A stretch of DNA of 64,000 bases from Marsupella aquatica (taxonomy: Eukaryota > Plantae > Marchantiophyta), in assembly GCA_973895155.1 (NCBI GenBank), contig OZ316894.1, positions 16,786,216-16,850,215 on the forward strand, in the 5' to 3' direction. The position numbers were made by a program, and so were the translations under genes. This document shows positions 1-64,000 of this stretch, one piece after another. How positions within the stretch are numbered: the stretch's first letter is position 1; each line of letters starts with the position of its first letter. The notes beneath the pieces were generated by a model. That model saw only the letters and a program-made list of their open reading frames with translations. It had not been told where the DNA came from and did no database searches.

Positions 1-3000
1 ACTGGGCAGTCAATTGTGGATAACTCAGAAGATGATACTTACACAGGGATGACAACATTGAAGTGAACGTATTGATCACCATAGTGCTTGGAGTTCAGCT
101 TCTTGATTCCTGTAGAATCATGCAGAGCTTCAGCAATTGGTTCTTCAATGCATCAAAAATGGATTCAAGTGAGTTCTACACTACCATTAGTAAGGGTCAT
201 CTATAGTTTTCTTAGGTAAATGTCTGTTTTAGGTACCATCTCACAATGTCACGCCCCTCAAATAGTGGTGAAATGTGAGCTCACGAGGTGATTAGACTTT
301 TGTTGTCAAATGAGGTTTACCTTTGCCTCGTAGCACAAGCTTTTGGCCAGGCTGTGTTCCTGGACGAACCTGGTCAAGTCCACGAGACAGACTTTAGTCC
401 AATGTCTAAAGGCTGCTGAACATGTTACAAAATCATCCTACTCCGTGCAGGTTCATAAACGTTTCTGAAAAAAATTGAACTGCAAAACATCGCACAATTC
501 GCAGAAACCATGCTATGGCCACACTGTCCAAGAACCCTACTGTAAAAGAGGAGTAACTGGATCAGAAATAATATTCAACAAGCACCTTCAGTATCACATC
601 CCCAGTCAAAGTTTGCACTTGAACTTGACCCCCTAGAATAGCCTGTGTGAAGCTGATGGATGTATTTAGATGGATGTCCGCTCCATCCCTCTTGAACGCA
701 GGGTCATCCACAACCTGCGGCAAGGTTTGGGCATTCCAATCACGGTCAATAATCAGTTCAGAAATTCTAAGCCAGAGGAATGCATAGGTGCGAAAGAAAA
801 GTTGATGAAAACTCAATTCCTGAGGTTAGGGAGTGCGAAGCCAAGCTCAAACAAATTGCCCTGCGAAATCCTCTACCCTCGAACGCGGCCTAAGGGTACA
901 AGAGGCCTACACAGCTTATAAACTAAGTATGTTCTAACTAATTTTATCAATGGTGTTGCAAGTAACTATCCTGCCTTCAAGTTCGATGGGCATGTGCACG
1001 AGTTCTATAGTCTAAAATGAAAAATGACAGCTTCAAGATTTGCAAAAGCAGTAGACTTATCCTATAGTTAAAATGCATCACAACACAAGGTCCGCCCTGG
1101 TAGGAAAAACAGGGCATGGTCTGCAGAGAATATGCCTCGGAACAGAACTTTACCCGCAAATTCACATAGAGGTCCGGTGCTCTAGCTCCAGCAGCACCTC
1201 CACCGCCTTCTCCTTGCAGCTTAATTGTCAAACCAGTGTCCACGCCTGCCCATCAATGCACTTGTTAGAAGGTGAGATCCAGGAGTCCTGAAAATCTGCA
1301 ACTGCTAGCAGGATACGATCCATATTTTATTTGTAACTGTTGCTGACGAAAAAGTACCCTCTCCATTCCATTTCTAGTTGAATGTCACCTCCGCTCTCAA
1401 AGCTCACGCAAAGAAATCATGCAACAACCCGTCCAGTGAGCACTATAACGGGCAAGTGAATGCATGCCGTGCCACTTTAATCCGCACTAACAAACCCTGT
1501 AGACGCCCAACTCATAGATTGCCCCGAATCTCCAGGGCAGTCATATCAGGAGAAATTTCTCTATTTTTCTATTTGATGTAAGATACCACAATATTGCAAC
1601 AGATACAAGACCGCCATATAATAAGAACTGGAAATCCCTTGACATGAAGATGCAAAATGTCAAGTAGATAAACTAAGGGTTGCATCCCAAAACATTGGGT
1701 CATCAAACTTTGGAGGGAATCAAGCCTAGCCAAGAGACTTACCAGGAGGAACAACTACATCAACTTGTTTGATGCCTCTAACAGTCCCGGCACCTCCACA
1801 GGTGGAACACTTTTCCTGCAGTGAAAGCATGTCCCTTCAATATTGCATTACCTAGATTACATTTCCGTAAAAGAGGTCGAGCGCAGACTTAGAAGTAAGC
1901 TGAGACTGGAGCTGAGCAAAAGGAGACCCCAATACTTATAAGAAACCAAGTTAGTCAACTCACCCTCACAAATTGGCCAGAACCGTCGCAAACTCGACAC
2001 ATTGCCTCAAACGTAAACCACGCCTGCTTCATAGTTATCTGTACCCATACCACAAAAGCCTCTGAATGACTTTGGAAGTCCTACAGAAATCCTACGTCTA
2101 GAAAATGCAACCTACAGATCAAGCTGAGTTGGATTCTGCTGCAGATTCATTGTGATCATTCTTTTGGCAGACAAAGAATGCATGACATCAACGACAGGTC
2201 ATGATCTTGCAACTGTCCCGACTTTGTGTTTCTTTACTACGTTGATGTACAAGCGCACCCACATACATGAAACTCACAACCCCGCCCTTGTGCACACACT
2301 TGGATCTGGATGAGTGCGTTGTGGTGCCAAGGGTTGACCACAAGGCCAAACAAGTTTCCTGAATGCCAGGACTGAATAAACATCATCCCTATCTGGAACT
2401 AAACGAGAGAAAACATACCCTTCCAGAACCTCCACAGTCCTTACATTTTTGAACTTTTGCTCCAGCTGGTAAGCCAGTTCCCCCTGATCAAAGCGTAATT
2501 GAAATACCACATGAATACTGGTAAAAAAGAGGTCTGCCTCGCGGTATAATCCATTCAGCTGATCAAAGTACATTAATAATGAGGATTGACAAAAAAGTAG
2601 GATAATAAAACTTACTGCAAGGATCACACTTCACACGAGTTTCAAATGATACTGTTTTAGTACATCCTTGAGCTGCCTCTCGAAATGTTAAGTCAATCGT
2701 AACCTGTCATCAACATAGATATTCAATGGCAGATTACAAATTGTAGATTAATCTAAATAATATCAGAACAGGAGGAAATTGGAGGAGGCATTGGCGACTA
2801 TCCTCCATGAGCGGGTCGGTTTTCAAATAAAAAAGTAGAAGGTAAAGAGGTAACACCAAATGCTCATAAACCACACCAGTTTAACACCAAAGACGACGGT
2901 TATGAAAAAAGACCAAATTTACTCATCAGAAGGACCCCATTTAATGGGTGCAATGGATCTAAACTTGAAAGGCTGGAGTCGCAGAAATTACAAGAGGGTT

Positions 3001-6000
3001 GTCCTGTAACCCACACCTAAAACAGAAATGAGATTGACATGCACACCGGAGCTCTAGGCTTCCTCTGAGAGCACATTCACTGACAATAAACTTCTTTATA
3101 AAAGAAGTAGCAACTACAGTCCTAGATCAGTAAGAATTCGTACAGTTTGGCCACATTCACGAAGCAAACTCACAAGCACAATTGTTTTTTGGCATAATTT
3201 GGAGACAATGATTACCAGCTGACTTTCCCGTGATAAACTAAGCCGAAACCAGGTAAACAAAGGGATTAATAATTACTCAGTTTAAATATGCACGGTGATT
3301 CCACTGTTTTGAAGGTTACTGAGATTCTATCACTGTTTGAGAAAGTGCTTACTGATGACATTCTTCTGTTGTCCTGACCTCCCCCCCCAAAGAAGGAACT
3401 AAAGACCTGCACAAGAACGAAGACAGCGGGCCACCAGGAAAAATTATAAGTAGGTCATTGAGAGGTAAAGACGTTGACAACAACTAAGGAGAATAAGAGT
3501 GCTTCTTTACAAAGAAAACCTAGTCTACCTCATCCACATCTGGTCCAAAGCCAAATCCTCCTCCAAATCCTTGGAATCCACCATCTCCAGCTCCAGCAGC
3601 ATTCGCATGTTCAAACTCCTCAGGACCCATCTGTCAATCATAGAACCAAAGGTTACAATAAATTAATTTAATCACACGTAATTTTGAGCGAAACACCCGC
3701 TGTGAAGAACTTGAAAAAGAGCCGTCTCCAAAAGACAAATGTCACCCCTGAGATACGTGTGAAAGATTGACTCGGTTCTAAAGTTGATGACTACTGACGG
3801 ACCAAAGAACAAAGAAACAAACAACTATTCTATGTGAGTTTGCTTCTCTTACCCTATCATACATGGATCGCTTCTCTTCATCTTTGAGAACCTGGCAATA
3901 AACCAAAAGCAAATTGAAATCAGTGTCTTGTTCACGGCAATTCTATCTGAGTGACTCGACATGAGCAAGGTCAACAAAAAAATCTAGCCCGTTTTCAACA
4001 AGGCTTGAAGAGTACCTTGAACCTAATTCAAGGACAAGGAATTTGAAAGGAAACACTGTTTCGCCGTCCGATGTTTCGCAAATTCTTGAACTAACTTCTC
4101 CCGAAAGTTTAGGCCATCAATAAGTCTTTTTCTTGCCTTCAGAAGTCCACATCAATTAATCTGGGCTAAATTATCCAAGTCAACAGGATTTTCACCTCAT
4201 ACGCATGCTGAATTTCCTGAAATTTTGTCTCTGCTTTCTCATCACCCTTATTCATGTCGGGGTGATACTTTTTGGCAAGCTGCAACCAGTGCAAAAGGGT
4301 GCTACTTAGTACACGGTCACGAATATTAGTGACAATCAGTAAAGAGCTCATTCTAGGTCCAGAAGTTCTTTACAAAAGAAAAACCTGAGACATCGGAACA
4401 AATCTAAGAAGTGTATCACGTTCTACAGAATACTAGTATCCACAGGTCGACTACGGTAGATTGGCCCCAACTCTGAATAACACGTACAGCATAATACGCC
4501 TTCTTGATCGCGGCTGGGCTGGCTCCTCTATCCACGCCTAGAACCTCATAGAAGTCCCTCATTGCCATTTTCTGAACACCTGGCAGGTTACATCGGGTAC
4601 CTCAGAAGCAGCGGTTACTCAATCATAGCTGCTAGATAGGTTACGAGTTTAATTATCATGTTTCAGGAAGAAGTGAATGACGACGCAACACATGGATAAA
4701 GATACTAATACGAATAGGGGTAACGATGAGGATAGGAATTCCGAGTGGAAGAGGGACATAGTTCATCTGCATGTAGAAGCGGATCTGCAAGTCCCGTAGC
4801 ACAGAAGGAGCTAGACACAACTTAATCGTAATCTGTAACGATGACAGTATCGATCTCTGGCTTGCGAGACAACACCATCTCCATATTGAATTTTCACAAG
4901 CCCTCCGTAGTGGAATCGTAGTCTGGAAGCTTCTATATCGTCATTGTGACTATTGGAAAGCAATTTGTCGGCCTAAGGGGCATAACAGCAGAAGGGTATG
5001 CACAACACAGTTCAAATTCATGTCTGTATTACTATCAACTCCATCCGTCCTTACATGGAGTACTTCTTTTCCCCTTTAGAACAGAAGCTGAGAAGGAGAT
5101 GTAGGGTTTAGGGTGCATATATTGAGGAACCCTTCGAAATAGAATAATGTACATTCGGTTAGAAGGCCAGATACATTTCATGGCTTGGTCTTAAGGATCA
5201 AACTCACGTTAAGCACTGACAATAATGTGCCGCAAGCCAACGGGTTTGGTAACAATGTCTTCAAAGACGGGATGAAAGAAGCGGATCAGGACGTCCAATT
5301 GTACTATAAGCGAGTAGACAAATGCCTGAAGAAAATATAGCCAATGAAGCAACCCATCCACATATCGCAGTTTATGACGTACATTGGAGAATAACAAACG
5401 AATGAGACTGTCAAGAAATCTGAGAAGAGTCTGAGAACATTTTCATCATGACTGTCTACAGAGAAGACAGAAAACATCAGCAGATCTCCTCTGATGGCAG
5501 CGGAAATCTTTCCTAGTCTGAGATAAGTCGGGAAACATTTCCAGCCGATCCATGAAGTCCGCAAATAGTACCAAAACTCCTCTTATGCACGGCACTAAGA
5601 GATGTAACTGATTTAGCTCGAGTTTGGTGGCGCAACACCAGATATCTACGAGAAGACCTGATAAACCAAATTCTAAAAGATAATAACTTGACGTTTGATC
5701 TGCTACAAAACCTTTCAGGTCTTTCAATAATCTGCAGAAGCTCAAGCGCTTGATTTAAAAATCCAGAACTTGTGAAGTTCTTACTTCAGTGCAAGTGGAC
5801 ATCACTGCAGCCTGCGGCTGTCAGTTGTGCAAATCTGGCGGTAGGAAATTGTCAGCTAGGCAGAGAGAGGTCAGGCAAGGAGGAGAAAGCTCACACGTTT
5901 GCATATCATAGAAAAGAATGGCTACCAGCCTCTTGACAACAATTTTCATGCATCCAAGCTCCTAACAAAGATGAATTCAGCACCTGTGAAAATTGCCGAA

Positions 6001-7464
6001 GTACGGCGACCAATAGAAAACATAAAACGCAATGGAAGCAAAGAATCGAAATCTGTTTCCGGCAACTTTCTCGATCTGCCATTTCATCGCATAGATGATT
6101 GTCCTCGACTTGTTGCAAAAGCGCCATGAAGTAAGACGGCTCGGCTTCCGAGTCATTTACCGAATTCATCAACTCAGATTAAAAAGAGCCACGTACCTGT
6201 AGCATGAAAGCCCCTGGCCGTCATAAAATGGTGTGGTGGGAACAGGTTTGTCTCTCTCACAAAGCTTCCTTGGTGTTCACGGCAACCACATTCACCTGCA
6301 AATGTGTTCATGTAAGGAACGCTAGTGTTTGCGTATTTGGACAAGTACAGCAACCAAACTGTTGGTGGTTGGACCAAAGTAATCTGACATTCTAAAGGCA
6401 CCTGAAAGTCTCACCATATTGTTACAACTTACCCGAACTGCGTAGAGGAGATGCCATGTTCCAAGTATAGTACGAGTGCCCGAATTGCCAAATTGGTATC
6501 TGGCCACGGGCAACTCCATCCTGCACCACCACAAAAAGTTCTGAGCGTGAACCCAATGACGAATATGATGCCTGATATGCAATACCAATTGACTGAGAAG
6601 GACCGTCTTTCAAGGCACAAATCAACAACGTCCACTGTTAAGGCTGAACACTGTTTGTGCGAGTTTTATCATAAAATTTCATTCCGAGTATTCAGCTCCC
6701 TAATCACACTCCAAAACCATGTCACTGCAAACAAATCACTGTTGTTTCCAGCATCGCAGACAGTATGCAGATAACAACAGTTACAATAGTCCGAATCCAC
6801 TGACAAAACGAGAGAAATATAATGGGTTTGATAACTAATCAGGGATACGGATGCGCACGAGGGGTAACAACATGAGAGAATATCTGTTAAAGGAAAAACT
6901 ACGACCAGCGGACAAACGTAAAATTGGCGCATAGACCAAAGCACTCTAGATCACGGGATCCAATCCATCAACTAACTCCAGGTCCATGCAGAAGATAGTA
7001 TCATGGCCTTATCATTTCATTTTGTCCGCTAGGCTCTAAGAGCTCCCACACGGCGGAAGAATTCGTCAATTGCCCCAGACTAGAACTAAAATACCAACTT
7101 GTTCAAGCCAAGCAGTAATCCAAGGTGTCGTTAGGTCGATATGTCCGATAAGTTGATGCCTCAATTGGAGGGCAGCAGCCGAGCGAGGCCCCATAAGTTT
7201 ATTCAGCTGCGTGATTGAATCGTCGCAATGAACTACTTCCTCTGGCATTCCAAATTAAATTCACGTCGTGTATGACGAATTCCGGATCAAAGAGTTTGGT
7301 GGATTCCCATCCGAAAATCACAGCAAAAAAGCCTCTTCCGTTGTCAATGAATTGCAAAGTGAAACCTTGAGGGATTTCGAAACTCTTACCGTCACATTGG
7401 GCGGGGGTGATTGCAGGGAATGTCGAAGGAGCCGGAACGAGCGGCGCCACGGGACACGAGACAT
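1..7464 (-). CDS. Type-I DnaJ/Hsp40 chaperone, mitochondrial GFA2-like; multi-exon, 3' end continues beyond the window start
   Basis: Exons read by eye: 7464-7390 [18 protein letters not shown] (Arg-rich transit-like; start tentative); 6401-6197 ...RGFHATG; 4579-4488 [21 protein letters not shown]; 4279-4196 [13 protein letters not shown] (J-domain HPD); ~3630-3530 G/F-rich [13 protein letters not shown]; ~2024-1963 and ~1816-1743 zinc-finger CRVCDGSG and CSTCGGAG; ~1246-1153 [14 protein letters not shown]; ~714-586 [19 protein letters not shown]; ~370-321 [16 protein letters not shown]; ~110-40 [16 protein letters not shown] boundaries were seen. The exon list may be incomplete. Confidence 0.92.
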
Positions 7465-7529
7465 CCTTGCTTACTGGCTGCAGAGGCCCGCCGCCTCGAC
7501 AGTCAGTCAGTGGTTTCTTCCACCAAACC

Positions 7530-7588
7530 CTCTCTCTCTCGCTCTCTGTGCACGAAATCTCTCTCTCTCTCTCTCTCTCTGGTTCTCT
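7530..7588. repeat. (CT)n/(GA)n microsatellite upstream of the DnaJ start
   Basis: ctctctctctc runs at 7530-7540 and 7558-7580; GA tracts are typical of plant promoters and 5' UTRs. Confidence 0.85.
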
Positions 7589-7794
7589 CACAAATACTTG
7601 ATACAGAAAAATGTTTAGCCTCGTAGCAAAAGCGGTAAACAGCAAAGATTCGCGAGGTGATTGAGAAAACACAAGGGTTACTGGTCAACACAAGCTCGTG
7701 TCATAATGAACCGTGCAAACACAATCGATTCATGCGTGAGGCGGGAGGTCATCCGTCCATCGAGGAAGACTCCAACGACTTGGATCAAAAAGGT

Positions 7795-7860
7795 TAGAAT
7801 CTTGGCAAGGGGATTAGCCTGGACCTGAAAGGTCCCAGGTTCAATCCCCCCTCCACGCAC
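7795..7860 (+). mobile_element. tRNA-derived SINE-like head (Pol III A/B boxes)
   Basis: A-box-like TGGCAAGGGG at 7803, hairpin GGACCT-GAA-AGGTCC, then AGGTCCCAGGTTCAATCCC with B-box GGTTCAATCC at 7838-7847. It does not fold into a full cloverleaf. Confidence 0.4.
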
Positions 7861-7884
7861 ATGGGTATTGTACATGGGTGGGAT

Positions 7885-8090
7885 AGGTTTTGTGGGTAGT
7901 GGATAGGAGCTCTGATTACCTACCCAGCCCTTGGTTGTTTATTTTGTGGCCCTGATTTAATTTTCACTCCCTCCTGGTGCTGGACAGGATGGGGGGTTTT
8001 GTGAGTAGTGGATCTGAGCTTTTGATTATCTCCTTGGCCCCTGGTTGTCCACTTTGCGGCCCTGATTTAACTTTCCCTCCCTCCCGGTGC
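7885..8090. repeat. Diverged ~105-bp tandem duplication
   Basis: ttttgtg(g/a)gtagtggat..gagct.tgatta...ggttgt...tttg.ggccctgatttaa.ttt.c.ctccctcc.ggtgc occurs twice (~7887 and ~7997). Confidence 0.75.
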
Positions 8091-8655
8091 GGGTCCATGT
8101 CGGATCCACAGGGGCTCACCCATGAAATGAAATCCCTACAATGAATGTATAGGATAATGCAGGTCCTGGTCTGGGTTACTAGCTTGTAATCCTGTGACCA
8201 GAACATGAAGAAAATTTTATAGGCGACAACCAGGAAGGTTTTCTGATCTTTCTTGGACAAGGGTTCAGACTAGAACCCCTGCCCAGACATGCATTACAGT
8301 ACATAATTACTGTCTGGAAAAAGGTTACTTTCAGGAAATAGATTATGGGAATAATAAGGGCTCCCATAAATGTTTACATGTCGGTAACCTATTTTCCTAA
8401 CAGAATTTACTTATGTTGGTATTGAGGTGGGGAGAGACTACTAAGTGTTCTTACTCATTTCCATTCAAGACAGAAAAAAAGGGTTTGGATCTTTGTCTTT
8501 GATCCCATTCAAGGGTGGCTTGAACCAAAAATCTTTAAAAACTTTGGGTGGATTTACAAGACATATGCAGCCACAGTCTTCTTTTTATTCACCTTAAGAT
8601 TCACCTTAAATATGGGCAGTATAGAGACAGCTACAGTTGGCTGTACAAGAATTCG

Positions 8656-8928
8656 GGGGCCCATTTGGGTATGGTGTCCACCTATTGTACATGACAACCA
8701 ATAGGCAAATAATGAGCCCAAGTAAATGCTGATGTGGAGTGCTTCTTTTCTACCACCTTGAGATGTGATCCAAGCATTTTCAAGAGCTTGGGGCCCATTT
8801 GGGTATGGTGTCTACCTATTCTTCATGGGAGCTAATGGGCAAGTAATGAATCCCAAGTAACTGCTTGTGGGGTGCTTCTTTTGTCTTATTTTTTCACCAC
8901 CTAGAAATGTGATCCAAACATTTCCAAA
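8656..8928. repeat. Diverged ~135-bp tandem duplication
   Basis: ggggcccatttgggtatggtgtc.acctatt...cccaagtaa.tgct..tgtgg.gtgcttctttt...accacct..a.atgtgatccaa occurs at ~8657 and ~8790. Confidence 0.8.
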
Positions 8929-10514
8929 CTGTGGCTCCTTCATTCAAGTGATTTGTTGAAGTTCACTTCAAAAGAATTTTGGTCTGAAGTGTGTGTAGTG
9001 TGTTCCCTGATCTACGCATCATCAATGTGTGAGCCTCGTCCAACACCATTACAATGCTAAATTTAATTGATGCACTTTAGCAATGGTTACCTTATCCTAC
9101 CAGTACTCATGGCTAGCTCATTCCATGTTTTACCTTACTAATTGCATATTACAAACAAACAAACAAAAATGTTTACTGGAGAAATAGTATGTTGCCAATC
9201 TTTTCTTGTCCGTTCTTCTCTTGAGTAATTTCTTATTCTTATAAGGGGAAAAGTTAAGGTGAGATTCCCGGATTTTTTTTGTTTTGTGTTTTGGGAGAAA
9301 GTTATGGAGGGCCAAGCGCATTCAACTAAGAAGAGCCAAAAGGCAGGTAAGAAAGTTAGTTATGAAATTGTTTTTTAAGAAGGTTGTGTAGGGCCAAGGG
9401 AGTTGACCCAAGAAAAGCCAACAAGGGTACAAGCCACCCAAGGCCTAAGGCCATTTTGATTTTATTTTTGGGAGGTTGTCGAGGCCCAAGAGCATTAAAC
9501 CAAGAAAAGCCCCAAAAGGTACCAGTAGCACGAGGCCAAATTCCTGCAGCAAGGAGAAGAAAACCTAAATTCCTGCACTAAGAAGAGGAAAACCTCACCA
9601 AGAAACCAGCTGGACAGCCTTAAACCACCACTAGCCATGACAAAGGTTTCACCATAAATAGTGTAATTTCCTGAATTTGTGGAGCAATATGGAACAGGAG
9701 AGGAGAAGGATGAGAGTAAAGTGGAGCAATATGGAAAGAGAGCGGAGAAAGATGAGAGGAAAGTGAAAGAGAAAAGGTTTGGACACTTACCCCTTTTATA
9801 TGGATAGTGGCGCTTTAAAGATAACCCAAAAGAGAGCAAGTCACGAGGACCTAAGCCTACTTATGAAGAACCGAGAGAACTCCAGTAGCGTCAAAGATAA
9901 GAGGTACTGGAAATTTTATATGAAGGACCAAGAGAACTACGGAGAACTGATAATATAAGGTTCTGGAGATCTCTTCTCAAGTTAGGTGCAGTAACAGGCT
10001 AGGGACAATTATGAAACTAATTCAAACAGAGACTTTATGGGCTGGGAGATTTCATTCATAGAAATGGGTTCAAGGTGTGCATGGTGTTTCATTCATAGCT
10101 TGAAATGGAAGGCCAAATCCAACAAGGGTCCTTCGAGTACTTTCTAGAATTGTAGTCCTCTGTTATTGAGCCAATATTCACAAACAAAATAGTAGGCACT
10201 TTATTCGAAAGTGCTTTCTATTGCTCACAGAAAACAGTTTCTTCAAGTTCATAATCAAACCGGAGGAAAGAAAAATCTTTCAAGAAATTGTTATGAACCA
10301 AAATTGAAATTGACAAGCGGCCCAAATAGTTTTGAGACTTTACTTTCTCTTCATTACGAGGAAAAAACATTTTTGAAGAGTACAACACAACTTCAAGAGT
10401 AAAATACACTTTTTCTGGACAATATGGAACACATTCTGTCAAAAGAATCGTTTCTATAATTTAAAATGAATTGCAGGCTCCACAGTTCAATCTTACCTAA
10501 TCATAATCTATTTA

Positions 10515-13500
10515 CTAGCCTCTCCGTGAGATACTCTGTTGTCTTCTTACTTTAGAACTGAGCTCCAATACAATGTGATAATCAGAAGGGCGTACAGTGT
10601 TTTTGAAACAGCGGAAGAGAAATTCTGGTAGTAAAGCTGCTACAACCACAAGTAGCTGGGTAAGCCAATAGCTTGGAGACAGCCCTACTGCCTCTATGAG
10701 TTCTTTGTAGGCTGTTGTTGCAAATGAGACTGGCAGGGCCCCATAAATTAGCAAAAACACGTACCAGAGGGCGATGCTGCCCCAGATAGTGACATGATGG
10801 ATCCAAGTGAAGTATCTAATGGCAATGGTGAGCTGAACATTAGGGACCAGGACCAAACATGAGAAAAGAAGGGCACCAAATTCTTGAGTAGATGCCGTCT
10901 CACCACCTTTGCGGAATGGAGCCACCCAGTACAAGGCAGCAGTGAAGAAGAAAATGAGGAGTCCCGTGTACAGGGAGTTAAGGAGCCATATTGCTACCAG
11001 GTACTTGTTGAAAAACTCCTTCCTTTGGCCAGCTCTGTAAAGCTGAGGATACTTCACACACTCTGCTGCAGAGACATCTTGGTCGATAACGCCAACTACA
11101 CAGATGGGTATGGCAGTGAAGAGTGTATTGTAGAATGATGCATACCAGTCATTGTAAAGTGGCTGACCTGAGAAGAAAGTAAATGCATTGCAGCAGAAAG
11201 CGATCCATCCAATAAGGCTGACCTTGTAGAAAAAGTACAATATCTGCAATGCACAAACAAGTTTCATGAGTATGGTACAATTTCTGGAGGATTCAATTGA
11301 ATTCCTATTACAGCCAACGAATAGAGGAAGGTGTCAGCAGATGTTACATCTTAGCCAAACGACGCACACATCTCTTACTACAAACGACCTCGGCATACAT
11401 AACAAAAGTACTCACCATCAGTGAGATGCGACGGTAGGACCAATGACCATGCACGAGGAGCAGGCGTTCCAAAAACCTAAATTGTGCAATCGCATAATCA
11501 CCTGCCATAGCCGCCTGGAGTGCAAAACGAGAAACATAAGATAAATCAAATATTCCACGTCCTACGCCATCGGTCACACAACAGGGAGCATTCGTAGTGA
11601 AGTAGACAAATGAACCAGTTTCTGGGTCTCACAATAAAAGGGGCACAAATGTACATCAAACCAACGTGATCTTTTCAACTACAGGAATGTCCGTGAGAAC
11701 AGATCAAGATGTCCTTCGAAACTGGAAACTTCTTTTGCAATAACGAACACTTACCTGAGCACCTTCCACACCCGTGATACCAACACCCACATTTGCAGCT
11801 TGGATCATGCCCACATCATTGGCACCGTCCCCTATGGCCAGACAAAGCCTGTTCTCTCCCATTCCCTTCCTTACCAACCTTGTAACCTGGGCCTTTTGCC
11901 GGGGTGACACTCGACAGCACAGAATAGAAGTACACTGTTTACAAACCCGAATAAACTCGTCCTGGAGATTATCGTCTTCGAGTACAAAGGCAAGTGAGTA
12001 ACCATCAATCACCAATGCAAATGAGGCCTCTTGATCTCTGGGAGCTGAAGGACTTATTTTTCTGCTTGACAGATTTTGACTGCCAAAGCCATCGAGTTGA
12101 GTATTTTGCTGACGTTTTGCATCCTTTAAAAAGGCTGCCTCCCCATTTTCCTGCCTAGTCATAGATGTGTATTCTTGCAGTTCCTGCTCGGGTTCCCTGT
12201 GACTGGGCCTTCGACTTAATGCACCGAACAGGTTACCAGAGAAGCTCTGAGAGGAATTGTAACCCATAGCACCGTTCTCCTCTGCAGAATCAGGAAATTT
12301 GTCCCCACCCACTTCGTTTCGTATTCTCCCAATCTCCATATTGCCGTCTGACAATTGTTCAGCCACAATATCTTTCAACTCCTGCAATCCAATGAGAAAT
12401 GGTCATATCATTGGAAATTAATTTCTATTAATTCTGACTGACAGATTACTCTGAGATCTACCAGAGCTGTCAAGCAAGGCTCAAAAGAAACGTCAGAAAA
12501 GACAATATGGGTACTACAATACCTACGACTTCCACCTATCCACTATGTCTTCGTTCAAGTTTCCGGACAAAGACTTCATTATGAGGAACACATTTCATCG
12601 TCCCCTGTAATCCAGCAAATGGCTCTGAAGTACCTTGTTTACATCCTCAGAGGACAGATTCTCTCTCTCAGCTCTCTCCTCCACTTCCCGGGCCTCAGAA
12701 CCTTCCAAAGTGATGATAATCTTCTGCATGCCTTTTCGAAGAAGGCTGGCGATGAAAAACCCACAACCACATGTGTTTGTGAGTTACGGATGAATGCAGT
12801 CAAGATTAACAAGAAGGAAATCAGGCAAAAATGGCCGAACATTGATCTATAAGAGGCTGCCGGTGATTCAGTGTCGTCATTGATAAATTAAGATAGTAAA
12901 CTATGATTTGGTTCAGCTTTACCTGCAGGCATAACCAATGTTGATAGCAGTTTCCACCTTATCCCCAGTAAGTACCCAGATGTTAATACCAGCCTGAGCA
13001 AGGTGGTCAATAGTATCAGGAACCCCATCTTGCAACTTATCCTCCACTCCAGTTCCTCCTACAATCAGAAGATTCCTTTCAATTTGATCTGCAACTTCCT
13101 CAATTCTTTGTTCTCTCTCTCGACCAATGACACTCCGGGCTTTTACGTATTCAGCTTGCCATTTTTGATACTCTGCTGCATCTAGCTCACGATAGGCCAC
13201 CACAAGTGTCCTCAACCCCACCTCTGCGAATTGCCTCAATTGGTTCATCGTTGATCTCAAATATCTTTGGTTTCCAGGGTCCACTCGCTGAGCCATGACA
13301 GAATCAGCACCCTTGGATAGCAACATTATTCGTCCATCTGGATAGCGGACAATGACAGACATCCGTTTCCGTGCGCTACTGAACTCCAAAACATTCAAAA
13401 GCTCATAACTTTGGTCTCTGTATTCGACCCCTTGTCCAACCGACTCCCTGACGTACACTGTTGACGGCGTTCTCTTATAGAAACAGAAGCCAAACTGCTT

Positions 13501-16156
13501 AGCAGCCACAACAAGCGCTGCCTCATCTGGAGATTCAGCTCGGTAATCCATTGACTGAGGGTCATCAACTTTGCCCTCTGGGATAGCTGTATGGCAAAGA
13601 GCAAGAATCTGGAAAAACAATCTAATCATGTCCGCATTTTCTTCCTTTGTCCAGTTACCCCCTAGAAGTCGAGAGTCAGAAAAATTAAATCCTTTAACTT
13701 CGTAAGGATTAACTCCGGCATCATCCCCGTTCTCTCCTCCGGGACCACCGTCCGACTGTGCACCGTTTCCAAGAGAAAGCCCAAGACGCCGGGCAGCCCT
13801 TTCTACCTCTGTTGTACCCTTCCCATATGGAACTCCTGCTATAGAGCATCGGAAAAAGTCCATTTGGTTGCATGTCAGAGTTCCAGTCTTATCAGATAAG
13901 ATGGTGTCCACTTGCCCCAGCTCCTCGTTCAACCCTGTTGACTTGACCTTTGCCGGTGTGTCAGTACTGGCTTCGTACATTCCCAAATCCTGCATCATGT
14001 AAATTCCTTGGATAACCCGCACAATTTCAAGAGAAACATAAAGTGCGATGGGAATAAGGTAGCCATACAGGATCAGCCCACTCACAGCTGATACAATACC
14101 AGCAACTGCAGCTTTGTTGGGATTGTAATAAGGATCGCTGACATAGGGCACAAGATACCATAGGTCTGGTCCTTCGTGTCTGGTCTTATAACCAAGCACT
14201 GCTCCAGTTGCAACACTCATTACGAGAAGAAGTCCAAACATTGCGTAAATGACTCCGTCCAATGACCTGTCAATGCGGCTCCGTTTGGATGGAGGGGTTG
14301 TGGAATTCTGCATGACCTTCGTATCATGCCCCGTGTACATCACTGCTCCCCATATGCTTCCAGTGTTTTGGAGGCTCGAGTCCCGCAGAAGAAGTTGCGC
14401 AGGACCAAGAGAAAATGATTGCCCATCTTGCATATCTATTTGCCCAGTGAAAGTGTAGAGTGATGCATTGGGTACTTCACATGTCACATCTGCTCGGAAA
14501 CCTTTTAAAGAGGTTTCATTTAAATCCCATGTACACTCCAGAGCTTGTCGAACCTGCCTATCATTACGATACAACAGTTAGAAAGACCCCAACGCGTCTA
14601 TACTAGAAAAACCGTTTTTAAAATCATACAACTCCAACAAGAGTCGTGGAAGAGATAACACAGAACAAAACGCTGGGCAAACTAAGGAAACAGGCCAGTC
14701 ACATAGTAACACGAGGATCGCATCTCGATAATCAAGTACACTGCGAAATAATAATTCTCTACGAGTCGTGTTACAAAATGTTGAATCACCTTCAAGTTTG
14801 TCTCCCCGTCAAGATTCTTAGTCTCCACATAGCAGACACCGTCAGGTCCACTAGAAGCGAGCAGAAGCAAATCTGCAGGAAAGTACTCTCCATCTGACAC
14901 TCGCACTAAATCACCAACATGTAAATCTTTCCACTGTAATGTCTCCAGCCTTTCCCCGTCCAGGAGGACTTGCACAGGAGTGGAGTTGACTTGCGCATCT
15001 CCTCGACCGCGACGGAGGTCTTCCCAAAGTTCACGACCAAGACCGAGAGCAAGGACAAAGCCGAGCGGAAGCACTACACTCACCCACGAGTACGGGCTAA
15101 ATGGCAATATCGACAATATTGCCATGGCTGTAAAGTACCAGTAGGCGGCCCTTCGATACTGTACAAATAGAGACAACGGCAAGAAACTGTACCAAGTGTA
15201 CTTCGTGGTGGAAGTCCTGTTTTTCTTGTACCTGCACGAAACGAACAGGGGAGCACATCTTAGGGAGAACAAATCTGTGTTAAACAGCGACAGTGTCTCG
15301 TGAATCAGCTCCTCGGTCACAGGATTGACGCCAGAGTCGTGCCTACCCAAGAAGACTTGTTGGTTCACGATGCCTTGTGGACAAAGAGAATCTTCCTACC
15401 GACATCCCGCAGCTTTCTAGTGTGGGACTCAACTCACTCTAGAAGGGGGAGAAGGAAAAGGAAAATCTGTTGGCTAGTGAAAGTTGGGATTCCAACATCC
15501 CACAGACGTAAAGTAGCGCAGGCCAACAGAGAGAGCCAGCAAAGCAGTCATCTCCGAGTTCAGCTGGTTGTGATAAACTTCGTAAGAAACTGATCTAATC
15601 GGTGAGCAGTCGGACCCCCGGTTTCACGATTTGTAGACACCGACATAACACTGTGCAACCCTTCAGGATGTGGGCTAGACGGAAGGAATCGACGAGACTC
15701 AGAGGATGCTACTGCAACTGAAGTAAGATGCCATGTGAATCAGAAGGGACATTAGCTCTGCAAATGGCCAGCTTAGATGAGTTCTCCGTAAGCTGTCGAT
15801 AGACTGAAATTCGGCAAGAAAAATAGATCGCAGAAGTCGTGATTGGATCAGCGCTTTGCCCGTCACAGGAGTTGGACCATAATGTACTCTCGTCCAGGAC
15901 AAGATACGTAGGGTTCAGACTCCGAAGAGTAGACAGATGTGGGGGCGAAAAGTTGTTAAATTGTAGATATTGACTACGACTCATCCTAAAACAGGATTGT
16001 GGAAGGAGATAATCACCGGTATAATTCATTGAGCGTGCGGTCATTGATGTGGATGGTGCGGGTTTCGCTGGAGCCGCCATCAGAAACATTCCCAGATGTG
16101 CGTGCACGCCATCCACCACGCCATAGCTTTGTCGCTCGGCGCCTTAAGTTGTCCAT
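10515..16156 (-). CDS. ALA: P4-type ATPase (aminophospholipid flippase, ALA family), 7 coding exons
   Basis: Exons 16156-16017 ([17 protein letters not shown], not in the ORF track), 15231-14790 ([15 protein letters not shown]), 14553-12923 ([53 protein letters not shown]), 12745-12634, 12381-11755 ([18 protein letters not shown]), 11514-11416 ([15 protein letters not shown]), 11243-10515 (TM5-10). Splice phases are compatible. Confidence 0.96.
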
Positions 16157-18349
16157 CGTGACTCTCGATCCAGATACTGCTCTAGTTCTCACTATCAGGG
16201 GCGTGACATATTATCTTAGTAGCATCACTACCATCCAAGGTCCCCCCTTCAAGGAAGTGTGAATATTGGTCGATAACAAGGAAGAAGAGCTTTTTCCTTC
16301 CAATGCCAGTAGAAGCTCAACAGAAAGCTTGAAACGTTTTAATCATCGTCTCAACAACCAGCACCAGAGAAAGTCAATAAACGTCAGAGCCTTCATCAGA
16401 GCGATCCTGGTTACGAAACATTCCAGCGAGCAGCGTCACACCGACCGGTACGTCGATTGCCCGTGGTCAAAACAGTTGGCTCAAAGCCAGCTGCGACAAT
16501 GCTCCTATGTCGTTCAGAAGGCAGACGGATGCGGCTTGAAAACAACCACACGGTTGCATCAGACCACAACATCAGCGAATCAGTCGTGGGCATCGCAACA
16601 GAGAAGTGCCAAAACTGTGACAGGACGTTCCCATCAAACTCCAACACGGCGTTGCGTTGTCCATAGGACGACCTCAGCCAGCGGGAGCCCAAAGGACCGA
16701 CGGCAAGGTATGGCGTCGTGGAAGTGGGAGTAGGTTAGACCAGGACCAACAAGAGCCTGGGGGGAACCATGATGATGATGCCAGGACGCATACGGTGTCA
16801 TGTATTGGTCCTCCGACAGGGGCTCGCATGCCTTGAATCTTTCATTCCCACGAAAGAGACCCAACCCATGCAAGAACATTACTAATTTCAATCAAAACCA
16901 ACGCATACTAACCCCCAATTCCACCCCAAGCAAGGGACAAATCTACCCTCACGAGCTCCACCGAAAAGCCCCAAAATTATCTTTCGTTTCTGTGTCTGTC
17001 TCTGCACTCCAATAATCACATTGTGTTGTGCGGTCCTGTGTAGCAGCTGCAGCTTCAGGGTAGCTTCCTTCTGGGAGGGAAGACATCTCTTCGGTCCTGC
17101 CCTCCCCACGCCCCAGCCTCCCCCACATGCAGCTCATTGCCCGCCTAGAGTTTGCGGAAACTCTACAGTAGTCCTCTTGCCTCCTAATCATAAAGCCTGG
17201 GCTCATCAGCCTCCGTGACTTTAGACGAGCTCAAAGTCTCTGTCTTACAGCAAGACTTTAGGACAGGTAGAAACGTGCTTACGTCCTGCAGCTTGCTGCT
17301 GATGAACACATTTTGGTCATTTTGGCCAAGCCGACTGCGTCACAGAAAGTTCGAGAAGAGACTGGCTCAGCGTGTCCTACAGTACAGTGCAGCAGTGGTA
17401 GAGTCCTAATAATGTAGCTAGCTTGCGAATCTACCTCCCGCTCTCCCGCATCTTCAGCAGCACTACAGCTGGACTGCTTCACTGCTTTCTTTGATTCGGT
17501 CGTCCTTTCGACGTGAGCTTCCCCCTCATGCAGCTTGTCCCTTTCCAAGTAAAGCGCACCAAGTCAGCGAGCGAACAAAACCGCAATTCGCTCGCGACTC
17601 AACAACATGGGGGCTTGCAACGAGTTCCGAGCTCCTTCACCAGGTACAGTACAGTAGTAGTTTGAATGTGATGTATTGTTCTTCGTCAAAGCCATCTTCC
17701 ATGGCCAGACTTCCTTGTCAAACTGCAATTTCTGACCACAGTTCCGTTTCGATTACTTAAAAAAATGCTTCCGTTCACAATCTGAACGCTGCACCATAAC
17801 AGAATCCGGAACAGCCTCTCATGTGAGGAGGTCAATCAGCTGCCGGCTACTGTACCAGCACAGGGAAACAGGGAAACACACCCTCGGTGCAGAGAACCGC
17901 TGACTCAAAACCCAACCATTCGAATTGCTCTGTACCTTCACGCGATTCGAAATGGAACGCTTCGTTCCCTCGAATCAAAATTGCATCGGAATTATATTCT
18001 GCGTTGATCGATCGATTTATCTTCGAAATTAATGATTGTTTGCTAATACCCCCCGGCTGGGGTAGGTCCACTCTCTCGGGAGGTGGATTCTAGGAAAGTC
18101 TGTCCGAAAGTCTTGGAAAGCTGAGATCGACGTTCGGCGACATCGATCGTTCATTCCTTGAATCCCTGCCGTCGATTTCCTCCGCAGGGATTTGTCGTGC
18201 CCGACCGCGTCTAGGTGACTGTGCCCACAGGCGGCCGTGAATTCCACGTGGCATTCGTACGGTGGTACGGTACGGCGCGCACGGAAGAATGTTAAATTAC
18301 ATTTAAGTGAAATGCAGTTAACTCTCTCTAAATACAAACTCTCGAGAAG

Positions 18350-18625
18350 AGTGCTGTGCACTAAACGAGTTTTTGCTTCCTTGGTAGGTGCAAACCCCCT
18401 AAAGTTTGAAATTCAGTTAACTCTATAAGTGCACATTCTTGGGAAGACGGATACAGTGTGCACTAAAGCATTTTTTGCATTCCTTGATAGGTGGAAACCC
18501 CCTAAAATTTGTAGTCAAGCTAACTCTCTAAGTGCACACTTTTGGGAAAATGGATCCAAGATGTGCACTAAATAAGCTTTTGCATTCTTTGATAAGTGTA
18601 TGCCCTCTAGCATTTGCAATAATCC
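18350..18625. repeat. ~107-bp tandem repeat, about 2.5 copies
   Basis: gtgcactaaa...ttttgc.ttcc/tttg.ta.gt...aaccccctaaa.tttg...taactct..taagtgcaca.t.ttgggaa recurs at ~18356, ~18458 and ~18563. Confidence 0.75.
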
Positions 18626-19784
18626 TTACGTAGGCCCTTTGTCAATGAGCAGTCTGGACTGGGTACACAAATTGTATATCATTACCCCAAATTAGGTGCT
18701 CAACTCCATAAGTACATTTTTTATTCTACTAAGCAAAGGTGTGCAATTATCAGGTACTTTAGTTTGATGAGATTGTGTGCTTACTAATAAGTGCACACCC
18801 TTTCTTAGTGGAGTCCAAAATGCACTCATCAAGAATTTTGCTCTCATAAACTTATTGCATAGTAAAATGATTCCAGACCTGTTTGCTCTTAGAAAAGATG
18901 CCAAAAGTGCAAACTCTGTGTAAAATATGGGAAGAACAGGATACCTTGCACTAAAAGAGTGTGCTCTTAAATAAGTTGTTGCTTAGTGTCCAGGGTGGCT
19001 AATCTCCCCATGTGTGAAGAAGAAGATGCTATGAATATTCATTATTTCCTTGATTGATTTTTTATGATGAAATCTTTCTGGATTTCAGGATAACCATTAG
19101 ATTCCTGCTAAGGAGGTCTGTGACTAGGCAAGAAATTGGTAACCATTAGATTCTGGCCAAGGGGGTCTCTGATTGGTTGATGGAATACTTAAAAGCCTAT
19201 TTGACATCTGGATTTCAAATAGTGTGCAAACTCATAAAGAGTGAGGTTGGGCATTGAAAATATGCTAGGGCAATGTCAGCCCACCTCATGAGTAGGAAAA
19301 AGTCTCACCATAATCCAATGACTAAGGAAGTTTTTTTGCCAAAATGTCATTTGGTAAAGAGAACATGAAAAAATGGATTAAAATTACCTTCTAGCTACCT
19401 GGCCTCAAGATATGTGATTTGTTTCTCTGTGTTAGTGACATAGATGAAGGTTGCAATTTCTTGGAGACATAGTTTTAATGGAAGACTCACAAGGAGGATT
19501 TTACTCAATAACCTTGGGCTGTTTGGGCTGTTTGGACTTTAACTCCCTCGGGCTCACGACTCCCTTGGGCTCACAGCCCCCAGGCTCGCCCCCAGGTTAC
19601 TGTACATTTTAGTGGTCTGGTTACCTCATACCTCTAACATTGTCAAACTGTAGAAGTGTAATCTTTGCTCAACATAACAATTTAACACCGTTGTGGTGTT
19701 GCTTTCAGCCGTCATTGTCTTTTGCTACACCACTATGATTATGTACCAATTGATGTCAGAGCCATTGCAAACAGAGATCTGTAC

Positions 19785-20035
19785 TGTCTTATTTCCTATT
19801 GTCCCCCTCACCATCCAATACATCAAGTAATTCTCCCCTTACCTGATTCTCGGCTTGACTTCCCATGTCACAACCATAGTCTAAACATCAAAATATGTTG
19901 TCACCGTTGCAAATAGAGACCTTTACCATCTTATTTCTAATTGTCCCCCTCACAATCTAGTACATCAAGTTATTCTCCCCTTACTTTACTTCCCATGTCA
20001 CAACCATATTCTAAACATCAAAATTTGCTGTCAAT
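19785..20035. repeat. Diverged tandem duplication (~140 bp)
   Basis: tcttatttc..attgtccccctcac.atc.a.tacatcaagt.attctccccttac...acttcccatgtcacaaccata.tctaaacatcaaaat occurs twice. Confidence 0.75.
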
Positions 20036-22368
20036 CATGATTGGTAAACTTGGATTGCAAATTGGATTATGAATATAGATGGAATGTCCCCTTAACAATC
20101 AAATAAATCACTGGATATTTGAGTCAATTTAAATGTTTTGAGCAAGTCCATCCAAGCTCTGCCAGTCCATCTGGACTTCATAGACAAAGTGCAGGTCCAT
20201 AATTATGGGCTTTAGTTTCAATAAATCAATGGATTGAGATTTATATCATAAATATATATAGAATATAGATAAATAAACATAGGTAGATTGTCCCCCTAAA
20301 AACCATTGGATTGGGAATTATAAATATATATGGAATATAGATAGATATAGGAATCTGAAGCCCGGATGGACCAAGACATTGTCCCTGCCCATCCCCATGG
20401 ACTGCATAAAGTGATCCGTGGTTTTACACCAAAAAGATAAGCGAACCAGTCGCATATTGCAGTTGGCTGACGACTTTGACTACACAGTGGAGAAAGTAGA
20501 CATGACGCCAAGTCATATTTTTTGAAATTGGACTCTGTTCAATGTAATCTTGTCTGAATGGCTGAGCAATGTTGTTTGGAGAAGAATTATGGAGCTTCTC
20601 CATTTTGAAGCTCCAATGTAAGCCCAACCTAAAGCCAGCAAAATGGATCAATGAGATAAAAGGTGCAATCAAAAACATTTGTGCCACTCCATCGCTCCCA
20701 TATCACAGATCAAGCCCTCTTGCTTATGAAAAGTGTCGAGTTCTCATGAGTACATGGAACAATTTCAATATGTATGTATTGGCTTGATGACTTACTTGAC
20801 AAGGTTGTCAAAGTTGTCCACTGTTTACAACATAAACCTTACCTTTGAACTTGGCAGATGGGTCTAATTATTTGAGAGACTTTTGGACCTTTGTTTAAGA
20901 TTTTTCCAACATGGTCTTTGATGTTCAATCTATAATTTGAAACTTTTTGAGATCATCAACTCCATTTCAGATGGTCAAATATTCTAAATCATTATGTCAC
21001 TTCACACTTGGAACTTTTCATATGGGTAAATTGTTAACAGGTCACATTTCAATCAAACGCATACACAATGTTCTGAGCAAGTCCATCCAACTTTTGCCAG
21101 TCCATCTGGGTTTCATATAGACAATTTGGAGGTCCATCGGGCTCCAATTCTAGATATAGAGAGAATGTCCCCTAACACAACTAAGTCATTGAATTCACTG
21201 TGCAATTCTTTACACATATTCCCGGTGACATTGTGAATAATAATGCATTGCAAATAAACCCTAAGTAAAGTGCTCCATTAATTCATGACAAATAAATAAA
21301 TAAAATACTTGTGAGCATTTTGACAAACCTAGAGGTATATCGGGGCTTAAATTTGGCTCCCCCATGCAATCAACCACATTCAGAAATAGACATCTACCAC
21401 GACAACGCAAAATTTGGAAAGACTACACTCCGTTGTGATCCCGCATCAACCAACATAATTTTTAAGGTTTTTTGTTTTTAGCCAGTGTGGCGAAAGTAAG
21501 CCCTTCCTAAGGGAGGAGATGCTAGGATTATTCTTTATCTCTTTTCCATGATTATTTTTTGACCGTCAGTTATCCCTAGATTTACAGATGACCATTAGAT
21601 TCTGGCAAATGGGGTCCATGATTTGTGTGAAAGTGTCAAATGACACACATAGAATCTAGCTCGTTTCCGCCAAAAGTGGCCCAGCACTTTTTGGGAGGTG
21701 GAATTTGCCTAAACTTCGCACCTAAAAAATAAAGTGGTACCAACTACAAACCCGGTGAGAGGTACAGTACTCTACTGAACCTATACAAACAATCAGGCAC
21801 TCGATTTCGTATCCTTGTCGTCTCGTTCTTTGTACTTGTTTACTTTGTGTTCGGGATTGCAAATTGCAAGCAGAGGAGACGATCCTCAGGGCTCGAACGT
21901 TTCGTACGTTCGAGCGGAGAAACAAAAATTAACGACAAGTAATGTGGCGATCATTATTAGTGTTCCAAATATGTCGGAGGGGGAGCGAGTTCTGCAGGAG
22001 GATTGGAAGGCTTGAATAGACGACGGTGGACCATTGGAACGTGATCGTTGCCGACATTAATTAAAGGGTTGGTGTGACTGGTTTTCGCTGAAGAAGGGCT
22101 TCACTACCGTAGTCGGAATTGCGTAGTCGGTGGATTTCGAAACGATTTGAAAGAGGTACAGGACTTGTCGTGCGCGTTCTGAGTCTGTCAGTGGAGCTGT
22201 GCAGGGTACCACTCAGTTCTGACTATGGCGATATTTTTTTCGGAATTAAGAGAAACCGTCCCAGCTGGTTTACGACGTCCTTCTCCTAAGTTTTTTGACA
22301 ACTGTTAGAAGAGGACAGGAGACAGTCATTGGATACAACTTGCTGTTGTATGTATCGTGAAAAGAGAG

Positions 22369-25300
22369 ATGGCTTGTGTGTATATTCCGGTGCAAAATTC
22401 ATCGGAAGAAGTACGGGTGCAATTGGATCAGCTGCCGCGAGATGCTACTGATATTCTGGACATTCTCAAGGCTGAGCAAGCTCCCCTCAATTTGTGGCTC
22501 ACATTCGCGGTACGTATTTCTTTCTCTCAGCTGATGCCTTCTTCGGCGGCAACTCTTGCCCTAAATGCCAGTTTTATAGCGTGAAGCGAGTGATCAGGCT
22601 GCGAGTGTAAGAGAACGCTTTCTGCAATCTCGAATATCAATATGTCTGTGCGCAACGTCTCCTGGTCTCTGTCAAATTATTTGCTTATTGACAATGTGCA
22701 GAGAGAGTACTTCAAACAGGGGAAGATTAACGAATTTCTTCAAATCTTAGTAGAAGGATCTAGTCCAGGTATCGGATTCTGAAATCCTGTCTCTTTTCTT
22801 GTCTACTGTAGCTCATTTGCTGCACCATCGACGAATCATCAGAATGTATTGACTCATGGCTACGATTCATTTGAACACTTACATTTATACCACTGACATA
22901 TTTGGCTACAGAAATTGATGAATATTACAGTGATGTCAAGTATGATCGCATTGCCATCCTAAACGCGTTGGGGGCATATTACACAAATTTGGGGAAAGTG
23001 GAGCAAAAGCAGCGAGAGAAGGATGAGCATTTTATAAGTGCCACACAATACTATAACCGTGCGTCAAGAATTGATCAAGATGAGCCTACTACATGGGTTG
23101 GAAAAGGTATCCAAGAAACTCCCTTTCATTTCGTACAGAAACTGCTCCAGAACCGCTACAACTTAGCATGTTACATTGAGGGTATATCATTGGACTACTG
23201 TCTGGTCGCAAAATGCTGCTCTTGAGGCATCTCACAAAATGTAACAGCAGCTCAAATCGAAACTTTGAAACTCTTGGATGTACAGGTCAGTTGCTACTGG
23301 CTAAAGGAGATCTTGAGCAGTCATTTGAAGTTTTTAAGATTGTCTTGGAGGGACAACCTGACAACGTTCCAGCAATACTTGGACAGGTCTGAAGCGTAAT
23401 ACTCTTTTTCTTCATTCGTTTTGAAAGGAACCGCTGAAAGTTCGCTTTAGCAGCATTCAATGATCGTTAACAACGAATAATTTTTCCTTCATGTTCTTCT
23501 ACAGGCCTGTGTTCAATTCAATCGTGACCGCTACCAAGAGGCTCTGAGCCTTTACAAGGTAATTTGCTGCACCTGTGTATTTGCAATCACGGCAAAAAAA
23601 TGACATAGTCAGTTTTGGATGTTGTTCTACTCAAAGATCTAGAGATTTTCGTGCATACTTACACTTGAAAAGGAACTGACATGTTATTTGCCAGAAATAA
23701 TTCTTTTCAGTTTCAGTTAGCACGCAGGATTCTTATCTGTAGAGGTTATGCATCAACGTCTGAGACAGATTGGACTAGAGTGTGCCAGCTTTGATTTGAA
23801 AGCTGCTAAGGAGAGTGGTCCACTCGCTGTTGTGCGTATCTCTCAACTAGGCTATCACTGTGGTCGATGATAATTGTTTAATGACGCTTTGGTTGGTAAT
23901 GATGCACAGAAAGCATTGCAGGTTCATCCGAGGTGTCCAGCATCAGTGAGGCTCGGTTTAGGTCTATGTCGTTATCGCCTAGGGCAGGTTAAGAAGGCCA
24001 GGCAAGCATTTGAACGTGTCTTGCAGGCATGTATTGACATTTATGCTTTTCATTCAACACTATTTGCTGTCTTCAGTGCATCCGTACCGCTGTCTGTACC
24101 CTGTGAATGAACCTGAGATGCTTCAGATTTTTCTAGAGGCCTCATACTGGTTTAAAAAGTTGTAGAACTTTTGCTCTTCTGACGCGCATCCTCAAAATGG
24201 GTTGTATTAGTTAATTGGACTAGCTAGCAGTTTTGTTTGTGTGTTGACCAAGGGCCTGTCATCTCATGTTATTGTCTGGCTTTGCATCTTGCAGCTGGAC
24301 CCCGGGAATGTGGAAGCCCAGGTGGCTTTAGGGGTCATGAATATCAATACCAATGAGCGTATGCATTTGGCACCTTTATCTTTGTTTCGTAAGCTAGTCT
24401 ACAGAAGTAGCTTTGCTCCAAACAATATTTATCAAGCAACTGCTCTGCGTCAGCAAGAACATTTACAGGGGCTCTGTTGCGATGTTGTAGTGATCCACTG
24501 AAAGTCTTCTATTGCTATAAGGACCTCGCTAAAACTATTGTGTTTGGTTTCCTGACACATGTTTGTGTACTGGGCTGCAGCAGAGGGAGTTCGTGAAGGC
24601 CTGGAGAACATGAGGGCAGCTTATGAAATCTATCCTTACTGTGCAATGGCCCTAAATCACCTGGCCAACCATTTTTTTTTCACAGGACAGCACTACATTG
24701 TGGACCAACTGATGGAGGCTGCTCTTGTAGCAACAGACCATCCACAAATCAAAGCGCAATCTTATTACAATCTTGCACGATCATATCATACAAAGGTGGG
24801 TCCAAAGTTTTCCATGAGCTTGGTGCCGGTCAGACAGGCGTAGTTTCGAATGAAGAAAACACTGGAAAGCTATTATTTGACAAGTCCACCCTACATGGAA
24901 TGTATATCTCAAATGAATAGCCCTGAATCTGGATGCAGGGCGACTACAACAACGCAGCAGCTTACTATAGAGCATCAGTCAAAGATCTAAAGGATGCGCG
25001 CGAATTTGTTCTTCCCTACTACGGTGAGGAATGGACACTGCATGTTCTGTGATCTTTACAGATTGACTGTTAAGAGGGGGAAATATCTACCAATCAAATA
25101 GCAATATCAACTTTAAAGGTTCCTCGATCTCATTTACTGGAAGAAATAACAGCGGGAAAAAGGAAATAGACCGTGATGTTTCCCTTTTGGCACGCTAAAT
25201 TCCAACGTTACACCGAGGTTCTTAAAAATTGACCAGCATTTTTAAGATGTGCACTGCCGTGTCTCAGGTTTGGGGCAAGTTCATTTCAAACTGGGAGAAC

Positions 25301-28300
25301 TTAAGACAGCTTTAGCAAATTTTGAGAAAGTGTTGGAGGTACATCCTGATAATTGTGAAACAATCAAGGTAGGTCTCTGGGCTACGAGCATCTTTCTTGT
25401 TACCGAGCGGGAAGCTCATGGGTTTGAAAGGTTCAGAATTACATTTTGGCAGTATCTGCGGATTCTCGTTTGATAAAATGCCAATCTCGAAAAGACCGAT
25501 GTGTTCTTGTTTTGCTCCCAGGCAATGGGACAGATATATCTCCAGCAGGGCCATATGGACAAAGCTTTGGACAATTTCAAGAAGGCAACGAAGCTGAATC
25601 CTCGGGATGTTGATGTGAGTTCCTCGCCAATATGGAATCATTCACCCGGCTAGTAGCATTCAAAATAAGTAGCAGACTTTCTGGCATTCTTGTCAAAGTA
25701 TGTTATGAGCTGTTTGTTAGCATTATGCTGTTCTGATTTACTTCTTGATTATCTGATTGACACAGGCTTGGGTGGAACTGGGTGAACTACTCGTCTCTTC
25801 CGATTTTGGAGCAGCTCTGGATTCTTTCAAAACTGTGAGAAACTATTCTTGAAATGATTTGACAAGATTAGCGTGCAGTGACCTTTTGGTTGGGATAGAT
25901 TTTGGAGTCCTCACTGTGGATCCTGCAAAAGGCTTCAGACTGGAAAGAGCCATTTTTCTGGGAAAGTTGTGCCAGTGCAGAGGCAGTTGCTTACTGGTAA
26001 TTGGACTCTGCAGTTAGTCTGAAGTGCGAGCTGAGGTTTTCTGTGGTGGGAGTTACTGTCTTGAGTTTAGTAAAGAGAATTAGATTAAAAAATATTCCCT
26101 TTCCAAATAGACTCGGTCGACAATAATTTGATTTTATGACGAAGGGTCTAGCTGTATCGCCTGAGCCCCTCTCTTTTCGAATATAATAGTCGGATTCGTT
26201 TCCTCGTAAAGGACGCTCATATCTACTCAAAGTTACTGAATTTGGACTGTCGATGTTGGCAGGGACTTGGTCTTATTAGAAAAAATGAGGATCCCATACC
26301 TATTGGACTCCTAAACAATATCGGCGTTCTTCACTTCGAGCGCAATGAGCTTGAGGTATGCACCGCTCGCAGCTTAAGCAGATACCTCCAACGGGAGGCC
26401 GATGTTCTTTGTGAAGAGAAGAGAACTCTCATGTGTTGTTCTCTTGACTGGCCTGAGCTTGGTGCCCACGAAAAATATATACGAATACTTAGACGATGGG
26501 GGAGTAGCTTCTCTGTTAACATATGGTTGTTCATGTGCTGTATCTTCTGAAGGCCGCAATGGAAGCTTATCGTGAGGCGTTGGGGGAGGGTATTTGGGTT
26601 GAGTTTAGTGAAGGGAGAATACCTTCAACTGAGGGCGATGCTGGACTACCAGTAGATCTTAGTGATGAAAATAAAAAGCTTAAAGAATTGGAAGAGGACG
26701 GAGTGCTATTGGATGTACCTGCAGAGAAAGTGACGGTTCTTTTCAATCTGGCAAGACTTCATGAGCAACTCCATGAAACACACAAGGCGACTATACTCTA
26801 TCAACTGCTTTTGTATAAGGTGCGTGCCGCGAAGGGAAGTATGTCTTCTGTCCTCGGGTCTTCATCAGGATGCATGCAGCAAACCACGTAACCAAGGATT
26901 GCATATGCACTGCTGCTTTACGGATTATTGGGTCAGAAATTCTCTTTCCAAGTAAAGCGAAGTCTTGGAGGAACCCAGTTCTCCTTTGATATACTGGTCC
27001 AGATTGGAAGATGACTGGGGTTTTTCAATTCGGAATTTAAAACATTTCTTATTGCAGAAAGCTGTTGAAGTAAGAACTGCTGTTTTGGAGTTAACATTTT
27101 GTCTATCTCCTGGAAATCAGCATCCTCAGTATATAGATGCATTTATGCGACTGGCAGCTATGGCTCAGGCGAGGAATAGTACAGCCGCAAGCCTGAAGCT
27201 GGTGGGTGCCATTGTGTAAAGCAATTTGCTTTGAGTTACTCTTGATAGTTCAGGCTAATGGTTGGAGCCTGTGAAAAATAGAAAGCTTTGGTTCATGTTT
27301 CAACTTTTTCTATCGTGGGTGTAAACATTTCACCTTCTTCAGGTCTTCAATAAGGTCTTTTCCGTTCGACAGAACAAGAAGTAGGATTTCAGGTTATGGA
27401 ATAAGAACTAGAATTTATAATTCTAAAGTATTTTGCTCTTTTTGGCAGGTTTCTAAAGTGCTGAAAGTAATAGGAAATTGTGCGGATGCTTTATCAGTAA
27501 GAGGTAGCATGGAACTCAAAGCTGATGATTGGCTGAAAGCAAAGGAAACCTACAAAAGCATACAAGTTGCTGACGGGAAAGACAGTTACTCAACTTTGGC
27601 CCTGGTAAAATTCTTGGAAGCAATAAGGAAATATTGTTCTTACTGTCTTGCAAACAATCGCTGCACAATCTACGACATGATGGATGTTGCATGGTAGCAC
27701 TGCTTATGAATGTTTTTTGTCGAAAGTGATCGACTCATTCGAAGTCCTGTTTGATGGTGACGACTAAGTCAGTGGGAAACGAAAATAAAGTTTTGCGTAA
27801 GATGGGACGGCAGGAAGTTTTGTGTGCACAACAAACCGATTTGTTGATGTGGAAATTAAATCCCTAAGATTACATGATGTGAACGGATTTCAACTTTGAA
27901 GCGGCCACTGACCTGCCTTTTCCTCCAACAGGGCAATTGGAATTATTATGCTGCTGTACGGGGAGAGAGAAAGGATCCCAAACTGGAAGCTACTCATTTG
28001 GAAAAAGCTAAAGAACTCTATCAGAAGGTTCTTAAAGACTTAATTTCTTTGGCAATGTTTCCCTTCAATATGATTTTTCGATTTTTCATTTATAAGCACT
28101 TCTCTGAGGCTGCTTACTATTCTGATTAGAGTGTCCTAGATTAGCCAAGGTCCTCGTGTGGACTGAGTTTGTTTAGCTCTATTTAATATAAAATGTGATG
28201 TGCTTGAGATGACAGGTTTTAGTGCAGAAGCCAAACAATATGTTCGCCGCGAATGGGATAGGCATTGTTCTAGCTGAGAAAGGCATTTTTGATGTCTCGA

Positions 28301-30940
28301 AGGAGGTTTTCACCCAGGTAACTGAAAACTTATGGCCTAGCTTGGGTTCAAAGATCTCTTCAGAAATGGCTGGAGGGTATCTACGTTTGTTTCCATTTCA
28401 TAGTAATTTTCCAAATTGAATCCACCGGGATTTCAAAATTCCTCTCACGTTTATAGACTTATTGGTTGTTAGAAAACCTAGACACGGATGATTACCAAAA
28501 AGGAGAAACTGTTTGCACGCAGGTACAAGAAGCAGCTGCAGGTAACGTTACCGTGGAGATGCCTGACGTTTGGATCAACCTCGCACATGTTTATTTGGCA
28601 CAAGGGCAATTTTCTCTAGCAATAAAAATGGTAAGTTTCTCAACAGGCTTGCGTGCTGTTGAAGGTCGTCGGCGCTTGAATCCTGTAGAATTCTAGTAGG
28701 ATCGATGCCTGCCATGAGACACAAGTTTCATTGAACAGACGTTCATTGATTTTCGTCTGAGTTTTTGTCGAGTTCACCCCTTTCACATTCAATCGTTTCC
28801 ATTGCATCCTTGGTCGGGGTTGGTAATGCGTGGCTGGGATATCAAGGCTTCCTCCTATTTTCAATCCTATCCCCTAACAATAGCCACTGGTTTTGCAGTA
28901 TCAAAATTGTTTGAAGAGATTTTATCATAACACGGACAGTCAAGTCCTGCTCTATCTGGCCCGAACGCACTATGAGGCAGAACAGTGGCAAGATTGCAAG
29001 CGGGTGCTTCTTCGAGCCATTCACTTGGCACCATCCAATTATACTCTGCGATTTGATGTGGCCATTGCGATGCAAAAGTTCTCAACAGCTACTCTCCAGA
29101 AAGTGAAGCGGACAGCTGAAGAGGTGGGTTATGGGAGCCTCCAATTACTTCATATCTGTTAATGTGGAAGGTTGTGATATGTGTGCAAGGATTTATTATT
29201 TCCTTTGGTAAGCAACTGTGGGTTTGATGGGCTTGATGACTGTGCTGGTGTCAAAACGGTGGTGTCTCACGTGGCATATGCGGTACTAGATTTATTCACA
29301 AATGACCTCTTGGCTGGATCCAGGTGCGACAGTCAGTTGCAGAGCTGAAGAACGCACTTAGACTATTCAATCAGCTATCAAGTGTCGGTGTCAATCACGG
29401 GCATGGATTTGATGAAAAGAAGATCGAAATGCATGTAGAATATTGCAAACACCTGCTGGATGCTGCAAAAGTACATTTGGAAGCAGCAGAGCGTGAAGAG
29501 CAACAAAATCGCCAAAAATTGGAAGTTGCGCGTCAGCTTGTCATGGCAGAAGAATCACGTCGCAAGGCAGAGGAGGACCAGAAAGCTCAGGTCAGGATCT
29601 TGGGGCCACAGCTTTTTCACATGAAAGTATTTTTTCTTTGCGTTCAGGATTTTGCCTTCAATCACTGGTGGCAGTTGAATAGATTCAGTGAGGCACAATC
29701 ATGCTGGGCGTCTAGTGTTTTAAAAATAGTTGGATGACTTTTTGATGGTGCTTAGTCCTGGCTACATCTATATTGGATTCTTCTAGCACGAAGGTCGTAC
29801 ATTCATTTGTATAGCTGAACTTTCCCTGGACTTAGGTGGAGAGAAAATTGAAAGAGGAGGAAGCAAGGAAGGTGCTCAGAGAGGAAGAGAAGCTGAAGCA
29901 TCTGATGGTACGTTCTCGTGTGTACAAAAGTTCATTCTCAATAAATGGGAGAAGGGATTATGATGCCACATTCCTTCCGTTCATTTCCTTACTTTTTCTC
30001 TCGTCAGGTTTTGACTTTGGACCCTCAATTTTATTAGTGGGTGGCTATCCTTCCTACTTTGCAACAATCAAGTTCTGTCTCCAGGCACATTAGAATGTTG
30101 GATCATCTTAGTATTCCTCCATATCAGTTGACTTTTGGCTGTTTGAGCTTGAATGATCAATTTGGTTCGACCCTTGGCGATCTTAAATGTCGCGCATTCA
30201 CATCCCTTTCGTGGACTGTCTCCAGGCAAACTGGAATGTGAAGTCGTCTAGGCATGATGATGATGTAGAGGACGGAGCATCTGAGAAGAAAGAGAAGAAG
30301 AAAAGGAAGAAGAAAGAAAAGCGAGTCCGGTCGAAATCTAGATCTAGATCCCCATCTGAGCCAGAGTATGAAGTGGATGAGAGGTACAGAACTGCGTCAC
30401 CAGAAGAGGACACACAAGATGCTCTAGCTGCAGCTGGACTGCTCGACGAATCAGACGACGAGGAGGCGGTAAGACTTGAATCCGATCTACTTCTCTAGTC
30501 TTGTGATCAAAGGTCTCAATCGAGAGAAAGCAAGCAGGGCATGTATGTGTAGAAAATGGCTGACTGACAGATCACCTGCTGTCGAGTGGATTACAAGAAA
30601 TAACTTATGTATTAGCTTATGTAGAAGATTTGAGAGACTGAAATGTGCGTTCCACAGTTGAAGCGTCAGTCTGATATTTCCCACATGATGATAATGTGTC
30701 CAGGTGAAAGAAGCACCACGGGCAAAGAAAGGAAGGTTAAGACGGGCACTTTCCGAGTCAGATGACGAAGATGGCTTGCACGGGCAAAGATTTGAGGGGA
30801 ACAATGCTTTGGCTGATAGTGATGCTGATATGAAAGGAGCAAAAACTCTGGAGGACTCTGATGCAGATGAACAAGTAGTTGAAGCTGGTGCTAGAAGGCG
30901 TCCCAAGCAGTCACGACTGGCAGACAGTGACTCTGACTGA
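22369..30940 (+). CDS. CTR9: PAF1 complex TPR subunit CTR9 (VIP6/ELF8 homolog), many exons
   Basis: N-terminus MACVYIPVQNSSEEVRVQLDQLPRDATDILDILKAEQAPL (ATG 22369) closely resembles plant VIP6. Later TPR exons include EIDEYYSDVKYDRIAILNALGAYY, LNHLANHFFFTGQH, GNWNYYAAVR, EMPDVWINLAHVY, LYLARTHYEAEQWQDCK and HGFDEKKIEMHVEYCKHLL. The tail is acidic/Lys-rich with a stop at 30940. Confidence 0.96.
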
Positions 30941-32356
30941 CCACAGCAAAAATTGCAGATTTGGGTCTATTATCCTTCAGGTGAATTTAGTACCCAACTT
31001 CAGCACCACATGAGTGCAACTGGTGGTGGAACTAGTGGGGTCACAATGCTCCCAGCATTTTCTTTTGTGCCTAAACTTGTGGTCCCTTGTTTATCCCGTC
31101 TATGAAACTTCCGCAGGGATTTTGAAGGCGCCTGAGACATCATACATGTGACTTCACTGCGAAAATCGTTTGCTTCTTTCCTCAAGGCCAGGACTTTCTT
31201 CACAGTATCAAAATTTTAGAGACCAGTGGGGGTCCAGATATTTATCTCACTCCACAAAATTGTCTGCTGTTTTAACCGTATAAGTCGCATTCAACACACT
31301 TTGGAAGGCGCCCACATAGATACATGAAGTAAAAGGAAGTATCTGACGGCGATCCCTCGGTATGATGCTCTTTTGTGGGATTTGTGAACTCTGAATCGAT
31401 GCAATTCAATTCCCTGAGAGCACGTACTTCCTACTGAGCTTTCATCGGGAAAAGTTATAGGAGTCTCCCTGGAATGGATTGCTTATGTTAGACAATCAAA
31501 TGGATATGTACAGGACGGATTGAAAGTAAAGGGAACTCAGTTTTGTTATCTCGTTCATTTGCCACCAACTTGAGCGCATGTGTGGCCTTCTACTAACCTT
31601 TGGAATACATCGTCCTCATTGCACGTGTGCCAGGGGATCCCTACGTTTCGTTGTAGCGCCTCTGGAGAGATGGGCGATACTTGTCAAATTCCTATTTAGT
31701 AAGCTCGAAACATTAGCATGCTTTGGTGCACTTACTATCGCCAGAAAATTGAGTACTTGTTTGGACCCTCAAGCGATAAACACCTTCCCTGGGGCCCTCT
31801 ACATTGAAGGAATTTCATGGGGCCCTCCTGATGGTACTGTCATTACCCATCTTAGCTAATGGCATGCGTGGTCAATTGGTGCCTCAGTTTTGGGTAATGT
31901 AGTTTGAACCCCGGAATGGCGCACTCGCAAGCCCCATACTTTTGAGCCCAACTCTGTAGGAGTTCAGGGGCGAGCTAGAACCTGCATCCCAATTATAAGA
32001 CAAGATTGTAGGACGCGGGTCACAATATTCCGACCAGATTTTGAGGAATGTCGAACAAAACTAGCAACCTGTAATAGTACGCAGAACACATGAGAAAGAG
32101 GGAGAGTGGGTGACGGTGCTTACACCTACGACACGAGCATGAGGTAGGGTGAAATGCTAGCATAGTAGTTGGGGACGGACAGAAGGAAGCTCATTTTGCC
32201 GTCTTTTAACATTATCCCAGATCTTGGGAAGGTAAAACAAAATTACGAAGCGGAGATGGTACACGAAGAGGGAGAGAAGTAGGTTTGCTTCACTTCTGTG
32301 TGTCAGTGGTACGGCTATATTCCAGAGTCGTAGGATTATAAAACAAACCCACATAA

Positions 32357-32418
32357 TGGAGATGGTAGTGTCCCTTGATGTGGAGAATGGAGATGGTAGT
32401 GTCCCTTGATGTGGAGAC
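32357..32418. repeat. Perfect ~30-bp tandem duplication
   Basis: atggagatggtagtgtcccttgatgtggaga is repeated twice back to back. Confidence 0.85.
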
Positions 32419-33438
32419 CCTCAGTTGAATTGTGCTTCGGCCCATTGGGTTTGGTTTTCTCGGCGCTTGGACACCCTGCCTTTCATTTAGAGTAAAATCT
32501 GATGTTCATATGATGCGCATTTTGCAGAGATAATCCAAGCTCATGACTTTGTTTTTATGCAAACGGGATAGAATAATCATGATAAAACACGGGATAGAAT
32601 TGTGCACATGATGTTTGGGACCCAAATTGACGTCGTTTGGCTCAGACGCAAGGAACGATATAAATGATGCACACACGCAAACTCATTCAACACCTTGCAA
32701 CACAAGCTCCAGTTCCAGCTGGTAAGATGTTTCCTTAATTTCCTTGATAGAAATTCATCATCAACACGATGCACTCGAGTGAATGCCTTTCAAGGACCCC
32801 ACTACGTGAGGGGCAAACCAGATCAATTAATCGATGCCTAAAACACCAACACCAGCCTGCCACAAGAGGTCGTTCTGCGAGAGGCATACTATGACTGGAG
32901 CATAATGTAACATAGTTTGGACATCGAAGTTAATCGTTGTACCTGCCATAAAGGTCCACGACATAGGCAAAACGACCAGAACTAAACGGCAAATGTATAC
33001 CACATCTCAAGATGAAGATCTAAGTCATAAAGGTCATTGCAGATTCCACTCAGTGTGTCAGCTTGAAGGTAAAGAGGTGACAGGCTAAATGTCCAATCTA
33101 TACCATCAATCATCAGAGGTATCAGACGATCTTTGGGCCATTTCGGGTACCACTCCTGCACATTCGTCATCACTGCTAGCCAATTCCTGATCCTGCGCAT
33201 GCCCATCCATACCACTAATGAGACGAATGTTGACAATTTGTTTTGGTACCTGGGCCATAAAATTCTTGTATATGATCTACGATCAGACGACGTCAAGTCG
33301 GTGATGGAAAGGTCTTCATGTATTACTACACATGCATATGAAAACCGGGAGAAAAAAAAGATTTGCTCGTGATTCTAAGTGAATCCCCGAACACGAACAC
33401 CACAAAACTGCGTATATCACAGTTTTGAAAATGCATCA

Positions 33439-36298
33439 TCAATTCTTTCTTCTTGCGTAGCTGCTTGAAAGTACGACGAGGCTTTCCTATCTTTTCTACT
33501 TTGACAAAAGGAAACTAAGAATCTCATGTTTTGTTGAAGCGACCTATTTGCATATTCAAATTCAGAAAGATCATGGTTCGTAAACATACCTTGGCTGTAT
33601 GCGAAACTCGCTGCAAGTGAGCAGGCCTGGAATTAAGATCGATCATCCGCGACGCGTGGTTAGCTGGTGATAGTAAATCCTCATCGCCTACAGTAACGGC
33701 TCCGGCGGGAGCATTACTGTTATTCCAATCACCATTTTCTTTGAGTCCTGTCTTGTCCTCTGGCTTGTCTTCATGATGATGGTGGTGGTGGTGATGGTGG
33801 TGGTGGTGATGATGGTGATGTTGGTCATTTGGATTCGTCCCATTTTCTTGCGCAGTCACGTCATCCTCTCGTACCTTTCTGGGAAGCTGCACGACAACGA
33901 TATCTATCATGAGAAAACGCTCGCGCTTCACTCTCCCACTCCTAGAGAGTCCAATCTTGATTGGAAAGTGAAAACCTAAGAAATAAAAACACGTACAGTA
34001 ATGCTCTTACCAAACCAGCAGCCTACCATCCACACTCCAATAAAATTATCATGGTTATTCTACGTGAAAACGTTATTACAGTTGTTGCCAGTTGATAAAC
34101 GCATCTTAAATCACAGATTGTACATGGAAACTTCTCTTCAGATATAATTATGAAATCCTATAACTGAGACCTGCCAATAGAGCTCCAGTTAGAGGCAGAT
34201 TTCATCCGAAATAGCTTTGTGAGGCTTTGAAATCTAAGCAAGTGAGCCAACAGCGAAGCAGGAGCAATTACAACTCTGAACAGTTACGAGTTCGCAAGGA
34301 AGTTTCTCACGGTCAGTCAAAAGCAATACGGGACAAATGATAGAACCAACCTCCACGCGTTGACCCATTAATAAGTATCGCTCGTGAGTTTTTTTTCCTC
34401 CGATGTGAACATCCATGTCACATTGCAAACATAGGGATGTTCCATCAATACCACAGAAGAAAAATGCTGCACAAACACAGACAAATTAGCAACGCCGAGG
34501 CGCTCGGGAAGCCTGCGGATCCTACCGAGTAGAATGGACATGCCTCCCTCACTTCAGATTTACAATCGTACATCAAGGTCACACCAACTGTTTACGGAGC
34601 TCTAAAGGACACGAAGAAGTCTCCATAACGAAAAAGGTACGTCCTGTGGTTCCTATTCGATACACCATTATCAAACCTCTGTATTCAACTAGGCTCGGGG
34701 ATCGACACTAGTGGTAGTAAATGACTGGGAAGGCCAAATTCCATACCCGGAGCGTTTTCACATATGTCGCAGCGTGGTACTGCACGCGCTTCTGCGAGTT
34801 TTAATCGCACATGTCTGCCGGCCACTTTGTTGCACCCGTGCACCTGAGGAAAACCCAATTTGGGGGCTGTCAATACATCATGATTTATTGTAATTGCTAG
34901 TGGACAACTCTAGTTCCTTTCTGATGTTCCTATACATTTTCTCCCATAAAGTCTGCGTAACCGACAATCGTTTCTTATAGACAAAGGCGTGATCGTAAAC
35001 AGGGCATAGCAGGGAGATAGTAGTAAACAAAAAAGCTATGAGATACAACGGGATCTAAAAGATTCCTGAGCTATTCGTTTCTATGCACAGGATTCTTGTC
35101 CAAGGCACCGGCATAAGCTTTCTCGCAATTTCAATCGAGAACCTCGGTATATATTACTAGGCTGCTATTGTGACCCCGACATGCGGGCAAATGCAACGAG
35201 TAACAATTTCCTTAATCAAGTTCAAAGATGACAAGCCTTTCAAGCCGACTACGGCTGGCAGACGTAATTTCATCTTTGAAAACGAAGAGTGCAATTTGCC
35301 ATGGCAGTAGAGTTACCCATCTAGAAATTATTTCATCATTCCCTGTGCACTCTTGGGGCTGTGACATCATGGGCGTTACAGTACTGCCAAACTATTCTCA
35401 ACCAGCCGTATCGATCCAAAGTATAACTCTGAATGGTCATCTTGATCAACAAAATTGCAGCTTTATCTTTGCTGTCCAACTTTCGTGACCTCCAAAACAC
35501 CCTGGATAAACAACCGGGGCTCAGCACAGTACAGCCTTGGCTAATGGTGGGACCTCGCCTTCCGCGACACTTCTGTTCAAAGCTAGTCTACATATAAATA
35601 TGTTTCCAGGATCTGCCTTAAGCTCTCAAAGGCGTGGTTCCTCTACCTTCCTCTTCAGAGAGCAGATGCCCAAGACTTGGTCTCTGTATGAGTGATGGCC
35701 AAAAATCCTCGACCTTCAGGTTTGCTTCAGAAGTAGAAAGGATCTGCCTTCAGCTTTTAGAGGCATGGTTCTTCCATCTTCTTCTTAAGAGACTCCCCAG
35801 ATTGAGCTCTTTCCGTCAGCTGAAGCCACAAATCCTCAACCTTCAGGATTGCTTCAGAAGTCGGAACTTCCCTACATTGGGCCAGCTAATGTCGATGAGA
35901 TCAGTCAACGAGTCAACTGAACGCAACCCGTGTTTGGTTAACGGTTAGAGTCGTTTCCCTGTTCTGTGTAAGATTCCCTTCGGCTACCCAAATCTACCTG
36001 AACGTACGTCCCTTCACTCTCCCCCTCAACCGAGAGCACACTCCGCGGTAAGCATCCATACTTCCAACTTGGAGTATGTAAGAGAAGTGAGAGGGGGCAT
36101 GCAAAGACAAGGGAAGCTTTTTAGTACACAAAGAGTCCAACATGATGGAGAGGAGCTATTCGCCTCAAACCACGAGAGCGTCATCAAGCGGAGACGAGCA
36201 CCAACCTTTGCGTCGCACTTCAGGCAGAGAGCAGCTTCGTCCGCGGCGCAGAATAGGTGGGCAGGGGCCGCCTCACAAACATCGCAGAGAGTCCGCAT
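33439..36298 (-). CDS. Double B-box zinc-finger protein (BBX18/BBX19-like, no CCT domain)
   Basis: Exon 36298-36206 [31 protein letters not shown]; ~34845-34748 [26 protein letters not shown]; ~34467-34352 [33 protein letters not shown]; ~33888-33590 with poly-His and MIDLNSRP. The last short exon (ending ~33439) is tentative. Confidence 0.9.
33773..33820 (-). repeat. CAC/CAT trinucleotide tract encoding 16 His within the BBX gene
   Basis: 16 atg/gtg triplets on + read as CAT/CAC codons on -. Confidence 0.9.
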
Positions 36299-37655
36299 CT
36301 GTATCGCCTTTCACTTTGTTCCGTTCCAACTCCACCAAGCCCTCACAACTTACTGTCCTGTAGCCTTCGTTCGCACTCTACAACTTCCTGCGTTTCGTGT
36401 GTTAGCCGTTCCCACTTCTCCTGGTGCAGTTTGGACCTTTTACAGCGAAGATGCTATTTGTTCCGTCCACCCATAATAGTAATACTATCACAGCCCCAGA
36501 CCAAGCCAGCCGATCCGCTTCTTAAAACATGAGTTGGTAACATCCCGCCTCTTGACAAATTTCCAATGAAATAAATTGCACGGAAGACTAGGAGCAGAGG
36601 ATGTGTTCGTTCTCTCGCGCATTACCAACGCTTGCAATGCATGCCAGGGGAAAGGAGACCAAATCAGCGAGCAGGCCAGTCCTGACGGCGACGACGATGA
36701 TGATGCACGATCAATTGGTCGAAGAAATCTGAAATGATCACCGTGCGAATTGCTCCACTCCGCGACTACAACAACTGTCACAACGCGTTCGTCCTGTTTT
36801 CTAAACTCCAGCAACCCGGGGGAGCAGAAAACAACCACAGCCTGTATCCAAGAGAGCCCGTCCGCAAGCAGCTCGGCACGAGAGAGGAGAAGGTGCCACT
36901 GAACCAGGACCACACAGAGAAATTATCTCAATCTTGCTTTGCTTGCCTACCTTCCGATTCGACACACCGCTGTACCTGCAGCAGGCAAAGCGGCCGAGAT
37001 CCAAGAAAGAGATATCGCTATCTCTTCAAATCAAAATTGCCGTAGACGACGAGAAGCAGGCGCGACATTGGACCCCTCGGACAGAAGAAGCCCCGCAATC
37101 ATTTCTCCTCGTAAATCACACTCCACGGCCCTCGACAGCGAGCAACGAAACGATCGAACGAACCTCAAACCACAAGGCGCCGGCGCAGGCACGGAATTTT
37201 CCTGCTCCCTCGGCCTCAGCTGTCAACAGCGAATGATCGAGCCAGCGACGAGTGACGAAACGGACTTCCCGACTCCGGAGCTCTCGGTACACGCCGCACA
37301 GCCGCAGAACGACGACAATCAATGTGGACTAGTCGAGCTCATGCTTCTGCTGCAGTGGACAGTTCCGGACCAATGCTCACTCACTAGTCCCGTCGACAGC
37401 GGCGTCTCGCGAGATTGGGCTCCAACCAGCTTGAAACTCAATCCAAATCAGACCAGAGCAGCGCAACGCAATCCAAAGCAACGCACGACAGCAGTACAAA
37501 GCTGCGCAATCTGCTTTGGACCCAACTGGAGTCGCCGACTGGTGAGGATCGGTGAAGAAAGTAGAGGCTGGGAAGCAGTCCGGGACTCGAATGCTCTACA
37601 GCCTCTGCTTCTGCGCTTCTGTCGGTCACGGACTTCTGTGACCACGAGAAGCGAC

Positions 37656-37726
37656 AAGACGAGACGAGACGAGACGAGACGAATGGAATGGAATGGAAGA
37701 CTAATTAATTAATTAATTAATTAATG
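37656..37726. repeat. Compound microsatellite (GAGAC)n-(GAATG)n-(TAAT)n
   Basis: Direct reading at 37656-37726. Confidence 0.85.
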
Positions 37727-38770
37727 GATGATGGCCTGACCAGTCACGTCAGTTCACTAGTTCAGTTGTGGTGTGGTCTGAGCATTTTCAGCCACAGGAG
37801 AGAGGGGCCCTCACAAGAACTGTGGTCTCTCCAGCCACAAGGGTGGGGCCCCCACATGAACTGTGGTCTCCCCAGCCACAAACGGGAGGGGGGGGGGGGC
37901 GCTCACAAGAGCTGTGGTCTCTCCACAAGAGGTGTATGTTTGGTGGACCCCCCAAGTGATAGGTGTTATTTGAGGGGACCCCGGAGTGATCTGAACGTTG
38001 ATAGACACTAAATAAACTTACCCAAAACCTAGGGGTTACCTAGGGGTTGGTTGGGGAGAAAAGTTTGATCAAACTTATCCAAATCAATCTCATGGGGTTA
38101 GTAGGGGAGAAAAGTTTGGTTTGGGGCTCCGTGAAGCAAATATCTCATAGATGAGGCGAGACGAGAAACCTAAGATTGTCACTGTGGTGTGCTCTGAGAA
38201 TAACCTCATGGGGTTGAATGGGGAGGAAAGTTTGGTTTGGGTCTCCATTAATTAAGCAAATAACTCAGACAAGATGAGACAAAGACTCTAATTAATTGAT
38301 GATGGGCTGACCAGTCACTTTGCTGTGGTGTGGTCTGAAAATTTCAAGCCAGAAGTTTAATTAGGGGGGGGGGCGGCTTAACAAGAATGTGGTCTGAGAA
38401 TTTCCAGTACTTCACAAAAACAGCTGCTTACTTCCAAGATTTTATTTTTGGGGTTCATTGCAAAGTTTCATATCAAGTGGCCAATCTATTTTGCCCCAAC
38501 CATGAAATTGAGAGGTCACTAGCTGGTACATGAAATCTCCAGGTCCTACATGGAAGACTTGACTGTGGAGTGGTCTGAGAATTTCCAGCCAGAAGTTAGG
38601 ACTGGGCACTTCCAAGATTTTGCTTTTTGGTTGATCCCAATCGTTCATCCAGTTCAAGATTTTGCTCTTAGATTTCATTGTAGTCATTTAATATCAAATG
38701 CTATTCGTTTGGGCCTCACATGATATTGAGAGGTCACTGGAGCTGAGAATTTCCAGCCAAAGTCAAGGGG
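37724..38770. repeat. Degenerate repeat cluster, possibly a TE remnant
   Basis: gatgatgg.ctgaccagtcac at ~37727 and ~38298; gtggtctgagaatttc(c)agcc-like motif at ~37773, 38330, 38389, 38571 and 38741; ggggagaaaagtttg several times. Confidence 0.5.
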
Positions 38771-41700
38771 CGTTACAAGAAAAACCGGTTACCCTCCAAG
38801 AATTTGCTTTTTGGTTTCCCAACCATTCTTATCAAGTTCCAAGTTTTCGCTTTTGGATTTCATCTCAATCATTCATGTCAAGTGACAACTCCATTTTGGC
38901 TTTACATGAGACCACTTGTGGGACTTATCCCAATCCTACATGGATTGGAGTGGGTCCCCAAAAGTCCCTATGTCAACAGTTCAGTTCTGGCCATGTTATA
39001 GACCACCTCATTGAGAATTCAAGGGACTCTTCCTTGGAAACTCATTTATTACAACCCCTTGGGTCCCACTCTATGTGCGACTCCTCTCATTTCTATTATA
39101 AGTGATATTAAGAGAGTTACCTCCAATTTTTCCCAATGTCTAGTCTTTTGTGTGTGAAGGGATCTGGTGAATCTCACTTTGGGAGGGGGTTTTGTGCAAA
39201 AGGATGGTTGAGTATGAAGCTTGAACTTTGAACATCACTAGTGGCAGCGAAGACTACTTTTGTTGGGCTATGCTTGCTCGAACAATTAATGTGAGCCATT
39301 TTTGCATTTGTAGCATTCACAAATATGAATACACAAGTTGTTTTCACATTTTTTTCATGATGGACAATACTCAATTAGAGGCAGCTTCAAATGGCAGGAC
39401 CCAAAAAGTACCAATAAATGAGTTTCCTATGAACGCTTGTCCAAAAAAAATTGTGATGGTATTTTGAAAAGATCTTCTCATTTTGGCTCATGTTGCTCAT
39501 TCAAAATTGATGAGGTTCAGTATACCAGCTGGCCTGTTGTGACCTGTTTCAAATGAAAACTCCTATGTATTAAGTTTTCCCCAAATTTGGGTTTTGGTGA
39601 GACTAACGAACATACATTTCCCGCAGCTGCCAACTGCAAGGAAAAAAGTTGATATGAGATGCTCTGGTATAGCAACGTGTAAAAAATCCAGGAGTGATGT
39701 GCAACAGCGTCCAAACGTGATTTTTTCACCAATGACTGGTCCACCAGTGGGCCAACTCACTTCACTAGTCCACTTGACAAAATAATGACAACATCAGAAA
39801 AGATTTCCTTCGACTCATCAGCAAACCTGGCCCCTGAGTCCCTGACCACATGCAAGCCACCAAAACAAAAACAATACTATTATTTTTAGGAAGCTCCCAA
39901 GTACCACATGCAAGCCAACTAAAACAACAACAATAACATTATTATTAATATGAAGCACCCTAGTTTCCAGCCGAGGAAAGGATATGGTCTGCTGCCCCTG
40001 TGGGCCCTCTTTGCTTGGAAGCCACTCAAATGTTTGTTTTCGATCTCAAAAAGGCAGGTGGGCCCCTTTTGACTGGCAGCCACTCACGTTTGCGTTTTCG
40101 ATACTACAGGAGCTCGTCGGGCTTGTCGTATTGTGCCCTGTCCTCTGAGCTGGGGTTGCACTGGAGCCACATATAGGTACGGGATGCTTGCGGACCTCAG
40201 GGTCGGATTCCGTGCCTCTGCTGCTCCTGCCACGTAAGCCTACTTCACATGGACCTCTTGGGGCCGTGGAATCAGTCATTCCGGACGGCCCAGATGCCTG
40301 CTCGTGCGTGCCGGGGCGGGTCGAGGCCAACGCATTTTTAAGGTTTTTTTGGGTGGGTGAAGGTATACATAATTAGTGTACTCTTTAGAGGATATTGTGG
40401 AGTCTAATGCCCTGAAGAACGAGAGCTTTAGTTCTAGTTTTGAGGGGCTAGCATTGCAAATAATGATATGGAAATAGGACCTTGATATACTTGAGGAGAT
40501 TTTATATTTTTGTAATATTAGTAAAGTAGAGGAGAATGTTAAACAAGACGTGATATAAATCTTGACGGGAATGCTGTGAAAGATACCAAAGGGAAAAATC
40601 ATTAAGGGCACAAAGAATATACTAATGTCTTGTTGCCAAGGCATTGTGTGATATAATCTCCTAATAAATGAGAGCTTTAGTTCAAGTTTTGAGCGTCTAT
40701 CATTGCCCACAATGCTATGGAAATAGGATCTTCATACATTTAAAGGTCCAAGAGATTTTAGTTTCTTTCAATTTAAGTAAACTTAGAGGACCCAGATGGC
40801 CATGTTCTGTCTTCAGAGTGCACCAACAAAGAAGATTAGTTTGTCTTCCTCGAGAGTCCATTCTCCCAACCAGCCATTGTTCCCTTGTTTTGTTCTTTAA
40901 TTCCCCAGGGCGCCATTAGCTCTGGAAGGAGGGCAGGTACTTTAAAGAACATAAAGGCACAGCGTAATTATCCCATACAGTTGTACATATTTTCTGGCAA
41001 AGATGGTTGAGATTATTTCATATGTTAGCCTCGTCTGCCCACCCCAGTGTTTTTGTTCATTAAACCCATAAGTTTAGAAGCTCCCAGGGGTCTGCCATGT
41101 TCCAGACGTTATGAATACGAAGTCTGAACACTGACATCTTTGATTCTTCTTGGTTTTACAAGTATGATGAATGGATTGATCTCGCGTTTGCGTGAGAGAT
41201 GCCCTCCGCTCTTGTTACGCAAGGGCATCGCCGATTCTGACCCCCAAAAACCTCGACATTCTGCACTGCTATGGAATTCTCTTGAACCCCCAAAACAGGC
41301 AACAAAAACCTCAATTTCTGTGAGGGTTTCTGACCCCCAAAGACATGCACCAAAAACGCTCACTCCGATTTCTACGATGGATTTTTTCTGACCTTCCAAA
41401 ACCATGGAACAGAAACGTCGCCTCCATTCTCTACGATGGGTTTCTTGAAAAACCATCGACCCGCCTGGTTGAATGTCATGAAGGAACCGGAGAAAAGATT
41501 TCTCAAATTCCGATCGCCTCCTCCATTTTGTACGATTGATTTTTTGAAGTACCACGATCCGGCCGAGTGTAGTGGAGTGAACAGGAAAATGGACTTCCAG
41601 ACTCTGATTCATTTCAATCAATCCCGCACATTAAATGCGCGATGTGAGTGGCTTGCAGTTCTCTCATCAGGTTTTAGTTCTGATCGAGTTGCAATACTTC

Positions 41701-42838
41701 CAATCAGATGAATTGCAGTTCTTTCGAATGGATTTTCGTGTTCCAATCGAATTGCACTACTTTCAACTGCATTTTCGTATCCGATCAGTCGTAACACTGA
41801 TCGAGGCACCATGGCCCATGCAAGGTCATAATATTCGGACCACCCCGCCAATTGAACACATGAAGCGAGCGGATTGGATTGCAGTTTTCTCAATGGATTT
41901 TCGATATCCGGTCAATTGTAACACTATGGTACCATCGCATGACCCTCGAAATGACTATTGTGGAAATGCACCATGCGTTTGCTAGTTTCTTATGCCAGGC
42001 AATGCACTGAAAGCATTCCACTTCATGCCCTACATTGTAATCGCATCAAGATGCCTTGACCTCTCCAACATGGGGCTGCATGCTGGTTCCAGGCAGGAAG
42101 GATCTTGGCCCAAATTCACCTGTACCAACATTTTGTATTCATGTCTGGAGTTACAAATTGATACCCAGAGCTCAATCATTGGTCACGTCTCCTGCAACGC
42201 ATAAGCCCTCTAATATTACAAGGGAAACAATTGCAGTGAAGTCTTCGAAGTTTGCCGCACACATCCAAGGCAACTGACTCGTAAGGAAACAACTACACCT
42301 CATCGTACTGTCGCACACAACATGACTAGAACTGTGACAAGCCGCTCTGACGTTTCCATAACAGCATGAGAGCTTCCAAGGAGAAATGTAGGCACAATCC
42401 AAATCAAGGTTCAGTTCCCCAGGTTTCTGTGAGGGTTGTTGCATGCGTAGAGAGGGGCATAGGATCGGAAATTTTTTGTTTGAGCGTCAATTACCTATCC
42501 TTCTACCTCTATAATGGAAAAAGGTTTAGAATAAGCCGTACTTGACCTTTTCAGCTTGTAACCATCCAAACCACACAAATATTGGAAGAAACACAAATGA
42601 CGGATGACAATTGCCAGCTAGAGATCGCTGCAAAACTAGTTCATGAATGGAATTCAGTGAATCTTTGAAGGCAAAAAGAAACGAGAAAAGTTAAGGATGT
42701 CCTTCTACAGTGCCTCCGACTCTGCCAACAAGCTGAAAATTCAGAAATCGGAAATACAATTCCATGTGCACAACAGTACCTTCAATCAATAAACAGGCCT
42801 TTTCCATACAATAGCGCAAAACTGGCGAAGTGCAAGTA

Positions 42839-45825
42839 TTATTTCTTCTTTGATCGAGTTCTTTTCCGCTTCTTTGGTTGCTGCGGAGTATCAGAGGTCG
42901 AGCTGCCCTTCACTATTTCAGAACTATGGCTTGAACTGGTCCAATTTCTGGCTCTTGTGTTCTCATCACTAATATTAGAAGGTGGAGCTCTAGGGTTCCT
43001 AGCGAGTCGGGGAGCTGGTTTGTTCACTACTTTCCTGCTGCCCGGGGACACAGAGTTCCATGCTTTAATCGCTCCAGTTTTGCCCTTAACTCGTGGTGGA
43101 GGTGGCATGAGAACCCTAGCTGGCTTTTGCCTCTGCAAAGAAACAATTTGGAGGTCAGAAGGCAAGAAGCACTTTTACACACCCAGTGAACAACACTGGA
43201 TTTATGTATGGAATCCCAATTGGAAGAGGCGAGCTTCGCAGAACTGTGCCAGCGTTTTCGATTTGCCAACACACTCTACCGTCGTACTAGCAAAAGCTAT
43301 GACAAAAGGACAAACATTGCACGGAAAAACAATGTTAAAATTCAGGATGGAAGAAACCTACTTGATCTTTGGGGTAGGACGCAGCACCCTTCGATGACCT
43401 TTCAGGTCTTTTCATCATTCTAGGCTGAAGTTGTGCTGGAATTCGTGGGGTTGGCTCCTCTTTCACCGTGTCATCTTTTTCCTCACCCAACCTGATCATC
43501 ATAGGTACGTGGTGAGCTGAATTACGTGAAACTTCAAAACATGAGCTAACTCTCAGAAGGGAAGACATTTGAGAGCTTTGGTAATCTTTAGCATCCACCT
43601 TCTAAAGCGACAAACTACGACATTCTGTCCAGGAGAGATTGAATAATCAAAACATGTAACAGAAATTTTGATTTTCAGACCAAAGTATTGCAGGTTCAAA
43701 CCTGGGGCTCTTGTCTGTTAGTTCATCATCAGCATCGGCATCATCACTAGAGGAGCCGACCATGAAGAAATCATCTTCACTCATATCCATGGCCTCATCC
43801 TCACTTCCCGTCTCTGCAATTTCATCACGAAGACTTCAACCGTTAGGCAGATGAGCTGGACACAGCTAATACCTCCACCGTCACTTTTCATTATACAACA
43901 GGAAGCAGTAGGAGGTCCTCGATAGCGAACGGAAGCTGCTTCATTGTTTGTCCAGCATACAAAAGCAACTCACCCTCGAGGTCGACTCCAGCAGCCACAG
44001 CGGCAGCAAGGTTAGCTTTAATTTTCGCTCGAAGAGCTGTTCTCTTTGCCTTCACGTCCTCATCATCATTTCCCATAAAGAGAGACACATACTTCTCTGT
44101 TTTGGGGAAAAACTGTTGTCACAACCATAGAGACGAGAACAAGACAGTCTTAATTCTGCTTCCCACAATATCACTGAATCAGCTCCTAACTTCTCTACGA
44201 AGGTATCTAGAATTTCTCTAGGACATATAGAAACCGTTAATCTTGGACAAGGGGCTATCTAGAATCACTCTTACGATTTGAAACACATTACTTGCGGCAT
44301 TTGTGACTATTTGCAAGCAATGTCAGGAACTCTAGACTCTTGGCACTCCCTTTTGTGAGCTACTAAAGATTACCATTGATCGGGGGCACATGGCATATCT
44401 CAAAGGATGTTGAATGTTGCTTTAATTTGTTCCTAATATTTCGTCCCATTATTTATCCCCATTGAGAAAGGAGAGGCATACACCTAATAGATAGATTGTT
44501 GGCATACTTGCAGAGTCAGAGCGGGCTCCATTCCATTGAATCTAAAACTTTTACTAATACTACTCTATTAACCGGATACTGACAGATAGCGAAGAATTCA
44601 GGTCGCAATCATCGTGAAGCCGAATCAAGTCTTACAACCACAGCAGTCACGCCCCAGACACAAAAGAAGGTCAGTAAGCACCGGAGAACTCAGATCCATC
44701 CACTGCAACGTTTGAGCTCATATTACAGCTGAAGCTGTAGTGTATTTGCAATGTTGGCAGAGTGTTCCGTGGCCAAAATTTAAACATCAATGACAAACCC
44801 CGGAACGTTAGAGCGACGAGCATGAAAATCGGACTAGAAAATTCTTCATGCCCATGTCAATAACTAGTCGAGAGGTCAGGACAGATACCTTGACATACTC
44901 CAGGTCCTCCTTCAGTTGAAAAAGCTGCTGCGACAAAGGACCGTCCGCAAAAATTTGATCACCGACTGATCGCTGTTGTTTCTCGAGTCGACGTATTCTT
45001 CTTTCAATCTTTCTCCTCTCTGCGGAACGCAGAATCGACATATTATTGAAAAATAAGTAGTAATAAGTTAAACCATCTCCTCGTGTAAGATAACTTACAT
45101 TGAAGGGAAATGACACCTATAATGCCAACACGCAGAAGAATGGCTCCCAAGGTCCTCTTAAATGGGACAATCCACTCTACGGTTGGAAAGTCAGTAGGAC
45201 ATATGATCCTTCCGAAGACGTGATTGCAAATTGTGATGAATGACTGGGAACACAGTACTGCAAGTAGTCCAAGAAGAAAACACATTGAAACTACAAAGAG
45301 AAGACCACAATAGGAACGTTTGAAGGTGACAAACTAACCAAAGAATTTCACCCTCCGATATCGCAGGGACATTTTCCGCTCCAGCTCACAACGCGCATGC
45401 AGTTCAGCTTGCTTCTTCAAGTCTTCTAGCCGCTTTTCCTGAGCATCTTTCACTTCCGAGAGAAGTGGCTGATAACCATCCGTCAATCCATCGACCACTT
45501 AGGGTTGGGTATCAAAACCACATGATAATGATAATGTTTAGGAAAAGGAAAAAGTGCCGTTCAACAACAAATGTCCTTGTCCTTGCTTTCCGGCTGCCTG
45601 ATGCTAATCCACCAGAAGAGAGGAAACGAAGAACGATACCTTTTTAAGAAGTCGCTCTATAGAACGAATCTGATTCTTGATGGAGACTATCTTCGCTTTC
45701 TTCTCACTTTCTTTCCGTACTGCATGAGGTCCCTTGTCCCGACCTTTTCCACCTGGTTTATTACTTCCGCCAGAGTATGGTAGCTTCCCCGCCACCCTCC
45801 TCTTCCCGTATCCTCCATGCGCCAT
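42839..45825 (-). CDS. EFG1: rRNA-processing protein EFG1 (DUF2361) homolog
   Basis: Start MAHGGYGKRRV..VSIKNQIRSIERLLKK (45825); later exons ERRKIERRIRRLEKQQR..LKEDLEYVK, FPKTEKYVSLFMGNDDE..AAGVDLE, EDEAMDMSEDDFFM, VLMPPPPR, ending KKRKRTRSKKK* at 42839. This matches the plant EFG1-like family from memory. Confidence 0.88.
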
Positions 45826-45985
45826 CGATCTATATGGCCCTGCCTGAACTTCGGAGCTAGCGGAGCACCGATATGGCGACTCGAGTCAGTTCAATTAAGG
45901 TCAACAGTAGTCGCAATTGGAGATAGTAGTCTACCACACTACTCGATCATGTCAACAATCCTCAATCCTCATCAACAAGCTCATG

Positions 45986-46027
45986 TCTTCTTCTTCTTCT
46001 TCTTCTTCTTTCTTCGTGGTCTTCTTC
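45986..46027. repeat. (TTC)n microsatellite upstream of EFG1
   Basis: tcttcttcttcttcttcttcttctt. Confidence 0.85.
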
Positions 46028-46277
46028 AACCAGCCTCGAACAACACCTCCGCGGTTCGACACTGATTCCTCCGCCTGCTCCTACTCCTCGCCTCCATGAC
46101 CGCATTCTCGACCGACTGCACAATTTCCATCGCGCCTCCCTTTCGAGCGCGACGCCGCTACAATCTGCTCTCGGGATTCATTCACTGCAATCCCTTGATC
46201 GCAGCTGCAGCACCACTCTTCCATACCCCCAAATGCTTTACTTCCTGTTTACTCGTGGCTCTGTCTTGCCCTGATCA

Positions 46278-46612
46278 ATTGGCCCTGCCGAGCCTCGACT
46301 GCCCTCCCTCCCTGTTTCACTTCACTTCGGTTGTGCCATCCCTGGACTGCCTGTTTCGGTTCGGTCACGCCATACCTGGAATGGAGTGCCATCCCGTAGT
46401 GTGCCAAATATTCATTATTATTTTTATTCCATTTAACGACTTGGCCCTGCCGAGCCGAGCCGAGCCTTGCCTTGCCTTGCCTTGCCTTGCCTTGCTTCGC
46501 TTCGCTTCGCTTCGCTTCGCTTCGACTGGCCCTCCCTTCCTGTTTCAGTTCGGTTATGCCATCTCTGGAGTGCCATCCCATAGTGTGCCAAATATTTATT
46601 ATTATTTTTACT
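46278..46612. repeat. Duplicated ~160-bp unit, with the second copy expanded by pentamer arrays (GCCGA)n(CCTTG)n(CTTCG)n
   Basis: ttggccctgccgagcc...cctgtttc..ttcggt...gccat..ctgga..gagtgccatccc.tagtgtgccaaatatt.attattattttta occurs twice; pentamer runs at 46448-46524. Confidence 0.8.
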
Positions 46613-49600
46613 GACCCCATTAGAGGTCCCTTCCAAAATTCCTGGCACCACAGCATGTCATGTCAACAACAATGTCAACAACAACCGTAACAAACAGGAA
46701 CGAATTGGTCTCCACAATGAAATTATGCCCACATTCGAGTTTGCGACAAGATTTTGGTAAAACTGGGGACGCCATGCCGTAAAAATTCATGTAAACTTGT
46801 TTTACAATTAACCGTATTATTTACCTTTAGATAACAAATTATTGAAGTTGAGATAGACAATAACCGTTTTTTCAACCCCTAAATAACGGAATGCGCAACA
46901 TTAAGTAATAACAATAACCATTAAGTAATAATTAAAAAGAGAAAAAAATTAAATGTGTAATCGAAAGTAAGCACTTGTCACTAGAAACAGTTAAGTAATT
47001 AACGTCCACTACAATCCATCCCGGCCGCAATCCAAACTGTAACGAGCGCTCCTCCGCGCCACAACCTATGCACGAATTCTCGTTGTTGATTTTGATGGTG
47101 ATGGTGCGGTGAATGTGTGCACACGCAATGTTGAGAGAAACGATAAGGTGAGAAAGAAGCTGCCCGATCGAAGACTCGATAACAAAGAAACCAGAAGAGA
47201 GTTCATTTTATAAGGACCAAAAGCAGGAAAAGCAACGATCGCAAACAGAATTAATAAGAAGAAACTGAAGAACGAAATGATCGAATCAGGAAGAGAAGGA
47301 CTGCGATTTGAACCTGAAATCAAATTAAAACAAAGATCAAAAGAGGCCATGGCGAAGTGAAAGTGTAAAGAGAGACTAACACAACGCCCTGAGGATCCAG
47401 AGAACAACAGAAAATTTAAAGAGGAAATTAAGGATCGAACAAGAAGATATAAAATGCTGCAGAAACACGATTGGGGCAGAGAAGAGCGGAAAGGCAGCGA
47501 CCTAATCAGAAGAAAAAGGCAAAAGCAATTCGATCAAACAAGGTCAACTTTCATTGCTGAATCCTTCTGATTTTGATGTCTCTCTTCTGATTCTCGTTAC
47601 TTCTTTTTTCTGGTCTTTTGAATCCGTGTCTCTTCTTTTTGCCTTGTATTATTCTTTCTCGATCAAGTGCGAGCGTTGTTCTTATGGATTCTTTTGCTTA
47701 TTCTAAGTTTCTGCCTAATGAATGATCGAATGTCAGACACCAATGCCCTTCACGAGCGCTCATTTTGCTTCTTCCTTGCTTCTTCCTTTTTCTGGTTGTC
47801 TTTATGTTTTCCTTTCGGCTCCCAGAGATTGCTTCCCCTCTGTTTCAATTCTCCAATTTTTGACCCCTCAGACAGTTGCTTCCGGATATGATCGTAGCCG
47901 AGATCGTAGCGCTGTCAGCGTTAAGGATTCAGAGTTCTGGAGCCAGTAGCAAATACTGACTCTATGTCCGAATATGGATGAGAGATTTGAAAGATTCTGG
48001 GAGGGTTCCTCCACACTGCGCAAGATGTTTCAGGCTTTAGGTTTCTGCCGTGAGCTTTTCGGACCTCTAATTGAGAATTTATGAGGTATCATCAGATTTT
48101 CCAGATTTGGCTTCATAGCTATACTATCTATTTTTTAACACATTTTTTATTTGTATCAATAACTATCCAATTTTCAATCTCAATCAAATAAAAACAGGTG
48201 GAGGTCCACGAACTAATTATTCCATTTAATTACAGTAGTTCGTGGACCCCCTGGTTACATTTTTTAGGCCTTGTTTAAGTAAAAAGAATTTATGTAATAC
48301 TAGCTTTAACTCAATTTGTGAGAGGCTATTATGGTCCAAAATGCTTTCATATCACAAATTATTATGATGAGATAGTTTGACAAATTTTAATGAAAATATA
48401 GGAGAAACTACCTCATACAAATGCGATTTTGCAATCTTCTTCGTAATGACCATGAAAATAAGGGCTTTTAGCTTGAGTTTTGAGAGGCTAATATGGTCTA
48501 TAATGCTCTACTAGCACACATTAAAACACTTAAGATCTAATTTTACAACATTAATTAATAAACCCAAGGCACAGTTTTGTTTAAGTTAGTTATTTTGGGC
48601 ATTGTATGACACTATAATTCACAACTAAATTGCCCTGGGCACTCAATTTGAGTTGAGAAGCCTACTTTCTCCACATCAAATAATTGAGAAATTTTGCTTT
48701 TCTCAACAAGGAACCCTAAGCTTTCTAGTAGCTGAGTCCTCTTTGTAGAATATTTGTCGCCTGATTTGTCAATGTACTTTGGCAAGTTTTGAATTAGAGG
48801 TTGATAGCCTCATGACCTTGACGCAGCTATTCACCAAATGGAGAAGGGCAGTGCTTAAGCTTTCAAAAGAGAGAAGTCTGATTAGGAAGAGAGCTAGTAG
48901 TCATGTTGTGTTGGACAAATAGGATAGAGTTAACGCCATGCATTGTTTAGATTAGATTTCTAACGAAATCATTGTGGCCCCATTCAACCATGGCTTGAGC
49001 AATTTAACATTTGTTCAACTGCCACAAGAATACTTTGCTTTTCAAGCCAAAGTCCACAGCATGGTTATCACAAGAAATTGTCAAAATCAGGCCTTTTTGC
49101 TACATGCTACCAAATTCTCAAGCTACAAGAGTCAATATATAGTCAATCCGTGGTAAGTACATTTGAAATCAGATCAATGTCTGATCAAATGAATTGTATC
49201 AATACATAGAATTCAAGTTCCGACCATAGCTGGTAGTTTGCCTGAATTGCAAAACCCTAGAAATCTTACTCCATGTGCCAATTACACTTTAACAAGGAAG
49301 TTATCAAGATAGGTATTAGTCATTGCTTATTATATGAAACTTTTTAAAATTGGATAAGTAACTAAAATGGTTACATAGTGACAGTTTTACCCGTCTTGCT
49401 CTTTGCATTTCTAAATTTTTACATTTTCTTTTACGGCATGGCGTCCAAAAATTTACACCCAAATTGATACAAACACGAATGAGATCTTTTTTAGTTGCTT
49501 GCTTTGGAGGTCTTTGCATCCTTACAACTATTTCTACCATGATTTCTTCTTGAACTGTGCGGTCTATTGTATTGAGCAGCGGCCTTATCCCCTATTTTTG

Positions 49601-50830
49601 TCCTCACTGGCTTCTTTTGGCAAAGGGTGTCCGTTGGTCTACAACAGGCTCAAGCATTCATAGTGCTCCAGTGAGCTGAGGTGGTTGATTTCAGGGCTTC
49701 CAGTCAATTCCCTATTAGTGACCCTCTTAAGTATGCACTTCACCCAAAGCTCTACCAGGCATTTCCTTATGTGCCTCAATAGGGCTTTTGGGCTTTTTGG
49801 TCCTTAGGCTTTTGACTCTTGGGTTTTCTCAGTCTTTTCCTTTGAACCCCTTTATAATTGTGTTTTTGGCTTTTGGGATCATGTCTCAAGGTATGTAGTT
49901 TGGTATGGCATTTTTGTTGTGTTGCAATTCCAAATAGAGTATGTGGGCCCATTTGTTCAAGACATGTTTAATTTGGTTTTCATATCATACTAGCCCAATG
50001 CCCATCCGCGAAGATGTCACAACAAGGCAAAGAATACAGGTGAGGCAAGGAAGTTGTTGAAACATCTTATGTGTTGTGGGGAGGTTCCAACCTCAAACGG
50101 GGAGGTTCCAAACGGTCACTATATGTGTAGGGCCATACGTCCCGTGCCACAGTTTTGGGCGGTTTTGGGTATTTATGACCCCTCTTTATCACTTTAAATA
50201 AAGTTGTACAATACCAACCATATGATGACACATAAACATTTTGTAATTGAAAAACCCTATATTTCCACTACAACTTAATAACTTTTTCTCAGAATGATTA
50301 CAATGACGATATACTTTGTCACATTAATTTACAAGGAAGTAATCCCCTTGAGATCAGAATTTTACCCATGGAGAATATTCCCAAATGTTTTCCAACGGTA
50401 ACTTGTACCCGACTATGGTGCTACTATGGTTAGAAACGAGCCATAGTCGAGGCAAAAAGTATAAATAGAAGTGCCGCGACTTGTCTTCAGTATTTTGTGG
50501 TGTTCCAAGTGTGGTAGGTTTGGTGTACATTTCTTTCTTTGCAGGTGGTGAATATTTCTTTTGGATAATTGTTCAGGTCTTAGTGAGAGCTACATTTCTC
50601 TCTGTTTTTTGGACGGAGTCAACCCGCACTAGATGATAGTTGCATTTTTGGGGGGTGGGTGGGGGTGACTTTTGCTTACGTTTCACTGTTCTCCTCCTTT
50701 TGCCTTTACTCTCATGACTGAAAATAGTGAGCCTTCGAGTGGTTGTTGGTCCTTTGCCTTGTTCTGGTCTGGCGGCTACTCCTGTTTTGGGCATTCGAGT
50801 GGTTGTTTTATTGGGTTTTGTGGTTGATTT

Positions 50831-51018
50831 ATTGGGTTTAACTTTTTACTTTTCTCGTAAGTAAAGTGCTTCTTTCAATAAACAAATATCTCATAAAGTT
50901 AACCAGGTGATATCCACAGATGATTGAGTTCCTCTTTTATTGGGTTCTATTTTTTACTTTCTCATAAGTAAAGTGCTTCTTTCAAGAAACAAAATATCTC
51001 ATAAAGCTAGCCAGGTGA
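50831..51018. repeat. ~108-bp tandem duplication upstream of the NLR-like gene
   Basis: attgggtt..tttttactt.ctc.taagtaaagtgcttctttcaa.aaacaaa.atctcataaag.ta.ccaggtga occurs at ~50831 and ~50939. Confidence 0.8.
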
Positions 51019-52118
51019 GCCTTAATCCTATGCATAGTTGACTGAGAGTGCAGCGAGTATGTTGAGGTTGCCTACAAACAAAGAAGATGTGGACCACCCT
51101 TTTCTTAGGCTTTTCTCCAGTTTTCCCTTAGCAATTTTTCATGACGCATCTATTTGCTTTCTCCCATTGCGACCGAAGACGTATGTCAGATTCGGATTGC
51201 ATGCAAGACCATGGTAGTGCCTATTATTCCATCGATTGACGGAACCTCTTTTAAAAAGAAATTCGGGTCTGCTGCCAACCCCCTGGGCCCAAGCTCAAAG
51301 TCAGATCCGGTTCATATGGGTCCGGTTCATATGGACAGGGAAATTACGTTCCTTTCTGGGATGGTCAAAAAAAGTACAGGCTCTAAGTCTGAGAAGGTGG
51401 GCTTCCACGACACTGAATTCTCAAGAATATATGGAAGCCGTCACTGAGTGGGCATCCATCCCTTTGTAAGTTCATCGAACCTGAAGTATATCTATGCCTA
51501 GACCTTGACTTTCAACGTTTGATAATGCTCCTCCAGCTAGTGCTCCTGCAGTGCCGCACTACCTTAGCTTTCAATCATCGACATTGGAGGTCTCACAACT
51601 ATTAAACGATCCTGCTCAGCATCATCGTCATCGTGCTTATGAGCTCCCTTTTCATTGTGTATGTCATGCAACAGTGTGATATTGAACTCTCTTGAAAACC
51701 TTTGGTGTGACTCCACTGCATGTTGATCTGAATTCTTTCGCTGAATGGCTGAGCATTTCCCGATGTCGAGTCGGGAGGAGTGGTGAGGAGAGCTTTTTGT
51801 CGGTAAGTGGTTAGTCGGTTCTCTCAATTCGAAAGAAGTCCTGGATCGTGAGGAGGCAGCCTAGTCCGGATTTTGAAGGCATAGAACTCCGAGGAAGAAC
51901 TGATTCGGGTAAAGCCATTCCATGAAGCAATTGTACTTAATATTTTCTGATGTCCATGGTAGTAGCGAGATCGATTTCCAAATGGTATGGCTATATGGAT
52001 ACTGTGGGCAACGTAGACATACGTACAGTAGCAAGCGACTTAGTTCATCTGCGAAGTTCACCTAGCTTTGCTAATATTTTGGTAATCTTTGCCATTGCGT
52101 GCCTGGTCGTACAGATTC

Positions 52119-55100
52119 ATGGAGGCGGTGAAGGAAGTCGTTACTGTCTGCGGTTCAATTCTCGACATTATGTCAAACATTGAGAATGTCAAAGAAGACT
52201 GGTTCACTGTGTCAGTGGAGTATCAAAGTGAAGCGACGATACTCCGCTCAAAGCTTGCGTACTATGAGGAGCAAGTCCGCATCCATCAGCAACCTGTGGA
52301 GAGCACTATGATGAAGACATTAAAGAAAGCCGAATTGGTACTGAAGAGAGCGGAAGCAAGATTGAACAGGTTGGAGAAAGGCGTAAACGTCAACCAATGC
52401 TGTTCCCAATTCTGGTGGTTATATGCAAAAGTGACCTTCACACTTTTCCCGGAAAAGTTAGAAAAGACATTTCAGACGGTGATCCAAGAGCTTGAGAGTG
52501 TCTCAAACAACATCGAGGAGGAAGTGAAATTCTCTGGTCTTATGCTAGAAGCAAGCAAGATTCGAGCCATGCCTACAGTTATCCACAATAATGATAACAA
52601 GTATGTTCCAATAGAAAAATCACAGTCTGCGGTTATCAAAGCAATTGAAGATACTCAGAGCGGGACTCGCATGATATTATTGTATGGTGGTGTAGGGAAA
52701 GGCAAGTCCACCCTAGCCAGATATATCTGTGAGCGCTATGGGCAATTTGGAGAAAAAAGCATCGTCTTTGATCATGTGATTTTTGTGTCGTGTGGTAATT
52801 GTTCCATATCTGATCTTGCCACCAAGCAGTACGAAATTTTGGAGCACCTTTCTCCCACTAGTTTAACTGAGGAAAGTAATTCAAAATCTGGGGAGAATGT
52901 TGGCTCAAAATCTCGAATCGCCAAAGCTCTACATAATGTTTTTTCTGGTAAAAAGATTTTGATGATCTTAGATGGCGTTTCGGATAAACAGTTTCTGTAT
53001 GGAATGTGGAAGGCTGCCAGAGACGGCAAAGATGATAAACTTCTCATCACTTCCCAAAGGTCTAATCTATGTGAAGACATTAAAGATGCCACTGTGCTTA
53101 TTACCATGGAAGATGCTTCCAAAGAGGAAGCGGGAAAGATCCTTGCCTCCCTTGTGGGGCTGGAGAGTAGCAAATTTCCTGAGAATATAAAGGTGAGTTT
53201 CCCTCAAACCAAATCTTAATGTATCACATATTGCAAAGTATATGTCTTGCTCTTTTCTAGTTGTCTCCTCAACGACTTTTTCTTTGGCTCAATGCAGGAA
53301 TATGCAGATAAGATGATAGAAGCAACCGGTGGAAATCCCTTAGCTTTGGCCTGTTTGGCAAGTACATTTTCTTACAAGGCAGATAAAAGGAACAAGAGGG
53401 CTTGGCGAGATGCTTGGATGGAATTATCTGAGTTACTAGACTCTAAAGCTACGAGTATTGTGTTAGACGATGAGAGTGCTACTCCTAGAAGCTTGTGGGG
53501 GGCCATGACACTTTGTCTAGAATCTCTGGAAACCAGGGATGCCAAACGGATACTCTTCTTGATGTATGCATGTAAAGCAGAATCTGTTCCCGAACATGTC
53601 CTTAGACTTTTTTGTGCTGGTATGAAGATGTCAAGCTCTTCATTCACACGATCGACAGATGAATTATGGATGAGAGAACTATTGAAGCGTAAAGCTGATC
53701 CATTGGCATCCAAGATGAATTTGGACCAGGAAGAAACTGAGGACGACTCTCCAGCGTGGTCCCTACAGTCTCTGGTGAAGCTTTATATGGAACGGCATGC
53801 TGTGGGTAAACAGGACGTCAGGGATATGATTGGGGCATTGCTTGGTGATGAAAGTTTTTCACCTGAGTCAATCAGTAGATGCAAGTTGCAGGATTATGAA
53901 TCGGAAATAGTGGGGAATGAAATAGAGATTGTGGAGAGTGACGCAATGAGAATGAGAATCACTCTTTGTGCTCTATACTTTGATGGCTGTCACACTGATC
54001 CAGTTGTGACTCGTGCCATGACTAAGGCTTCCAAAATAGCCAATCTTGTGGATTCTGATGACACCATGACGGATCTAAGGAGGAAAGCTATCGAGCCGTT
54101 GATATGGCTCTTGGACAAGCCTGAAGAGGAGGAGCAATGGACGGAAATGGACAAAGGCCGTGTGAGAAAGGTATTTCCCTTGTCACCTTTGAAGATTAAT
54201 TTGCTTCCCTCGCTGCACGTACCTTAGTTATCTTGAATTCAAATAGAAAATCATCCGAATAATTCTAATACTTCCTCACTCACAAAATCTAGCAGCTCAC
54301 ATGTTTGATATGGAACCGAATGCGTGACAGTGAGTCAGAGTTCGCCATTCTTCAACTATTCTTCGTAAGTAAGTGGAAAACAAACAAATTCAGCTTTCAA
54401 AACGAAATTAAGGCGTTTGATTTCGTTTTTAGCATATGGACGTGTCGTTCATACAAATAATGTTAGCCAGACGAACAAGCTATATGCGAACTGTAAGTAC
54501 GAGGCTTAATAGAAGCATGATTTTTAAGAGTCCTTGGAAAGCCATGTCTCTTCGATCGGTACGTTTTCTGCCTTGATCATGTTTGTTCTGATCCATAATT
54601 ATCACTAAATTTCAATTTGTGGGCATTGTGATTCCCTTTCTTTACAGGTCCTTCTCAACTTCATATGCAACCGGCGGCTAGATAACGACAACATCACTTA
54701 CCTGTTGAAGTTGGCTGCTTGTCCTTCCGCACAGTTGGCCACTCTCTCGGCTATTAGTCATATTTTTTCCATCGAAGAGACGCCTCTGCTCAATGAACAT
54801 ACAATCACCTTTTTGCAATCTGTACTTGACCTTTTGACTTTGACGAAGGCTTTGCAGAGTACTGTGCGACAGGCGGCCTCTAAAACATTGCGTGATGTTT
54901 GTTGGAAGGCTGCATATGACAAATCAGCAATCCTTGTTGGAAACTTTCCGGGTGTTTTTGACGTGCTAGTACACTCACTCGCCATACCCCATTCGAAGTC
55001 GGATGCATTTGCAGAAAATGCAGCTTCAGCTTTGACTGGCTTAGCATTCTCGAACGAATATGAGATCGTACGAGGAATTGTGAACAACGAGGGCCTACTG

Positions 55101-57666
55101 GCCAGTCTTGTGAATTGCTTGTGTCAGCAATCCAAGCCTACCTTACAAAAGGCTGCAGCACACGCTTTGTCAAATCTTACCGGTTCAACAAATAATGCTC
55201 TGAAGTTGAGAGTCGCCAATGCGGAGGGGGCTCTGCTTGGCCTGGTGAATTGCTTGTCACAGAATGGCCACCGTGAATTACAACAACGAGCAGCAGGGGC
55301 GTTGGTAAATATTACCAGTTCTACGGATAATGCTCTGAAGTTGAGAGTTGCCAATGTGGATGGGGCTCTGCTTGGCCTGGTGAATTGTTTGTCACAGAAT
55401 GACCATTGTGAATTACAAGAACTAGCAGCAGGGGTGTTGGCAAATCTTGCCGGTTCGACGGACGATGCTCTGAAGTTGAGAGTCGCCAATGAGTATGGGG
55501 CTCTGGTTGGCCTGGTGAATTGCTTGTCACAGAATGACCACCTTGCTGTACAACGGGTAGCAGCAGGGGCGTTGGCAAACCTTGCCGGTTCGACGGATAA
55601 TGCTCTAAAGTTGAGAGTCGCCAATGAGGAGGGGGCTCTGGTTGGCCTGGTGAATTGCTTATTACAAAATGACCACCGCAATTTACAAAAACAAGCAGCA
55701 GGGGCGTTGGCAAATCTTACTGGTTCTACAGATAATGCTCTGAACTTGAAAGTTGCCAATGTGGAGGGGGCTCTAGTTGGCCTGGTGAATTGTTTCTCAC
55801 AGAATGACCACAGTGATCTCCAACAAGAAGCAGCATGGGCATTGGCAAATCTTGCAAGTTCAATTGACAATGGTCTGAAGTCGAGAGTCGCCAATGCAGA
55901 GGGGGCTCTGGCTTGCCTAGTGAATTGCTTGTCACAGAATGACCACCTTGATTTACAACAACAAGCAGCATGGGCATTGGCAAATCTTGCCGGTTCGTCA
56001 GATAATGCTCTCCAGTTGATAGTTGCCAGTACAGAGGGGGCTTTGGTTGGCTTGGTGAATTGCTTATCACAAAATGCCCACCGCGGATTACAACAACGAG
56101 CTGCAACGGTGTTGGCAAATCTTGCCGGTTCGATGGATAATGCTGTGAAGTTGAGAGTTGCCAGTGCGGAAGGGGCTCTGGTTGGCTTGGTGAATTGCTT
56201 GTCCCAGCATGAGCACCGTGACTTACAACAGCAAGCAGCACAGGCATTGGTAAGTCTTGCCGGTTCGACGGATAATGCTCTAAAGTGGAGAGTTGCCAAT
56301 GAGGAGGGGGCTCTGGTTGGCTTGGTGAATTGTTTGTCACAGAATGACCATTGTGAATTACAACAACTAGCAGCAGGGGTGTTGACAAATCTTGCCGATT
56401 CGACAGACAATGCTCTTCAGTTGAGAGTCGCAAATGAGGACGGGGCTTTGGTTGGCCTGGTGAAGTGCTTGTCACAGAATGACCACCGTGATTTACAAAA
56501 CCAAGCAGCAGGGGCGTTGGCAAATCTTACCGGTTCGACGGATAGTACTTTGCAGTTGAGAGTTGCCAAGGAGGAGGGGGCTCTGGTTGGCCTGGTGAAT
56601 TGCCTATCACAGAATGACCATCATGATTTACAAAAACGAGCAGCAGGGGCGTTGGCAAATCTTGCCAGTTCGACGGATAGTGCTCTGCAGTTGAGAGTCG
56701 CCAAGGAGAAGGGGGCTCTGGTTGGCCTGGTGAATTGCTTGTCACAAAATGACCACCATGATTTACAAAGAGAGGCAGCAAGAATGACATCAAATCTAGC
56801 TCGAGCACCAGGGGCAATTGCGATCCTCAGAGAAACGGAAGGTCTATTGGAGGGGCTTACAAGCTTGGTGGGAGATGACATGAGTCCGGATACTCGATAT
56901 GCAGGAGTGGAAGGATTGCTTAAGGTCGACCCGACACTAGCGAAGCAACTAGGCTTGCTCTCCGTACAACTTGATTCCTCTTTGTTAAGGTACCTAAATT
57001 GATCACTGGTATCGATCCTACGCAACTCTTTTTGTGTAATGCTAAATGTGGATAGAAAGATGCGAAGAAGTTGTTCAACTAACAAAATGGACAGTATCAA
57101 AAGAAAATACTTCTGCAGGGCCTAATGAAGCTTAGGAAAATGGATGTGCAGACGCCAAGATTCAATTTGACGTCAAGCTTAGTCACATTGCATTGAATTC
57201 ACTAACATAGCTTTTCTTAAATGTGGCAGTAGCTAAAGTTGCAAAGAAAAGGTGAACAGGTCACTCGATGTGATTTATTTGCAGCATTACTCACGCTCAT
57301 TGTGATGGCAGTTCTAGAATTTTTGTAAAAGCTGAGCTTGGAGATTTTCAAGGGGCACTGGACGATGCGAACGCAGCATTCAACATGCCGGATGCTCCGA
57401 GGGCGTTTGTCTTGCAGGAGCGGGGCGTCTTGAAGCAAAAAATGGGAAATCTAGGGGGTGCCCTGGCAGATTTGGACGAAGGTTTAAATTTAAAGACAAA
57501 CGACTATGAAATGCTGAAGCACCGTGGCTATGTCAAATTCTTGTTAGATGACATGGAAGGAGCTCGCGCAGATGCAGAATGGGCTCTATCACTCGACTCC
57601 TTAAGGGATGATTCAAGTGGCTACTTGGGAGGAACCTGCGCAGAATACTTGGGCTATAGACTGTGA
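52119..57666 (+). CDS. NLR-like STAND protein: N-terminal 4-helix (MLKL/RPW8-like) - NB-ARC - ARM repeat array - TPR, ~1547 aa
   Basis: Exons 52119-53192, 53298-54170, 54648-56989 and 57312-57666 have GT-AG ends and matching phases (0, 0, 2) and total 4644 nt. Motifs: Walker A GGVGKGKST, Walker B ILMILDGVSD, RNBS-B LLITSQ, GLPL-like GGNPLAL, 45-aa ARM repeats, and TPRs RIFVKAELGDFQGALDDANAA, ERGVLKQKMGNLGGALADLD and HRGYVKFLLDDMEGARAD. Confidence 0.85.
55092..56802 (+). repeat. Coding tandem array of 135-bp (45-aa) armadillo repeats, ~12.7 units, within a single exon
   Basis: Consensus GALVGLVNCLSQNDHxxLQxxAAxALANLAGSTDNALKLRVANxE. Units start at 55092, 55227 and every 135 bp up to 56712, with no indels. 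Confidence 0.95.
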
Positions 57667-58857
57667 TTGTGGAGATTGTGTTTGGTAGATATTTGTATGC
57701 CGCGGCTTGTGCATTAATTGTGTGATGGACAGCCAATTTGGGCCACTGGAGATACCTGTCTCCAGCTGAACAGCTTGGACTCTCAGTATTTGCGAAGTAT
57801 TGAGACCCATATATTATTCTATTGTGATGTGAACAATCGTAGTGGAGAGTAGCTGAGTTCGTGATGATGCGGTCACATTCATACAATGCCATTAATTTGA
57901 CCATTCAAGCCACACCTGGATTATTCATGTTGGCCAGATTATTTCCAAGTGCGGACAACCATCCAACTTCAAGACCCGTTCGCATTATTGCGTGACCGAA
58001 ATCATTGTTGGAATCTCGTGGGGTATCTTTAGCGTAGATGTTATGCATGAAGGAAACGTCAGTTTGATGATCGAGAATCATCTTCAAGCCTGTAGACAAT
58101 TTTTTGGTGACATTAATTTTGTATGCCTCGTCCTTATTAATTGAGTAGCGTCAATCACGAAGCGGAATCTCCGAGTCCAGGCAGCAAGTTCAAGTCTCGC
58201 ACTTGGAACACGAATTTCAGCTACATGCCCCGAACAATACAATTCACATTCAGCCTGAGTCAGCAATTCTGCGCATCCCATATATGCACAGGTCCCGTAC
58301 AGGTACCACACCTAGAGACACCAATTAATCCGGAAAATAACACCGTTAGCCAGGCTAAAGTAATCTTGAGGACATCACTTTTTCATTTTGTTTAGAGGCT
58401 TCTTGAAAAGAAGATTCTGCCCAAACGATTCCTACTTAGTCGTGTCTAATCAATTTTATTCCATTTGGGGTTTTGGTACATCCTGAACGATGATAGATGA
58501 GACAAGTTTGACTTTTTCTTCCATTTTCCTTCTAGATCCTATCCTAAGTGAATACTACTCAGTCACGTAGTGAAATAGGAAGTCTTATAGCACTTTGCGA
58601 AGAGATGAACCTATTATCCTCATTGAGCTCTAACCTATATTCTGGAACGACCCACACAACTAGTCCAGCCCATATGTACAAACCAGCCCAGTTCAGTGAT
58701 CATCTTGGGGAGGCTTCATTTGGCAGTTGAGATCTACTGTAGAAATGAAAGTAACACAGGAATGGGATGGATAGGAACAAACACCCTAAAATCGTAACCA
58801 GGGGCGAGCAGTGCTTGTTTCTCTCAAAAAGCTACCACAAGTTTAAGAACATGAACC

Positions 58858-59040
58858 CAAACTTTTCAATCAAATTATTGCAACAAATATATTGAGCCAC
58901 TGAAATCGACACCAAATTGAACCTTTTTTATCAAAAAGCTGCAAGAAAATTTTTGAGCCACTGACATCGATACAAAATTTCAACTTTTGATCAAAAAGTT
59001 GCAAGAACTATTTTGATCCACCGAAATCGATGCCAAGTTT
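58858..59040. repeat. ~60-bp tandem repeat, 3 copies
   Basis: actttt..atcaaa....tgcaa.aa....ttga.ccac.ga.atcga...caa.tt occurs three times. Confidence 0.75.
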
Positions 59041-59486
59041 TGTTTAAAATCTCTTAAAAATCTAACGTTCAGAAAACTGTTTCCTTTTGTGGCTAGAAAA
59101 CGTCTCAGAGACGTTTGAAGATTTTTCTCATAAAGCAGCACAAGAAGCATGGCCAATAGGCTGTTGAACCAGCGTTAGAAGCATGAGCTCTGCGAATAAG
59201 GCCTACTGGACCAGCATCTTGGAGGCCACTTTCAAAAACTCCTAGTTTCAGAACAGTGGTAGATTTGGTCGCGCGAAGTCACTATTTGGATTTTATAGTC
59301 TCCTTGACGAAAGGCTACAAACAATACGGTTGATAAGGTGACCGTACCACTGAAGGAGTGTCAATCAAGAATGGAACGAAATGATTTACAATTTGACATG
59401 TTGATGAAGGTGAGGATGAAGTGTTACGGAATCGAGTCAAACATAAGAGAACCACCTGTTCCTGTGCTTGCGTAATTTAATGAAGT

Positions 59487-61426
59487 TCAAAGCGAAACCC
59501 CTACAGGTGGCTTCTCTTCTACCTGTGACTTGGTTACGGTTGCCTTCGGTGCTTCTGCGGATTGAGAAACCTTCGATTCCTCTATTGTGTCACTAGTTTG
59601 TGTCAAAGGCAGCCCCGCAACCTCCCGAAGAGGCTTCCACCTGTAAGATCGCCTGCGCGATTCAAAGAACAGAACATCAGGGGACAGATGAGAAGTAGTA
59701 AACATCGTCATGGGAGGCCAGACTGACAATACTTGCGGTCTTTGAAAGGAGTAGAGACGCAAGTTTTGAAAAGTAAGATGCCATACAGAACTATTGTCAA
59801 AAGGAGACCAGGAGATGCGCAAAGCTTACCACATTAAAACATAAAACCTACAATGACGATATTTGACGATTTATAATAGTAATAAATGAGGCACTCCGAA
59901 CCCAACTAAATGAGAATTTCAAAGAATGTGCAGAATCAAGAATGCCTCTGCTGCATCGATTGACTCAAAAAATTGGCTACCTATGTGTACATTTTGCGAC
60001 CTGACTCCAATGGCATAGACAGACCCCAATTCAACCATTTCAGTTACCGAGCCCCTACCAGGTGCCACACTCAGCAATAACTTTGACTTTCTTCCGCAAG
60101 GCTGGCAACAGAGCCAAATACTGTAATTCCGTCTTTGACAGTACCTGTTACATGCATGAAAACTTCTTAAAATTTAAAAACCTCGCCATGCCAGCGATAC
60201 TCACATCAGTGAACTCAAGTTCTGAATCACTTCACCAAATTCTTGCTTCTAAAAATGAGAACGAGGACATACAATGAGTACCTTTGCTTCAATGACCCAC
60301 AGAACAAGTCCCTTGGAATCTTCAGGCAGAGCAGAGAGCCTGTGATCCAACTCTGGCGGGTAATAAAAGCATTCTATTGCCTGTTTACCTAAATGGGCCT
60401 GCATATCCAGCTACCAGTGTCAGTACTGCGTTTCTTGTTTATAATTGAATGACTGAACAAATGTTTTCCAGGTCAAGCCCCTTGTCTTAATAGTGTAGAG
60501 GTACTTGACCTCCCAACCCCTCGCTTTATTGGAGCACTTCAACCTTTTGGTAAGCAGAAACTTAGTTTTCAAGGATATGGACACAAGGTGCACTCGCTCT
60601 AGACCCACGATCATTGGGGAAGGAGAAAAGGATACCAACCACAAACTGAAATTAGAGAGACAAGAACTAATGAATCTAATTAGTCATGGTTGGACGTGGA
60701 GCTTGACTCGGCTCACGGATTGATGCATGTAGAACAAACTTCAACCAAACCCGTGCATGTTACTTGCTCACATACAGTGATGGCAGATTCAGCTCGGAAT
60801 CCCCTCTCAGAATAAATACAGAGCGATGACTGCTACAACCCATAATTGCAAGAATTGCAAAATGACTTCAGGCACACCTCCACCATATGGAAAAGACTGT
60901 GTCACGTCGTGTAGAAAGAGCCAGAGCAGCTAGAGCAGCTAGAGCAGATAGAGAGAGAACGTACCGGTCGCACGCCATGGATTTTGGTGAGATAAGCCTC
61001 TGGGTCACCCAAGCCACGAGCCGTTATATTCATAAAGTGATAACCCTCCGACTTCAGGCGATTAGCATACCGCCCCTCGTAACCTCCCTCGGCGGGAGCA
61101 TAGACTGCAATCGACCCGTAGTCTTCCACATCCTTATACCACTGGTCCAGGTCGAATCCCAACAAGTCTCCTCCCCAGAAATCTGCGAGGCCAGCAGAAA
61201 CCACAGTAGTGCTCCCCTGCCTCTCAGCTCTGAGATTAGACGACGACGGGCAGCTACTCACACTACTTACGCTTCTTCCCCGCCAGAGCACAGGGGAGGA
61301 GAGCAGCCGGGTCGGAGGCAGAGACGGTGCTGCTGCATTGGTGCTTTGACATCTAGGAGAGGAATTGAAGGTGGCTGTGGACGGAGTGTAGCAACATCGA
61401 GCAGGGTAGACACTAATCACATTCAT
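59487..61426 (-). CDS. ndhN: Plastid NDH complex subunit N (nuclear-encoded, with transit peptide), 4 exons
   Basis: Exons 61426-60965 (Ser-rich transit; AVYAPAEGGYEGRYANRL..TARGLGDPEAYLTKIHGVRP), 60398-60282 (AHLGKQ..PPELDHRL..KGLVLWVIEAK), 60144-60059 (VLSKTELQYLALLP..IAECG) and 59652-59487 (RSYRWKPL). These are diagnostic NdhN motifs. Confidence 0.95.
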
Positions 61427-63112
61427 CGTTGGTACGTGGTCAGGCTAAATGTGCGCAAAGACTTCAATGGACTTACCACAGAGAGCAGAGAGCTGGTAGA
61501 GACCGATCATATCCACACTCTGAGGATGGCAATTGCAGTGACAGTGTACAACTGAGGAAACTTCGAAAGGCTTGAAGCACGAATGACCTCGAGGTCTTGT
61601 GTGTACGAGAAGAACATGGCCAAAATTCTGATGTGGGGGTGTGAGAGCGGAAGCTGGGCTACGATATCTTTTCGACTCTTGGTCGAAATGGGAGTCGAAA
61701 TGGGAGTCGAATTTGTGTCCACTATTTGAACCTCAGTGTTGTTACCGAGCGCTTGGCCATGGATCAGCAGGGCCATTATCAGCCAATGATCACAAAGCAA
61801 ACATGAACTACAGCGGGACTACAGCACAATCATGGGGCCCGTTTATCTGCTGTAAAGTTGTCCATTTGTCCAAACCGAAAAGTAATCGATAGGGCCTCTC
61901 AAAGCTTAAAATTTGATGGACCTTAAGGGCTAGGTTCCATGAAGTAGGGATTTGTACGGATGGGGAGTAAGGGTGCACGCAGGGCCCACCACCACAAATT
62001 TGGGGGCAGGGGTATTCTCGGGCCCATGCACTCCCTGCGGAGCAATCCGCGCCCCACTCTCCGGTACCAATTCTCACAAATGAAACCGGCTGTTCACAAA
62101 CGATGTTGCTGTGAAGCTCCAAAAACCTGCCCACAAACAAAGCTCACAAGAAGTCTCCAAGCTTTGACTAGATCGATATCTGGGAAGGCTGTGAACTATG
62201 GATCGGATCATAGCTCGGAGCATTGGGGCATTGCGAGCGGAGAATTAGGAATCTTGATGCTTGACATTTGCAATGGGAATACACCACAGGCAGGCAGCAG
62301 ACGAGTGGGCCGGCATTAGAATTTGAGTGTTTGACAGATTCAAAGAGCTATGGAATGGGAGTTGAGCTAAAAGACTTGTGTGACTCGCGCTGTTCTCCTC
62401 ATTGTACGCACCTCATTATCTGTGACTCCGTTCGAATGAAATTGTCCATTCTGCCCTTGTGAGTCCTGACTTGTGGAAGCTTTGACCTGAGTGAGTGACT
62501 GAGTGACTGAGTTGTGAAGCTTCGAGTGTGTGAGAGAGCGCCAGGACAAGGCTCTGGGATTTCAGGAACGGGTCATGTGAATCGTCCACTTCAGGTAGTA
62601 ATCTGCTAGAGATGTCCAAAGGCGGCCCACTTTGTCCGTGACCTCCGAATTCCACCTCAAATGATCGCACTACCATTAGGTAAGCACAAGGAGGAGCGAC
62701 AATACTTCCTTTTGAAGCACAGACTACTATAGGATTCAATCCGTGTATCTTACTGCACGAAGATACTTCACAGATCCATGTCACATCTCTTCATCACACG
62801 AGGGCTCGCTTGGGTCCAGATTGACAGGAAACAAGATTTTTGGCAGCAACGCTTGCAATTTTGAACTGCTCAAATCGAAGTATTCAGAGCAGGAGATTGG
62901 AAATCTATTTCTTCTGCACCCAAAGCAGAGGCAACATGGGACTCCAGCCACTGAAAAATCAAGTCGTTTGCCACACTCGTGATCGAGTGCATGGCATATG
63001 CCATCAGTAGTTCCTGCGACACATAATCTATAAGGCAAAGATGCCCAGTCGCCGCACAGTAGGGCAACGCATTTGCCTTCAACAACACGGATTCTAAGTC
63101 GCACTCGAATGA

Positions 63113-63211
63113 TCACACTCGCTCAAATAAAATGGATCGTTTCTTGACGGGGGCCTCGCGCCAAGCTTGCAGATAGCGCCACCATAGCTTCAGGCTGAAC
63201 GGATTTCTCAG
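63113..63211 (-). pseudogene. Isolated fragment of pre-mRNA splicing factor SYF1/XAB2 N-terminus
   Basis: Translates LRNPFSLKLWWRYLQAWREAPVKKRSILFERV*, matching the conserved SYF1 start LRNxFSLKLWWRYL..K.R..IYERA. It is bounded by in-frame stops and has no ATG and no recognisable downstream HAT repeats. Confidence 0.7.
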
Positions 63212-63389
63212 AGCATCACTTTCTCAGTTTGCTCCTGTTGTCGAGTGTTCAAAGATTAGAGTAGCTGCATCAGAGAAAGGAAGTTCTCTTACCAGATGTG
63301 GCCATAGCTTTGAGAATTGAGAACTTTCATCATGGAAGGAGATCCCATGGACATAGATTTCAATGTAACTCCTTCATCTCAAGAGCCAA

Positions 63390-64000
63390 ATGTTCACTCA
63401 GTTAATAGTTGATGTCCATAGGGTTCGTCAATTTCCTCACAGAGACATTAACATAAATTTGCTAGTGAGGGTAGTAGCTTCTTTGATGGCAGCGCTTGCC
63501 TCTGTCACACAGTCATTGTTGCCTATGACTGATGCCACAAATCTAGTGCTCCATCTCTCAAATCTAAGTAGAGCTCATGTGGGTAGAGATGCACTTGTTT
63601 GTCACCTGATTCCAACATTTTTGCACCTTGTTGGAATTGCTTATGTGCGTCCAAGGGAAATTATCGATCAGTGGTACATAAAACCACGAACCAGGCATCG
63701 TTTGATGCTTTGGATGGACGACACACCACTTGAGGACCCACAGTGCTTCAGAGAATTTTTTCAAATTGGTCCTGAGCTCTTTTTTTATGTATGCGAGCTA
63801 GTTCATGATGACATGCTTACAGATCCTCCAGAGTCTCTATGGATATTGCCAAACCGCAAGCTTATTGTGATCAGGCAAGTGGCTCTTGCCTTGAGACGGT
63901 TGGCAGTGGGAGATACCTTCCTAACTCTAGGAGAACTATTTGGTGTTTCGAAAAGCACAGCAATTAAGGTCACATGGAAGTTCATCTGTGCACTTCGAAT
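63390..64000 (+). mobile_element. PIF/Harbinger transposase-like (HARBI1/ALP1-like) ORF, truncated by the window edge
   Basis: The frame is open from ATG 63390 to the end and is absent from the ORF track: WYIKPR..FREFFQIGPELFFYVCELV..RQVALALRRLAVGDTFLTLGELFGVSKSTAIKVTWKFICAL, the helix-turn-helix region typical of Harbinger transposases. The DDE domain lies outside the window. Confidence 0.85.

Follow-up and report, generated by a model that had tools for sequence, protein, structure and literature searches.

The window, which is the whole 64-kb stretch of Marsupella aquatica DNA analysed here, holds a gene of the NHAT / CC-NB-ARM class. We take this gene, with somewhat more confidence than doubt, to encode a likely intracellular immune receptor acting by the mechanism proposed below. 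The class is already named and catalogued, and no mechanistic study of it came to light. New here are the homogenised, groove-variable armadillo (ARM) array, the degenerate MHD and Walker B motifs and the repeated swaps of the N-terminus for a hydrolase.

Gene model and domain content

The gene consists of four exons with GT-AG ends, joined in phases 0, 0 and 2 to an open frame of 1547 amino acids (Table 1), without stop or frameshift across the 1547 codons. Enumeration of in-frame exon joins gave 36 open splice combinations, so in-frame joining is weak evidence for the model, and the choice among the combinations was made by homology to annotated proteins. Junctions 1 and 2 align without gaps in all six annotated Calypogeia fissa proteins and junction 3 in three out of the six, which are the three with the tail. 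Against all three tailed proteins the exon-4 acceptor at 57311 was the top-scoring of three candidates; 57284 and 57317 scored lower. Exon 2 shares 183 identities over 287 positions with P0001, one of the closest relatives. Intron 1 is conserved, as 16 of the 21 genomic fragments of relatives break off at the same codon, their GT donor being translated as Val, and this codon break is also found in P0073, a member of the 90% cluster of MARPO_0095s0062. The summed depth of paralogous pieces from four contig runs drops in introns 2 and 3, the contigs themselves being uninformative on splicing. Colinear single-gene models occur in three genera, all homologous models being automated annotations. 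By sequence comparison the four-exon model is thus confirmed, and the predicted in-frame joining of four ORFs from the first-pass annotation is borne out at three junctions by the colinear Calypogeia fissa proteins.

Table 1. Positions of the exons, motifs and repeats of the predicted gene within the window
Feature	Position	Strand	Content and evidence
Exon 1	52119..53192	+	aa 1-358; N-terminal helical and nucleotide-binding domain; ORF, GT donor, Pfam NB-ARC aa 170-352
Exon 2	53298..54170	+	aa 359-649; ARC1, winged-helix region, helical linker; weak Pfam NB-ARC tail
Exon 3	54648..56989	+	aa 650-1430; armadillo solenoid; Pfam Arm E 1e-52
Exon 4	57312..57666	+	aa 1430-1547; TPR tail; Pfam TPR
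Predicted executioner, a CC-like helical bundle (first helix amphipathic) at the N-terminus	52119..52568	+	AF2 model, hydrophobic moment 0.44
Walker A (P-loop) GGVGKGKST, intact	52686..52712	+	Sequence; motif table
Walker B, second Asp to Gly (LDG)	52959..52985	+	Motif table of relatives
GLPL motif as GNPLAL, in ARC1 of exon 2	53331-53348	+	Sequence
MHD-equivalent site WSLQSL, without His and Asp	53757..53774	+	Alignment of 30 relatives
13 in-register 45-aa ARM units, ~12 near-identical, 135-bp period	55089..56843	+	TRF, per-codon table, entropy test

The combination of NB-ARC, armadillo and TPR without LRR, which had been read from the letters alone, was recovered by Pfam on the four exons. 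NB-ARC was found in exon 1 (E 2.6e-12), Arm in 10 stretches of exon 3, and TPR_9 and TPR_1 in exon 4 (E 6e-7 and 1.5e-4, both below the curated cut-off), and no LRR family was found in any exon at E<=0.1. The C-terminal half of the protein consists of ARM and TPR, so the C-terminal LRR domain of a canonical CC-NLR (CNL) is absent. The Walker B Asp-Asp and the MHD of canonical CC-NLRs are likewise replaced by LDG and WSLQSL.

A catalogued class and its liverwort relatives

In one BLASTP alignment, amino acids 35-1547 of the window protein match amino acids 41-1383 of MARPO_0095s0062/MpNBS-LRR15 (relative P0072) with 27% identity and E 7e-81. P0051, the representative of its cluster, has NB-ARC, ARM/HEAT and TPR and no LRR by Pfam, as the window protein does. 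According to the Extended Data Fig. 6 legend of Dong et al. 2025 (PMC12513842), this gene, there called Mapoly0095s0062, is the example of NHAT, a class of bryophyte R genes, and was tested for cell death upon overexpression in N. benthamiana. The acronym may stand for NBS-HEAT-ARM-TPR, which is our own reading, the authors' definition aside. Table S3 of Castel et al. 2025 (PMC12512272) places six Marchantia (NBARC)(ARM)(TPR) genes beside RLS1 in its CC-NB-ARM cluster, where RLS1 is joined by fern, lycophyte and Marchantia genes. The RLS1 precedent drawn in the first-pass annotation is apt, and its suggestion of an undescribed class is not upheld, since a full-length homolog is the NHAT example and Marchantia genes stand in the CC-NB-ARM cluster. 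The window protein has the CC-like N-terminus (helical in the AF2 model) and the Arm matches of that cluster. A M. paleacea row in the Table S3 cluster, by a presumed match of identifiers, carries the rare PUL + Cys_knot signature of the relative P0036, which would tie the family to RLS1 only indirectly.

The search for bryophyte relatives that had been called for yielded relatives in Calypogeia, Marchantia and Riccia. The representative search gave 61 matches, of which 30 were looked up (21 liverwort, one angiosperm CNL, two green algae and six without organism) and three further ones are Calypogeia. No RLS1, Selaginella NB-ARM or TNP sequence is among the named matches of the word-index and representative searches (28 of the 61 being unnamed); the link to RLS1 is therefore deep and rests on the tree of Castel et al. 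No named match of these searches, the only ones here that bear on prokaryotes, is fungal or bacterial, and for this reason a recent horizontal origin was dropped.

In our NB-ARC tree the window protein and all liverwort relatives stand together, apart from the CNL, TNL and algal rows. This liverwort grouping has a support of 89/96, which is below the starred level for the 36-row branch (including Mapoly0095s0062), in a tree with few outgroups, three of them on long branches, and without RLS1 or TNP rows. The subclade of the window protein is itself on a long branch (0.88). P0002, P0006, P0054 and P0060 have an alpha/beta-hydrolase N-terminus (weak Pfam DUF676/PGAP1/Abhydrolase_6 matches) and lie on separate branches within the ARM family. 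Among the annotated relatives, the N-terminal bundle has given way to a hydrolase on several independent occasions.

Armadillo array, switch motifs and terminal domains

The ARM array is homogenised yet variable on the helix-3 face, and the same pattern is found in nine relatives. The units share 83% DNA identity and a mean of 69% amino acid identity, and TRF reports 11.9 copies with 83% matches at 55167-56768, a copy number taken from the assembly alone, as no listed contig of the four runs spans the array. Repeats within one protein are more alike than between most paralogs. Their identity is flat with distance (0.81-0.87), which rules out a simple polar expansion. The best PDB sequence matches of exon 3 are designed ArmRPs, Vac8 and importin-alpha. 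The Asn ladder is kept in 12 of the 13 units, whereas some relatives are without it (P0054 and P0055, each 0%).

Groove positions and ArmRP numbering were taken from designed-ArmRP work. In this numbering the most variable positions, by entropy across 10 proteins (the window protein and nine relatives), are Asn-11, -8, -7, -4 and +3. The variable sites share one face of helix 3, and -8, -7 and -4 are those differing in the designed 'Lock1' ArmRP 6s9l. The ranking of the groove set had a permutation p of ~1e-4 (8e-5 without the window protein), with paralogs that are not independent and a set fixed after the window's own per-codon table was known. The variable face thus matches the peptide groove and is likely peptide-binding. 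The pN/pS-based omega is 1.26 at groove sites and 0.38 at other repeat sites; the groove value does not exceed 1 significantly (95% interval 0.65-2.3), so that relaxed constraint, besides positive selection, would explain it.

Three motifs of the NB-ARC, namely P-loop, sensor-1 and GLPL, are intact. The second Walker B position is Asp in 43 out of 56 relatives, among them the closest, P0001 and P0002, which retain Asp-Asp, and Gly in the window protein only. The Gly is common to the window gene and its close paralogous contigs, and no other letter was found at 52975 in any contig, exact or paralogous, of the four runs. At the MHD site, 18 of the 30 aligned relatives have His and three have His-Asp; in the window's subclade both residues are lost in six out of six members. 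The missing second Walker B Asp and the subclade's lack of an MHD motif cast doubt on a normal ADP/ATP switch.

The AF2 model of the N-terminal domain (pLDDT 77.6) has helices at 2-55, 63-90 and 97-149, the first with low confidence. Of the four-helix bundle ('4HB') named in the first-pass annotation the helical domain stands; the closed bundle is putative, as the model has three long helices. Leads from the ESM Atlas (RPW8, MLKL_N, Rx_N and MCAfunc, 0.82-0.86) are all below the 0.9 level. Foldseek with the N-terminal model gave no match at E<=0.001 (best natural match NRC3, E 0.75), and a further fold search (VIA rows) gave generic helical bundles only. The modelled N-terminal fold is not diagnostic. 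With the exon-1 model, the ten best Foldseek matches are the CC-NLR resistosome chains ZAR1, NRC4, NRC3 and Sr35 (E 2e-8 to 2e-7).

The TPR tail, present in 20 of 31 long relatives with one partial, ends in a conserved YLGYxL-like motif and is 49% identical to MpNBS-LRR15 over 120 amino acids (BLASTP, E 3e-33). Because the tail is conserved while the ARM array varies, the two solenoids, rightly recognised earlier as two tandem types, probably do not both act as sensors.

Proposed function and comparison with known systems

The architecture and the earlier executioner-switch-sensor reading fit the evidence, and the window protein is likely a cell-death NLR that senses peptides. Its ARM groove, which carries the Asn ladder, would bind an extended peptide of a pathogen or a guarded host protein, the variable side-pocket residues setting specificity. 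Binding would free the NB-ARC switch to oligomerise into a resistosome, whose N-terminal bundle would release its amphipathic first helix into the membrane and cause cell death, as in CC and RPW8 NLRs. The conserved TPR tail may serve as a capping or regulatory module, and repeat homogenisation with copy-number change may renew the sensor surface. In the RLS1 study (PMC10030324), gain-of-function RLS1 leads to HR-like death.

The two degenerate motifs bear on more than one reading. The Walker B Gly common to close paralogous contigs, the MHD residues lost throughout the subclade and its long branch would also suit a sensor-only NLR, in which ARM binds the ligand, the switch has lost its ability to oligomerise, and cell death is left to another protein as helper, e.g. 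a His-containing paralog. Sensor/helper NLR pairs are known in angiosperms. We regard this as unlikely here: the other switch motifs are intact, the N-terminal helix is still amphipathic, P0001 and P0002 keep Asp-Asp, and no second NB-ARC gene was found in the 64-kb window. The same degeneration, together with the many splice combinations open by chance and the automated nature of the homologous gene models, could be that of a decaying paralog or of separate NB-ARC and ARM/TPR transcripts. The uninterrupted reading frame, the colinear single-gene models in three genera, the omega of 0.38 outside the groove and the sharing of the Walker B Gly among paralogs make this very improbable.

Fungal allorecognition NLRs, too, are marked by repeats that are nearly identical except at variable sites, and the repeat pattern here resembles theirs. 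As a STAND switch, the protein might serve an internal process instead of detecting pathogens, namely senescence, the turnover of chloroplasts or the recognition of self and non-self between plants; the first description of RLS1 concerned the degradation of chloroplasts in senescence (PMC10030324). The many paralogs, with 4 to 20 ARM units in most of the long proteins, the varied groove and the repeated N-terminal swaps resemble receptor diversification more than a housekeeping function, and in that study RLS1 itself also acts in HR-like death, so we consider an internal-process switch quite improbable.

The peptide-sensing NLR reading would have wider consequences. A homogenised ARM array with few variable groove positions makes unit-by-unit testing of what non-LRR plant NLRs recognise possible. 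Quite tentatively, liverwort NHAT receptors could form a natural modular peptide-reading system, in which every near-identical ARM unit recognises one section of an extended pathogen peptide by its few variable groove residues, unequal crossing-over reshuffles the arrays and the sensor is mounted on a pore-forming bundle or a hydrolase. If so, they would be the plant equivalent of fungal NLRs that shuffle their repeats, their recognition code could be deciphered, and their scaffold might lend itself to reprogramming as an immune sensor for plants. Repeated swaps between helical and hydrolase N-termini within a single NB-ARC lineage would mean that land plants shuffle domains in the fungal manner.

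With the NHAT example MpNBS-LRR15 the window protein shares end-to-end homology, the helical N-terminus, NB-ARC, ARM/HEAT, the TPR tail, the C-terminal motif and, within its cluster, the intron 1 position. It differs in the amino acid identity of the ARM units (69% versus 49%), in the units with Asn (92% versus 50%) and in the missing MHD His and second Walker B Asp. RLS1 and the CC-NB-ARM proteins have the same CC-like N-terminus and NB-ARC with ARM instead of LRR, whereas RLS1, as described in PMC10030324, has 1040 amino acids, three ARM motifs and no TPR, and its MHDV motif can be recognised. The CC-NB-ARM cluster rows examined from Table S3 show no hydrolase domain, unlike some ARM relatives of the window gene. 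Hyd-NLRs (HNL) have a hydrolase N-terminus as in P0002, P0006, P0054 and P0060; most are in the TIR-type NB-ARC clade (bioRxiv 2022.10.19.512840), whereas the hydrolase fusions described here sit inside the ARM family. TNP proteins (TIR-NB-ARC-TPR) have TPRs at the end as the window protein does, the window gene being without TIR or hydrolase. In fungal NLRs of the HET-E/HNWD type, whose repeats show high internal conservation, a STAND core, mostly NACHT, is combined with near-identical WD40, TPR or ANK repeats, few variable binding positions and exchangeable N-terminal effectors. The window family resembles them in its STAND core, its near-identical variable-site repeats and its exchangeable N-termini, by analogy, and differs in carrying ARM on a plant-type NB-ARC.

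Gene model and neighbourhood

The four plus-strand ORFs lie where the first-pass annotation had placed them, and joining them in phases 0, 0 and 2 by predicted splicing yields the open 1547-aa frame that it had claimed. Since at least 36 splice combinations of these ORFs stay open, the frame alone is little proof and the exon choice was decided by homology. Junctions 1 and 2 are covered by ungapped alignments with six annotated Calypogeia fissa proteins (1456-1551 aa), and junction 3 is also colinear in all three tail-bearing C. fissa proteins. The exon 4 acceptor at 57311 had the top score among three acceptors tested. At the exact exon 1 boundary 16 of 21 genomic fragments of relatives read through into a Val, as expected where a phase-0 intron is conserved. 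Exon 1 is 61% identical to P0001, a C. fissa relative, which suggests that the source is a leafy liverwort near C. fissa. Pfam annotates NB-ARC, Arm and weak TPR domains and no LRR family at E<=0.1, which bears out the proposed non-LRR architecture. The locus is a real, intact-looking gene (predicted exons) of the NHAT / CC-NB-ARM class.

The flanking genes encode a P4-ATPase and NdhN, and no second NB-ARC gene was found within the 64-kb window. Two ORFs scanned among the exons resembling CTR9/VIP6 had no Pfam match.

Features in the window
Feature	Position	Strand	Remark
Phospholipid-translocating P4-ATPase gene	10515-15395	-	multi-exon
Exons presumably resembling a CTR9/VIP6-type TPR protein	22875-29737	+
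Small repeats around the NB-ARC gene	50799-51020, 51306-51334, 58859-59031		~100-bp near-duplicate upstream (by eye), 21-bp and 15-bp doublets, 60-bp tandem of ~3 copies downstream
Splice donors, NB-ARC gene	53193, 54171, 56990	+	open frame and homology
Splice acceptors, NB-ARC gene	53297, 54647, 57311	+	open frame and homology
Terminal motif after the TPRs	57621-57666		LG..P/C.EYLGY.L-like
NdhN exon, plastid NDH subunit	60902-61444	-

Family and published classes

A phmmer search with exon 1 against 1.84 billion representative proteins gave 61 matches. Of the 30 looked up, 21 belong to Calypogeia, Marchantia or Riccia, one is a Senna CNL, two are green algal and six have no organism; the long liverwort matches combine NB-ARC with ARM/HEAT, often with TPR added. 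A profile built from six of these detects the TPR tail in all three genera; 20 of the 31 long relatives have it, one of them in part, so it is old and was lost or left unannotated in several lines. The terminal motif is conserved at Calypogeia, Marchantia and Riccia C-termini and could turn back onto the TPRs and lie in their groove. P0053 (Myrmecia bisecta, 824 aa), from a green alga, couples NB-ARC to a protein kinase domain at its C-terminus, and the family member P0036 (Marchantia paleacea Mapa_002451) has PUL and cystine-knot Pfam matches within its solenoid, possibly integrated domains.

The NB-ARC tree comprised 42 rows after excluding eight near-duplicates and rows below 230 profile positions, outgroups exempt. 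The window protein falls inside a Calypogeia subclade of seven (support 100/100), within a 36-row group (89/96) separate from CNL, TNL and algal rows. Deep placement in the tree is weak because three of the outgroup rows have long branches.

The first-pass annotation had suggested an undescribed class, which does not hold, since NHAT and CC-NB-ARM are already published. The Marchantia relative P0072 is MpNBS-LRR15 (MARPO_0095s0062), and a single alignment covers both proteins (27% over 1591 columns, E 7e-81; tail 49%). Dong et al. 2025 (PMC12513842) give ten NBS subclasses, three termed newly identified, and MARPO_0095s0062 is their NHAT example, one of five genes whose overexpression in N. 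benthamiana was assayed for symptoms of cell death. The CC-NB-ARM cluster of Castel et al. 2025 contains rice RLS1, ferns, lycophytes and Marchantia, and in it three genes each from M. polymorpha and M. paleacea are (NBARC)(ARM)(TPR) (PMC12512272, 90 of 96 Table S3 places). ARM-type NB-ARC proteins are also reported from rice and Selaginella in the parts covered of PMC8559963, PMC7145615 and PMC10586772, and RLS1 is described in PMC10030324; the covered parts of PMC11906373 and PMC9825502 hold nothing further on the class. Our literature search found no study of mechanism for the ARM-TPR form. The architecture is already known, and the variant merits attention for the pattern of its repeats, its degenerate switch and the swapped N-termini.

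Switch and N-terminal domain

The window protein has an intact P-loop, sensor-1 and GLPL motif. Its Walker B, however, has Gly in place of the second Asp, which 43 of 56 relatives have; no other base was found at this site in exact or paralogous contigs of four runs, so the Gly is common to close paralogs and no error. At the MHD site, 18 of 30 relatives have His and three have His-Asp, and all six members of the subclade examined have neither. Angiosperm NLRs become autoactive when this Asp is lost (NRC4 D478V). Either the family must keep its off-state by different means, or the subclade must have turned sensor-only.

On balance, we lean towards the window protein being a putative sensor of extended peptide that works through its homogenised ARM array, with cell death as the signalled outcome. 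A sensor-only protein, which would fit the second branch of this choice, seems unlikely, and a non-immune role is rather improbable. Decay or splitting of the gene, which might be suspected from the degenerate switch residues, is very improbable given the shared Gly and the colinear junctions.

For aa 1-152, AF2 (44 sequences) gave three long helices at pLDDT 77.6 with the first 30 residues at low confidence, and a 5-sequence model broke the first helix at residue 20. The modelled N-terminus is reminiscent of a resistosome CC in its opened state; its match to NRC3 was non-significant (E 0.75, TM 0.53). VIA returned generic bundles (wheat G10 CC: Z 8.3, rmsd 2.8, 99 aligned), and the Atlas neighbours with family names (RPW8, MLKL_N, Rx_N, MCAfunc, DUF7792), each below 0.9, are leads only.

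Four annotated relatives, P0002, P0006 and P0054 (C. fissa) and P0060 (Riccia fluitans), are predicted by automated gene models to have an alpha/beta-hydrolase (weak Pfam) in place of the bundle. The four N-termini share 31-44% identity and sit on ARM-family NB-ARC domains of separate branches. A single clade was rejected at p-AU 3e-66 in a quick tree of 32 rows, the group having been labelled ahead of the first tree. P0002 and P0006 read Hyd-NB-ARC-ARM-TPR, which is absent from the CC-NB-ARM cluster rows in 90 of 96 Table S3 places (PMC12512272). P0002 still carries the terminal part of the last bundle helix of P0001 (77% identity over aa 120-200), which suggests that its N-terminus was replaced recently. 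P0059 (Riccia sorocarpa, 1378 aa) combines a hydrolase, a divergent NB-ARC-like region and a second ARM-family NB-ARC, either a tandem fusion or a merged model.

ARM array as a putative sensor

Exon 3 encodes 13 units in exact 45-aa register (TRF: 135-bp period, 11.9 copies, 83%). Unit similarity is 0.69 within the window protein and 0.24-0.51 between paralogs. For most paralogs, the units of one protein resemble each other more closely than those of another (exceptions P0001/P0002 and P0003/P0005), as concerted evolution predicts.

In the 11 complete units the scaffold is almost invariant, and the most variable sites are helix-3 Asn-12, -11, -8, -7 and -4, counted from the ladder Asn, plus the final position of the unit. 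Ten of 25 tested proteins qualified for the cross-family comparison, each with at least 6 mutually similar units; on average their top five variable positions were Asn-7, -8, +3, -11 and -4, and P0003 alternates two unit types. The seven-site groove set, taken from designed-ArmRP work and fixed only after inspection of the window protein's own per-position variation, was more variable than random non-core sites (p ~1e-4; 8e-5 without the window; relatives not independent). The groove sites lie -100 to +40 degrees from Asn on a helical wheel, with the fixed Ala/Leu face opposite. Omega does not demonstrate positive selection on groove sites, being 1.26 there (interval 0.65-2.3) versus 0.38 elsewhere.

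ARM proteins are known to bind extended peptides on this helix-3 face through an Asn ladder. The units align with importin-alpha and with peptide-binding designed ArmRPs, of which Lock1 departs from its own consensus at -8, -7 and -4, positions variable in the window family.

Follow-up and report, generated by a model that had tools for sequence, protein, structure and literature searches.

Several described systems resemble the locus analysed here. In the available portions of Dong et al. (2025, PMC12513842), the Marchantia protein Mapoly0095s0062 (= MpNBS-LRR15) is named NHAT and is placed among the R genes that induce cell death in N. benthamiana when overexpressed; beyond this name and this one overexpression test, the papers found give no account of sensing. 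Rice RLS1 has 1,040 aa and three ARM motifs, and its CC-NB-ARM group is linked to cell death in the available parts of the sources, which describe no TPR or homogenised array for it (PMC10030324, PMC12512272). It has been reported that the fungal HNWD proteins HET-E/HET-D and the fungal ANK/TPR NLRs join a STAND NTPase to a near-identical repeat sensor with about four diversified binding-face codons per repeat (PMC4986451, PMC12222747); homogenised repeats with changing pockets are described mainly for such fungal receptors, and the highly conserved share of plant ANK/TPR/WD repeats is 0.4% (Dyrka et al.). Designed armadillo proteins (dArmRP) read one dipeptide per repeat and carry an Asn ladder (PMC6838082), and ARM pockets are shared between neighbouring repeats (PMC11228518). 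A literature search, with subscription journals and the NHAT supplement outside its reach, returned no report of ARM repeats that are homogenised or hypervariable within a plant NB-ARC protein.

The window is the whole 64,000-nucleotide stretch of DNA that was analysed, from the liverwort Marsupella aquatica. As listed in Table 1, the array studied is exon 3 of an intact four-exon gene, which encodes 1,547 aa in the order helical bundle, NB-ARC, ARM solenoid and TPR, with no indels or stops across its 1,547 codons. Pfam detects the NB-ARC with E 2.7e-12 and, under the family cut-off, TPR_9 in exon 4 with E 5.7e-7; it finds no LRR family in the gene, the C-terminal part of which consists of ARM and TPR, unlike canonical NB-LRR proteins. 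The model of exon 1 superposes on NRC2 (Z 17.4, rmsd 2.4, 184 aligned), and the N-terminal bundle (residues 7–134) superposes on Rx-CC (Z 10.2, rmsd 2.6, 107 aligned), a Z value common for helical bundles. For the same bundle, the Pfam search gave no match, and the atlas leads MLKL_N/RPW8 score 0.87–0.89, under 0.9. The best Foldseek matches for exon 3 include designed ARM proteins, Vac8, beta-catenin and importin alpha. Canonical Walker B motifs contain two acidic residues; the second position is Gly in the window gene, whereas 9 of the 13 scanned relatives carry Asp. The gene is built like a plant immune receptor of the NB-ARC/STAND type. With the RLS1 group it shares a CC-like bundle, an NB-ARC and the replacement of LRR by ARM; RLS1-type CC-NB-ARM proteins were absent from the homology-search matches to the window gene, these searches being of limited reach.

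Table 1. Features of the window gene, with positions counted from the first letter of the window.
Feature	Position	Strand	Evidence
Exon 1: helical bundle at the N terminus (aa 1–~134), NB-ARC (first part)	52119..53192	+	Pfam, AlphaFold model
P-loop (Walker A), intact	52686..52709	+	
Walker B, second acidic residue replaced by Gly	52959..52979	+	
Exon 2: remaining NB-ARC, predicted winged helix, linker	53298..54170	+	GT-AG introns, open frame, 64–70% identity to P0005
Exon 3: ARM region (degenerate units, homogenised array, capping unit)	54648..56989	+	Pfam Arm E 1e-52; Foldseek
ARM unit 0, first of the array, divergent	55089..55223	+	
11 full 45-codon ARM units; helix 3 = columns 17–31	55224..56708	+	
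ARM unit 12, array-like as far as helix 3, then capping sequence	56709..56843	+	
Exon 4: TPR domain, family-shared C-terminal motif, stop codon	57312..57666	+	Splice joins in frame, matching P0005

TRF reports a 135-bp array at 55167–56768 (11.9 copies, 83% matches, score 2084, without indels), and the array comprises 11 complete 135-bp units and half of another. Units are taken to begin at 55224+135k, and column n is position n-1 of the earlier sequence-only reading. That reading had treated repeats 1–12 as units; 11 of these are full, while unit 12 matches only to helix 3 and a divergent unit 0 precedes. Its description of the 45-aa framework as almost invariant was overstated, because the units are 77–92% alike in DNA and the full units 64–84% identical in protein (mean 73%), and columns 1, 28, 32, 34, 36, 39, 44 and 45 vary as well. 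High-internal-conservation (HiC) sensors are defined by at least 85% repeat identity over 100 aa; the window gene lies just below this threshold (82%), and the paralogs P0006 (94%), P0007 (97%) and P0008 (91%) lie above it. The units of the window are 73% alike inside the gene versus 43–54% against paralog units, and the nearest neighbour of 11/11 units is a unit of the same gene, a pattern of concerted evolution; the framework was homogenised within the gene after its split from the paralogs. The PHI test for conversion in the array was not significant (p 0.07–0.19), no higher-order period was found at lags 1–4, and a 7-unit block duplication within the array is suggested. An assembly artefact or a simple repeat is ruled out by a longest exact repeat of 41 bp, the lack of indels and exact contigs in other runs; the contigs, from four runs, are short relative to the array.

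All the residue strings that had been listed at variable positions are present in the sequence. The pocket columns 18, 21, 22, 25 and 28 are located on helix 3, and the variable residues occupy one face of this helix, corresponding to the pocket-forming positions of designed armadillo binders; their assignment to the binding face is supported by the predicted model and the comparison with dArmRP. The array model is a single-sequence prediction (pLDDT 67), and the model and Foldseek place in the array the three-helix repeat and the helix-3 Asn ladder of ARM peptide binders, with Asn at column 29 in 10 of the 11 full units. Designed proteins of this type are among the best PDB sequence and fold matches to the array, and the pocket positions randomised by engineers are its variable columns; however, they are artificial, with 42-aa repeats and known ligands, whereas the window array has 45-aa repeats and mostly Gly at the Trp position, column 25 being Trp in only 2/11 units. 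Change is concentrated at the groove columns beyond chance (permutation p = 2.8e-4, 7-column groove set). Column 17, position 16 in the earlier numbering, is indeed hypervariable in the window, whereas its rank in the paralogs is low (mean diversity 0.20). CpG hypermutation is ruled out as the cause of the variable columns, with CpG transitions making up 2 of the 23 variant alleles at columns 17, 18, 21, 22 and 25.

At pocket codons picked without window data, dN/dS is 2.1–2.9, against 0.36 on outer helix 2 (pocket versus outer helix 2, p 4e-6). The paralog-ranked sites 18, 21, 22 and 25 give 2.3–2.9 (p 1e-4 to 2e-3) in 4/4 tree/frequency settings; the literature pocket set gives 2.12 (p 0.002), stable in 11/11 leave-one-out runs and without units 9–11, and 1.7 (p 0.03) without codon 22. 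Amino-acid change is in excess at five pocket columns of the array; among 11 columns tested singly, just 22 and 21 exceed 1 at p<0.05. The proposed per-codon check came out above 1 for the pocket codons in fixed-site tests, but the free site models were mostly not significant (M1a vs M2a significant in 0/4 settings, M8a vs M8 in 1/4) and assign a dN/dS close to 1 to about 60% of codons. In neutral simulations, the observed statistic was attained in 0/185, 2/202 and 2/178 runs and, with strong among-codon rate variation, in 10/137, giving a simulation p of up to 0.07, and such variation could mimic part of the pocket signal. These last results, in which M1a fits as well as M2a, favour an alternative of relaxed constraint only, in which, following recent amplification, neutral drift alters the groove of a redundant paralog whose fold is kept, so that exposed groove residues look hypervariable; the altered Walker B and the close pair P0025/P0168, which shows no groove excess (5/84 vs 19/285, p 0.67), point the same way. 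Nevertheless, this alternative is unlikely, since outer helix 2 is constrained while the pocket residues stand at 2.1, the reading frame is undamaged, synonymous diversity at groove codons is ordinary (0.21 vs 0.26), and variation recurs at these columns in paralog arrays that were homogenised separately.

In five Calypogeia paralogs, the groove set is more variable than the remainder in 7/9 repeat classes, the excess not being significant in the classes of P0007, and column variability in the window correlates with that in the paralogs (Spearman 0.54, p 1e-4), which are not fully independent, P0005/P0006 and P0007/P0009 being sisters. The NB-ARC-ARM-TPR architecture is common to Calypogeia, Marchantia and Riccia proteins. 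In a quick tree with only two angiosperm NLRs as outgroup, the liverwort proteins form one clade (17 rows, SH-aLRT 100), in which the NB-ARC of the window gene falls together with Mapoly0095s0062. The two proteins also share the domain order, the C-terminal motif and a homologous N-terminal bundle plus NB-ARC (BLAST E 2e-15); by domain order and NB-ARC clade, the window gene would belong to the NHAT class. However, the repeats of Mapoly0095s0062 have diverged (best self-identity 59% over 100 aa), its Trp/Asn groove is fixed and its orthologs are 1:1, whereas in the window gene the repeats are homogenised (82%) and the groove varies. The groove of this conserved ortholog is fixed from Marchantia to Calypogeia: columns 22, 25, 28 and 29 are identical across three genera in 43/48 cells versus 330/531 regionwide, with buried helix-3 columns as conserved as the pocket columns. 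The window gene lies outside the conserved orthogroup; its clade is an expanded one in which N-terminal domains have been swapped and the number of repeats differs. The comparison shows one family in two regimes, an ancient ortholog whose groove is fixed and a young clade, still expanding, in which the repeats are homogenised and the pockets change.

The array is the ARM region of an intact gene of the NHAT class and is probably a ligand-sensing solenoid whose predicted groove is likely under diversification by selection; the repeats differ most at predicted groove residues, likely because selection keeps changing the target of the receptor. Tandem and block duplication would have copied one repeat, purifying selection would have kept the frame (dN/dS about 0.35–0.5), and selection would have altered the pocket residues (dN/dS about 2). 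Other STAND receptors suggest, by analogy, that a foreign or altered protein may bind through an extended segment along the groove over several repeats, held partly by the Asn ladder, whereupon the NB-ARC would switch and the N-terminal helical bundle would signal cell death, alone or via a partner; given the altered Walker B, a sensor that relies on a partner is plausible. As in HET-E or LRR sensors, the surface as a whole would determine specificity, rather than a cipher read one repeat at a time; together, the window gene and its paralogs single out a particular surface and five residues per repeat. Since ARM pockets that read peptides of choice have already been engineered, a receptor of this kind also offers an obvious scaffold on which tailor-made disease resistance in plants could be tested. 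The suggestion of a diversifiable sensor like HET-E is supported by an array behind an NB-ARC, pocket-face variation, the paralog pattern and fixed-site dN/dS >1. Like HET-E/HET-D and the fungal ANK/TPR NLRs, the gene combines a STAND NTPase with near-identical repeats and probably diversified binding-face codons, and on the best reading its sensor would have evolved in a similar way to HET-E; HET-E/HET-D are NACHT-WD40 proteins, whereas the window gene has a plant NB-ARC and an ARM solenoid.

TALE/PPR arrays have near-identical repeats with few variable sites and a small reused set of code words for nucleic-acid bases. The window array shares the first two properties but varies at five sites without reuse, on a peptide-type groove; because the pocket combinations differ in 11/11 units, there is no small reused alphabet. 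The TALE/PPR-like code of one repeat for one unit was not supported, as neighbours also share ARM pockets and two paralogs, P0007 and P0009, mostly lack the Asn ladder. A true modular code, in which a repeat and its neighbour read one dipeptide and the target is spelled out by the order of the repeats, as it is in designed armadillo proteins, would fit the match of the variable columns to designed pocket positions, the ladder retained in the window, the regular 45-aa geometry and the two- and three-unit periods of some paralogs, whose unit number is 9–16. Against it stand code words that are never reused, the scarcity of Trp at column 25, the ladder loss in those two paralogs and the overlap of neighbouring pockets, and such a code is distinctly unlikely. 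It is rather unlikely that leafy liverworts hold a natural dArmRP-like library of NLR-type receptors, in which each ARM repeat reads about two residues of a foreign peptide in extended form and in which duplication, shuffling and mutation of 135-bp units rewrite the specificity. If true, dipeptide-reading repeats would give plants an immune receptor that reads peptides and can be programmed.

A non-immune scaffold or self-recognition protein, each repeat fitting a different host partner through groove differences fixed long ago, would suit the repeat-specific groove residues that the conserved ortholog retains across liverwort classes and an identical 281-bp piece over the pockets of units 6 and 7 in two runs of different studies, which counts against diversification, but it is highly improbable for a gene of the expanded clade. 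The spacing of columns 21, 22 and 25 equals that of the specificity residues of PUF proteins (i, i+1, i+4); PUF-like RNA reading was dropped because the repeat length, the fold matches and the Asn ladder suit ARM.

The window gene has GT-AG borders at every intron and an open frame of 1,547 codons, and encodes a helical bundle, an NB-ARC domain, an ARM region and TPRs, in that order. The NB-ARC domain is matched by Pfam (E 2.7e-12) and by the structure of NRC2 (Z 17.4), and the ARM region by Pfam (E 1e-52); the P-loop is intact, and Walker B has a Gly where its second acidic residue would stand. On visual inspection, the MHD-like motif also lacks the His that occupies it in Marchantia and Riccia members. 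A canonical NB-LRR identity was rejected because the C-terminus consists of ARM and TPR. A short C-terminal motif 3' of the TPR (57570-57666) is kept in most family members.

Exons of the window gene and other features of the window
Feature	Position	Strand	Evidence
Exon 1 of window gene	52119-53192		
Exon 2 of window gene	53298-54170		
Exon 3 of window gene, array-bearing	54648-56989		
Exon 4 of window gene	57312-57666		
100-codon open frame upstream of window gene	51145-51447		no Pfam match
60-bp tandem repeat downstream of window gene	58859-59031		
NdhN gene, chloroplast-type	60902-61444	-	Pfam E 2e-25
P-type ATPase	10515-15395	-	Cation_ATPase E 2e-14
Possible DDE-transposase fragment	63369-63998	+	HTH_Tnp_4 E 0.001, below cut-off

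The ARM array proposed in the sequence-only reading was recovered with a 135-bp period, 11.9 copies, 83% matches and zero indels, and the residue strings quoted there all agree with the sequence; column n as used here equals position n-1 of that reading. Read from 55224, it comprises 11 full 45-codon units and a twelfth matching as far as helix 3; a divergent unit 0 also belongs to it. The framework, described as almost invariant, is well conserved but not invariant, with full units sharing 77-92% DNA identity and 64-84% protein identity (mean 73%). Window units are 73% alike mutually versus 43-54% to paralog units, and the arrays have therefore been homogenised separately. In sequencing run X4, summed contig depth over 55152-56924 reaches up to ~200x intron depth, a depth that is no copy number but hints that X4 contains numerous related units.

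In the single-sequence model of the array (pLDDT 67), each unit forms three helices, with helix 3 at columns 17-31 of the unit; designed ARM proteins, Vac8, beta-catenin and importin alpha are among the fold matches, and alignment to a designed binder places its pocket Trp at column 25 and its ladder Asn at column 29. Seven pocket residues are given for PDB 5AEI in PMC12202725. These collapse to five positions within the repeat, at spacings of 0, +3, +4, +7 and +10, which would be columns 18, 21, 22, 25 and 28, assuming an entry-numbering offset of 7. A wider groove set, made up of these columns plus 32 and 33, was picked after the window's unit sequences had been viewed.

The paralog comparison used 48 of 69 repeats, terminal and divergent ones having been removed by hand and alternating units split, giving nine repeat classes. 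The wider groove set varies more than the remainder (p<0.05) in seven of the nine, P0005 and P0006 having a common unit type and not being independent; the excess is absent in both P0007 classes, and one close paralog pair, P0025/P0168, has none. The most variable columns in the paralogs are 22, 18, 25, 21, 39, 32 and 28.

The suggested dN/dS check divided by method. In fixed-site tests, pocket codons exceed 1, both for four columns ranked from paralogs (2.3-2.9, p 1e-4 to 2e-3) and for the literature pocket set (2.12, p 0.002), compared with 0.51 for the remaining codons and 0.36 for helix-2 columns whose outward exposure was deduced from the helix pattern; the result is stable in 11/11 leave-one-out runs. 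Fitted to the 11 units, free site models are mostly negative: M1a vs M2a gives p 0.45-0.97 in 4/4 settings, and M8a vs M8 reaches p<0.05 in 1/4. Neutral simulations reach the observed statistic in 0/185, 2/202, 2/178 and, under strong rate variation, 10/137 runs. Taken together, these outcomes make selection on pocket codons likely, though unproven. CpG decay was ruled out as the cause of pocket variation. Drift in a redundant copy, with which the negative free models and the occasional neutral run accord and to which the fixed-site values run counter, is an unlikely explanation of the groove variation.

The nearest relatives are five Calypogeia fissa proteins, with NB-ARC identity to the window gene up to 70%, which makes a leafy liverwort the likely source; the chloroplast-type NdhN gene close by confirms that the DNA is from a plant. 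The family extends to further proteins of Calypogeia, Riccia and Marchantia, one being MpNBS-LRR15 / MARPO_0095s0062, named NHAT by Dong et al. 2025 and listed among the overexpressed bryophyte R genes causing cell death (PMC12513842, Extended Data Fig. 6 legend). A quick tree built on 19 NB-ARC regions places all 17 liverwort rows in one starred clade; within it, the window gene clusters with P0005-P0009, outside a group of 1:1 orthologs from Marchantia, Riccia and Calypogeia. This conserved NHAT orthogroup (P0159, P0012, P0176, P0177; 66-97% identity) carries an importin-like Trp/Asn ladder on 12 divergent repeats: Trp or Arg at column 25 is unchanged in 12/12, repeat-specific residues at columns 22, 28 and 29 are largely unchanged across the three genera, and 43/48 groove cells are identical, buried helix-3 columns being equally conserved. 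Two Marchantia species differ at 0/88 groove residues versus 9/312 elsewhere. The orthogroup could serve as a helper or else guard a fixed ligand. Since the groove is fixed in one lineage and changing in the other, it appears to matter in the family.

Among paralogs, P0008 has a period-three higher-order repeat, identity between its units being 0.80 at lag 3 and only 0.54 at lags 1-2, and P0007 and P0009 have a period-two one. The N-terminal domain is alpha/beta-hydrolase-like in P0006 and P0169 (the latter with a weak PGAP1 match) and a helical bundle in P0005, which suggests domain swapping. P0010, P0011, P0013 and P0019 are long proteins whose ARM repeats are of the family's type, without an NB-ARC match; the C-termini of P0011 and P0019 are the family's TPR and C-terminal motif.

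With its domain structure, homogenisation and pocket-biased change, the window gene probably encodes a solenoid sensor: a foreign or altered protein would be bound along the ARM groove, the NB-ARC would then switch, and the N-terminal bundle may signal death, perhaps via a partner, by analogy with STAND receptors and the Marchantia report. That the repeats read a true dipeptide code is improbable, less credible still than drift. The claimed HET-E-type likeness probably holds in the manner of working, but the gene is not one of these fungal sensors (PMC4986451; PMC12222747), and its array stands at 82% against their 85% repeat threshold, which three paralogs reach. A link to rice RLS1 is putative (PMC10030324; PMC12512272), and related literature includes PMC11218826, PMC7145615, PMC11228518, PMC6838082, PMC11906373 and bioRxiv 10.64898/2026.07.23.740426. 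Literature searches turned up no account of plant NB-ARC proteins with ARM arrays that are both homogenised and diversified in the groove.

The locus is present in four runs, one of them possibly the source sample itself. An identical 281-bp piece that spans the unit 6 and unit 7 pockets recurs in X1 and X3, two runs belonging to different studies. Over the exons, some contigs differ in sequence and point to several close paralogs.

Elsewhere in the window, exons at 26152-29737 (+) resemble, in our judgement, CTR9/VIP6, two scanned pieces being without a Pfam match, and we take the P-type ATPase to be likely a lipid flippase.

Follow-up and report, generated by a model that had tools for sequence, protein, structure and literature searches.

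A patch shared by two non-adjacent armadillo units points to a probable past out-of-register exchange in a likely liverwort immune receptor gene

In a 64,000-nucleotide stretch of contig OZ316894.1 from Marsupella aquatica (the whole stretch analyzed, hereafter the window), we found a gene for a likely immune receptor whose armadillo domain is a tandem array of 135-bp units. Two of these units, U2 and U9, lie seven units (945 bp) apart and share a patch of nearly identical sequence. We read this patch as the product of one past out-of-register, conversion-like exchange, to which we assign somewhat better than even odds (a probability of about 0.55). A single exchange is preferred over a history of block duplication because U2 and U9 are too alike for the latter and because their likeness is concentrated in the patch.

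The gene and its armadillo array

A four-exon model with GT-AG introns, of which the one preceding exon 2 measures 105 bp, gives an open frame of 1545 residues with NB-ARC, armadillo, and TPR domains (Table 1). Tandem Repeats Finder places the repeat at positions 55167-56768, with a period of 135, 11.9 copies, 83% matches, and 0% indels. In the codon frame, U0 starts at 55092, U1 at 55227, U11 at 56577, and U12 at 56712, with the full units U1-U11 occupying 55227-56711. An earlier reading of this DNA from the sequence alone had described the array as free of introns and indels, and this is borne out by the constant period and by its position wholly inside one exon. Typical pairs of units differ at about 24 of the 135 bases (~18%); the mean identity of a unit to the consensus is 0.83 by our own Psim-like measure, which is not that of T-REKS, and the best 100-aa self-identity of the protein is 0.82. 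Transitions at CG sites are 3.8 times as common as at CHH sites.

Table 1. Features of the NB-ARC/armadillo/TPR gene (window coordinates)
Feature	Position	Strand	Basis
Exon 1: N-terminal helical (coiled-coil-like) domain and first part of NB-ARC	52119..53192	+	gene model; Pfam NB-ARC E=2.6e-12
Exon 2: remaining NB-ARC and helical linker	53298..54170	+	motifs aligned to paralogs
Exon 3: contains the entire armadillo array	54648..56989	+	gene model; Pfam Arm E=1e-52
Armadillo units of 135 bp (45 aa) in tandem, with U0 divergent, U1-U11 full, and U12 partial	55092..56768	+	Tandem Repeats Finder and unit table
Patch in U2, common to U9; helix 2 to helix 3, with predicted pocket codons 20, 21, and 24	55378..55439	+	
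Patch in U9, common to U2	56323..56384	+	61/62 identical to 55378-55439
Exon 4: TPR domain and stop	57318..57666	+	Pfam TPR_9 E=4.5e-7, under the curated cut-off

The NB-ARC portion retains an intact P-loop in exon 1 and a GLPL-like motif in exon 2. The second Asp of the Walker B motif (exon 1, about residue 285) is replaced by Gly; among the relatives, designated by P numbers here and below, the same position holds Asp in P0001, P0002, P0005, and P0070 and Lys in P0003 and P0004. The Gly may weaken the ATPase activity of this copy, and changes of this kind may mark ATPase-weak members of the family. The alignment to paralogs places no canonical MHD motif at the expected site, and Pfam detects no LRR in the gene, finding Arm and TPR instead. 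Hence, the gene departs from the canonical plant NLR, which has a C-terminal LRR and a P-loop, Walker B, and MHD that are all intact. The N-terminal domain has no matching Pfam family; residues 2-146 are all-helical in a low-confidence structural model (pLDDT 54), the best Foldseek matches of which are CC-NLR resistosomes at TM scores of 0.35-0.39. The window holds an intact NB-ARC/armadillo/TPR gene that likely encodes a liverwort immune receptor.

Elsewhere in the window, we observed a multi-exon P-type ATPase gene (10515-15395, minus strand), whose motifs make it a likely phospholipid flippase, and an exon of nuclear NdhN (60902-61444, minus strand), a plant marker. An open frame at 63369-63998 (plus strand) runs past the end of the window and resembles by eye a fragment of a Harbinger-type transposase; it has no Pfam match at E<=0.001. 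About 1.2 kb downstream of the NB-ARC/armadillo/TPR gene lies a noncoding tandem repeat (58859-59031) with about three copies of a 60-61-bp unit.

The U2/U9 patch and its possible origins

The sequence-only reading had pointed to mosaic sharing in four pairs of units and had taken it as a sign of shuffling or gene conversion that is actively reassorting the array. For the units starting at 55362 (U2) and 56307 (U9), the sharing is well founded: they match at 61 of 62 bases across the patch and share eight minority bases, four of them synonymous, whereas a column shuffle produces a maximum of at least eight such bases with a probability of only 0.003. Since this shuffle keeps the base frequencies of each column, mutation hotspots are allowed for in that value. 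The two units differ at 12 of 135 bases, one inside the patch and 11 outside it; over the same region, other pairs of units show a mean of 10.8 differences and a minimum of 6. A 41-base core of the patch occurs exactly twice in the window, and the two synonymous minority bases that U2 and U9 share inside the patch are each present in 3 of the 11 units. Around the patch, the affinities of the two units diverge: the 5' variant of U2 is common to U1, that of U9 is common to U7 and U8, and the 3' variant of U9 is common to U6, U10, and U11. The probability of one mismatch or fewer in any 62-nt window is about 0.04 in the column shuffle, and the shape of the patch alone, judged by a scan statistic, gives p=0.06.

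U2/U9 is the only one of the four pairs whose sharing exceeds chance. The peptides quoted for the pairs 4/10, 5/6, and 10/11 are indeed present, but the column shuffle accounts for what these units share (two, four, and four minority bases, respectively), as the best pair reaches at least four in 98% of shuffles; furthermore, 5/6 and 10/11 are adjacent and so lend no support to non-adjacent exchange. Mosaicism across the array was not detected by the PHI test (p=0.06-0.29 over five window sizes), the proposed GENECONV check, run as a GENECONV-like test, was not significant (best global p=0.58), and sharing between neighboring units was not above chance (p=0.25, or 0.12 with U2/U9 damped). With CG sites mutating at 3.8 times the rate of CHH sites, homoplasy explains the scattered sharing, including that of the other three pairs.

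The same bias makes homoplasy a real force and raises the question of whether the patch itself might be a product of chance, through recurrent and convergent mutation on a star-like tree of units, or of an assembly error in which a repeat was collapsed or swapped. The shuffle that preserves hotspots still yields p=0.003, and the frame is open over all 1545 codons. With respect to assembly, the identical 41-base core is unbridged among the contigs listed, which is expected because those contigs were built from 31-base words, whereas the sequence on either side of each copy of the patch is present in contigs: exact pieces from three sequencing runs (X1-X3) include the two sides of the U2 copy and, for the U9 copy, the left side, and a piece from a fourth (X4), with three differences, covers 56334-56495. 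We therefore regard chance or error as a very improbable source of the patch.

A more serious question is posed by the duplication history of the array. The best history of adjacent single-unit duplications (among 16,796 trees) takes 135 parsimony steps versus 127 for a free tree, in which U2 and U9 group with 88% bootstrap support. In a parametric bootstrap, simulated under the best-likelihood tree from the 60 top ordered adjacent-duplication trees, the gap in steps is reached in 5 of 400 replicates (p=0.0125) and the eight shared bases in 0 of 400. Sequential adjacent duplication, which would have been a full alternative to shuffling, is thus disfavored by simulation, although the AU test does not reject such trees (p up to 0.18). 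When multi-unit duplications are allowed (298,648 trees enumerated), the best tree requires 129 steps, only two above the free tree, and each of the 14 valid duplication trees of 129-130 steps pairs U2 with U9 as sisters. Block duplication without conversion could account for this if an early two-unit block doubled, making U2 and U9 sisters, and the unit between them then expanded to U3-U8, with deletions allowed. Such a history would also suit the two synonymous minority bases that U2 and U9 share outside the patch, and blocks of two and three units are plainly used in the paralogs. However, it demands that U3-U8, which differ from one another at a mean of 25.5 bases (minimum 19), be younger than U2 and U9, which differ at 12; put otherwise, U2/U9 would have to be as old as pairs differing by 23 (Poisson p=0.002-0.008, for a tree picked after the fact). 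A single seven-unit block was also considered and rejected, for the pairs 1/8, 3/10, and 4/11 share only one, zero, and two minority bases. We accordingly consider block duplication without conversion the main alternative to the conversion-like exchange, though an unlikely one. In sum, either a non-adjacent exchange or a block duplication is supported for one pair of units, and the preferred exchange would belong to the past.

The proposal that units are being actively reassorted in this gene finds no such backing. If shuffling were ongoing, the number and order of units would be polymorphic among individuals today, as in fungal het-e/het-d. Six sequencing runs contain the stretch, four of them (X1-X4, from two studies) with more than half of its words, and one is possibly the window's own source. 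Among the contig pieces listed from X1-X4 at 97% likeness (32 of about 327, short, with none spanning the array), no joint or indel lies in the array. X3, which comes from the second study and bears another organism label, is identical to the window over 55378-55513 and 55921-56201. A copy diverging by about 2% (X3/X4), which may be an allele, a homoeolog, or a close paralog, keeps the U6-U7, U7-U8, and U9-U10 adjacencies as well as the U9 patch from 56334 onward; as it keeps that patch, the patch predates the split between the two copies. Together with units that stand ~18% apart, these observations speak against active reassortment. Contigs at 90% likeness do show six joints inside the array and, besides these, one back-joint in an exact nine-unit register, but their sides span only 27-46 bases and they fit paralogs equally well. 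We read them as units of paralogs in view of these short sides and of the close paralogs detected over the NB-ARC part: contigs that are 90-97% alike over the NB-ARC exons (52000-57800, X1-X4) reveal one or more close paralogs located outside the window. Both an exact version and a 14-difference version of 57081-57279 also occur in X3. A hint in the opposite direction comes from the divergent copy, in which 6 of the 10 differences other than returns to the majority base match a base found in another unit (p about 0.07), and from the near-perfect triplets of the paralog P0055 described below. On balance, ongoing shuffling in this gene appears quite unlikely. Micro-conversion between alleles was likewise considered, as all six G>A differences fall at columns with A elsewhere (naive p=0.006), and is not claimed, since p rises to 0.08 once sequence context is taken into account and the contigs are restricted to long ones. 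In X1, four depth bins are empty; they have no evidential value, the records having been filtered.

The paralog family and the predicted binding groove

The single patch would by itself be ordinary behavior for a tandem repeat; the pattern across the family is a stronger signal and merits follow-up. Two word-based searches recovered Calypogeia fissa proteins exclusively (5/5 and 7/7 matches), the best of these relatives being 56% identical over its length. A HMMER search gave 61 representative matches, and the 20 for which names were retrieved comprise seven from C. fissa, three from Marchantia paleacea, six from Riccia, one legume NLR, one from a green alga, and two unnamed entries. With the repeat exon alone as the query, a search of 7,999 candidates (430-1371 aa) yielded no homolog at E<=0.001. 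In an NB-ARC tree of 25 rows, including only one canonical NLR, the window gene falls in a clade of seven with Calypogeia proteins (support 100/99), and the tree shows an open fork where this clade would join the P0052/P0070 group. P0002 and P0005 combine the NB-ARC/ARM/TPR body with a longer, different N-terminus that by eye resembles an alpha/beta-hydrolase, which suggests possible swapping of N-terminal domains within the family.

The units of the window are 72% alike among themselves versus 47% (at most 56%) to those of P0001, even though the non-repeat parts of the two proteins are 62% identical. This is the pattern of repeats evolving in concert inside a single gene, and homogenization and expansion from one unit per gene both yield it. 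Between P0001 and P0002, units are 79% alike across genes, as are their NB-ARC regions (79%). Among relatives longer than 500 aa, 8 of 34 show a 90-residue self-identity of at least 0.7 (seven from C. fissa and one from M. paleacea), and this value exceeds 0.9 over 90 aa in P0002, P0003, P0006, P0037, and P0055. Several of these arrays are organized in blocks: P0003 and P0004 alternate two types of units, P0037 of M. paleacea has a period of 91 that likewise reflects a two-unit block, and in P0006 a block of three units occurs five times. P0055 (C. fissa, CAM6117780.1) has twelve 43-aa HEAT/ARM units at residues 900-1441, comprising three near-perfect triplets with 0-1 differences. Blocks in the paralogs, as given in database protein sequences, are up to 100% identical; P0055 is the best candidate for a block duplication of very recent date, unless it is an artifact of assembly. 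Beside some of these, the array in the window, with units ~18% apart, looks older and quieter.

In the window gene, P0001, and P0002, unit positions 21 and 24 both rank within the seven most variable, and the entropy profiles of these three correlate (rho 0.34-0.41, p 0.005-0.02). The column with the most variation in P0055 directly precedes the same helix-3 Ala-Ala. The best solved-structure match of the repeats is the designed armadillo protein OR497 (E=1.5e-38). When the units are aligned with designed armadillo proteins, codon 24 falls on a helix-3 Trp, which we take to be residue 33, and codon 21 falls on a helix-3 Glu. Residues 29, 30, and 33 of such proteins form a specificity pocket, as given in the available portion of PMC11228518. 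In codon models of the 11 window units, omega is 0.65 overall, and site models find no significant class under positive selection (M2a vs M1a, p=0.63). For codons 20, 21, and 24, omega reaches 2.6 (p=0.005 vs 1), the set being partly post hoc and recombination being ignored, and for a wider set of eight groove sites it is 1.0. The case for positive selection at the putative pocket codons is therefore suggestive only. That the units are "sensor modules," as the sequence-only reading called them, is an inference from the architecture and from the location of the variable residues.

These features allow a mechanism to be sketched. Misaligned pairing of the 135-bp units would result in unequal crossing-over and conversion, and these would renew the array of each gene; groove residues of helix 3, at unit codons 20, 21, and 24, would diversify during that renewal. 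The armadillo groove would read a peptide-like ligand and thereby turn on a cell-death output from the NB-ARC and N-terminal helical domain. In its most extended form, the scheme would give liverworts an immune repertoire that is modular, driven by recombination, and carried by an armadillo scaffold, with the pocket of each unit reading one part of an extended peptide; we offer it tentatively and consider it rather unlikely. If it were true, near-identical repeats would be kept so that unequal exchange can reorder units, alleles would vary in the number and order of their units, and there would be a readable residue code. Nature would then have its own equivalent of the designed modular armadillo binders, and plants an equivalent of the HET-E-type shuffling of fungi. 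Since recognition of peptides by armadillo repeats is modular and well mapped, the variable residues lend themselves to direct, testable predictions of ligands.

Comparison with known systems

The closest architectural precedent is found in liverworts themselves. Marchantia polymorpha Mapoly0095s0062 (MARPO_0095s0062, also MpNBS-LRR15; P0070) is listed as the NHAT type of resistance gene and was among five genes overexpressed in Nicotiana for cell-death symptoms, according to the accessible part of PMC12513842. The window gene has the same set of NB-ARC, Arm/HEAT, and TPR domains, that is, an NB-ARC followed by HEAT/ARM and TPR, with the definition of the type being read from this gene in the same partial source. 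Across 696 aa in the N-terminal half, the two proteins are 26% identical (E=1e-32), and at the TPR end their identity is 49%. They differ in the state of their repeats: those of the Marchantia NHAT type have diverged with insertions (the best self-identity of the M. paleacea cluster mate P0052 is 0.57), whereas those of the window are indel-free and 83% alike to their consensus.

NB-ARC proteins with ARM repeats are known more widely, as indicated by the portions consulted of PMC10030324, PMC12512272, and PMC9825502. The CC-NB-ARM protein RLS1 of rice, which has been linked to cell death, likewise combines an N-terminal helical domain and an NB-ARC with ARM repeats in place of the LRR (PMC10030324 and PMC12512272, in part). 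Unlike the window gene, however, it has three ARM motifs in 1040 aa, with no TPR described in those portions, and no RLS1-named protein occurs among the named relatives (20 of the 61 HMMER matches). Designed armadillo proteins and importin-alpha furnish the best solved-structure matches, and the helix-3 pattern aligns with theirs, including the Asn and Trp positions, but their unit is 42 aa rather than 45 aa. Because most units of the window have Gly at the Trp position, the same kind of peptide binding is not assured.

The most instructive parallel lies with the fungal NLRs carrying repeats of high internal conservation (HIC), such as Podospora HNWD and the NB-ARC-TPR and NACHT-ANK proteins, in which homogenized repeats with a variable binding face are an accepted path to rapid receptor diversity. 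As described in the available text of PMC4986451 and PMC13449251, they too combine a STAND ATPase with near-identical repeats whose consensus is specific to the gene, whose variable residues lie on the predicted concave face, and which show sharing between non-adjacent units. In common with them, the window gene joins a STAND ATPase to superstructure-forming repeats (NB-ARC and Arm). Its 0.83, by our own Psim-like measure, lies above the Psim threshold of 0.70 given in the part of PMC13449251 at hand, whereas its self-identity of 0.82 falls short of the >85% over 100 aa given in that of PMC4986451. The latter source, in the same part, records highly conserved repeats as rare in plants (0.4% in one survey). 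A 2026 cross-taxon survey (PMC13449251, in part) reports HIC NLRs in plants too, covering repeats of the ANK, TPR, WD40, and LRR classes and excluding the HEAT type, and the sections of PMC11218826 and PMC11906373 that were available contain no mention of armadillo. Our literature search found no account of plant NB-ARC genes whose armadillo arrays are both internally conserved and block-duplicated, and the supplement of PMC12513842 may contain one.

What distinguishes the present family from the fungal systems is thus its armadillo scaffold and its occurrence in a land plant. The NLR-like context proposed from the sequence alone is sustained, and the likeness to fungal NLR repeat domains that was proposed with it fits the family, with its block repeats and gene-specific consensus, better than it fits the window gene. 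If this liverwort NB-ARC family does diversify its receptors through armadillo repeats, it would represent an independent arrival at the same design. The best reading of these comparisons is a turnover of repeats of the kind seen in fungal HIC NLRs, operating on a plant armadillo scaffold and leaving the trace of one old exchange in the window gene.
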